This document shows positions 1 through 32,000 of a DNA stretch of 32,000 bases, piece by piece (positions within the stretch are counted from its first letter, which is position 1; each line of letters opens with the position of its first letter). The position numbers and the translations under genes were made by a program. The stretch spans positions 1,980,001 to 2,012,000 of the forward strand of contig NC_005070.1 of assembly GCF_000195975.1 (NCBI RefSeq), in the 5' to 3' direction. The DNA comes from Parasynechococcus marenigrum WH 8102 (GTDB taxonomy: Bacteria > Cyanobacteriota > Cyanobacteriia > PCC-6307 > Cyanobiaceae). The notes beneath the pieces are model-generated. The model was not told the DNA's origin, searched no databases, and saw only the letters and a list, made by a program, of their open reading frames with translations.

Positions 1-1
1 C

Positions 2-268
2 CTGCGAGCCAAACTGCTGGAACAGGAGCAACGGGAGGCGGCGGCCCGGGAAAGCAGCGACCGTCGCGCCCAGGTGGGCAGCGGTGATCGCAGCGAAAAA
101 ATCCGCACATACAACTACAAAGACAACCGCACCACCGATCACCGGCTGGGCAGAAATTTTTCACTCGATCCGGTGCTGGATGGTCAGCTTGAGGATTTGA
201 TCGGCGCCTGCATCGCAGAAGAACAGCGGCAGAAACTGGAAGCCCTCAGCCAACAGAACGAGGACTGA
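2..268 (+). CDS. prfA: peptide chain release factor 1, C-terminal part (5' end outside window)
   Basis: Frame is open from position 2. Translation ..[34 protein letters not shown].. matches the conserved RF1 segment (GSGDRSE.IRTYN, TDHR). Stop at 266-268. Confidence 0.85.
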
Positions 269-275
269 ACTCAGC

Positions 276-800
276 TCAGGCTCCGATCACGTATTTGGCC
301 CATTCGCTGTGACGGCCGGAATGGATCTGGCGGGTGGCCTCAAAACTGAGGCTGCTCAGCGGACGGCGCGGCACCCGCATCAGCGGCATGTCCGCCTCCT
401 TCGGGGTGCGATTGCCCTTTCGCACATTGCAGCTCAGACAAGCGGTGGTCACGTTTTCCCAGGTGTCACCCCCACCTCGGCTGCGGGGCACCACATGGTC
501 GATTGACAGCGGTTCGTTGCGGCAGCCGCAGTACTGACAACTGTGGTTATCGCGATGAAACAGGTTGCGTCGGGTCAGCGGCAACTGACGGAAAGGCACC
601 CGGACGTATTGGCGCAAACGAATGACGGTCGGGAGGTGAGTACCACGCCGGATCTCTCGGGTGGAATCCTGCTCGAGACTCTCAGCCTTGCCCTTGAGCA
701 TCATCACCATGGCGCGCCGCCAGGTAGTGATATTCAGCGGCTCGTAGGACGCATTGAGAACGAGAACCTGGCCCATGCCAGCTCCCTGAATACGAGGCAT
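276..800 (-). CDS. HNH endonuclease family protein
   Basis: 174-aa ORF with an HNH/zinc motif: HRDNHSCQYCG..LSIDHVVPRSRGG..WENVTTACLSCNVRKGN. The start could instead be the internal Met at 776 (MGQVLVLN). Confidence 0.8.
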   Translation of the reverse strand: MPRIQGAGMGQVLVLNASYEPLNITTWRRAMVMMLKGKAESLEQDSTREIRRGTHLPTVIRLRQYVRVPFRQLPLTRRNLFHRDNHSCQYCGCRNEPLSIDHVVPRSRGGGDTWENVTTACLSCNVRKGNRTPKEADMPLMRVPRRPLSSLSFEATRQIHSGRHSEWAKYVIGA

Positions 801-850
801 GCTATCGATTCCACCAAGCCCCCCTTGGTAACGCTGAGCACCAAAGCCTC

Positions 851-1981
851 ATGTCGGAGCTAAGTCCACGCCAGCGCGCCTGGGTGGAGGTCTACCCCAC
901 GGCCATTGAGGCCAACTGCCGACTGCTGTGCCGTCAACTTGTCACCGGCTGCCAGCTGATGGCCGTGGTGAAAGCCGACGGCTATGGCCACGGCGCCGTG
1001 ACCGTGGCGAGGGCTTCCCTACGCGGCGGGGCATCCAGCCTTGGGGTGGCAACCCTTCAGGAAGGCCTGGAACTGCGGGATGCAGGCATCGAGGCGCCGG
1101 TTCTGATCCTCAGCGCCCTGCCAAGCCCGGAGGATCTCCGCCACTGCCTGGAGCAGCGGCTGATGCCGACCCTGAGCAGCCTGGATGAAGCGAACACGGC
1201 CGCTGCGGTGGCTGCTGAACGAGGAAACGAGCGCTTTCCTGTGCAGCTGAAACTCGATACAGGGATGGCCAGGCTCGGTGGCGAATGGCAGGAGGGAGCC
1301 CAGCTGGTGCAGTCCATCCGCACCCTGCCTCAGCTGGAACTAGTAGGCCTATACAGCCATCTCGCCTGTGCGGATGAGCTTGGCGATCAACTCACCCACC
1401 TGCAGCTGCAGCGCTTTCGATCCGTCATTGAAGCCCTGCCGGATGGCGGCAGCGGCCTGTGCTGCCATCTGGCCAATTCCGCCGGAACCCTGCAGGATCC
1501 CCGTTTGCATCTGGACATGGTGCGCGTTGGCCTCGCCTTGTACGGACAATCCCCAGCTGACCACCTCGGCCTCGATTTAGCACTACAGCCTGCCTTGGCG
1601 GTGAAGGCACGCGTCAGCCTTATTCGGGAGGTGCCGAGCGGTAGCGGCGTCAGCTACGGCCATCGCTTTGTCACCAGTCGTCCGTCACGCCTGGCGGTGA
1701 TCGCCATCGGTTATGCCGACGGCGTGGTCCGCGCACTGAGCGGCCGCATTGACGTCCTGCATCGTGGTCGCCGGGTGCCGCAGGTGGGCAATATCACCAT
1801 GGACCAGATCATCCTCGACGCCACCGATGTCGAGGAGCTGACGGTGGGAGACAACGTCACGCTGCTGGGGCAAGACGGAGATGACTGCATCCGTCCCCAG
1901 GACTGGAGCGCTCGCTGCGGCTCGATCCCCTGGGAGATTCTCTGTGGTTTCAAACACCGCCTGCCGCGGGTCGAGATCTGA
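851..1981 (+). CDS. alr: alanine racemase
   Basis: 376 aa with the PLP-lysine motif VVKADGYGHG. Later segments include VSYGHRF and GNITMDQIILD. Length is typical for Alr. Confidence 0.9.
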   Translation: MSELSPRQRAWVEVYPTAIEANCRLLCRQLVTGCQLMAVVKADGYGHGAVTVARASLRGGASSLGVATLQEGLELRDAGIEAPVLILSALPSPEDLRHCLEQRLMPTLSSLDEANTAAAVAAERGNERFPVQLKLDTGMARLGGEWQEGAQLVQSIRTLPQLELVGLYSHLACADELGDQLTHLQLQRFRSVIEALPDGGSGLCCHLANSAGTLQDPRLHLDMVRVGLALYGQSPADHLGLDLALQPALAVKARVSLIREVPSGSGVSYGHRFVTSRPSRLAVIAIGYADGVVRALSGRIDVLHRGRRVPQVGNITMDQIILDATDVEELTVGDNVTLLGQDGDDCIRPQDWSARCGSIPWEILCGFKHRLPRVEI

Positions 1982-2018
1982 CTGACCGTCCAACGCTTGG
2001 TACTCTGGTGGAGCCTCT

Positions 2019-2107
2019 GGAGAGGTGGCTGAGTGGTTGAAAGCGGCTCCCTGCTAAGGAGTTACAGGAGGCAACTTCTGTCGAGGGTTCGAATCCCTCC
2101 CTCTCCG
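2019..2107 (+). tRNA. tRNA-Ser (anticodon GCU), long variable arm, CCA not encoded
   Basis: Acceptor stem GGAGAGG (2019-2025) pairs with CCTCTCC (2100-2106), discriminator G2107. T arm is GAGGG-TTCGAAT-CCCTC (2083-2099). Anticodon loop is CTGCTAA. The 89-nt length fits a class II tRNA. Confidence 0.9.
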
Positions 2108-2109
2108 TT
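2089..2109 (+). repeat. attL core (tRNA 3' end): TCGAATCCCTCCCTCTCCGTT
   Basis: Direct repeat partner at 10053-10073. Confidence 0.65.
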
Positions 2110-2220
2110 TCAAGGTCTTCCCTGACCTTCCCATTTCTTCCCAAATCCACTGGGGTACAACGGGTCTTGCGAATTTGAGTTCCCAGGAATTCCCACTAAT
2201 TCTCCTGATTTGCCTCTGAA

Positions 2221-2264
2221 TTGGGGTAGGAATTGGGGTAGGAAAAACTTGACTGGGGTAGGAA
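2221..2264 (+). promoter_or_regulatory. three direct copies of (T)TGGGGTAGGAA, candidate integrase arm-type binding sites (attL arm)
   Basis: TTGGGGTAGGAA at 2221-2232 and 2233-2244 is a perfect tandem, and TGGGGTAGGAA recurs at 2254-2264. The same motif recurs next to attR. Confidence 0.55.
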
Positions 2265-2291
2265 GATATCTGTGAGGTCGGAATCCCTGAG

Positions 2292-3569
2292 ATGCCTCTT
2301 ACAGACTCGGGTGTGCGGTCTCTGACTGCGACCGACAAGATGCAGAAAAAGAGTGTCGGAAACTGCCTCTACGTGGTGGTAGAACCTTCGAAGAAGGGGG
2401 GTGGCAAGTCCTTTTACGGCGAGATCCGTTTCCCGCCAGGGGGTGGCGGACAAAAGGTCAGGGTCTGCATAGGTCCCTACGGCACTGCTCCAGGGCAATG
2501 GACCTTGAAGGCAGCAAAGGACGAATGGACCCGAATTCGCGCCTGGTCGCTGGAGACGGGCAGAGACCCCAGAGAACTGAATGGCAGGGGTAGGAAGCAA
2601 AACCAGGACCAAGGACCCTCCAAGACGCTTCAGGACGCCATAGACGGGTTCCTGAGCACCAAGACGTCGCTGAAGGAGTTCACCCTCACCAACTACCGCA
2701 GGCAACTGGAGAACCAGGTTCGGGAGTGCATTCCAGGGGCAACGCCACTTCGCGAACTGGAATGGGACAACGGCGGGAGGGAGAAGGTCGTTGCCCTGCG
2801 GGAATACATCGAGGACAGAGGCAGTTACGACCAGGCATTTCGGGTGCAGAAGGTCCTGGCACAGGCACTGGACTACGCAATCCTCCAGGGGTGGATGCGA
2901 CGCAATCAGAACCCAGCAACCAAGCAGAAGGGAGAAGAGAGCAAGCACGACCCGAAACACCATCCCCATATCCAGTGGGAACAGGTGCCAGAACTGCTGG
3001 AAGCAATTCACCTGAACCGCTGCTCAGGGCACGTTCAGTCGGTCATGGCACTGAAGCTTCTGCTCATGACCTTTCTCAGAGCAGGGGCACTTGCTCGTCT
3101 GAAGTGGAAGTGGATCAGCAGAAAGGAGAACCTCCTGGTGATTCCTGGAACCACTCCAGGACTGAAACGCACCAAGAAGACAGAAGACCTCCCACATCAC
3201 GTCCCGCTGACCAAGGAGATGAATGCACTGCTGAAGCAGGCAAAGCAGATGAATGGGCACCTGCCGTATGTCTTTGGTCCTGTCCGCGAGCAAAGCAGAT
3301 ATCCACATTTGGACCCCGAATCACCCAACAACCTCCTCAAGGGTTTGGGGTACAGAGAAGTGCTGCGTGCTCATGGTTGGAGGTCATTACCTCTGACCGC
3401 AGGACAAGAAGTTCTCAAGGCACCTCACGACATCATCCAAAGACAGATGGGGCACCTGATTGGCGACAAGGTCAGAAAGGCATATGACAAATCACTCATG
3501 CTGGAAGAACGCAGAGACTTCCTAGAGCAATGGTGCAAGTTATTGGTCAAAAATGGTTTGAAGATTTGA
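2292..3569 (+). CDS. int: site-specific tyrosine recombinase (P4-type phage integrase)
   Basis: 425 aa. The N-terminus LTDSGVRSL..GNCLYVVVEPSKKGGGKSFYGEIRF resembles the arm-binding domain of P4-like integrases. The C-terminus carries HGWRS..GH..KAYDKS (the H-x-x-R and Tyr region). The gene lies about 185 nt downstream of the tRNA. Confidence 0.9.
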   Translation: MPLTDSGVRSLTATDKMQKKSVGNCLYVVVEPSKKGGGKSFYGEIRFPPGGGGQKVRVCIGPYGTAPGQWTLKAAKDEWTRIRAWSLETGRDPRELNGRGRKQNQDQGPSKTLQDAIDGFLSTKTSLKEFTLTNYRRQLENQVRECIPGATPLRELEWDNGGREKVVALREYIEDRGSYDQAFRVQKVLAQALDYAILQGWMRRNQNPATKQKGEESKHDPKHHPHIQWEQVPELLEAIHLNRCSGHVQSVMALKLLLMTFLRAGALARLKWKWISRKENLLVIPGTTPGLKRTKKTEDLPHHVPLTKEMNALLKQAKQMNGHLPYVFGPVREQSRYPHLDPESPNNLLKGLGYREVLRAHGWRSLPLTAGQEVLKAPHDIIQRQMGHLIGDKVRKAYDKSLMLEERRDFLEQWCKLLVKNGLKI

Positions 3570-3580
3570 AGGCATAAAAA

Positions 3581-3610
3581 GCAGCAGGGTGACTAATCCT
3601 GCTGCCTTTA
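3581..3610 (+). terminator. hairpin after integrase
   Basis: GCAGCAGG (3581-3588) pairs with CCTGCTGC (3598-3605), a perfect 8-bp stem with a 9-nt loop, followed by CTTTA. Confidence 0.45.
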
Positions 3611-4065
3611 TGACCATTTTATGTACCATGACTAAAATACACCAACCCACACAACCAAAGGGTTGGCGAAGCGATTGGTTGCTTTGAATACTAACCGAGC
3701 ATTAAAGTCCGAAAACGCGGGAGTTTTATGGATCTGAATGCTAACTGAGTATGCGCCCAATCACTTCTTTCTAATTGTACTACAAAGTTGATAATAATGC
3801 AACGATCTTACTACATACGTAAATCAAACATTGGACTGTTAATCTGTTAATGTGTTATCAATTTCTGCATAAGGCGTCTTATTCCTGATGTCCTTGCAAA
3901 GTGGTCATTTCGGAAATGTCAATTTTATATGGTTGAGCGAGTGATCTAAGAGAGGTTGCTATCGATCGATTACCTTCTCAAGATCGCAATCTATATAAAT
4001 AAATACATATATGACATGGAATTATATGGAATTGTCCATATAAAATGGAATCAGTGACATGAATG

Positions 4066-4100
4066 AAAAAAGACCCCTCCTTGCCGAAAAAGGAGGGGTC
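4066..4100 (-). terminator. strong intrinsic-terminator-like hairpin oriented for the minus strand
   Basis: GACCCCTCCT (4072-4081) pairs with AGGAGGGGTC (4091-4100), a perfect 10 bp stem. A6 at 4066-4071 becomes the U-tract on the minus strand. There is no T-tract on the plus side. Confidence 0.45.
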
Positions 4101-4156
4101 TAAAAACACGAAAAATCTACCACCTTTATTTATAAGTTCTACACCCAAGAAGACAT

Positions 4157-4333
4157 ATGCCTTCTCGATCAAACGGAAAGAATATCAGCATTCATTTCAC
4201 AGAGGATAAACTTTCTCTGTTGGATGCCTTTGAAGAATATCACAAACAGAACTACATCAATCGTTCTGGATGGGTCAAGCAACATATGAAGAAAGCATTG
4301 ACCGAAAACAAAAGACAACTTGCATTTAGATGA
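4157..4333 (+). CDS. small ribbon-helix-helix (CopG/Arc-like) DNA-binding protein, 58 aa (below ORF-track cutoff)
   Basis: Translation is MPSRSNGKNISIHFTEDKLSLLDAFEEYHKQNYINRSGWVKQHMKKALTENKRQLAFR. It shows a beta-strand, helix, helix pattern with RSGW at the start of helix 2, as in RHH proteins. It is the first gene of a tightly packed operon. Confidence 0.55.
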   Translation: MPSRSNGKNISIHFTEDKLSLLDAFEEYHKQNYINRSGWVKQHMKKALTENKRQLAFR

Positions 4334-4334
4334 A

Positions 4335-4460
4335 ATGAAAACTTATCGAATACCAGGCGTTCACGCAGAGATGCTCAAGACTCTTGCACGCAAACTGCGA
4401 ATGAAGGAGGAAGAGGTCATCGAAGAGATGATTCAAGAAAGATTTAACCAGAAGAAGTGA
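4335..4460 (+). CDS. second small RHH-like protein, 41 aa
   Basis: Translation is MKTYRIPGVHAEMLKTLARKLRMKEEEVIEEMIQERFNQKK. It starts 1 nt after the previous stop, and the next ATG lies 1 nt after its own stop. Confidence 0.4.
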   Translation: MKTYRIPGVHAEMLKTLARKLRMKEEEVIEEMIQERFNQKK

Positions 4461-4461
4461 C

Positions 4462-4704
4462 ATGAATCACTTTTCTGATCAAAGACATTGGGCACCAACT
4501 CAGTTCAATCAGTACCAGCAGTGGGCAGAGATTCATCCCACTGACCCCAACATGTATCGGACATTCTTTTTGCAACGAGACCACCTCGCCAAGAAGGTTC
4601 GTATTCGTGGAGAAACCAACTGGGTCTATGGAGAGGTGCCATCAACGATTCGTGTGGCGCATCCAATGCATCTAGCAAAGATTCGTTCAGGCACCCTGTT
4701 CTAA
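4462..4704 (+). CDS. hypothetical protein, 80 aa
   Basis: ORF-track entry, positioned as if translationally coupled in the 4157-5336 operon. I recognise no motif. Confidence 0.5.
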   Translation: MNHFSDQRHWAPTQFNQYQQWAEIHPTDPNMYRTFFLQRDHLAKKVRIRGETNWVYGEVPSTIRVAHPMHLAKIRSGTLF

Positions 4705-4718
4705 AAAAGGAGATACAA

Positions 4719-5336
4719 ATGAAGTCCTATAAACAATTCGTGAGCGAGGCAAGAGAAGCAAAGGCATTTCTTGCTGGTGAACTACCTCTCAGTCAAAGAA
4801 AGAAAAAGAAGGTTGGTCAGAAGGTCATATCGAAGCGAAAGTCCAACGACCTGTCCCAACGGAATGGAGCATCAGGAATTTCGCCCTCGTCGAACCCGTC
4901 TCCAGAGGTCGATAACAGCAATGACATTCATATTGGTGGCAACTATCTGGGACGTCCCGACTACTCCGAATCCATAGACCCCCTGGTCGACGTGATGAAC
5001 CGTCTGTATCCCGTCCCTGAATCGAAATTGAGGGAGGATACGCAGTCGTCGTTCTATGTCTTTCGCACTGATACTCAGCAGGTCTTGGCGCGGGGAGTAG
5101 TCGGGTATGACAACGCCAAGCAACGTGCCTCCTACCTCCGCAAGAGACATGGTCTGAAGTTCGACCAGGTGCGTTTCAAGAAGGAGGGAGCGAAGACTGG
5201 TGGATCAAGACGCAGGACTGGTGGTCAGACCTTTAGAGGTGGTCGTGTTGACACTGCAAGAAACTACAACCCCTCCAAACGGGGTTACTTCAGAGGTGTC
5301 CATCATCCCGATGGATCCTATGGAGACCTGGATTAG
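4719..5336 (+). CDS. hypothetical protein, 205 aa, Lys-rich N-terminal part and Arg/Gly-rich C-terminal tail
   Basis: AAGGAG lies 6 nt upstream of the ATG. The tail reads GGSRRRTGGQTFRGGRVDTARNYNPSKRGYFRG. I recognise no family. Confidence 0.65.
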   Translation: MKSYKQFVSEAREAKAFLAGELPLSQRKKKKVGQKVISKRKSNDLSQRNGASGISPSSNPSPEVDNSNDIHIGGNYLGRPDYSESIDPLVDVMNRLYPVPESKLREDTQSSFYVFRTDTQQVLARGVVGYDNAKQRASYLRKRHGLKFDQVRFKKEGAKTGGSRRRTGGQTFRGGRVDTARNYNPSKRGYFRGVHHPDGSYGDLD

Positions 5337-5526
5337 GAGTCCTCAGAGGTCTCACTTTGCTGGATAGGACTTAGTAACCGCAAAGGTATTCGGAAACAAA
5401 GACGTCCGACTGTATTGACTGATCTTGCGATCCTTAAACCTTTTATGCTACTTATACTTGTATTAGTATTTATTTCCTCTTCTGACAAGGGTATGGATCT
5501 TTATTATAGGTTCGATAATAGTTGGT

Positions 5527-5727
5527 GTGATTGCCTGGATCTATGACGCTTATGTTTCTATGAAGAAGGATGAGGAGATCGCACGACTCAGAGATGAATT
5601 GACTCAGAGGGACTCAAAGTTGTCAAAACTCAAGGAACTAAAAATGTTGCTTGATGATGGAACGCTTAATGAGAATGAATTCGAGTTGATGAAATACGAA
5701 CTTATCAACAATGAACAAGAAGAATAA
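5527..5727 (+). CDS. SHOCT-domain small protein
   Basis: The C-terminus LKELKMLLDDGTLNENEFELMKYELI fits the SHOCT motif. The same frame is open from 5467 and there encodes a hydrophobic helix (VWIFIIGSIIVGVIAWIY) with no ATG/GTG/TTG start. Confidence 0.55.
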   Translation: MIAWIYDAYVSMKKDEEIARLRDELTQRDSKLSKLKELKMLLDDGTLNENEFELMKYELINNEQEE

Positions 5728-5773
5728 ATTCGTTGGATTTTGACTCTATATTGATCTTCTTGCCCTCTCTCTA

Positions 5774-5941
5774 TTAGGACTCTTCAGAGGTCTCTCTCTG
5801 GGGGATAGGACTTGAGTTGAGGTCTGACCGTCTTGACTCTTCCTCCACCTGCATCAACCTCTCCACAAGGTTGAGGGTGTCGTTGGGAGACCACTCCCCA
5901 TCGTCACCCCACTTGAGTGATGAGAGTTCAGTGGGGGACAT
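5774..5941 (-). CDS. possible small acidic protein, 55 aa
   Basis: My translation is MSPTELSSLKWGDDGEWSPNDTLNLVERLMQVEEESRRSDLNSSPIPQRETSEES. The opposite-strand 66-aa ORF (5817-6017) is Ser-rich and looks like its shadow. Evidence is weak. Confidence 0.25.
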   Translation of the reverse strand: MSPTELSSLKWGDDGEWSPNDTLNLVERLMQVEEESRRSDLNSSPIPQRETSEES

Positions 5942-6113
5942 CGATGGGAGTTCTGGGGCGTTGAACCTCAGGGGTCAGAAACCTCAAAAGTCCCCACTAA
6001 GACAGGACTTTCACTGAAGAAATTCTGAAGACTGGTTCGTTGTGATACCTATTGGGAGGGATTGACATTCACAGCGTCATGATCTGCTTGCCGTGCTTGT
6101 AAAAGATCGTCAT

Positions 6114-6434
6114 CTATTTTTGTTGAAAACTGTTGATCCGAGTATCTGTCATGTATTTAACCTCTTGGTAATATTCCAAAATCTCACTTTCGTGATCTTC
6201 TAGACAAGATATCAATGGTACTAATTTCTTATTCATCTGGTGATAAAACCTTAATCGATTGCGCTCTGCCTCAATTCCTGGGTAAGTCAATGCCATGCCA
6301 TTAAATCTTTTGATCTGATCCACCACGCTGTGAAATGATTTTGCATAAGAAGCACACGGATCGGGGACCAGAGGTCTCGCCATCGCAGGATTGGCAATCG
6401 AGAGTAAGGAAATGGCGACCAAAAGGTTTTTCAT
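6114..6434 (-). CDS. secreted hypothetical protein, 106 aa
   Basis: The N-terminus MKNLLVAISLLSIANPAMA looks like a signal peptide. The body is mixed and helical-looking. Confidence 0.6.
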   Translation of the reverse strand: MKNLLVAISLLSIANPAMARPLVPDPCASYAKSFHSVVDQIKRFNGMALTYPGIEAERNRLRFYHQMNKKLVPLISCLEDHESEILEYYQEVKYMTDTRINSFQQK

Positions 6435-6604
6435 TATTGCTCTTGATCGGGAACTCGACTCACTAGGGCGGCGAGAGATATTAATCCTCCGGTTATCACT
6501 ATTAGGGCACTCGCCTGGTCTCCCATCTTGGTAGTGCCGATCGCAAACATCAGACCTGATGATGCGAATAGAGCAGACCTAATCCACTTGTTTTTTATAT
6601 GCAT
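6434..6604 (-). CDS. small two-TM membrane protein, 56 aa (below cutoff)
   Basis: Translation is MHIKNKWIRSALFASSGLMFAIGTTKMGDQASALIVITGGLISLAALVSRVPDQEQ. Its TAA stop overlaps the ATG of the 106-aa gene (TAATG). Confidence 0.4.
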   Translation of the reverse strand: MHIKNKWIRSALFASSGLMFAIGTTKMGDQASALIVITGGLISLAALVSRVPDQEQ

Positions 6605-6633
6605 TTTCAAGAAATCAGAGGTTCATGATCTAA

Positions 6634-6726
6634 TCAGTGAGGAAGACCTTGCATCATCCAAGACTCATACACAAAGAAGAGAAGAAAGAAGAGGACGATT
6701 CCGATGACCAGTAGTTTTCCGTTCAT
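6634..6726 (-). CDS. possible 30-aa hydrophobic peptide
   Basis: Translation is MNGKLLVIGIVLFFLLFFVYESWMMQGLPH. It lies 29 nt upstream of the 56-aa gene on the same strand. Confidence 0.25.
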   Translation of the reverse strand: MNGKLLVIGIVLFFLLFFVYESWMMQGLPH

Positions 6727-6910
6727 GAGTAGTGTCTCTCGGACCGTGCTGATGTGATTTTGCCTTGCTTATCTGAATCCCCGACGGGAACTGGCATCGA
6801 CACAGCATCGATGCGTTGTGACCATAAACATGTTGTACTGGATTGTCTGTATCTTCTAACCCCAATCAAACGCTCCGATTTTGTGGATTTGGATAGGAGT
6901 TGTGAGGTCC

Positions 6911-7090
6911 TGGTAACGGATTAACGGATAACAGACCCAAACCAGAAATTAGGGGTGCTTCGGTGCCCCTATTTTGACGTCTGAGCGGTCTCTTGGCGTC
7001 CGATCAGGGCAGCAGACGTTGGACTGTTTCTGGTTGTCCACCAAACCCTTGTGGAGATGGCAAGCACAGATTAGGAAGCAGAGGAAGTAC
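6911..7090. repeat. copy A of a roughly 180-bp imperfect direct repeat (partner at 7915-8090)
   Basis: Shared blocks with copy B are TTAACGGAT.., CCCAAACCAGAA, the AGGGGTGC hairpin, GGGCGTCC, GGGCAGCAGACG.TGGA and CTGGTT.TC.ACCAA.CC. The offset between copies is exactly 1000 bp at the hairpin. Confidence 0.6.
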
Positions 7091-7134
7091 TGGTCAAAAC
7101 ACTGGGACTGGGACGAGAATATGGGTTCCGTGGG
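6949..7134 (-). pseudogene. start-less truncated paralogue of the Cys/His-rich ORF 7949-8197
   Basis: The minus frame reads ..CFDQYFLCFLICACHLHKGLVDNQKQSNVCCPDRTPRDRSDVKIGAPKHP*. The full copy reads ..TFLCLPIDSCHLHQGLVDNQRQSSVCCPDWTPKERSSTKKGVPEHP*. No start codon occurs after the upstream TGA. Confidence 0.35.
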
Positions 7135-7260
7135 TCACTTTTATATTACTAGATTGCTTTACAAGCGCTTCTGGTAGAGACCGGTCGCGACAGTGGTTCT
7201 GAACCCTTGAAGACTACAGATAAGCGCGTTACGACATGGGAGTAAGTTTTCTCTTCCCTC

Positions 7261-7626
7261 ATGCTTACTGGAACTGACCTGCTCACCAAGGTCAAAGAAC
7301 TTGGTGATGTCTCCAAGACCGAACTGGCAACTCAGTGCGGTTATGTTTCCAAGAAGAAGGATGGTTCTGACCGCGTCAACTTCACTGCCTTCTATGAGGC
7401 ACTTCTGGGTGCCAAGGGCGTTGAGTTGGGTTCTGGGGGTGCTGGTTTAGGCAAAGGCGGTCGGAAGTTGTCCTACATCGCCACGGTGCAGGGCAATGGC
7501 AACCTTCTGATCGGCAAGGCATACACCGCCTTGCTCGACCTGGAAACAGGCGATGAGTTTGAAATCAAACTGGGCAAGAAGGCAATTCGTCTGATCCCTG
7601 TGGGTGGTTCGGAGGAAGAAGATTGA
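7261..7626 (+). CDS. cyanobacterial AbrB-type (cyAbrB) transcriptional regulator
   Basis: 121 aa. The N-terminus is MLTGTDLLTKVKELGDVSKTELATQCGYVS. The C-terminal AbrB/SpoVT-like segment is NLLIGKAYTALLDLETGDEFEIKLGKKAIRLIP. This domain order is typical of the cyanobacterial AbrB clade. Confidence 0.75.
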   Translation: MLTGTDLLTKVKELGDVSKTELATQCGYVSKKKDGSDRVNFTAFYEALLGAKGVELGSGGAGLGKGGRKLSYIATVQGNGNLLIGKAYTALLDLETGDEFEIKLGKKAIRLIPVGGSEEED

Positions 7627-7652
7627 TTCCTGATTCACAGAAGACAGTCTTG

Positions 7653-7688
7653 CCCCTATGGTTCCCGTACGGTCCATGGGGATTTTTA
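7653..7688 (+). terminator. hairpin plus T-run after the cyAbrB gene
   Basis: CCCCTATGG (7653-7661) pairs with CCATGGGG (7674-7681) with one bulge, followed by ATTTTTA. Confidence 0.4.
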
Positions 7689-7695
7689 TGACCCG

Positions 7696-7887
7696 ATGCC
7701 GTATCACCCCTCCAAGGAGCATCTGGACAATCAGATTCCAAATGCTTTTAAGACGATCAACGGAGTGTTGAAGGATCTTCGAGCATCTACTGGTGCCGAT
7801 GAGAGGTACATCAGCATGATGTTGGATGCCATGGCACGGGACTGGGAGCAGAAAAGCGCCTCTCGTGATGGTTTTGGGTTTCGCTGA
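7696..7887 (+). CDS. hypothetical protein, 63 aa
   Basis: ORF-track entry directly downstream of cyAbrB and followed by the terminator at 7951-7975. No motif recognised. Confidence 0.4.
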   Translation: MPYHPSKEHLDNQIPNAFKTINGVLKDLRASTGADERYISMMLDAMARDWEQKSASRDGFGFR

Positions 7888-7914
7888 CATCCTTCATGAT
7901 CCTTCTACTCTTCA

Positions 7915-8090
7915 AGCGATTAACGGATTAACAGTCCCAAACCAGAACTCAGGGGTGCTCCGGTACCCCTTTTTTAGTGCTTGATCGCTCTTTGGGCGTC
8001 CAGTCGGGGCAGCAGACGCTGGATTGCCTCTGGTTATCGACCAATCCCTGATGGAGGTGGCAGGAATCGATGGGCAGACAAAGGAAGGTC
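7915..8090. repeat. copy B of the roughly 180-bp direct repeat
   Basis: See copy A (6911-7090). Confidence 0.6.
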
Positions 8091-8197
8091 GGGTGGTAGT
8101 TGAAATATCTGCAGTAGAGGCATACATGCTCACCGTGAACTGCAGGTTGAAGAAACCCATGAGGAAGAAACCTCCATTCCTCAGGTGGGTTGGTCAT
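7949..8197 (-). CDS. Cys/His-rich small protein, 82 aa
   Basis: Translation is MTNPPEEWRFLPHGFLQPAVHGEHVCLYCRYFNYHPTFLCLPIDSCHLHQGLVDNQRQSSVCCPDWTPKERSSTKKGVPEHP. The C-terminal half is conserved at protein level in repeat copy A. Confidence 0.45.
   Translation of the reverse strand: MTNPPEEWRFLPHGFLQPAVHGEHVCLYCRYFNYHPTFLCLPIDSCHLHQGLVDNQRQSSVCCPDWTPKERSSTKKGVPEHP
7951..7975 (+). terminator. intrinsic terminator (hairpin plus T5)
   Basis: AGGGGTGC-TCCG-GTACCCCT followed by TTTTT. The paralogous hairpin at 6951-6975 is AGGGGTGC-TTCG-GTGCCCCT-ATTTT. Confidence 0.55.
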
Positions 8198-8418
8198 GGA
8201 CTATCCCGCGACTGGACCCAGTACTAATATATCTGTACCAACTGCTTAGCAACCTAATAGGGGTCATAGATGAGTCTCGTGTCCAGTCTCAAAAAAGGCA
8301 GAAATTGAGAACCCCTGCAAAAACTGGATTTCTTGGTTGATCTTCTGATGAAAGACCAACCAAACTCATTTATCAACATTGATCACTTCCCTTCGTCCGC
8401 CTGCCTCAGTTTCTTGAG

Positions 8419-8562
8419 ATGACAGGACTCAGCACCAGCACCATCTATCGCTGGATGACGGACGGGACCTTCCCAAAGCAAATCCAGTTGGGTTCTCGCT
8501 CTGTCGTCTGGAACGAACGGGACGTCATCGACTGGATGAACGCACAAAATGCAAACACCTAA
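8419..8562 (+). CDS. AlpA-family (MerR-like HTH) excisionase/regulator, 47 aa from the ATG
   Basis: The segment ..LPQFLEMTGLSTSTIYRWMTDGTFPKQIQLGSRSVVWNERDVIDWMNAQ matches the AlpA/Xis pattern (tGlS.sTiYr.m..G.FP....G.r.v.W...ev..W). The frame is open from 8383, but the only canonical start is ATG 8419. Confidence 0.65.
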   Translation: MTGLSTSTIYRWMTDGTFPKQIQLGSRSVVWNERDVIDWMNAQNANT

Positions 8563-8649
8563 AAGTGTGTTGATCGAGGACTTCTGACCCTCATTAAACA
8601 TAGGTGGGGAACCAGGAGACAGAAAACTCCCTGTTTTTACTAGACTAAT

Positions 8650-8693
8650 GGGGGGGGGGGAAATCTCATGTCCTGAGATCAATCTCCCCCCCC
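8650..8693. repeat. G11 ... C8 homopolymer-flanked inverted repeat
   Basis: G run at 8650-8660, then ATCTCA/TGAGAT inner palindrome, then C run at 8686-8693. Confidence 0.6.
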
Positions 8694-8797
8694 GAAGTAA
8701 AAAATTATGTTGTGTTGCTTTGCACATATGCGTCACTTTGTTATAGATGATACGCGTTTTACTGTTTTGAAGAGGACAATAAAAAGAAAACTTCCCG

Positions 8798-8965
8798 ATG
8801 CAAGAAATAAAACTGGGCAATTCGTGCAAACGATTACACACGTATGAGTGCGGGGAAAGGCACTTTGTGCGTATCACAAGGGGTGTCTGCCTTGAGTTTG
8901 ATAAGCAATGGGATGCAGAGATGACTTTGCTTAATCTACGTAAGTGCGGTCTTATATCCGTATGA
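8798..8965 (+). CDS. possible Cys-containing mini-protein, 55 aa (below cutoff)
   Basis: Translation is MQEIKLGNSCKRLHTYECGERHFVRITRGVCLEFDKQWDAEMTLLNLRKCGLISV. It is the only sizeable ORF in the plus-strand unit that ends at the 9089-9120 terminator. Confidence 0.3.
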   Translation: MQEIKLGNSCKRLHTYECGERHFVRITRGVCLEFDKQWDAEMTLLNLRKCGLISV

Positions 8966-9088
8966 ATCCGTATAACAACCCTGTTGATAAAGCATCAGAG
9001 GATTGACCCACAGAGAAAGTAATCAAGGAAGACATACAAAAAACCCCTAACTAAATACCCACAGCACTTTCTCCCCAGGGCAGTCAGA

Positions 9089-9120
9089 AGGCAGGGCGTT
9101 CACGCGTCCTGCCTTTTTTT
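9089..9120 (+). terminator. strong intrinsic terminator
   Basis: AGGCAGG..GCG-TTCA-CGC..CCTGCCT stem followed by T7 (9114-9120). Confidence 0.7.
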
Positions 9121-9152
9121 GTGCCTACTCGTCAGTGCCCCATCCATGCATG

Positions 9153-9179
9153 AAAAAAGGAGCAGCACGAATCTGCTCC
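9153..9179 (-). terminator. minus-strand intrinsic terminator (T3)
   Basis: On the plus strand, A6 (9153-9158) is followed by GGAGCAG-CACGAAT-CTGCTCC. Read on the minus strand this is a hairpin followed by U6. Confidence 0.55.
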
Positions 9180-9272
9180 TTCAGAGGGGTATGTGTCGAA
9201 CCAGGAGGTTCTCGGGAACCACCACAATCGCCCACTTAAGTGCTGTGTCGTTAGTGCTGTTCACAAATTGCC

Positions 9273-9297
9273 AAAAAAAGATCGTCCTCTCGGACGA
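9273..9297 (-). terminator. minus-strand intrinsic terminator (T2)
   Basis: On the plus strand, A7 (9273-9279) is followed by TCGTCC-TCTC-GGACGA. On the minus strand the hairpin is followed by TC and T7. Confidence 0.5.
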
Positions 9298-9426
9298 CCC
9301 ATCTCGACGCAAGGAAAGTCTTCCTTCTTCCGATGCCTCGGCAGGTATCAGGTACTACTCGATCTAGGAGGTTCTTGCCGACTCAGTGGATCCGACCCGT
9401 GCTCTTCCTCTCTGATTGCTGAGCAC

Positions 9427-9452
9427 AAAAAAGGGCAGGTCCCACCCCGCCC
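9427..9452 (-). terminator. minus-strand terminator-like hairpin (T1), probably ending the 96-aa gene transcript
   Basis: On the plus strand, A6 (9427-9432) is followed by GGGCAGG-TCCCAC-CCCGCCC, a 7-bp stem with one mismatch. Confidence 0.4.
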
Positions 9453-9573
9453 CAGTTCGACGCATTGAGGGAACTGGTCCCTGTGAAAGAACTATTCCCC
9501 ATGACGCCGCACTTGGAAGTAGTGAGAAATACTTAGATCATTGCCATAGGCAGAGCAAATCAGTTCTGAGTGA

Positions 9574-9864
9574 TCAGGGTTCTGCTGAGGCACCCCATAA
9601 CGGTTCTGTCCGCTTCCACCCCATGGACTTCAGGTTGCGCCAGATGGTTTCAGCGTCCTCCTGAGGGACGTGCCTGCGTTCCTTCAGCAGTGGTGGTTGT
9701 CCGTCAGGCATTGCCATTCCACGGTCCATGAACACCTTCGGGTCACGGACCCATGCCTTGTCATCCCGATGAAACCGCCACACCCAATTGGTGCCAGGGT
9801 CGACCAACCATCCTTCACGCATGATCAAGGAGTAGTAGTACACCTGTTCTAAACAGTCATGCAC
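9574..9864 (-). CDS. hypothetical protein, 96 aa (Trp-rich)
   Basis: ORF-track entry MHDCLEQVYYYSLIMREGWLVDPGTNWVWRFHRDDKAWVRD... It reminds me of small picocyanobacteria-restricted island proteins, but I cannot name the family with confidence. Confidence 0.5.
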   Translation of the reverse strand: MHDCLEQVYYYSLIMREGWLVDPGTNWVWRFHRDDKAWVRDPKVFMDRGMAMPDGQPPLLKERRHVPQEDAETIWRNLKSMGWKRTEPLWGASAEP

Positions 9865-9931
9865 GACGTCGGCAACAGGTGCTGCTGAAAGTCCCGCACT
9901 TGGGACGTCCGATACCTCTTATATGCAGCAG

Positions 9932-9990
9932 TTCCTACCCCCTCTTCTCACGTCTTCCCACTCGTTTTGGGGTAGGAAATGGGGCAGGAA
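9932..9990. promoter_or_regulatory. three copies of GGGGTAGGAA-type motif next to attR (one inverted, two direct)
   Basis: TTCCTACCCC at 9932-9941 is the inverted copy. TTGGGGTAGGAA is at 9967-9978 and ATGGGGCAGGAA at 9979-9990. Confidence 0.55.
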
Positions 9991-10052
9991 ATTCGCCAAA
10001 AGAGGGTCTTTTTCTTCCCACGTCTAGTCATACCAACTCATTTGGGGGTTAC

Positions 10053-10073
10053 TCGAATGACTCCCTCTCCGTT
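10053..10073 (+). repeat. attR core: TCGAATGACTCCCTCTCCGTT
   Basis: 19/21 identical to 2089-2109. The upstream GGGTT(ACT)CGAAT continues the resemblance to the tRNA T-arm. Confidence 0.65.
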
Positions 10074-10320
10074 GAACACCAGAGCTGGCTCCTGATTGGA
10101 GATCCCAGCTCTGGCCCTGGCCTTCAACAACTTTCGGCAGAATTGGAGGTGGCGCCTCAGTGCTTAATGAGGCTGGAGCAGGCGAGCAGCAGGCAGAACC
10201 AACCGAAAGACCGCACGGCTTGATATGAATGAATTTCACTCAACAAAACCACAACTAATGTTGGGATTTATTGCTTAAGGAAGTCGTGAGCAGCTCCTGG
10301 GCCCTTGGTGCCGTTGCTGA

Positions 10321-10677
10321 ACTCCGCAAGAAACTGAATCTGCCTCTCGTGTCGAAGAACGCCGAAAGAACTACAACTGCGACATCACATATGTAACAAA
10401 TAGCGAGCTGGGCTTCGACTATTTGTGCGACAACATGGCTCAAGATCCGAAGCATCTAGTACAACGGCAACCCCACTATTGCATTATCGACGAAGTCGAC
10501 TCAATTCTGATCGGCGAGGCCAGAACTCCATTAATCATTTCCGGAAAAGTGGAGAAGCCAAAGCAAAAGTTCTCACTAGCTGCATTCATTTCTACAAAGC
10601 TTGAGCATGGTCAAGACAGTGACAATGACGAATTCGAAGCCTTTGGAGATATGGCCAAACCATCAGTGCACTGTTAG
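10321..10677 (+). pseudogene. secA: secA gene fragment (internal piece of the preprotein translocase ATPase)
   Basis: The open frame reads ..[57 protein letters not shown].., the SecA NBD1 Walker-B (DEVD) region. Only about 118 codons remain, bounded by stops, with no N- or C-terminal parts. Confidence 0.75.
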
Positions 10678-10728
10678 CGTTAAAAACGTCTCTACATATC
10701 GACAGTGTTAGCAACTTCATTTTAAATC

Positions 10729-11715
10729 ATGGCCCCATCTCCCGAATCCATTCTGTTTGAATCGCTCTTCTTTCAATGGGCGCAAGTCAACTGCGAGTCT
10801 TTTGCTGTCAACGAAGAGCAAGTCCTGATTGAGGAGGGAGTCGCCACACCTGACCTTTTTCTTCTTCTCGAAGGCGGAGCCACGGTGCGCACAGCACTCG
10901 AAACCGAAGACGCTTCTCAGGATTCCGTCGACCTAGCTGAACTTTCCCCCGGCCAATTTGTTGGCGAGATGTCCCTGCTGGAAGACCGCCTTCCGGTCGC
11001 CACCGTCATCGCACAGCCGAACAGTCGATGGATCCGTGTTCGCTACAGCGACTTGATCGCCGCCATTGCGAGTGACAAAGCACTGGCTTCGAGTACCTAT
11101 CAGGTGTTTGCAGGAAAATTGGCCCTACAACTGAGTCGTCAGAACGCATTCATCCACCGATGGCCAGGGCAAGACATCGAACCACTGCGCAAAGTTCTGT
11201 TGGTATTCGGTGAATGGAATGAACTGGATGTGGCCTGGCTGGAAAAGACCGGGGAAAAGGTTGACCTATCAACCGGCACAGCATTCATCAAGGAAGGTGA
11301 GGCCCTTGATCGTCTTTACATCGTTCTCGATGGCGAAGCCGAGGTGATGATCAACGTGGAAGGCGCATCTACCACAGTGGGGAGCTCAAGGCGCGGGGAA
11401 ATTCTGGGGGAGATGAGCTTTCTCAACAGCGACGAACAAGCCACTGCAACCGTTCAAGCCCGCGAGGCCATGGTCTTGCTGGCTGTGGATAAGACGAGTA
11501 TCCGCCAACAGCTGACGGTTGACTTGGCCTTTGCTGAACGTTTTTACCGTTCTCTCGCTGTTCTGCTCTCCCATCGCTGTCGAGATCAAATGATGTCGCG
11601 GGGGATGGCAGCCCAGGCCTTGGCGCTTGAAGAACTGGATCTGACGACTCTGGGCATTGTGAGCACAGCCGGGCGACGATTTGAGTGGCTTTGCTCGGAG
11701 GTCTCAAAACGTTGA
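10729..11715 (+). CDS. tandem cyclic-nucleotide-binding-domain protein (probably the N-terminal module of the downstream ABC exporter)
   Basis: Two cNMP-binding signatures are present, FVGEMSLLEDRLPVATVIA and ILGEMSFLNSDEQATATVQA. It overlaps the next ORF by 31 nt. Confidence 0.8.
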   Translation: MAPSPESILFESLFFQWAQVNCESFAVNEEQVLIEEGVATPDLFLLLEGGATVRTALETEDASQDSVDLAELSPGQFVGEMSLLEDRLPVATVIAQPNSRWIRVRYSDLIAAIASDKALASSTYQVFAGKLALQLSRQNAFIHRWPGQDIEPLRKVLLVFGEWNELDVAWLEKTGEKVDLSTGTAFIKEGEALDRLYIVLDGEAEVMINVEGASTTVGSSRRGEILGEMSFLNSDEQATATVQAREAMVLLAVDKTSIRQQLTVDLAFAERFYRSLAVLLSHRCRDQMMSRGMAAQALALEELDLTTLGIVSTAGRRFEWLCSEVSKR

Positions 11716-12902
11716 AGAGCCTGAAAGCCCTGCGCGGCCTTCTCAAGACCTCTGCAACACAAACCACTCAGGACCTTGTACGCCTGCTCTGGCGACATGG
11801 ATGGCCCAGCCGTGTTGTTGCTTTGCCACGCGATTGGTGGGATCAAGCCAGCGAGCTCGAAGGGGGGCTGTGGATTGCAGCAGATCAGCAAAGCCCAGCG
11901 CAGTGGTGGCTGGTCCAGCAACGCCAAGGCGCAATTCAGATTCATGCGTTAACCGCAGCAGAGGGATCGACCAGCCATCCCCAAGACTTCCAGCCTCAGG
12001 CCGTGAGCCTCTGGCCAGCCATGGCCTTCAGCACACCAGCACGCTGGAGCGACCTGCAACGCCAACTCAAACCGTTCGCTGCGATCCGAAGCGCCATGCC
12101 GGCGGCGTTTCTCCGCGCCGGAACTTGGCTGATGTTGCCGATATTGCTGATCGCCTTGCTGGGGCAGCTCATTAGCGTTCCAGTGGCTCTGTTCTTGGCA
12201 GGCCTCAGCCTGTTGTTCGGCCAGGTTCTCGATAACCAATGGCATCGGCTCTGGCTCAACCGCAGTGCACGGCAGCGCGCGGGTTTGGGCCTCGTGGGCA
12301 TGCAGAAAGTGCTCCGCCTACAGCTTCCCGTGATCCGGACTCTGGGCGGTGCAGGTGCAACCGCTTTGGCTCTTTCCCTTCAGCAGATCGGTCATCAACT
12401 CCCCCTCGCGATCGGTCGATTGCTACCCGCGATCACGCTGTTCCTATTCAGCAATCTGGCCTTATGGATATGGCGTCCCCCACTCGGTGCCGTCAGCTTG
12501 TTCGGATGCGGCCTTTGGTTGCTTGCAAACCATGGTTTATCGGAACGCTCTCAAAGACAACGCAACCAACAACTCCCCCATCAAGGTCTCGCACTGCTCC
12601 GCAGCCAAGAACTAATTGAAAACTGTTCCACGTTGCGTCTTGCAAAAGCAGAACAACAGGCACTGAACTGGTGGATCGAGCCCGAACGTGCAGCCGAACA
12701 GCAGCAACCATGGCTGGATTGGCTCAGCGCACTGCAGAGCTGGAGCACCGTCTTACTGGCCACCATGCTGATCATGGCTGCCATCGTGATCGCGCCGGTC
12801 CGTAGCGACCAATGGCTAGCCTTCAATTTAGTTGGCATTCAATTCGCCACGATCCGCGAACTCGGGCAGGCGGGCAGGCGTTCAAGACCTGGAGAGACCT
12901 AA
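11685..12902 (+). pseudogene. ABC exporter transmembrane-domain fragment (frame broken at its 3' end by an 8-bp duplication)
   Basis: 405-aa ORF with multiple hydrophobic helices, for example WLMLPILLIALLGQLISVPVALFLAGLSLLFG. It ends at ..GQAGRRSRPGET* immediately after the GGGCAGGC GGGCAGGC tandem at 12864-12879. Confidence 0.7.
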
Positions 12903-13702
12903 AACACCAGTGGAAGGGTGCACAGGTGTTAGTGAACAGCCCATCCGAATCGCGGCCGGGAGCATCGGATCCAGGCGAACTGAACGGTGATCTTGAAGTA
13001 CGAAACCTCAGTTTTCGCTACGGAGCAGACACACCATTAGTGCTCTCCAACGTCAGCTTTTCGGTTCAAGCGGGGAGCTTTGTTGCGATCGTCGGGTCAT
13101 CAGGGAGTGGGAAAAGTACCCTACTTCGCATTCTGTTGGGCTTTGAACAGCCTCTCACTGGACAGGTGATCATCGATGGTCAAGACACCTGTGACCTGCA
13201 ACATGAATCGCTGAGGCGGCAGATCGGCACCGTTCTCCAAGACACGCGGTTGGTGGGAAACTCGTTGATGGAGGTGATTGCTGCCGGTCGTCCTCTGAGC
13301 GTGGAAGAGGCCTGGAAAGCTGCTGAAGACGCTGGCTTGAGCGATGACTTACAAGCACTGCGCATGGGATTGCAAACCCTGGTCCCCGCAGGAGGCAGCA
13401 ATCTGTCCGGCGGTCAACGTCAGCGACTCGCCATCGCAAGAGCGCTGGCTGGACAGCCTCGGCTGTTACTGCTGGATGAACCCACCAGTGCGCTGGACAA
13501 CACCACCCAGGCCCACGTTCTGCGCAACCTTGAACAACGCGCGGTGACGCGCGTGATGGTGGCGCATCGGCTGAGCACTATCCAACATGCAGACGTCATC
13601 CTCGTTCTAGAGAATGGGGAAATCGTTGAACAGGGAAGCTACAACGACTTGCTCAAGCAACAGGGAGCCTTCACACAGCTGATGGCACGTCAATTGATCT
13701 AA
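12812..13702 (+). pseudogene. ABC exporter ATPase-domain fragment (continuation of 11685-12902 in another frame)
   Basis: Walker A is GSSGSGKST, the signature is LSGGQRQRL, Walker B is LLLLDEPTSALD and the H-loop is VAHRLST. Removing one 8-bp repeat unit joins it in frame to the TMD ORF. Confidence 0.75.
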
Positions 13703-13706
13703 ACCG

Positions 13707-15929
13707 ATGGCAATCTTTCGTAGCCGTGCAGTTGATGCTGCCAACCAAGCTGAAACACTCGACACGCCATTGGTTTTACTCAGGCCGCAACTGAGACAAC
13801 GTTTCAATAGCAATTTGAGATTGTGGAGGGATTTGAGCATCCCTCAGAACAGCAACCATCAAGTGTGGACGGAGGAACAGATACAACATGACCCCACCGA
13901 GTGTGCAGCGGTGAGCCTTTCAATCATTCTGAGGTATCACGGTAGTTATCAACCGATCAGCACAATCAGACATGCTTGCGGGGTATCAAGAGACGGAAGT
14001 AATGCCGCCAATTTAGTATGCTCAGCCCGCACATTTGGCATGAATGCCAAGGGATACAAGAAGGGGCTGAAAACACTCCAAACCGTGTCCTTACCTGCAG
14101 TGGTGTTCTGGAATTTCGATCATTTTCTGGTTCTTGAGGGGATCGATGAGCAGCGCTTTTGGATTAACGACCCAGCCACCGGACGACGATGCGTTGAACT
14201 TGAAGAATTTGACCGTTGCTACACAGGCGTGGTGATCACGATGCAACCGGATCCATCGTTTGAACCCACAGGCAAAGCACCACACGCCGTTCAGCAGCTT
14301 GGTGCATGGTTGAAGAGAGGATCCAAAGTCAAGCGCTGGGGCTTCCTGCTCATGCTGGGAATCAGCGCTGGAGTGCTCAGCCAGACAACACGGGTACTTG
14401 TTGAGCCAGGCCTTTGGCCCTTCATCGGCCTTGCCCTGGCTGTTGTGCCACTCGGACAGGTGCTGAGTCGAGAACTCGAACGACAGCTCCGTAGGGAATT
14501 ACAAGAACAACTGATTAGCCTTCCGGATTGGATCCTCCAACAACATTTCAGTCATGAATTAGCAGGACGGCTGGAGCGCGTTTCAGCACTCTGTGAACAG
14601 CTGCGCCTTCGCATTGGCCAGAGCCTGCCGCTTGTGCTGGGAATGGCGGTTTGGACAGTGGTGCTGCTGGTGCAGAACACGTTTCTTGGTCTGATCGTGA
14701 TCGGAGGCCTCTCGCTTTGGACTGCCGTTAAGCAGCGCAACGAATCCATGAACAGCAGCAGAGATGTGCGGTCACGCATCAGCATGAACAGCGCCGGACT
14801 CACCCTTCAGGCTGGATTGAAGGATCCTGAAACCTTGAAAGCATCGGCCCTGGAGCAGGACCTGTTCCTGCGGTGGTCTGGCTTGGATGCCATCGCAACA
14901 CGCCAACGTCAGAACTTGTCCTACAGCCGTGAGCTGCAGGACTGGGTACCACAAATCGTGTACTGGAGTCTTCCGGTGTTGGTGTGGAGTGTGGCGAGTC
15001 ACACCGCAAATGCTGGTCTCACAGTGATCATTGGCACCATGGGATTGTGCCTGGCTTTGCAGCAGCTTCAGGAGATGTGGAAGGCTTGGGGGGCCAGCAA
15101 AAGAGCCATCCTTGCGATTCGAGATTTACAAGAGCAGCCCCGAGATCCACTGTTAAGCGCTGGACAACACCAATCGAACATTCCATTTGAAACGGGGCCT
15201 GCCAGCGTGAGTGTCGAGGGCGTTGACTTTGGCTATATCCCGGTGCTTCCGCCATTGATTCAAGAGCTGAGTCTGAGTGTGGACAAGGGGCAAAAAATTG
15301 CCTTGGTGGGGGGATCAGGATCAGGCAAAATCACACTGGCGCGGCTCATGGCGGGCCTGGTGCAGCCAAACAAAGGGGTGGTCAAGATCAATGGAATACC
15401 ACTGCTGGAGATGACCCAACAGGAACGAAGCCAAGCCATTGCCATGTTGCAACAGGGGATGCCGCTGTTTTCGGCCACCGTGCGCGACAACCTCACCCTG
15501 TTCAATTCAGCCATCAGTGATGGCGAGATTCAAGCGGCATGTGAAACAGCAGCCATCTGGGAACGGCTGCAACAATTACCTCAGGGCCTCAACACCACCC
15601 TGGGTGTGAACGGTCAGGACCTCAGTGGAGGAGAACAGCAACGACTGCAACTGGCTCAAGTTCTTTTACAACGACCATCCCTGTTGATCCTGGACGAAGC
15701 GACGTCGGCATTAGAAGCTCAAACCGAAGCGCGCATCGAACAAGCAATTCAAGGTCTGCATTGCACCCAAATTGTGGTAGCCCATCGTCTCAGCACGGTG
15801 AGAGATGCTGATGTAATTATCGTTTTAGATCATGGCAAGATCGTGCAACGGGGATGCCATGACGCGCTGTTGAAAGAGGAAGGGTCACACTATTGCAATC
15901 TTTTGTTACTGGAAGACGCCAATCTCTAG
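13707..15929 (+). CDS. bacteriocin-type ABC exporter with N-terminal C39 peptidase domain (NHLP/Nif11-type peptidase/permease/ATPase)
   Basis: C39 motifs are QHDPTECAAVSLSIILRYHG, CGVSRDGSNAANL, FWNFDHFLVLEG and INDPATGRR. A 6-TM region follows. Walker A is GGSGSGKIT, the signature is LSGGEQQRL and Walker B is LLILDEATSALE. The native start may be GTG 13863. Confidence 0.9.
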   Translation: MAIFRSRAVDAANQAETLDTPLVLLRPQLRQRFNSNLRLWRDLSIPQNSNHQVWTEEQIQHDPTECAAVSLSIILRYHGSYQPISTIRHACGVSRDGSNAANLVCSARTFGMNAKGYKKGLKTLQTVSLPAVVFWNFDHFLVLEGIDEQRFWINDPATGRRCVELEEFDRCYTGVVITMQPDPSFEPTGKAPHAVQQLGAWLKRGSKVKRWGFLLMLGISAGVLSQTTRVLVEPGLWPFIGLALAVVPLGQVLSRELERQLRRELQEQLISLPDWILQQHFSHELAGRLERVSALCEQLRLRIGQSLPLVLGMAVWTVVLLVQNTFLGLIVIGGLSLWTAVKQRNESMNSSRDVRSRISMNSAGLTLQAGLKDPETLKASALEQDLFLRWSGLDAIATRQRQNLSYSRELQDWVPQIVYWSLPVLVWSVASHTANAGLTVIIGTMGLCLALQQLQEMWKAWGASKRAILAIRDLQEQPRDPLLSAGQHQSNIPFETGPASVSVEGVDFGYIPVLPPLIQELSLSVDKGQKIALVGGSGSGKITLARLMAGLVQPNKGVVKINGIPLLEMTQQERSQAIAMLQQGMPLFSATVRDNLTLFNSAISDGEIQAACETAAIWERLQQLPQGLNTTLGVNGQDLSGGEQQRLQLAQVLLQRPSLLILDEATSALEAQTEARIEQAIQGLHCTQIVVAHRLSTVRDADVIIVLDHGKIVQRGCHDALLKEEGSHYCNLLLLEDANL

Positions 15930-16137
15930 CCTCGATAAAATGATTTAGCGCATACGGATGAACGGCAACAAACCAATTCGGCAATCATTTATCACTTCAA
16001 ACAGACCGCAAAATGCGGCACGCCAAGCAATCAAATGCAGCCTGAAGCATAAGCTTCGAGAGCCGCCCGACAGCCTTGAAGAAAACAGGTGATTGCACAC
16101 ATATTCCACCTCACGAAATCACAACAATGATCACTGC

Positions 16138-16510
16138 TCAATCATGCATGCGAATAAAAACGGCGATATCTTCGGCACTCGACATGTGGACGGAGGTGGG
16201 ACTCCAGACATACCCCGCCTGAAATGTCATAGGAAAGCAAACATGCCGGTTCAACGTGGTCGTTCGATCAGGGACAGTGTCAAAATCTCGACCAAGGAAG
16301 ATAGTAAAAAGAATACGAAAAAGAAACACAATCAGAAGCAAATGGCAATAATTCCGCCTGCAATGCGTGCCAAGCTTCGGAAATATTCGAAACAATCTGA
16401 ACAACATATCCTTCTTCTTCGAGCTCAACACCTAAAAAATCAGTCAAACGAGGCTCGTCGTCGACCAGCATGAGCCGAAGCGACTGATCAGCCTGTACAA
16501 CCTCCACCAA
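16138..16510 (-). pseudogene. response-regulator receiver-domain remnant (frameshifted, no output domain)
   Basis: The frame at 16280-16510 reads LRLMLVDDEPRLTDFLGVELEEEGYVVQIVSNISEAWHALQ, a receiver N-terminus. A second frame (16138-16431) continues weakly with ..SPTSVHMSSAEDIAV.. The remnant sits in AT-rich DNA. Confidence 0.5.
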
Positions 16511-16846
16511 AAGAGGATCCCTACACGTTCAACAATCGCACTATACAAGCATCTTTCAGGCGCAAACAAGTCATCAACATTCGACATCAAAGATGAATGC
16601 TTCAACAGCCGGTGAGGACGCCGGGAGAAGCAACAAGGGCAGGAGGTTTAAAAATCAACCTCAACTCACCCAATCAGGGCAAGGCCAAGTCAACCCATCA
16701 TTCAACAAATCAGTCAACCAATTCGCATGCACGTTGTTCAGTTCAGACCCTGCTTCGCAACAGCACGGTCGATTCCGTTGGGAGGAGTCAGAGAGCCATC
16801 CCCTCCGTTCCAAACCATCCATTCATTCCTTAGCTTGGCTTCAGCG

Positions 16847-17734
16847 CTAAAGAGTGTCCAGCAGGCGAGCCAGTTCCGGCAGCAGGCGTTCATCTCTGGC
16901 GCGTTCCGTCCCATTTGAAAAAGCCACCAGCAGCGTTGGTGGCTGCTCAGGCTGTTGCCACCAAGCGGCGTCATGCCGGGCCTGACTCATCCAACCCGCC
17001 TTGCTCCATAGCCGACAGCCTTCGGGCAGTCCTTCCCCGAGGAATCCATCCACCTGGTTTTCCGGATCGGCTCGACGTTGATCAGGATCAAGAGAGCGAC
17101 TGAGCAGGTCCCGTAACCGCCGGCAGGCGGGGGGGGAAACAACAGCGCCCGTCATTACCGCTTCCATCATCCGAGCCGTGGCGGCCGTGCTCAGCGCATT
17201 GCGGTTGCCGTTGTCGGCGCCATAGAAACGCTTCTCCCTGCCATAGGGGCCGTCTCCCCAGGTTTTCTGGCAGCAGTTGACGCCATCGAGCTCCGGCCAT
17301 TGCAAGCTGGCCAACCAGTCATTCACCAGACGGCGCTGGCGCTGCCATTGCTCCCAGCGTTCCCCGTGCAGTTCAGGACCACTGGTGGTGCCAGTGAGCA
17401 GGTCCACCACCAATCCCGTGGCGTCATTGCTCGAGTCGGCGATCATGTCCAGCATGGCGCGCTGGAGTTCATCGCTGCCGGGGATCAGGTCCCGCTGCTG
17501 CCAGCGCTCGACCGCCACCGCATAGATCAGCTTCACCACGCTGGCGGGATAAACGCAGCGATCCTGATTCCAGGCGGCACCCAGGCCCTGACCCGCCTCA
17601 GGGCTGACGTCGCTGTAGCGGACCCACGTGATGGACAAGCTGTTGCGCAACCCGGGTCGCCCTGCAGCATCCAGTTGGTCGAGCACCGACTCGAGATGGG
17701 ACGCCATAGCGGGATCGGGGCGGTAGAACGCCAT
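16847..17734 (-). CDS. serine hydrolase, class A beta-lactamase-like fold
   Basis: 295 aa with the S-x-x-K motif in YPASVVKLIYA. GC-rich core-type codon usage. Confidence 0.65.
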   Translation of the reverse strand: MAFYRPDPAMASHLESVLDQLDAAGRPGLRNSLSITWVRYSDVSPEAGQGLGAAWNQDRCVYPASVVKLIYAVAVERWQQRDLIPGSDELQRAMLDMIADSSNDATGLVVDLLTGTTSGPELHGERWEQWQRQRRLVNDWLASLQWPELDGVNCCQKTWGDGPYGREKRFYGADNGNRNALSTAATARMMEAVMTGAVVSPPACRRLRDLLSRSLDPDQRRADPENQVDGFLGEGLPEGCRLWSKAGWMSQARHDAAWWQQPEQPPTLLVAFSNGTERARDERLLPELARLLDTL

Positions 17735-17751
17735 GACGACAGCAAAGGGTC

Positions 17752-18480
17752 ATGGCGACGTTAAGCAGCCTGCTGGCTCCCGACCTTGTGCAGCCGGGAA
17801 CCAAGTGGACCCTGCTGAACGACGTCAATGGCTACGGGCACCCCATGGGCGACAGCCTCACCACCCAGGGGCGCTGTGGTCGGAGTATCCGATTGCTGCA
17901 ACGGAGCGGCGATCGACTGTTGGTGCAGCTGCTGGAGGACGGCTACCGCTGCTGGATGGATCTCGATGACCTGATCGGGCGCGCGAAGCAGCTGCCTGAT
18001 TGGAAACCAACCTTGCTTCTGGCAACGGAGATCCAGCGGCGACTGCCAGCGGTGCTGGCCTGGAGCGAAGACGCCGAACAGCAGCCCAACCACTACCTCT
18101 GGGGCGGCACCACCGAACCGAATATGGACTGCTCAGGCCTGATGCAGCTGGCCTTTGCCAGCCAGGGCATCTGGATCCCCCGGGACGCGTATCAGCAAGA
18201 GCGTTTCTGCCAACCCGTCGCCGTCTCGGTCGGCGCGCTGGATCTGTTGCGACCGGGGGATCTGATCTTTTTCGGCTCTCCGCGGCGTTGCACCCATGTG
18301 GCACTCCACCTGGGCAGTGGGCGCTACCGCCACAGTTCAGGCCAGCAGCACGGCCGCAACGGAGTCGGTGTCGACAGCCTCCACCTTTCCGATCGTCATC
18401 CCGTCGCCGGCCACTATCGGAAGCAGCTGCGGGGAGCGGGCCGCGTGATCCGCTGCCACGACGGCACCACGCTCAGCTAA
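17752..18480 (+). CDS. NlpC/P60 (C40) family cell-wall peptidase
   Basis: YLWGGTTEPNMDCSGLMQLAF holds the catalytic Cys, followed by GDLIFFG..CTHVALHLG with the His. Confidence 0.85.
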   Translation: MATLSSLLAPDLVQPGTKWTLLNDVNGYGHPMGDSLTTQGRCGRSIRLLQRSGDRLLVQLLEDGYRCWMDLDDLIGRAKQLPDWKPTLLLATEIQRRLPAVLAWSEDAEQQPNHYLWGGTTEPNMDCSGLMQLAFASQGIWIPRDAYQQERFCQPVAVSVGALDLLRPGDLIFFGSPRRCTHVALHLGSGRYRHSSGQQHGRNGVGVDSLHLSDRHPVAGHYRKQLRGAGRVIRCHDGTTLS

Positions 18481-18530
18481 GCGGCAAGCCCGGTCGGCTT
18501 AGGTTGCATCGATCAGCAACCCCCCTCGGC

Positions 18531-19493
18531 ATGAGCACACCCCTGGACCTGTCCGTGGTGGTGCCTCTCTACAACGAGGAGGAAAGCCTTCCCTACTTGG
18601 TGGAGCAACTCACCGACGCCCTGCGGCCCAGTGGTGAGCGCTTCGAACTGGTGCTGGTCAACGACGGGTCCAGCGACCGCACAGCCGAGGTCCTGGAGCA
18701 GCTCAGCCATAACGTCCCCGAACTGGTGGCAGTGCTGCTCCGCAAGAACTACGGCCAGACCGCAGCGATGGCCGCCGGGTTTGATGTTGCCCAGGGCGAC
18801 GTCATCGTCAGCCTCGATGGCGACCTGCAGAACGACCCCGCCGACATTCCAATGCTGCTGGCCAAGCTGCGGGAGGGCTACGACCTGGTGAGCGGCTGGC
18901 GCCATCAGCGCCAGGACGCCGCCCTGCAACGCAAACTGCCCTCTCGCATCGCCAACCGCCTGATCGGACGCGTCACCGGCGTAAAGCTTCACGACTACGG
19001 CTGCTCCCTCAAGGCCTACCGGCGCGAGGTGCTGTCAGACATGCGCCTATACGGCGAGCTGCATCGCTTCCTGCCAGCGCTGGCCTTCATCGAAGGGGCA
19101 CGCATCACCGAGGTGAAGGTGAACCATCGGGCCCGCCAGTTCGGCACCAGTAAATACGGCATCGATCGCACCTTCCGGGTGCTGATGGATCTGCTGACGG
19201 TGTGGTTCATGAAGCGCTTCCTCACCCGGCCGATGTACGTCTTCGGATTCGGGGGACTGATCGCCATGCTTGGCAGCCTTCTCGCTAGCAGCTACCTCTT
19301 GGTGGTGAAGCTGATGGGTGGAGATATCGGCAATCGTCCGTTACTCACCCTGGCGGTGGTGCTGGGGTTAGCGGGGATTCAACTGTTCTGCTTCGGACTG
19401 CTCGGAGAACTGCTGATCCGCACGTATCACGAAAGTCAGGGGCGCCCGATTTATCGCATCCGTGAGACGTTGCGCGGCGGCCGCGCTGTCTGA
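18531..19493 (+). CDS. family 2 glycosyltransferase (polyprenyl-phosphate sugar transferase-like, two C-terminal TM helices)
   Basis: MSTPLDLSVVVPLYNEEESL, NDGSSDRT and SLDGDLQNDP are present, plus a hydrophobic C-terminus. The longer track ORF from 18000 overlaps the P60 gene and is Arg/Pro-rich, so I chose ATG 18531. Confidence 0.85.
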   Translation: MSTPLDLSVVVPLYNEEESLPYLVEQLTDALRPSGERFELVLVNDGSSDRTAEVLEQLSHNVPELVAVLLRKNYGQTAAMAAGFDVAQGDVIVSLDGDLQNDPADIPMLLAKLREGYDLVSGWRHQRQDAALQRKLPSRIANRLIGRVTGVKLHDYGCSLKAYRREVLSDMRLYGELHRFLPALAFIEGARITEVKVNHRARQFGTSKYGIDRTFRVLMDLLTVWFMKRFLTRPMYVFGFGGLIAMLGSLLASSYLLVVKLMGGDIGNRPLLTLAVVLGLAGIQLFCFGLLGELLIRTYHESQGRPIYRIRETLRGGRAV

Positions 19494-19915
19494 GCTGGGG
19501 CGCGACGTGGTGTACCGCGGAACGGTTCCATCGCCTCGGCTGCAGCTTCCACCACTCGGGCGTCGCTGTCCCGCAGGGCACGCTTGAGCAATGGCAGAAC
19601 GGAACGATGTCCCCACAGGGCCGCCTCCCTCACAGCATCAAGCCGTTGCTCCGGCCCCGATGCCATCCGCTGCCGCAGCCGTTGCTGCAACGCCAGACGG
19701 CCCTGCTCCGTTTGAGGAGCAGTCCAATCAGCCCAAGGATCGTCGGCGGCGATATCTGGACTGGACGACTCGATCACCAGTTCCAGTTGGGCCCGGTTCA
19801 ACTGGGCCACGCTGCTGGTGTCTGTGCTGCTGAGCATGGGCTTGCCCGGCTTGCGACGTAACCAGAGCACCACCGTCAGAAGGACGACAGCACCGGGGAC
19901 GAGAACGTTCTGCAT
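19451..19915 (-). CDS. membrane-anchored hypothetical protein with HEAT-like repeat
   Basis: N-terminal TM helix VPGAVVLLTVVLWL. The segment REAALWGHRSVLPLLKRALRDSDARVVEAAAEAM resembles PBS-lyase HEAT repeats. Confidence 0.5.
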   Translation of the reverse strand: MQNVLVPGAVVLLTVVLWLRRKPGKPMLSSTDTSSVAQLNRAQLELVIESSSPDIAADDPWADWTAPQTEQGRLALQQRLRQRMASGPEQRLDAVREAALWGHRSVLPLLKRALRDSDARVVEAAAEAMEPFRGTPRRAPAQTARPPRNVSRMR

Positions 19916-20005
19916 ACGGATTGAACTTTTATGTCGCCGTTGCGGCCTGAAAGAGACCGTCAGATCAGTGATCTATACGATAGCTGCGAAGCTTTTGGCC
20001 TCGAC

Positions 20006-20122
20006 ATGACTGGAGATTTCGCTGCTGCCTGGCTGCCTGCGATTTTCGTGCCCATTACCGGAATCGTTTTCCCTGCAGTGTTCATCGTTCTCGTCGGTCG
20101 AGTGATCACCGCCGCCGAGTGA
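20006..20122 (+). CDS. psaI: photosystem I reaction centre subunit VIII
   Basis: The internal Met of the track ORF gives the 38-aa [38 protein letters not shown]. This is PsaI-like and lies directly upstream of psaL. Confidence 0.85.
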
Positions 20123-20165
20123 CCGCGGATCGCGGATCGTTTTCACCCCTCAGCATTCGACTTCC

Positions 20166-20657
20166 ATGACCGTCACTCCCGTCTCTGACCCCTGCGTCGG
20201 CAACCTCGCCACCCCGGTCAACAGCGGCTATTTCATTAAGGGCCTGATCAACAACCTGCCCCTATACCGTCCCGGCATCTCCCCCAACTTCCGTGGACTG
20301 GAGACCGGCGCAGCCTTCGGCTACCTGCTGTACGGCCCCTTCACCATCTGCGGTCCCCTGCGGGCCACGGAGTATCAGCAGACCGCAGGTCTGCTAGCCG
20401 CCATCGGTGCTGTTCACATCCTTAGCCTGTTGTTCCTGCTGTACAACCAGCCCGGCAAGCAGCCCAACATCCCCCCCGCCGACGCCACCGTCGAGAACCC
20501 ACCGGCTGATCTGTTCACCCGCACCGGCTGGGCCGATTTCACCAGCGGTTTCTGGCTGGGTGGTTGCGGCGGCGCCGTGTTCGCCTGGTTCCTCTGCAAC
20601 ACGGTGCACGTTCAGGACCTGTTCAAAATCGCTGCTGGCGTCTGGAGCGTCGGCTGA
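20166..20657 (+). CDS. psaL: photosystem I reaction centre subunit XI
   Basis: 163 aa. The segment [43 protein letters not shown] is a typical PsaL N-terminal region. Confidence 0.92.
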
Positions 20658-20716
20658 TCAGGCAAAGTTCCCCGCCCACGATCTCGAGGGACTGTCACGT
20701 CCAGTCCCAACGCTGA

Positions 20717-20754
20717 CCCCCGGCTGTTCCATCAAGAGACAGCCGGGGGTTTCT
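20717..20754 (+). terminator. intrinsic terminator after psaL
   Basis: CCCCCGGCTGT (20717-20727) pairs with ACAGCCGGGGG (20739-20749), a perfect 11 bp stem, followed by TTTCT. Confidence 0.65.
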
Positions 20755-20789
20755 GACTGTCAGGATTCAGGACATTCCAAGTCGTCCCG

Positions 20790-23700
20790 TTGCGGTCGCT
20801 CTCCCAGCCGTTTCTGCGCCGACCGATCCTCACGGTTGTCTGCAGCCTGCTGATCCTGCTGGCAGGCCTGGTGGCCCTCACCGGACTGGGACTGGAGGAC
20901 CTGCCGCAGTTGGCGCCGACCCGGGTCAGCGTTGGGGCCACCTTTCCAGCGGCGTCACCGGAGGTGGTGGAGCAGAGCGTCACCGCCGTCCTGGAACAAC
21001 AGCTCAATGGTTTGGAGGGGCTGGAGAGCATCAGCTCCAACAGCCGTCAGGGTGGCGCCAGCATCAGCCTGCGTTTCAGCGAAGGCGATCCCGAGCTGAA
21101 TGCCATCAAGGTGCAGAACGAGGTGAACCTCGCCACCCGGCGTCTGCCTCAAGCGGTGAGCCGTCAGGGCCTGAGGGTTCGGCGCTCCTCGGACGACCTG
21201 CTGATGATCCTTGGCTTCAGCCATCCGCCCGATCAGTACGTTCCCACCTTCCTGGCCGGCTGGCTGGATCAATCCCTGCGGGAGGCGTTGTTCTCCACGC
21301 CTGGAATCGGCGATGTACGGGTGTTCGGCAGCAGTAACCTCGCCTTTCGCCTCTGGCTCGATCCGGATCGCCTGGAACAGGCCAGCCTGACGATCTCAGA
21401 TGTCAGCCGCGCTCTGGCCGAGCAGAACGTGCTGGCCGCCATCGGCAGCCTTGGTGCTTCACCGGCACCAGACGGTCAGTTGATCAGCATGCCGGTGGAT
21501 GCCGAGGGACGGCTGCTCACCCAGAAGGATTTCGAGAATCTGATTCTGCGCCGACTCGACAACGGCGGACTGCTGCGTCTCAAGGATGTGGGTCGCGTCG
21601 AGCTGGGGCAGCGCAGCTACGGAAGCCAGGCGATGAATCTCGACGGGCAGCGCTCCGTGGCCGTGGGGCTCTATCAGCGGGATGGCGCCAATGCCCTGGA
21701 GGTGAGTCGAGCCGTCAAAGCTGAACTGAAGCGACTGGAGCCCAGCTTCCCGCCCGGTATCGAAACGTCGATGATCGTGGATGTGGCTGACAACGTCCAG
21801 GCCAACCTCGATCGCACCATCGCCACCCTGCGTGATGCCGTGCTGCTGGTGCTGGTGGTGCTGGTGCTGTTCCTGGGACGCTGGCGCCTGGCCCTGATCC
21901 CTGGCCTTGCAGTACCGGTGGCACTGGTGGGCAGCCTGGTGCTGGTGAAGCTGAGCGGCTCCAACCTGAACAGCCTGATTTTGTTCGGAATGGTCATGGC
22001 CACCGGCATCGTCGTCGATGACGCGATCGTGGTGAGTGAAGACATCGCCGGCCGGATCGAACGGGGGGATGCCCCAAAAGCTGCGGCGGAAGACGCCATG
22101 GCCGAACTGGCCGGAGCGGTTGTGGCCACCTCCCTGGTGCTAGCTGCCGTGTTCGTGCCGGTGCTGCTGATCCCCGGCTCCGTGGGACGGCTATACCAAC
22201 CGATTGCCTTGGCCATCAGCGGCGCGATTCTGTTCTCCACCCTCAATGCCCTTTCCTTCACACCCATGGCCTGCGCCCGGGTGCTGGACTCTGGAGAAGG
22301 GCGACTGCGGGGTCCGCTGCGGCGGCTGAGCAGCGGGCTCAGGCAAGGCATGAGCGACCTGCAACGGTGCTACGCCAATCTGCTGGAGCTCTGGTTGCGG
22401 CGCGCAACGCTGGTGCTGGGCCTGCTGCTGACAGGGCTGATCATCACCGGCGCTGGGCTGGCGGCGATGCCCACCGCCTTCATCCCCAACGAAGACCAGA
22501 GCCAGATCCGCGGCTACTTCACCCTGCCGGAGGGGGCCAGCCTGGAACGGACAGTAGCGGTGATGGAACGCATCCGTGCCGTGGTAGTGGAGGAGCCCCT
22601 TGTGCGGACGGGCAACTTTTATGCCGGCCGATCCTTCGGCCAGAGCGGCGAAGACCGTGGCTCGTTCTATCTGCGGCTTCAGCCCTTGGAGCAGCGCTCC
22701 GGTCGTGATCAGAGCAGTGACGCCGTGAAACGACGGCTGAACCGCGCCATCCGCAGCCGCATCGGCGACGCCCGTGTGGTGGTCACAACCCCACCAACCG
22801 TGCGGGGCTTCAGCGGCGAATCCGGCTTGAGGCTGGAGCTGCTGGACCGCAGCGGCGGACAGCTCAACCTGCAGGCGTTCGAAGCCCTGGCCCAGCGCTT
22901 TATCAAAACCGCCCAAGCCAGCAACCGCTTTGAACGGGTGAGCACCCGCTTCGATGCCAGCTCCCCCCGGTGGCGCCTCAGCCTTGATCGCGATCTTCTG
23001 GCCAGTCTCGACCTTGATCTGAGCACTACCCTGCGCGACATCGGCACCGCCATCGGCGGCCGCTACATCGACGACACCTACGAAGGGGGCCGCATCCGCA
23101 GCATCTATGTGCAACTGGATGGAGACAACCGAACAGGCCCCGAGGATCTCAGCGGATTGATGGTGCGCAACCGCAGCGGAGAGCTGGTCTCTTTGGAGAA
23201 CGTGGCCACCCTGACCCGAACCGAAGGAGCCAACGGCATCCGCCACTACGGTCTGAACCGGGCCATCACGGTGACGGCCGTGCCGGCCCCTGGGGTGAGC
23301 AGCGGTCAGGCGATTGAGCAACTCAAGGCGGCTGGCGATGCGGTGGGGGGCAACAACATCGGGCTGGCCTTCACAGGCCTGGCCCTGGAAGAGCAAAAGG
23401 CAGCCCGTTCAACCTGGGTGCTGTTCAGCCTCGGGGTGGTGGTGGTGTACCTGCTGCTTGCGGCTCTCTACGAAAGCTTTGTCGACCCCCTGATCATCCT
23501 GCTCACCGTGCCGATTGCCCTGATGGGGGCACTGATCGGGCTGAAGCTGCGGGGTCTCCCCCTGGATGTTTACGGACAGATGGGACTGCTGGTGTTGGTG
23601 AGCCTGGCGGCCAAGAACGGCATCCTGATCGTTGAATTCGCCAATCAACGGCTGGAGGCCGGCCTGGCATTGCGGGAGGCGATCCTTGGCGCCGCCGTGA

Positions 23701-23900
23701 ACCGAATGCGACCGATCCTGCTCACTGCGGTGACCTCCCTGGCCGGATTTCTACCGCTGCTGCTGGCCCAGGGCAGCGGCTCCGCCAGCCGGATCAGCAT
23801 CGGCACTGTGGTGTTCAGCGGCCTGCTGGTGTCCTCATGGCTGTCCCTGTTTGTGGTGCCGACGGTGTATTTGTTGCTCAAACGCTGGCGGCCGACGTGA
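20790..23900 (+). CDS. RND efflux transporter permease (AcrB/HAE1-like)
   Basis: 1036 aa. The N-terminus is FLRRPILTVVCSLLILLAG. The TM4 motif GIVVDDAIVV is present, along with the duplicated 6-TM plus large-loop architecture. The TTG start is uncertain. Confidence 0.9.
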   Translation: MRSLSQPFLRRPILTVVCSLLILLAGLVALTGLGLEDLPQLAPTRVSVGATFPAASPEVVEQSVTAVLEQQLNGLEGLESISSNSRQGGASISLRFSEGDPELNAIKVQNEVNLATRRLPQAVSRQGLRVRRSSDDLLMILGFSHPPDQYVPTFLAGWLDQSLREALFSTPGIGDVRVFGSSNLAFRLWLDPDRLEQASLTISDVSRALAEQNVLAAIGSLGASPAPDGQLISMPVDAEGRLLTQKDFENLILRRLDNGGLLRLKDVGRVELGQRSYGSQAMNLDGQRSVAVGLYQRDGANALEVSRAVKAELKRLEPSFPPGIETSMIVDVADNVQANLDRTIATLRDAVLLVLVVLVLFLGRWRLALIPGLAVPVALVGSLVLVKLSGSNLNSLILFGMVMATGIVVDDAIVVSEDIAGRIERGDAPKAAAEDAMAELAGAVVATSLVLAAVFVPVLLIPGSVGRLYQPIALAISGAILFSTLNALSFTPMACARVLDSGEGRLRGPLRRLSSGLRQGMSDLQRCYANLLELWLRRATLVLGLLLTGLIITGAGLAAMPTAFIPNEDQSQIRGYFTLPEGASLERTVAVMERIRAVVVEEPLVRTGNFYAGRSFGQSGEDRGSFYLRLQPLEQRSGRDQSSDAVKRRLNRAIRSRIGDARVVVTTPPTVRGFSGESGLRLELLDRSGGQLNLQAFEALAQRFIKTAQASNRFERVSTRFDASSPRWRLSLDRDLLASLDLDLSTTLRDIGTAIGGRYIDDTYEGGRIRSIYVQLDGDNRTGPEDLSGLMVRNRSGELVSLENVATLTRTEGANGIRHYGLNRAITVTAVPAPGVSSGQAIEQLKAAGDAVGGNNIGLAFTGLALEEQKAARSTWVLFSLGVVVVYLLLAALYESFVDPLIILLTVPIALMGALIGLKLRGLPLDVYGQMGLLVLVSLAAKNGILIVEFANQRLEAGLALREAILGAAVNRMRPILLTAVTSLAGFLPLLLAQGSGSASRISIGTVVFSGLLVSSWLSLFVVPTVYLLLKRWRPT

Positions 23901-25033
23901 CCACGACAACTCCTGCAGCGCCAGCTCGTCGACGCTTGATCCTGCATGCCGGCACCCACAAGACCGCCTCAACGGACATCCAGTCGCGGCTGCTGCGCAG
24001 TCGTGGGCTGTTGGAGGAACAGAACGTTCAATACCGCTTCCCACTAAAGGATGTCGCCCACTTCAAGCCGCTTACAAAAGCGATCACGCGAGGCCAATGG
24101 GACGTCTGGCATGACTATCTGGAGACCATGGCCGGTAGCAGTGGTGATCTGCTACTGAGCGCTGAGCAGTTCGCCCCCCGGCTGACCCAACGCAAGACGA
24201 TCCGCACACTCAGAAGCCTGGCCCAACAGCACGGCTATGAGCTGACGATCGTGATCTTCATCCGATCTCAGCTCGATTACATCAACTCCCGCTATGCCTA
24301 CACGCTGAAGCGCTTCTATCACACAACAACGTTCGAGAGCTATGTGAAGGAGGTGCTGGCAGGTCGACTCCCCTCAAGCGGAACGTTTACCGGCCCCAAA
24401 GCCAAACGCAGTGATGTGTTCGATTTCTGGAACTATTTCGCAGCACTACTTCAGGAACGGGAACGGGGACTGGATGTGCGCTTCATCCCCTTCCGCCAGA
24501 CGGACCCCGACCCGCTGCGGCAACTGCTCACGACCCTTGATCTCAATCCGGATCTGGACTGGGCCGCCAGCCGTTCGGAGGCCCTGAATCAAAGCCCTGG
24601 CCCCCGGGCCACCTGGCTGGCACGGGAGGTGGGGCTGCGCCTGGCCCGTCATGGCATCAGTCACCGGGTCATCGAAAATTCCTCAGCGATCATTCCGCAG
24701 GAACAGAGCTTCCGTCGTTGGAAGGACGGCAGCTACTGGGGGTTTGACCGGGATCTCGCCAGGGTCGTGCGACGGCATTTCAAAGACAACAACGACCGCT
24801 TTGCCAAAGCCGTCTGGGGACGTCGCTGGAAGGAGGTGTTCATCCAGGACAGGACCCTGCTGAAACGACCGCAAGCGGTCTACGCACCAGAGACTGCGAG
24901 CGAAATGGTTGCGATGCAACGCATCGCCGATCATGTGCTGCTGCGCATTGAGCGACGACAACAACCGAGGGCTTTTAACCAACTGCGAGAAGCATTGGAA
25001 CGACTGGGCTCAACCCTGCCTGGAACGATTTAG
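23897..25033 (+). CDS. hypothetical protein (about 378 aa from GTG 23897)
   Basis: The track ORF starts at 23837 inside the RND gene. GTG 23897 overlaps the RND stop (GTGA). The segment LILHAGTHKTASTDIQ is faintly sulfotransferase/P-loop-like, but I cannot support a function. Confidence 0.55.
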   Translation: MTTTTPAAPARRRLILHAGTHKTASTDIQSRLLRSRGLLEEQNVQYRFPLKDVAHFKPLTKAITRGQWDVWHDYLETMAGSSGDLLLSAEQFAPRLTQRKTIRTLRSLAQQHGYELTIVIFIRSQLDYINSRYAYTLKRFYHTTTFESYVKEVLAGRLPSSGTFTGPKAKRSDVFDFWNYFAALLQERERGLDVRFIPFRQTDPDPLRQLLTTLDLNPDLDWAASRSEALNQSPGPRATWLAREVGLRLARHGISHRVIENSSAIIPQEQSFRRWKDGSYWGFDRDLARVVRRHFKDNNDRFAKAVWGRRWKEVFIQDRTLLKRPQAVYAPETASEMVAMQRIADHVLLRIERRQQPRAFNQLREALERLGSTLPGTI

Positions 25034-25374
25034 AACCTGTGGCTTGTTCCAGGATCAGCCCAGAACACCTTGAGCGTCAAAACCGGTGTTGTGAATTTGA
25101 TCCCAGCCTCATGATTGAGGCGCTGATAGGTGACGTTCTGCTTGGAAGCAGGAAATTCGAACCTCAGCGGTGCGCGGTTTCCCGGATACATCACGACGGT
25201 GACATTGCCCTGGGACTGGCTGAACTGACAGTTGGCGGCGTTGTCGGTCCGCTTCATCACCGGCGACTTCACGTGGAGATGGCAATGCACGCGTGCGGTA
25301 TCGGCATCAGCCGGAGCAGCCGTCCCTAGAAGAAGTGAGCAGACAGCGCCAACAAGGATCTTGGTTGCCCTCAT
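25030..25374 (-). CDS. secreted hypothetical protein, 114 aa
   Basis: Signal-peptide-like MRATKILVGAVCSLLLGTAAPADA. It lies 3 nt downstream of the preceding minus-strand gene. Confidence 0.55.
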   Translation of the reverse strand: MRATKILVGAVCSLLLGTAAPADADTARVHCHLHVKSPVMKRTDNAANCQFSQSQGNVTVVMYPGNRAPLRFEFPASKQNVTYQRLNHEAGIKFTTPVLTLKVFWADPGTSHRF

Positions 25375-25377
25375 CCA

Positions 25378-26127
25378 TCAACGCTGCAACAGGACGTGGC
25401 GGCTGGCGATCCAGCTGCCGAACGCGTCATAGCAACGCTGAATACGCTCCAACCGCCCCGGGCAGGGGCACCACCAGGCTTCGATCTCAAAGCCGCTGCC
25501 AGCACAAACATGATCCGGAGCGCGAAAGGCTCCACCATCCGGCAACCACTGCAAACCGTGCAGCATGTCCTTTGAAATCAGCAGCTCATGGGGGGTGATG
25601 TGTGGATCTTCCACCGGCCGATCCCGCTCCAGCACTGTCTGGTGGCCACGCCAACCGCCAAGAAGCTGTTCTGCCGTCAGGGGAGGCGCTTCGTCTGCGT
25701 CCACACCATCCCTGTGTTCACAGATCAGAACGGGGTGATCGAAACGTCCGCTGCCATCCCAGAGCAACACCATTCGATGGCGTCGGTCCCGCCAGAGAAA
25801 TCCGAATTCGGCATAGGGCCTGGACCAGGTGGAGATGAACAACGAGCCCCGCGAAAAGCTACCGGTGGAGAAGAAAGCCAGCTCAGGATCCACCTGATGG
25901 AAGGACTGAACGATCCGCTTCACAGGATCCCCCTGACGTTGGCCATCGAAAGCATCAGGCCAGAACAGCAACTCCAGCTCCACAGCGGCACCGTCCCCCG
26001 CAAGGGTGAGTTGCGATGGCTGCCGACGTCTCAGCTCCAGATCTCGATCAAACGTGTCGAAGCTGCCTTGCCAAATGCCGCAGTTGAGCAACAAGTGATC
26101 CCATTGGCGTGACGTCACAACCAGCAA
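25378..26127 (-). CDS. conserved hypothetical protein, 249 aa (possibly DUF3598-type, from memory only)
   Basis: Starts ..WDHLLLNCGIWQGSFDTF. GC-rich core codon usage. Sits downstream of psaB on the same strand. Confidence 0.6.
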   Translation of the reverse strand: MLVVTSRQWDHLLLNCGIWQGSFDTFDRDLELRRRQPSQLTLAGDGAAVELELLFWPDAFDGQRQGDPVKRIVQSFHQVDPELAFFSTGSFSRGSLFISTWSRPYAEFGFLWRDRRHRMVLLWDGSGRFDHPVLICEHRDGVDADEAPPLTAEQLLGGWRGHQTVLERDRPVEDPHITPHELLISKDMLHGLQWLPDGGAFRAPDHVCAGSGFEIEAWWCPCPGRLERIQRCYDAFGSWIASRHVLLQR

Positions 26128-26180
26128 CCAGCAGCAGAGACGACAAGTTATCCAGCGCGGATCAGAGAAGAGGATGCATC

Positions 26181-26210
26181 AAAAAACCCCGCCCGGTAAA
26201 CCGGACGGGG
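26181..26210 (-). terminator. intrinsic terminator after psaB
   Basis: On the minus strand, CCCCGTCCGG-TTTA-CCGGGCGGGG is followed by T6. On the plus strand this is A6 at 26181-26186 and the stem at 26187-26210. Confidence 0.7.
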
Positions 26211-26258
26211 TGAAGGACGAGGAACGACTCGTGAATCAGACGGTTGGACAGATATGAA

Positions 26259-28472
26259 TCAACCGAACTTGCCTGAGGTTGAGGCGATCAGGAAGGCTGC
26301 GTAGGTGAGCACGTAACCAACCGAGAAGTGGGCGAGACCCACAACACGGGCCTGAACGATCGAGAGAGCCACAGGCTTGTCACGCCAACCCATCATGTTG
26401 GCGATGGGGCTGCGCTGGTGAGCCCAGACGATGGTCTCGATCAGCTCCTGCCAGTAACCACGCCAGGAGATCAGGAACATGAAGCCAGTGGCCCACACCA
26501 GGTGACCGAACAGGAACATCCAAGCCCAGACGGCGAGGTTGTTGCTGCCAAACGGGTTGTAACCGTTGATCAGCTGGGAGGAGTTGAGCCAGAGGTAGTC
26601 GCGGAACCAGCCCATCAGATAGGTGCTGGATTCGTTGAACTGAGCGACGTTGCCAGACCAGATAGCGAGGTGCTTCCAGTGCCAGTAGAAGGTGACCCAA
26701 CCCACGGTGTTCAGAGCCCAGAAGACAGCCAGATAGAAGGCGTCCCAGGCTGAGATATCGCAGGTACCGCCACGGCCAGGGCCGTCGCAGGGGAAGGAAT
26801 AACCGAAGTCCTTCTTGTCGGGCATCAGCTTGGAGCCGCGGGCATCTAGGGCACCCTTCACAAGGATCAGGGTGGTGGTGTGCAGACCCAGAGCGATGGC
26901 GTGGTGGACCAGGAAGTCACCAGGGCCGATCGGCAGGAACACATCGGTGTTGCCGTTGATGGCATCAAGCCAGTAGTGGTCACCCGGGATGTTCTGGGCA
27001 GCAAGGCTGGCGGAACTGGAGGCGTTGGAGAGCAACACGTCCATGCCGTACATGGCCTTACCGGAGGCAGCCTGTACGAACTGGGCGAACACAGGCTCCA
27101 CCAGGATCTGCTTCTCAGGAGTACCGAAGGACACGACCACGTCGTTGTGGACGTAGAGGCCCAGGGTGTGGAAACCGAGGAAAAGGGAGACCCAGCTCAG
27201 GTGGCTGATGATCGCTTCTTTGTGCTCAAGCATCCGAGCCAGGACGTTGTCCTTATTGGCTTCGGGGTCGTAGTCACGGATGAAGAAGATCGCACCGTGG
27301 GCGAAGGCACCGCACATCAGAGCGATGGCGATGTACTGGTGGTGGGTGTACAGGGCAGCCTGAGTCGTGTAGTCCTTCGCGATGAAGGCGTACGACGGCA
27401 TCGAGTACATGTGCTGCGCCACCAGGCTGGTGACCACGCCAAGGGAAGCGAGGGCCAGGCCGAGCTGGAAGTGCAGGCTGTTGTTGATGGTGTCGTAGAG
27501 ACCTTTGTGACCGGCACCGAGGTCACCAGGGGTGCCCTTGGGGGGGTTGTGGGTCTCGAGGATCTCCTTGATGGAGTGACCGATCCCGAAGTTGGTCCGG
27601 TACATGTGGCCGGCGATCACGAAAATGCAACCGATGGCCAGGTGGTGGTGGGCGATGTCGGTCAGCCACAGAGCTTCGCTCTGAGGGTGGAAACCGCCAA
27701 GGAAGGTGAGGATCGCAGTGCCTGCACCGTCGGCGCTGCCGAAGGCCTGGTTCAGGGAATCAGGGTTTTCGGCATACACACCCCAGTTGCCGGTGAAGAA
27801 GGGTCCAAGACCGGCAGGGTGGGGCAGAACGTTGAGGAAGTTGTCCCAACCAACGTGCTGACCGCGGGCTTCGGGGATCGCAACGTGAACCAGGTGACCG
27901 GTCCAGGCGATGGAGCTGAAGCCGAACAGAACGGCGAGGTGATGGTTCAGGCGTGATTCAGCGTTCTTGAACCAAGCCAGGGAGGGACGGAACTTGGGCT
28001 GCAGATGCAACCAACCGGCGAAGAGGGCCCATGCCGACAGGATCATCATGAAGATGGAACCCTGATAGAGCTCGGCGTTGGTGCGCATGCCGATCGTGTA
28101 CCACCAGTGGTACAGACCGGAGAAAGCAATGTTCACCGGGGAAGACGCACCCGCTTGAGTGAAGGCGTCAATGGCGCCTTGACCGAAGTGGGGGTCCCAG
28201 ATTGCGTGAGCGATGGGGCGCACGTGCAGGGGGTCAGCGACCCACTGCTCGAAGTTGCCCTGCCAGGCGATGTGGAACAGGTTGCCCGAAACCCACAGGC
28301 CGATGATCGCGAGGTGACCGAAATGGGTGGAGAAGAGCTTCTGGTAGAGGCGCTCCTCCGTCATTCCGTCATGGCTCTCGAAGTCGTGAGCCGTGGCGAT
28401 CCCGTACCAAATACGACGGGTTGTCGGGTCCTGAGCCAGACCCTGGCTGAACGAAGGAAATTTCGTTGCCAT
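26259..28472 (-). CDS. psaB: photosystem I P700 apoprotein A2
   Basis: 737 aa. The N-terminus is [36 protein letters not shown]. The Fx-binding motif [18 protein letters not shown] is present. Confidence 0.97.
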
Positions 28473-28493
28473 TAGAGGGAAAGGTCAGTGAGG

Positions 28494-30797
28494 TCAGCCG
28501 ACCACAAGAATGTGGGCGTGGAAGAAGGCCCACGTGGTCGCAATTCCGCCCAGCAGATAGTGGGCGACACCCACGGCACGGCCTTGGATGATGGACAGCG
28601 CACGGGGCTGGATGGCCGGAGCCACCTTCAGCTTGTTGTGAGCCCAGACGATGGACTCGATCAGCTCCTGCCAGTAGCCGCGGCCGCTGAACAGGAACAT
28701 CAGGCTGAAGGCCCAGATGAAGTGAGCACCCAGGAACATGATTCCGTAGGCACTGGTGTTCGAGCCGTAGCTGTTGATCACCTGAACGGCCTGAGCCCAC
28801 AGGTAATCACGCAGCCACCCATTGATGGTGATGGCGCTCTGGGCAAAGTTGCCGTTGGTGATGTGCGCGACGGAACCGTCGGCGTTCACCGTTCCCCAGA
28901 TGTCGCTCTGCATCTTCCAGGAGAAGTGGAAGATCACGATCGACAGGGAGTTGTACATCCAGAACAGACCCAGGAACACGTGGTCCCAAGCGGACACCTG
29001 ACAGGTGCCGCCGCGACCGGGACCATCGCAAGAGAAGCGGAAGCCCAGGTTGGCCTTGTCTGGAATCAGACGGGAGCTGCGGGCGTAGAGCACACCCTTC
29101 AGCAGGATCAACACCGTCACGTGAATCGTGAAGGCATGGATGTGGTGGACCATGAAGTCGGCAGTGCCGAGCGGCATGGGAGCTGCGGCGACCTTGCCGC
29201 CGACGGCCACAACAGAGCCGTTGAACACTTCGCTTACACCAGCGAGGGCATTCGGAGCGGTGCTTCCGGCTGCTGCAGCGTGGGCGTTCTGGATCCACTG
29301 AGCGAAGATCGGCTGAATTGAAATCGCCGAGTCGCTGAACATGTCCTGGGGACGACCCAGGGCACGCATGGTGTCGTTGTGGATGTAGAGGCCGAAGCTG
29401 TGGGCTCCGAGCCAGATGCACACCCAGTTGAGGTGGCTGATGATGGCGTCGCGTGCCTTGAGCACCCGGTCCAGCACGTTGTCGATGTGCTTTGCGGGGT
29501 CGTAGTCACGCACCATGGCGATGGCCGCGTGAGCAGCGCCACCGACAATCAGGAATCCACCGATCCACATGTGGTGGGTGAACAGACCGATCTGGGTCGG
29601 GTAATCAACGGCCATGTACGCGTAGGGAGGCATGGCGTACATGTGCTGAGCCACGATGATGCTCAGAGAGCCGAGCATGGCCAGGTTGAGACCCAGCTGG
29701 GCGTGCCAAGAGGTCGTCAGGAATTCATAGAGACCGTCGTGACCGTTGGGAGCCGGGAACAGCAGGGGATCACCCTTCTGACCTTCATGGATCTCCTTGA
29801 TGGAGTGACCGATGCCCCAGTTCGTCCGGTACATGTGACCAGCGACGATGAAAAGGACGGCAATCGCCACATGGTGGTGGGCGATGTCGGTCATCCAGAG
29901 ACTGCCGGTGACAGGATTCAGCCCACCTTTGAAGGTGAGGAAGTCGCTGTAGGCAGCCCAGTTCCCGGAGAAGAAGGCTCCGATCCCTGCACCGATACCC
30001 GGATAGAGCTGTGCCAGCAGGTCCTGGTTGAAGAACTCGTGCGGCAGTGGGATGTCCGCCACGGTGGCGATGGTTTTGCCATCGAGCACCAGCGGCTGGC
30101 CGGCGTCGATCGCATCCATCAGCTTGCTGACGGGAGCGGACACGTGGATGAGGTGACCAGCCCAGGACAGTGAACCGAGACCCAGCAGACCTGCCAGGTG
30201 GTGGTTCAGCATGGACTCAACGTTCTGGAACCACTCCAGCTTCGGCGCAGCCTTGTGGTAGTGGAAAACACCAGCGTTGAGCATCAGGCCGGCCATCACC
30301 AGGGCACCGATGGCCAGAGCCATGAGCTGGGTTTCGCTGGTGATGCCCCATCCACGCCAGACGTGGAACAGGCCTGAAGTGATCTGAATGCCTTGGAAGC
30401 CGGCACCCATATCGCCATTGAGAATTTCCTGGCCAAAGATCGGCCACACCACCTGAGCACTGGGCTTCACGTGGGTGGGATCGGCGAGCCAACCGGAATA
30501 GTTGGAGAAGCGGGCGCCATGGAAGAAGGCACCGCTCAACCAAATAAAGATGACGGCCAGATGGCCGAAGTGTGCGGAGAAGATCCGCCGAGAAACCTCC
30601 TGGAGGTCGCTCGTGTGGGCGTCGAAGTCGTGAGCGTTGGCGTGAAGATTCCAAACCCAGGATGTGGTTTTGGGACCCTTCGCGAGAGCGCGGTCGAAGT
30701 GTCCGGGCTTGCCGAACAGCTCGAAGGTTGCTGGATTGTCAACCTTTTCGACCTGGCTCTTCGCGTCACTCCCACGCTCAGGTGGGCTGATGGTCAT
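28494..30797 (-). CDS. psaA: photosystem I P700 apoprotein A1
   Basis: 767 aa from the internal Met ([18 protein letters not shown]). The motif [18 protein letters not shown] is present. The 30-codon upstream extension in the track ORF is not PsaA-like. Confidence 0.97.
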
Positions 30798-31072
30798 CGA
30801 GTCGTTCCTCGAGGGACTGGAGTCGAGGTGGAGGGCCACCCCTCCGGCGGATCGAAATCCACCGGGGCCCCGGACGCAGCTCCGCAATGAAGCAGCGTCA
30901 GGGAATCAGTGCGTTCAAAAGGCCGAAACCCCTTGACTTCACTGAAGCTGGGGCCCCAAAGAGGGGACCACTGGCGGAAGCATAGATCTGAAGAAGGGCG
31001 AATACAGGTGTTGAGTTACAAAGGTTCAATCCCGCCCCGAGCCAGTCTGGAACTGGGGTCTCCGGAGGTGTG

Positions 31073-31101
31073 ATTATCAGCGAAAAAACAGAATCTCACA
31101 A
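31073..31101 (-). promoter_or_regulatory. candidate sigma70-type psaA promoter
   Basis: The minus strand reads TTGTGA-17 nt-GATAAT. On the plus strand these are TCACAA at 31096-31101 and ATTATC at 31073-31078. It lies about 270 nt upstream of the psaA start. Sequence pattern only. Confidence 0.3.
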
Positions 31102-31201
31102 AAGCAAGTAATACAAACTTCGTCATTTTTGCGGCCAGACTAATAAAAACTGTTTTCTGCCACGCCATGGTGGGCAGAATGAGCCCATCCGCTGTTCAGC
31201 C

Positions 31202-32000
31202 ATGCCGCGCTCGGGCCTGAAGCTGCTGCTGGTGGGGGTTCTGGCCTTGCTGCTCCTGCTCAGCGCCCCGCTTGGGGTTGCAGCCCTGCCGAGCTGGCTG
31301 AGCCGCGCCCCTGCGCCGGAGGAGCCCATTCCAAGCCAGGGCCCCTCCGGACGTCTCCAGGAGCTGGCTCCTCCAGGAGCGGTTCAGCAACTCAAGCGCC
31401 AACTCGCTGGCCGGCACCCCCAGCTCACCCTGGTGAGTCCAGTCGATGACAGCCTCGTTCAAAGTGATGCTGTCGAGCTGGTCCTGGACGTGCAGGACTG
31501 GCCGGTGAGCCGGGACCCAGACCTGGGCATCGGTCCCCATGTGGCCGTGCAGGTGGATGACCGACCCCTGATCCGACTTGATCAACTCACGAATGGAAAG
31601 CTGCGGTTGAAGCTCGACGATCTAACGCCGGGTAGCCATCGATTCAGCGCATGGGCCGCCTATCCCTGGGGGGAAGCGGTGACAACCTCGGGCGGTGCCA
31701 TTCAAGGACGACTGCACCTTTGGCAGCGCCTGAACGCCACCCAGCCAGCGTCAGATGCCCCATGGGTTGTGCCGGTTCCACCCGCCAACGAAGAAAACCA
31801 GCAACCGCTGATGCTGGATTGGCTGATCTGGAATGCCCCACTTCAAAATATTCGCGATGGAGACGGCCGCTGGCGCATCCGTATCAGCGTTGATGGCGAC
31901 AGTTTTCTGACGGACCATCAGGAAGCGATCTGGCTGAAAGGGACAGGTAGCAACGGCACCACGCTGCAGCTGGAGCTGCTGGATGGCCAGGGCGAACCAC
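31202..32000 (+). CDS. secreted hypothetical protein, N-terminal 266 codons (runs off window; absent from ORF track)
   Basis: I translated by hand from ATG 31202 to 32000 and found no stop. The signal peptide is MPRSGLKLLLVGVLALLLLLSAPLGVAA, and third codon positions are GC-rich. The listed minus-strand ORFs here look like shadows. Confidence 0.6.
   Translation, partial: MPRSGLKLLLVGVLALLLLLSAPLGVAALPSWLSRAPAPEEPIPSQGPSGRLQELAPPGAVQQLKRQLAGRHPQLTLVSPVDDSLVQSDAVELVLDVQDWPVSRDPDLGIGPHVAVQVDDRPLIRLDQLTNGKLRLKLDDLTPGSHRFSAWAAYPWGEAVTTSGGAIQGRLHLWQRLNATQPASDAPWVVPVPPANEENQQPLMLDWLIWNAPLQNIRDGDGRWRIRISVDGDSFLTDHQEAIWLKGTGSNGTTLQLELLDGQGEP

Follow-up and report, generated by a model that had tools for sequence, protein, structure and literature searches.

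The published definition of tycheposons requires shared hallmark mobility and replication genes, the seven tRNAs that they target in Prochlorococcus do not include tRNA-Ser(GCU), and ‘cryptic' elements that carry only an integrase and an excisionase were set aside from this class (Hackl et al., bioRxiv 10.1101/2020.12.28.424599). The locus analyzed in this work, part of a 32-kb stretch of DNA (hereafter, the window), resembles both the cryptic elements and the tycheposons of Prochlorococcus in the insertion into the 3' end of a tRNA gene with a flanking partial copy of that tRNA, the inward-facing tyrosine integrase next to the tRNA, the size of a few kilobases, the repeated insertion into larger islands and the grouping of integrases by target tRNA. 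It differs in the absence of the primase, helicase and polymerase hallmarks, in the host, Synechococcus clade III, and in having its own backbone of conserved small ORFs together with an AbrB-like regulator. The tycheposon-like insertions at tRNA-Phe(GAA), upstream of the phycobilisome rod region of Synechococcus (Grebert et al. 2022, PMC8995045), share with this locus the genus, the tRNA linkage, a tyrosine recombinase, a tRNA remnant at the far end and iterated insertions, but involve another tRNA and other genes, and their recombinase is usually distal whereas here it is tRNA-proximal; the distal arrangement is found in two relatives of the element (L107 and L108).

The P4 and CP4-57 islands of enterobacteria display the same integrase plan, with an arm-binding N-terminus (found in members of the present family), a central domain and a catalytic domain, as well as an AlpA-family excisionase/regulator, a tRNA or tmRNA 3'-end target and arm-type sites in attP, but the identity to proteobacterial phage integrases is at most 27%, the match to NCBIfam PRK09692 reaches 65 bits with the cut-off at 434, and there are no P4-like primase or capsid-size genes. 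Satellites of the PICMI and PICI type are similar in being very small, with int, alpA, few other genes and marine hosts; these, however, are recovered from virions and possess a replication module, in most cases along with a packaging gene; none of these features is seen here. Positions 2097-10073 of the window are, with high probability, a 7.96-kb site-specific integrative element that a tyrosine recombinase inserted at the 3' end of the tRNA-Ser(GCU) gene and that can neither replicate nor move between cells on its own (Table 1). This is a well-supported, fairly ordinary kind of genomic island, and small mobile elements of this family recur.

Table 1. Features of the integrative element and the adjacent island DNA (window coordinates)
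Feature	Position	Strand	Evidence or remark
tRNA-Ser(GCU), integration target, intact after insertion	2018..2108	+	ARAGORN; Rfam tRNA 62.9 bits
attL core CTCCCTCTCCGTT, within 21-mer 2089-2109	2097..2109	+	repeat search; YX04-3 (L100) left homology stops at core end
Three direct GGGGTAGGAA repeats, 114-146 nt right of core, candidate P' arm-type sites	2223..2264	+	motif count
Tyrosine integrase, 425 aa, oriented into element	2292..3569	+	Pfam PF00589 30.1 bits; PF22022; PHROG_1 2.9e-40
Conserved AT-rich non-coding block, int to first small ORF	3570..4156	.	aligned with metagenome loci L087, L082, L081
int terminator hairpin, in non-coding block	3581-3610
Inverted TTAAC(A/G)GATTAACAG motif, in non-coding block	3833-3851
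ATGGAAT x3, in non-coding block	4016-4051
Strong hairpin, in non-coding block	4071-4101
58-aa ORF, backbone	4157..4333	+	RHH-like by sequence pattern only; 72-84% aa in L102-L105; dN/dS 0.10
46-aa ORF, backbone	4320..4460	+	82-89% aa in L102, L103; dN/dS 0.08-0.12
80-aa ORF, most constrained backbone gene	4462..4704	+	dN/dS 0.05
205-aa ORF, conserved C-terminal domain (FYIFRTD...YNPSKRG...DLD)	4719..5336	+	alignment; dN/dS 0.11-0.20
Variable cassette with 41-nt direct repeats (5332-5372, 5773-5813)	5332..5813	+	repeat search
SHOCT-like 66-aa ORF, inside variable cassette	5527-5727	+	SHOCT 21.1 bits
55-aa small ORF	5774-5941	-
106-aa small ORF, signal-peptide-like N-terminus	6114-6434	-
58-aa small ORF, hydrophobic	6434-6610	-
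Copy A of ~180-nt repeat	6915..7100	+	starts with TAACGGATTAACAG and UUCG-loop terminator-like hairpin
AbrB-like regulator, 121 aa, between the two ~180-nt repeat copies	7261..7626	+	PF14250 91.6 bits
63-aa ORF, variable, only in this element	7696..7887	+	no homologue in related loci, no family match
Copy B of ~180-nt repeat	7915-8100		within 7915..8197
Cys-rich 82-aa ORF, overlaps repeat copy B	7949-8197	-	intact in L102, L103; dN/dS 0.25
AlpA-family excisionase/regulator, 47 aa	8419..8562	+	PF05930 62.6 bits, profile positions 12-51; PHROG excisionase
55-aa ORF	8798..8965	+	95% aa in BOUM118; dN/dS 0.08
DUF1651 protein, 96 aa	9574..9864	-	PF07864 88.7 bits; dN/dS 0.13
Three GGGG(T/C)AGGAA repeats (one inverted), 71-120 nt left of core, candidate P arm-type sites	9932..9990	.	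motif count
attR core CTCCCTCTCCGTT, within 21-mer 10053-10073	10061..10073	+	repeat search; YX04-3 alignment ends at 10061
Second island module, outside element	10074..16343	+	profile searches; 99% with YX04-3
secA fragment, second module	10423-10677
cNMP-binding TIGR03896, second module	10729-11715
Split NHLP ABC2, second module	11685-13702
C39-peptidase ABC1, second module	13707-15929
Candidate degenerate outermost att remnant CCATCCCCTCCGTTCCA	16796..16812	+	local alignment

Boundaries of the element

The 21-mer TCGAATCCCTCCCTCTCCGTT at the end of the tRNA gene has one further copy, at the far end of the element, with two mismatches (19/21), exactly as described in the sequence-only reading; 100 shuffles yield no match, and within the 32-kb window there is no third copy, so that the 21-mer, with two occurrences against none expected, is not a frequent sequence. 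The terminal 13 bp of the two repeats are identical, and in attL this core consists of the last three nucleotides of the T-stem, the 3' acceptor strand, the discriminator base and two more nucleotides. Immediately before the attR core, GGTTACTCGAATGA is an imperfect, element-borne copy of the T-arm. The sequence 5' of the repeat reads GGGGGTTACTCGAATGA in attR and GAGGGTTCGAATCC in the tRNA, so that the T-arm resemblance with a 3-nt insertion, which had been noticed in the sequence-only reading, is real. The GAATGA variant of attR is common to the metagenome locus L083, where attR is GAATGACTCCCTCTCCGTT as in the window, and the Synechococcus BOUM118 element; the tRNA itself is 99% identical to that of the Prochlorococcus locus L003.

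Relatives show empty or alternative sites, in answer to the comparison of related genomes that the sequence-only reading had proposed. In a more distant Synechococcus MAG (L002), alr and tRNA-Ser are directly followed by the beta-lactamase-like gene, with the whole island missing and the locus aligning to window positions 1-2112 and 16866-19583; together, L002 and L003 provide the empty site for the whole island. Between matching flanks, Synechococcus YX04-3 has another element, whose integrase is 47% identical: on one side (L095), the two sequences align at 99.06% identity between 27735 and 10061, the end falling precisely on the base that opens the 13-bp core, and on the tRNA side (L100), the sequences are identical through CTCCGTT, the core end at 2109, and then diverge. 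The related element of BOUM118, with an integrase 85% identical at the amino acid level, is bounded by exact 13-mers (L102, positions 7438 and 14630), its P and P' flanks are likewise shared, and the 13-mer also bounds relatives in L083 and L107. These alignments place both junctions exactly at the 13-mer.

Integrase and conserved backbone

The integrase gene starts 183 nt past the tRNA end (about 185 nt in the initial estimate) and is a full-length ORF with Pfam and PHROG matches, the former above the Phage_integrase cut-off of 27.1 bits. Residues R263, H361, R364, H388 and Y398 are all retained and are invariant in 34 family members, in contrast to the loss of catalytic residues that the sequence-only reading had named as a possible refutation; together with the sites in relatives and the rarity of the 21-mer, this means that none of the three refuting observations proposed there is borne out, and the reading is supported. 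There is no sequence match in PDB, and therefore, the catalytic assignment rests on the family invariance and the Pfam match. The dN/dS value against BOUM118 is 0.15, and relatives at 44-55% identity sit in the same alr/tRNA-Ser/beta-lactamase-like locus. The GGGGTAGGAA motif has eight matches versus 1.2 expected, six of them clustered at the two element ends, and related elements have tandem motifs at equivalent positions, each with its own particular motif. These tandem repeats look like arm-type integrase sites.

The small ORFs had been regarded as cargo, but most of them are no arbitrary payload and belong to a conserved backbone that is common to elements in BOUM118, A18-40 and metagenomes. 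By sequence conservation and dN/dS, the RHH-like, 46-aa, 80-aa and 205-aa ORFs, the AbrB-like regulator (81-95% aa identity in related elements, dN/dS 0.10-0.17), the Cys-rich ORF and AlpA evolve under purifying selection; the alternative frames that overlap the Cys-rich ORF show dN/dS near 1 or stop codons. The 80-aa ORF, without a family match, has a homologue (52%) in the otherwise unrelated YX04-3 element, and the 205-aa ORF (AF2 pLDDT 62) has 96 homologues, including those in Synechococcus BOUM118 and A18-40, but none in phages; fold searches gave no match for either protein, including the 205-aa model. The annotations in the sequence-only reading are upheld by profile matches for the AbrB-like protein (PF14250) and AlpA (PF05930), although the first ~12 residues of the AlpA family domain here have no canonical start codon, whereas the two RHH calls, including that of the 58-aa ORF, have no HMM match and the SHOCT call falls below the Pfam cut-off of 27 bits; DUF1651 is a confirmed family that adds to that list. 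At tRNA-Ser(CGA), the same backbone accompanies an integrase with 43% identity, and the element family exchanges integrase/att modules around it. Altogether, the backbone occurs at three different junction contexts and, therefore, the family has moved repeatedly.

The loci L087, L082 and L081 keep the non-coding block with different downstream content, the segment 5372-5772 is missing from the BOUM118 element, and the three minus-strand small ORFs (5774..6610) are conserved, with dN/dS values of 0.15-0.33. Covariation analysis gives the ~180-nt repeat no net support as a structured RNA. TTAAC(G/A)GATTAACAG motifs are located at 3833, 6919 and 7919.

Mobility and alternative explanations

The insertion has left the tRNA intact. 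In the mechanism that we infer, the arm-binding N-terminal domain of the integrase would bind the decamers, which, 114-146 nt to the right and 71-120 nt to the left of the core, would flank attP after circularisation, and strand exchange would occur inside CTCCCTCTCCGTT. The predicted excision junctions are ...TTACTCGAATGACTCCCTCTCCGTTTCAAGGTCTTCC... for attP and ...GGTTCGAATCCCTCCCTCTCCGTTGAACACCAGAGC... for attB, with the AlpA-family protein as the putative directionality factor, whereas the RHH-like and AbrB-like proteins could silence the element, possibly via the TTAAC motifs. As for the exit from the cell, the best guess is that vesicles or phage particles carry the element passively, a route suggested for picocyanobacterial elements.

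Searches of Pfam, NCBIfam, PHROGs and PADLOC reveal no replication, capsid, transfer, transposase, packaging or defence families, in agreement with the gene content perceived at the outset, and no viral or plasmid relative of the element was found. Neither the excised circle (attP) nor a repaired attB is seen, with no exact att match in IMG/VR and no junction contig among 20 contigs with the DUF1651 gene (10 places, among the matches listed). Current excision competence is uncertain, with the chances about evenly divided. A single integration that is now immobile and decaying, with the repeats as a scar and some small genes, such as that of the AbrB-like regulator, used by the host, is a possible if unlikely alternative. 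It is compatible with these negative searches, the absence of a canonical start at the N-terminus of AlpA and the ~5 times greater divergence of the element compared with the flanks between the window and WH8103, where the integrase is frameshifted by a 1-nt deletion and exactly one 12-bp repeat unit is lost from the 9932-9990 arm cluster; given also the split integrases in L104 and L105, family members often decay in place. In the window, however, the full-length integrase retains the complete catalytic set and has a low dN/dS, both arm-repeat clusters and both cores are preserved, and the family has moved repeatedly.

Assignment to the tycheposons in the strict sense is distinctly unlikely. 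The architecture invoked in the sequence-only reading does agree, namely the tRNA-proximal, inward-facing tyrosine integrase, the 8-kb size, the marine picocyanobacterial host, the iterated insertions at one tRNA and the integrase relatives that track the tRNA site, but the hallmark replication and mobility genes of the published definition are undetectable, tRNA-Ser(GCU) is not one of the seven targets and no nutrient or phage-interference cargo is recognised; the ‘cryptic' elements are the better fit. A minimalist phage satellite of the PICI/PICMI type, with excision induced by a helper cyanophage, the non-coding block serving as an origin or pac site and the 80-aa and 205-aa proteins hijacking the helper, is improbable: the small size, int, AlpA and small regulators, the conserved AT-rich block with ATGGAAT x3 adjoining int and the presence of the 80-aa/205-aa pair in the otherwise different YX04-3 element are reminiscent of satellites, but profile searches detect no primase/rep, terS or capsid gene, 50,697 phage records contain no relatives of the element DNA or the 205-aa protein, and the integrase and 205-aa families are both missing from IMG/VR. 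That the repeat arose by chance, in a low-GC region that homologous recombination shaped into an ordinary variable island, can hardly be credited: the exact core is short, only 13 bp, but the shuffles give no match, the breakpoints coincide with the core to the base in two independent comparisons, and the same core bounds the relatives in BOUM118, L083 and L107.

The composite island

Successive insertions at tRNA-Ser(GCU) have built a 14.7-kb composite island (2110-16865), in which the 8-kb integrative element is the module closest to the tRNA and the youngest one. The G+C counts made by hand in the sequence-only reading are exact (18/60 at 3781-3840 and 41/60 at 1021-1080), and the GC content does drop inside the repeats (0.482 for 2110-10060 versus 0.626 in the left core and 0.617 in the right core), which marks the DNA as foreign, but this low GC persists beyond 10073, to about 16850; therefore, what borders the 8-kb unit on the right is still island DNA rather than core genome. 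The second module is not present in L002 or BOUM118. At the outer end of the island, 35 nt from the core beta-lactamase-like gene, CCATCCCCTCCGTTCCA is a candidate outermost att remnant that, taken alone, is weak (local alignment score of 24 versus a null of 15.7 +/- 2.5, maximum 25); the CTCCGTT|CC(A/G) junction at this site agrees with the native flank in L002 and BOUM118.

Insertion site, boundaries and integrase

The 7.96-kb element in the 3' end of tRNA-Ser(GCU) is genuine: an integrative element of the classical type with precisely defined ends. The GC content between its cores is 48.2%, compared with 62-63% in core DNA. The target is the sole tRNA detected in the window by ARAGORN (Rfam, 62.9 bits); its 3' end is directly repeated at both ends of the element, and the tRNA itself is left intact. 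The repeated 21-mer is not frequent: it has a single further copy in the window and no matches in 100 shuffles, so that a chance repeat is very unlikely. The 13-mer that ends the 21-mer runs from the last bases of the T-stem through the 3' acceptor strand and the discriminator base to 2 bases beyond, and immediately to its left, GGGGGTTACTCGAATGA in attR corresponds to GAGGGTTCGAATCC in the tRNA, which bears out the T-arm resemblance with a 3-nt indel noticed in the sequence-only reading of this DNA. The hand counts of G+C in that reading proved exact on recounting, and the integrase gene, placed there about 185 nt past the tRNA, begins 183 nt from it.

The boundaries were traced in related strains, some of which were retrieved by the exact beta-lactamase-like protein of the window. 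The 182-kb contig of strain YX04-3 is 99.06% identical to the window from 27735 to the very base at which the attR 13-mer starts (10061) and diverges beyond; on the tRNA side, the identity persists up to and including CTCCGTT (breakpoint 2109) and is then lost. Between these breakpoints, YX04-3 carries a different element of about 13 kb, with an integrase 47% identical to that of the window, which also encodes AlpA, DUF4379, a helicase-like protein, a ParB-methyltransferase and a resolvase. Thus, a clean swap of 2110-10060 separates two strains of 99% identity, the outcome predicted by site-specific recombination at the 13-mer. An integrated element implies relatives in which the site is empty or otherwise occupied, and both kinds were found, the former in a Synechococcus MAG (L002) that lacks the entire island and the latter in YX04-3. 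A scan of genome contigs based on Alr yielded three picocyanobacterial relatives only, the closest of which (L001) stops at the tRNA. Strain WH8103 (LN847356.1; PMC4559175) encodes the exact Alr protein of the window and is 99.1% identical to window 1-11998, and several metagenome and culture contigs are 99.97-100% identical to the window. The differences from WH8103 amount to about 1.1% in the element (window 2001-10000) and 0.2-0.4% in the flanks; the excess could reflect faster evolution or recombination with other copies.

Features of the element and its surroundings in window coordinates; dN/dS of the ORFs was estimated with BOUM118 and A18-40 as references (integrase, BOUM118 copy)
Feature	Position	Strand	dN/dS	Remarks
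tRNA-Ser(GCU)	2018-2108
21-mer repeat	2089-2109; 10053-10073			2 mismatches in second copy
13-mer CTCCCTCTCCGTT	2097-2109; 10061-10073			identical cores of attL and attR
GGGGTAGGAA cluster, right	2223-2264			three direct copies, 114-146 nt right of core
Integrase ORF	2292-3569	+	0.15	425 aa, directly past attL, facing inward
Seventh exact GGGGTAGGAA	2587-2596			within integrase gene
TTAAC(G/A)GA motif, inverted	3833-3851			conserved block past integrase gene
ATGGAAT, three copies	4016-4051 (4016, 4026, 4045)			conserved AT-rich block, just ahead of hairpin
Hairpin	4071-4101			12-bp stem
58-aa ORF (RHH-like)			0.10
46-aa ORF			0.08-0.12
80-aa ORF			0.05
205-aa ORF			0.11-0.20
AbrB-like			0.10-0.17
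Cys-rich ORF		-	0.25
AlpA			0.12
DUF1651			0.13
Tandem TTAAC(G/A)GA motif ATTAACGGATTAACAG	6919-6937; 7919-7937			opens both ~180-nt repeats around AbrB-like gene
G12 tract, then C9 tract 24 nt on	8650-8694
55-aa ORF	8798-8965		0.08
Terminator arm and its inverted copy	9108-9124; 9423-9439
Non-coding segment	9136-9573			438 bp, holds the inverted arm
GGGGTAGGAA cluster, left	9932-9990			three copies, one inverted, one mismatched; 71-120 nt left of core
Second module	10074-16343			secA fragment, TIGR03896 cNMP-binding, NHLP ABC2 (split), C39-peptidase ABC1
SecA DEAD motor domain fragment	10423-10677			84 aa, 350 nt right of attR
NHLP-type bacteriocin export set	10729-15929
ABC2 ORFs (TIGR03797)	11685-12902; 12812-13702
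Response-regulator receiver domain remnant	16280-16510	-		N-terminal
CCATCCCCTCCGTTCCA	16796-16812			35 nt from core gene
Beta-lactamase-like gene	16847-17734	-

The integrase matches Phage_integrase PF00589 with 30.1 bits (cut-off 27.1) and the PHROG_1 integrase family at 2.9e-40. An inactive enzyme would be expected to lack catalytic residues, but the tyrosine recombinase set R263, H361, R364, H388 and Y398 is fully present and invariant in 34 relatives (42-96% identity); a candidate catalytic Lys lies in GLKRTKK, outside the conserved columns of the same alignment. Of the signatures of a P4-type (arm-binding) integrase, the match to Phage_int_M PF22022 is below the cut-off (22.2 bits, cut-off 27), as is that to NF007246 (65 bits, cut-off 434), and Arm-DNA-bind PF13356, annotated in many close homologues, has no match in the window integrase at E<=0.01. 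Relatives with 44-55% identity occupy the same alr/tRNA-Ser(GCU)/beta-lactamase-like locus; in two relatives at this tRNA (L107 and L108), AlpA-Int is at the distal end and the core again bounds the element. Phage integrases are at most 27% identical and come from proteobacterial phages only, and neither the integrase sequence nor the profile of its family found a match among PDB sequences.

With <=1 mismatch allowed, the window contains 8 copies of the motif GGGGTAGGAA, compared with 1.2 expected, and the two clusters of this motif would flank attP once the element circularised. Related elements share this layout of tandem motifs but the motif differs in each, namely, GTTGGTAAA on both sides in YX04-3, three copies of GTTATGGGAT and two of GTGTGGGGGAT in strain BOUM118, two of GTGTTGTGGGA in the metagenome locus L083 and four of TGTTGGTATA in strain A18-40. 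Judged from the sequence, the tandem motifs are candidate arm-type integrase sites. The exact copy in the integrase gene may be a chance match or an extra binding site. A GAATGA variant to the left of the attR core is common to the window, L083 and BOUM118, and is therefore element-borne (P arm) rather than decayed host sequence. The predicted junctions are TTACTCGAATGACTCCCTCTCCGTTTCAAGGTCTTCCCTG for attP and GGTTCGAATCCCTCCCTCTCCGTTGAACACCAGAGCTGG for attB.

There are signs of decay within the element family. The WH8103 integrase gene is frameshifted by a 1-nt deletion (window 2911), and one 12-bp arm repeat is missing; in the metagenome loci L104 and L105, the integrases are split; and the AlpA gene of the window has no ATG, GTG or TTG for the first ~12 residues of the family.

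Conserved small proteins and intergenic repeats

The backbone of small conserved ORFs is shared by several elements. In BOUM118, the entire element recurs as the second unit of a tandem array, adjoining the beta-lactamase-like gene, with 85% identity in the integrase, 72-95% in the small ORFs and exact 13-mers at the ends. A18-40 and two metagenome contigs combine the same backbone (74-91% amino acid identity) with a 43%-identical or decayed integrase; there it lies beside tRNA-Ser(CGA), downstream of comEC. The 80-aa and 205-aa pair has ~50% identical homologues even in the otherwise different YX04-3 element. The low dN/dS values of the tiny ORFs, together with values near 1 or stop codons in the overlapping alternative frames, indicate that these are real genes. 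Most of the ORFs described as cargo are conserved backbone; the SHOCT-like and 63-aa ORFs are variable additions. The SHOCT-like ORF lies between 41-nt direct repeats and is missing in BOUM118.

The AbrB-like protein matches the C-terminal AbrB-like domain PF14250 with 91.6 bits (gathering cut-off 25), and AlpA matches the winged-helix domain PF05930 with 62.6 bits (cut-off 21), limited to profile positions 12-51. Searches of Pfam (E<=5), NCBIfam, PHROGs and PADLOC gave no usable clue to what the backbone ORFs do. The 205-aa ORF has 96 homologues, including the BOUM118 and A18-40 genes, none of which is named, and no match among phages. The AF2 model of this protein has a pLDDT of 62; for the 80-aa protein, the best model reaches 79.6 and the other four are below 50, and Foldseek searches of PDB with both models found no match at E<=0.001.

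Several non-coding sequences accompany these genes. The ~180-nt repeat was considered as a structured RNA, but the covariation term of RNAalifold is unfavourable (+0.98) and there is no Rfam match; a terminator plus an operator-like unit overlapping the 3' part of the Cys-rich ORF is the preferred interpretation. A regulator encoded by the element could use the TTAAC(G/A)GA motif as its operator, and TTAACGGATTAACAG is a candidate binding sequence for the AbrB-like and RHH-like proteins. The ATGGAAT repeats, iteron-like in appearance, are kept in the metagenome loci L087 and L082. The G-tract is 1 nt longer in the near-identical assemblies L088 and L094 and 5 nt shorter in WH8103; either the tract is truly hypervariable or the homopolymer was missequenced. 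The 438-bp non-coding segment is missing in the BOUM118 element and in the metagenome contig L113; in the A18-40 element it is 93% identical, the highest value of all segments in that comparison.

Relation to known mobile elements

Hackl et al. (bioRxiv 10.1101/2020.12.28.424599) define tycheposons by an inward-facing integrase of a specific lineage, by hallmark genes for replication and mobility that they have in common, and by cargo that is adaptive or acts against phages. The likeness to tycheposons proposed in the sequence-only reading holds for the inward-facing integrase but not for the hallmark genes or the niche-adaptation and phage-interference cargo: Pfam, NCBIfam and PHROGs reveal no tycheposon hallmark primase, helicase or polymerase in the element, and its ORFs have no match to nutrient-uptake or defence families. 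Furthermore, the seven target tRNAs of Prochlorococcus tycheposons do not include Ser(GCU). PICI and PICMI satellites carry a replication module (primase/rep, ori) and a packaging or capsid-redirecting gene, or are present in virions, whereas the element has an AT-rich conserved block only and no match to terS or capsid genes. A better fit than the tycheposons is offered by the 'cryptic' integrase-plus-excisionase elements that Hackl et al. set aside, and more generally, the element fits the P4/CP4-57-style tRNA islands. Tycheposon-like insertions of Synechococcus are known at tRNA-Phe (PMC8995045), and a further family of integrases is described from tRNA-Phe and tRNA-Cys (PMC10187409); the literature searched contains no description of a Synechococcus element at tRNA-Ser(GCU).

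An origin from a phage or plasmid was rejected, the element DNA being unmatched in 50,697 phage records and 72,556 plasmids. The lack of replication, capsid, transfer and transposase genes, apparent from the sequence at first reading, stands in Pfam, NCBIfam, PHROGs and PADLOC, which also show no packaging or defence families. In IMG/VR, the exact element-type att GAATGACTCCCTCTCCGTT has 0 matches and the integrase and 205-aa profiles have no relatives; the contigs examined that encode the exact DUF1651 protein run collinear with the window throughout and contain no circular junction, so that neither an attP circle nor a repaired attB was detected in these two sets.

What is modestly new is the conserved backbone of small proteins that is exchanged between integrase/att modules. 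We consider it possible, albeit rather doubtful, that this set, made up of the 58-aa RHH-like, 46-aa, 80-aa and 205-aa ORFs, the AbrB-like gene with its flanking ~180-nt repeats, the Cys-rich ORF and AlpA, defines an undescribed minimalist family of mobile elements of marine Synechococcus that swaps integrase/att modules at tRNA-Ser(GCU)/(CGA), with the 80-aa/205-aa pair providing a new mobility function; the pair would, for example, initiate replication at the adjacent conserved AT-rich block, or hijack a helper phage or vesicle export. To our knowledge, marine picocyanobacteria have no plasmids, conjugation or classical prophages, and because of this, gene exchange among them is poorly understood. 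As a compact test system, the locus combines base-precise attL and attR and predicted attP and attB with an integrase that looks intact and with candidate arm sites. Natural variants are available for comparison: in one strain the integrase is frameshifted, in another the same core is occupied by a different element, and a third has a tandem array. The host, which is 99.1% identical to WH8103, is present in about 90 public sequencing runs, among them SRR10229891 and the KIEF18-1 samples. Direct tests could address excision, how the AbrB-like, RHH-like and AlpA proteins would exert control, and what the 80-aa and 205-aa proteins do.

The composite island

A larger island contains the element as one of its modules, and low GC extends to ~16850. 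In L002 and in a Prochlorococcus genome (L003), alr and tRNA-Ser are followed by the beta-lactamase-like gene directly or within ~600 bp, and then by NlpC/P60 and GT2. The L002 aligned segments correspond to window 1-2112 and 16866-19583, so that, with L002 as the reference, 2113-16865 is inserted DNA.

The second module is 99% shared with YX04-3 and missing in BOUM118. Its TIGR03896 protein scores 511 bits (cut-off 161); ABC1 (TIGR03796) reaches 538 bits compared with a cut-off of 853, and the two ABC2 ORFs 29.6 and 386 bits compared with 709. ABC2 is a single gene of 667-669 aa in YX04-3, WH8103 and L112. There is no precursor or maturase gene near the NHLP module. The secA fragment, also present in YX04-3, forms the left end of the module. 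At the other end, homology with the metagenome contig L098 breaks at 16344, inside the response-regulator remnant; in L098 the regulator is complete, and another exporter cluster comes after it, with a rotamase, a cNMP-ABC fusion and an HlyD-like gene. CCATCCCCTCCGTTCCA resembles the tRNA 3' end together with the native flank of L002 and BOUM118, with a marginal alignment score of 24 compared with a null of 15.7 +/- 2.5; that it is the oldest, outermost att scar of the composite island is plausible but weak.

The locus also reveals the alr/tRNA-Ser(GCU)/beta-lactamase-like site as a hotspot of repeated insertion, in which bacteriocin-export genes have accumulated. BOUM118 (L102 1-7450) and A18-40 (L103 16463-20439) contain tandem arrays, in each of which a second element adjoins the backbone-type element at one and the same tRNA; this second element encodes either a resolvase together with a ParB-methyltransferase or a further integrase with AlpA and a resolvase. 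In the locus L087 (1234-6771), a related integrase C-terminus is accompanied by a RiPP cluster, which consists of an NHLP-like precursor of 147 aa that has a GG motif, a 507-aa radical-SAM/SPASM protein and a 353-aa ORF; past this cluster come the inverted N-terminal remnant of an integrase and a bacteriocin-transport protein of the cNMP-binding type.

Follow-up and report, generated by a model that had tools for sequence, protein, structure and literature searches.

The window analyzed here, a 32,000-nucleotide stretch of the genome of Parasynechococcus marenigrum WH 8102, carries four small genes in a row, which we call orf58, orf41, orf80 and orf205. They lie within an integrative element that also includes genes for a tyrosine integrase and an AlpA-family protein, and they are preceded by a stretch of constrained non-coding DNA (Table 1).

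Table 1. The four-gene block, its upstream region and the surrounding element (positions in the window)
Feature	Position	Strand	Description and evidence
Integrative element	2090-10073		7,984 bp; tRNA-Ser att repeats and limits of homology to BOUM118
tRNA-Ser(GCT)	2018..2108	+	ARAGORN, Rfam
Left att core, 3' end of tRNA-Ser	2089-2109		repeated at 10053-10073
Three GGGGTAGGAA repeats	2223..2264	+	candidate arm-type integrase sites, between attL and the integrase gene
Tyrosine integrase	2292..3569	+	425 aa, oriented toward the element's interior; matches Pfam Phage_integrase and phrog_1 (E = 3e-40)
GC hairpin followed by T-rich run	3577..3609	+	likely integrase terminator; inverted repeat I4
Constrained non-coding region	3920..4070	+	candidate promoter and RHH operator; conservation
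Invariant CTATATAAATAA	3991-4002		within 3920..4070
ATGGAAT heptads	4016, 4026, 4045		within 3920..4070
Palindrome TTATATGGA-N4-TCCATATAA	4022-4043		within 3920..4070
Intrinsic-terminator hairpin	4071..4101	-	for a leftward transcript
orf58	4157-4333	+	58 aa, first gene of the block
orf41	4335-4460	+	41 aa, second gene
orf80	4462-4704	+	80 aa, third gene
orf205 Shine-Dalgarno AAGGAG	4707-4712	+	6 nt ahead of the orf205 ATG; sequence
orf205	4719-5336	+	205 aa, fourth gene
AlpA-family protein	8419..8562	+	47 aa; Pfam PF05930, E = 3e-17
Right-end GGGGTAGGAA-type repeat cluster	9932..9990		copies at 9932 (-), 9969 (+) and 9981 (+)
Right att site and right end	10053..10073	+	degenerate copy of the tRNA-Ser 3' end (19/21)

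An earlier note on this DNA had proposed that the four ORFs form a tightly coupled operon with an AAGGAG site before the last gene, and both the exact coordinates and the conserved junctions bear this out. The genes are separated by gaps of 1, 1 and 14 nt, and the junctions are kept in 1-nt or overlapping form (TGAAATG, and ATGATGA in a second lineage). The note had also made its reading depend on the occurrence of the four genes together elsewhere; they do co-occur, their order is constant in every marine locus with a long orf205, and conservation of the block spans at least 10 loci and three divergent lineages. In independent loci the four ORFs are kept as proteins with amino acid identities of 63-99%, and comparison with three lineages revealed purifying selection on all of them (dN/dS 0.04-0.22), with values of 0.09-0.13 for orf58, 0.04-0.12 for orf41 and 0.05-0.07 for orf80. 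Judged from sequence, the orf58-orf41-orf80-orf205 block is one translationally coupled operon, and comparison among loci showed that purifying selection acts on the operon, its gene order and approximately 150 nt of the non-coding DNA that precedes it.

Identity within this upstream region is 84-91%, compared with 64-81% at codon third positions. The region holds three of the six ATGGAAT copies found in the whole window, and the heptad operators bound by the omega protein resemble these clustered 7-bp direct and inverted repeats upstream of orf58. In the lineage of loci L003-L005, the palindrome is only partly kept, though the beta-strand of orf58 is unchanged. A consensus promoter scan detected no sigma-70-type site near the block. 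Between this region and orf58 is the minus-strand hairpin, whose three sequence versions retain a 12-15 bp stem and a minus-strand U-run; in two of them, G.U pairs stabilize the minus-strand fold by 6-10 kcal/mol. We regard the hairpin as the candidate 3' end of a short countertranscript; it is from conservation that we infer both this transcript and the operator.

The limits of the element are sharply defined by comparison with BOUM118, in which homology spans exactly 2090 to 10073 at 82-88% identity, whereas flanking core genes are 98.4% identical. Arm-like repeats are present at both ends of the element, and different repeats occupy these positions in BOUM118. The block is carried by Synechococcus strains BOUM118 and A18-40. 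The same backbone was also found at tRNA-Ser(CGA), with a 43%-identical integrase, and the comparison of loci showed transfer of the module between integrase/att modules and between hosts. The GC hairpin at 3577..3609 directly follows the integrase stop codon and is kept in L001 and L002; if it acts as the integrase terminator, as is likely, the four-gene block would be a separate transcription unit. The AlpA-family protein is likely the excisionase or activator of the element. Family searches recognized no replication, capsid, packaging or transfer genes between 2090 and 10073, and no primase, helicase or polymerase hallmark genes; a role of the block after excision thus has nothing obvious to act on.

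Small integrase-bearing islands have been described as tycheposons or "cryptic" islands in Prochlorococcus (Hackl et al., bioRxiv 10.1101/2020.12.28.424599), and tycheposon-like insertions are known in Synechococcus (Grebert et al. 2022, PMC8995045). The element shares with them an inward-facing tyrosine integrase beside a complete tRNA gene, part of which is repeated at the opposite end, a length of a few kb, a location at the head of a larger island, the accumulation of elements in tandem and an integrase that sets which tRNA is targeted. It differs in the missing primase, helicase and polymerase genes, which are optional in the definition of tycheposons. The best reading of the element is a tycheposon-like "cryptic" island of marine Synechococcus that targets tRNA-Ser genes, and the four genes are best explained as its conserved integrase-proximal backbone module. 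This module of RHH, orf80 and orf205 genes is absent from both tycheposon papers, and a literature search found nothing on it.

The earlier note had assigned the first two proteins to the ribbon-helix-helix (RHH) class and likened them to the Arc/Mnt pair. The assignment holds for orf58. Its family profile aligned by hhalign with the RHH domain of Escherichia coli NikR (query confirmed identical to PDB 1q5v) with a score of 24.0 over 40 columns, residues 9-50 of orf58 covering NikR residues 3-42, i.e., the entire RHH domain. None of 300 shuffles matched this score (maximum 17.3), and the genuine CopG-NikR pair scored 24.7. The N-cap motif of helix B (G/N-x-S/T/N) is present in orf58 as YINRSG, which is invariant across the family and aligns with YNNRSE of NikR, the NRS cap being common to both proteins. 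In addition, a relative with 81% identity carries the JGI name CopG/Arc/MetJ, and orf58 has the small size typical of RHH repressors such as the NikR N-terminal domain, CopG and omega of pSM19035. These data support orf58 as a NikR/CopG-class RHH protein with predicted DNA-binding activity. Unlike NikR, it has no nickel-binding C-terminal domain. Single-sequence hhalign comparisons of orf58 with CopG, Arc and Mnt detected no similarity above noise, so that the likeness to Arc and Mnt was not upheld, and a profile search of PDB sequences with orf58 returned nothing meaningful. An AlphaFold model of concatenated orf58, orf41 and orf80, with only orf58 homologues as aligned rows, had a mean pLDDT of 42; it draws helices at 16-33 and 36-61, which are compatible with an RHH fold but carry no weight.

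For orf41, the RHH assignment received little support. Its best alignments were with NikR (residues 3-39 to 5-42), CopG (1-31 to 1-34) and Mnt (4-39 to 10-45), all in the correct register, with non-significant hhalign scores of 11-13; against Mnt, 3 of 200 shuffles attained the observed score. It is possibly a minimal second RHH protein. The orf41 slot is occupied by divergent sequences in L005, L027 and L029, and the gene is frameshifted in L003 and L004, whereas L005 and L026 have it intact. Initiation at an in-frame TTG located 15 nt upstream would give a 46-aa form of orf41; the ATG, not the TTG, is the start kept in other loci. Because orf58 ends approximately 8 residues past helix B and orf41 has no residues beyond it, neither protein has a toxin-binding extension.

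The products of orf80 and orf205 matched no family or fold in Pfam, PHROGs, NCBIfam, PADLOC, PDB or BFVD, in agreement with the earlier note, which had recognized no family for either, and profile searches of PDB sequences with both proteins yielded nothing meaningful. We identified 13 database homologues of orf80 and, in L029, a homologue with 50% identity; the gene is missing from L027, where orf58-like, orf41-like and orf205-like genes are present. The Lys-rich N-terminal stretch and basic Gly/Arg-rich tail that the note had seen in orf205 are located at residues 26-42 and approximately 159-192, respectively. The N-terminal half of this protein is basic and disordered, and the conserved C-terminal core (residues ~105-205) consists of a beta-beta-alpha-beta unit, a Gly/Ser/Arg linker and an invariant tail, YNPSKRGxFRG...DGSYxDLD. 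A structure model was confident over approximately 45 residues only and matched nothing; it is therefore the composition of orf205 that suggests binding to nucleic acid or to a partner. The orf205-core family comprises 143 representative proteins, all short, and none of these is a fusion except for chimeric integrase-orf205 gene calls.

Of two candidate identities for the orf205 core, the first was rejected and the second was not supported. As a GIY-YIG nuclease, it scored at shuffle level in hhalign comparisons with I-TevI and UvrC, while the positive control scored 31.3; the I-TevI query corresponds to PDB 1mk0 at 92 of 93 aligned residues (E = 3.6e-60). As an AP2/integrase arm-type DNA-binding domain, it matched PF00847 in one of 32 core members (E = 0.0055); hhalign did not support the assignment, with scores of 9-11 against five integrase N-termini, the AP2 domain of ERF1 and the N-terminus of lambda Int.

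Relatives of the block were found in much more divergent lineages of lower GC content (42% and 32%), which repeat the order RHH-like, mini-RHH-like, (orf80) and orf205-like, and in L019, where an orf58-like RHH gene adjoins an orf205-like gene. The orf205 core also occurs alone, with no orf41 or orf58 neighbors, in circular elements of freshwater picocyanobacteria. These elements, of 10,847 bp and 9,423 bp, carry genes for a lambda-O-like Rep, a DUF5906 helicase-like protein, a ParB-methylase and a serine recombinase. These comparisons showed the orf205 C-terminal domain to be the ancient core of the module, common to small circular replicative elements. A scan of genome contigs recovered five freshwater short-form loci only, and a scan of metagenomes yielded four short contigs. 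Phage, plasmid and viral-contig collections contained no relatives of the orf205 core, and searches of IMG/VR and GenBank phages (50,697 phage records) found none for orf58, orf80 or orf205, so that the link to cyanophages raised in the earlier note found no backing in these collections. A 17-nt operator word had 24 matches in IMG/VR, all by chance.

With a probability of roughly 0.55, we view the block as an RHH-autoregulated backbone operon of a tycheposon-like island that drives two element-specific effectors. In this view, orf58 dimers, probably joined by orf41 as a minimal second RHH protein, would bind the heptads and palindrome at 4014-4051 and thereby auto-repress the four-gene operon. 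A short leftward RNA ending at the 4071-4101 terminator may add a second, antisense layer of control. Upon relief of repression, orf80 and orf205 would be made; orf205 combines a disordered, basic arm and a small alpha/beta core with a Gly/Arg linker and, at its C-terminus, an invariant acidic peptide. Both would target nucleic acid or a partner supplied by the host or a helper in the element's own life cycle, presumably after excision (in maintenance, copying or transfer), and would serve neither as poison nor as defense. Since the block belongs to a mobile element, the maintenance or regulatory switch proposed in the earlier note is a reasonable role. The arrangement recalls the immI region of phage P22 (mnt, arc, ant and sar RNA), where, as orf58 and the possible RHH gene orf41 would here, two small RHH-type genes head an operon that drives a downstream effector, and a short antisense RNA (in the present block only a candidate) is the second layer of control. 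However, the four genes have no homology to Arc, Mnt or Ant, orf58 and orf41 are on one strand, and the element is not a phage. A bolder version, which we consider a long shot, is that minimalist picocyanobacterial islands move by a hitherto unrecognized route for which orf80 and orf205 provide the machinery. Here, orf205 would represent a new class of nucleic acid-binding adaptors, with a core common to tyrosine-integrase islands and circular serine-recombinase replicons, and would link the excised element to machinery of a host or helper (phage, vesicle export) under an RHH-plus-countertranscript switch.

Several other explanations must be weighed against an autoregulated backbone operon. 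An unlikely one is a copy-control or replication cassette resembling copG-RNAII-repB of pMV158, in which the RHH protein(s) and a countertranscript would govern an initiator or origin-binding orf205 and the AT-rich heptad region would be the origin. In both systems a promoter (here a candidate) and a mini-RHH gene of ~41-45 aa (here the possible RHH gene orf41) precede a gene for a protein of ~205-210 aa, and a leftward terminator hairpin fit for a countertranscript is near; the upstream region is AT-rich and strongly conserved with direct repeats, and the orf205 core occurs in replicative circular elements. On the other hand, the invariant columns of orf205 include no conserved HUH motif and are unlike those of rolling-circle initiators, the catalytic Tyr motif of RepB is likewise missing, and searches of PHROG and Pfam gave no Rep match (a match of one member to Viral_Rep, E = 0.08, is noise). 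Because the circular elements have a lambda-O-like initiator and a helicase-like protein of their own, the orf205 core is not their initiator. Moreover, the present block has two extra genes, and its hairpin lies upstream of orf58 rather than ahead of orf205. The toxin-antitoxin or abortive-infection module suggested as a possibility in the earlier note is also improbable in our view. Here, as in omega-epsilon-zeta, orf58 would be the regulator, orf41 the antitoxin, and orf80 and/or orf205 the toxin, with the effect of stabilizing the island or killing infected cells. RHH genes do lead a tightly coupled block of small genes with no assigned function, as in RHH-led toxin-antitoxin operons, and the block survives whole in L003-L005, where the integrase looks fragmented, but this fragmentation may be a long-read frameshift artifact. 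Furthermore, no toxin, antitoxin or defense model in PADLOC, Pfam, NCBIfam or PHROG matched the four proteins (PADLOC defense models also failed to match five neighboring ORFs), the RHH proteins have no toxin-binding extension, and strict pairing across genomes is broken by the absence of orf80 from L027 and by the solitary orf205 core of the circular elements.

We give little credence to a helper-exploitation module of a minimalist satellite, in which the island would move by a helper phage or other export route that orf80 and orf205 divert to this end, by analogy with small int and alpA islands of other marine bacteria. An 8-kb element with an integrase and AlpA and with no replication, capsid or transfer genes of its own would suit such a life, and published work on tycheposons and PICMI documents islands of this kind in marine bacteria. 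At this one chromosomal site, the divergence of the element also greatly exceeds that of the host core, which implies turnover. Against this stand the absence of viral relatives in the phage and IMG/VR searches, the lack of similarity to terminase, capsid and packaging families, and the lack of a known helper. Finally, two ORFs fall below 60 aa and none of the four matches a family, as might be expected of chance ORFs or a decayed, functionless remnant. The low dN/dS values, the conserved junctions and the spread of the block over divergent lineages leave this reading with virtually no probability, and at the level of sequence it is already refuted by the conservation data.

As it stands, the four-gene block is a well-delimited module rather than a system of a new kind. 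A large share of gene flow among marine picocyanobacteria is believed to be driven by small islands that target tRNA genes, and the block provides a recognizable, conserved backbone for such islands, in which an RHH regulator is accompanied by a mini-protein and by members of the orf80 and orf205 families. The orf205 core ties these marine islands to small circular replicons of freshwater relatives. The role of the block, if solved, would reveal how control and movement are achieved in islands devoid of replication, capsid and transfer genes.

The four open reading frames of the block, designated orf58, orf41, orf80 and orf205 by the length of their products, are real genes, as ordered homologs, low dN/dS values and conserved junctions show. 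Their positions, the gaps of 1, 1 and 14 nt and the AAGGAG site reported in an earlier sequence-only note were all reproduced exactly. That the genes belong together was borne out by a neighborhood check: by tblastn, Synechococcus sp. BOUM118 (L001), A18-40 (L002) and three long metagenome-assembled contigs (L003-L005) each contain all four in this order, and the ordered block is also carried by several short metagenome contigs (L006, L023-L026). Amino acid identity to these relatives is 63-99%, and pairwise dN/dS is 0.04-0.22 for each ORF. The junction TGA-A-ATG is conserved among loci; a second lineage has the stop codon of orf41 overlapping the start codon of orf80 (ATGATGA). Operon structure and purifying selection on the block are evident. 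In two of the long contigs (L003 and L004, pilon-polished long-read assemblies), orf41 is frameshifted (about 7620-7750). These frameshifts are absent from L005 and L026, where orf41 is intact, so the apparent integrase fragmentation in L003 and L004 may be an assembly artifact rather than decay.

The surrounding marine Synechococcus chromosome has a GC content of 61-64% and contains a low-GC stretch running between about 2.1 and 16.8 kb, which starts at a tRNA-Ser gene. The 3'-terminal 21 nt of this tRNA (2089-2109) are repeated at 10053-10073 (19/21 identical), and DNA homology with the BOUM118 locus (82-88% identity) begins at 2090 and ends at 10073. The repeat and the limits of homology thus precisely delineate a discrete element of 7,984 bp that includes the block. 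At the same chromosomal site, the core genes flanking the element (16866-20785) share 98.4% identity with those of BOUM118. The element copies diverge far more than their two very close hosts, which implies turnover and not vertical descent, the element having been acquired independently or replaced rapidly. The adjoining 6.8-kb stretch 10074-16865 is missing from BOUM118 and represents separate, older island material; its C39-peptidase ABC genes resemble a bacteriocin-type export system.

Features of the element, the four-gene block and the adjoining segment
Feature	Position	Strand	Remarks
tRNA-Ser(GCT)	2018-2108		start of low-GC stretch
Tyrosine integrase, 425 aa	2292-3569		next after tRNA-Ser(GCT)
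Hairpin and T-run	3577-3609		ends integrase gene; likely terminator
GC-rich hairpin	4071-4101	-	predicted minus-strand terminator, between stretch 3920-4070 and orf58
orf58	4157-4333	+
orf41	4335-4460	+
orf80	4462-4704	+
AAGGAG	4707-4712	+	between orf80 and orf205
orf205	4719-5336	+
AbrB-like gene	7261-7626		between ~170-nt direct repeats
AlpA-family gene, 47 aa	8419-8562	+	E = 3e-17; under 60-aa ORF cut-off
Protein with two cNMP-binding domains	10729-11715		in segment 10074-16865
Two ABC transporter genes, one with C39 peptidase domain	12812-15929		in segment 10074-16865

Just within both element ends, copies of GGGGTAGGAA are clustered (2223, 2235, 2255; 9932, 9969, 9981). The equivalent positions in BOUM118 hold other repeats, TGTTATGGGAT three times on the left (about 5560-5620 in L001) and GTGTGGGGGAT twice on the right (about 12535-12560), despite 85% identity between the two integrases. 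Because positions match while repeat sequences differ, these are probably co-varying arm-type sites of the integrase. With the AlpA-family gene, the excisionase role in the element is probably already filled; a 164-aa ORF overlapping it on the opposite strand (8383-8877) is probably spurious. The element also carries AbrB-like and DUF1651 genes and several small ORFs, and searches within 2090-10073 detected no genes for replication, capsid or transfer. Direct repeats of ~170 nt (6929-7094 and 7929-8094; 75% identical, no Rfam match) lie on either side of the AbrB-like gene, in a layout that recurs in BOUM118 and A18-40. A ~21-nt repeat follows the orf205 stop (5334-5356, TTAGGAGTCCTCAGAGGTCTC) and recurs ~440 nt downstream (5770-5792, TTAGGACTCTTCAGAGGTCTC); the two copies also code for similar C-termini of small minus-strand ORFs (5333-5488 and 5774-5941). 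In L003-L005, a second, partial orf205 C-terminal tail is present ~750 nt downstream of orf205 (about 9349-9426).

A18-40 and metagenome contigs L003 and L005 carry the same backbone at tRNA-Ser(CGA), whereas the element studied here is at tRNA-Ser(GCT). Their integrases are only 36-43% identical to its integrase, and DNA identity of 81% starts ~100 nt beyond the integrase stop. As the backbone is kept while integrase and target tRNA-Ser differ, these comparisons demonstrate modular exchange, in which the four-gene module recombines independently of the integrase/att module.

The earlier note took the first two genes for tandem ribbon-helix-helix (RHH) proteins, which fits orf58 well and orf41 less firmly. 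Orf58 had no match at a useful threshold among Pfam, PHROG, NCBIfam and PDB sequence models; one source labels a relative 81% identical to it "CopG/Arc/MetJ family". With hhalign, however, residues 9-50 of the orf58 family profile aligned to residues 3-42 of NikR (query identical to PDB 1q5v) with a score of 24.0, across the entire strand-helix-helix unit and with a common NRS helix cap. None of 300 shuffled NikR sequences reached this score (mean 8.2, maximum 17.3), and the genuine RHH pair CopG-NikR scored 24.7 in the identical set-up. Profile comparison thus identifies orf58 as a predicted RHH protein. The best orf41 alignments to NikR, CopG and Mnt were in the correct register with scores of only 11-13, and 3 of 200 shuffles matched the Mnt score; since genuine distant RHH pairs score 13-15, no better than orf41, this test is insensitive here rather than negative. 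A 41-48-aa slot is kept in L005 and two more divergent loci, L027 and L029, with highly different sequences that all fitted the strand/helix/helix pattern by eye. The predicted structure intended for orf58 and orf41 had a mean pLDDT of 42, too low for use. The suggested Arc/Mnt pairing was not upheld, as neither protein had detectable homology with Arc or Mnt.

Orf80 and orf205, as the same note had it, belong to no recognized family; they represent two new protein families for which no relatives are detectable. Orf80 had no match in any library searched; its 13 database relatives are all from marine samples, and a homolog 50% identical to it occurs in a 42%-GC lineage. Orf205 has 96 relatives in a collection of 5.8 billion proteins and 143 representatives among 1.84 billion, all short and none an informative fusion. 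It is conserved in the C-terminal half and variable, with a basic composition, in the N-terminal one. The core reads FYxFRTD...VLARG..GY(D/E)xAKxxAxxLRKxxGLK(W/F)DQVxFKxE, then a Gly/Ser/Arg-rich linker and RxYNPSKRGxFRG....DG(S/N)(Y/F)xD(L/I)D. AlphaFold predicted a confident beta-beta-alpha-beta unit at residues 111-155 (pLDDT about 88-90) and a beta-tail of moderate confidence, and left the N-terminal half disordered; the model had no significant Foldseek match in PDB or BFVD. Two by-eye candidates, a GIY-YIG nuclease and an AP2/integrase arm-type DNA-binding domain, scored no higher than the noise level set by shuffled controls. In three database proteins (P0075, P0206 and P0222), an integrase N-terminal or central domain is joined to the C-terminus of orf205; rather than true domain fusions, they are probably chimeras that arose by deletion or frameshift in decayed elements.

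Since the integrase gene has its own hairpin and T-run, the block is likely a separate transcription unit. Upstream of it, the non-coding stretch 3920-4070 is under constraint, with 84-91% identity between loci compared with 64-81% at their third codon positions. It holds an invariant CTATATAAATAA, ATGGAAT heptads at 4016, 4026 and 4045 (three of the six copies in the 32-kb window) and a perfect palindrome, TTATATGGA-N4-TCCATATAA. RHH repressors typically bind short repeats arrayed in direct and inverted orientation, and because of this match the heptads and palindrome constitute a candidate operator, which the L003-L005 lineage retains only in part. The GC-rich hairpin next to this stretch occurs in three sequence versions, always with an uninterrupted 12-15-bp stem and then a U-run on the minus strand. 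Two of the three contain G.U pairs whose plus-strand equivalents are A.C mismatches, and the minus strand folds more stably than the plus strand (-28.6 vs -22.8 and -28.3 vs -18.6 kcal/mol). The hairpin is clearly strand-asymmetric and, from its minus-strand stem, U-run and G.U pattern, is predicted to be an intrinsic terminator of a leftward transcript. A short countertranscript, an unannotated small RNA, may start somewhere in 4102-4200; a promoter scan near the block gave none assignable to it.

More distant loci show which genes recur together. L029 encodes a 63-aa RHH-like protein with the NRS motif and, after a 188-aa insert, a 42-aa RHH-like protein, followed by orf80 and orf205 homologs. 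In L027 (32% GC), an orf58 homolog (E = 1e-10) and a 48-aa orf41-like protein are directly followed by an orf205 homolog, with orf80 absent between them, and in L019 an orf58-like RHH gene is transcribed divergently from an orf205-like gene. From these loci, the recurrent partnership is RHH regulator(s) plus orf205, with orf80 frequent but dispensable. Freshwater picocyanobacteria (Cyanobium, Vulcanococcus and Synechococcus CS-1331) carry short forms of orf205 (about 117-131 aa), made up of the core alone, on small elements. Two contigs from different freshwater metagenomes (L007 and L008) are circularly permuted versions of a single 10,847-bp circle, with 100% identity, and L010 is a 9,423-bp circle. 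The circles encode a lambda-O-like initiator, a DUF5906 helicase-like protein, a ParB-methylase fusion, a serine recombinase and an HTH/excisionase-like regulator. BOUM118 has an integrated copy related to them, located upstream of its element (L001, 694-5159). The orf205 core is therefore an accessory gene common to two different kinds of small mobile element.

The evidence best supports reading the block as the backbone operon, autoregulated through RHH protein, of an integrative island of the tycheposon-like "cryptic" type (Hackl et al., bioRxiv 10.1101/2020.12.28.424599). Repression would come from the RHH protein(s) acting at the upstream repeats, the candidate countertranscript could add a second layer of control, and orf80 and orf205 would serve as effectors specific to the element during its own life cycle. 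In this model, binding to the operator, the small RNA and any orf80 or orf205 activity are parts that we infer. The earlier suggestion of a toxin-antitoxin or abortive-infection module, here with three components, is unlikely: our searches returned no toxin or defense match, the RHH proteins lack antitoxin extensions, and the partner genes are only loosely paired. Comparably low odds attach to a cop-rep-like replication cassette, as orf205 has no Rep motifs and the circular elements have a separate initiator, a role that the orf205 core does not serve. A satellite-type module exploiting a helper seems improbable to much the same degree, given that viral collections hold no relatives: none of orf205 among 50,697 phage records and IMG/VR, and none of orf58 or orf80 in IMG/VR. 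A set of 72,556 plasmids likewise had no orf205 relative.

RHH regulators heading mobile-element operons are ordinary, and the element type is already known; the evidence shows no new mechanism, and the module is well delimited. What is new is the conserved RHH/mini-protein/orf80/orf205 module itself, together with the distribution of the orf205 core, which newly links marine tyrosine-integrase islands with freshwater circular serine-recombinase replicons.
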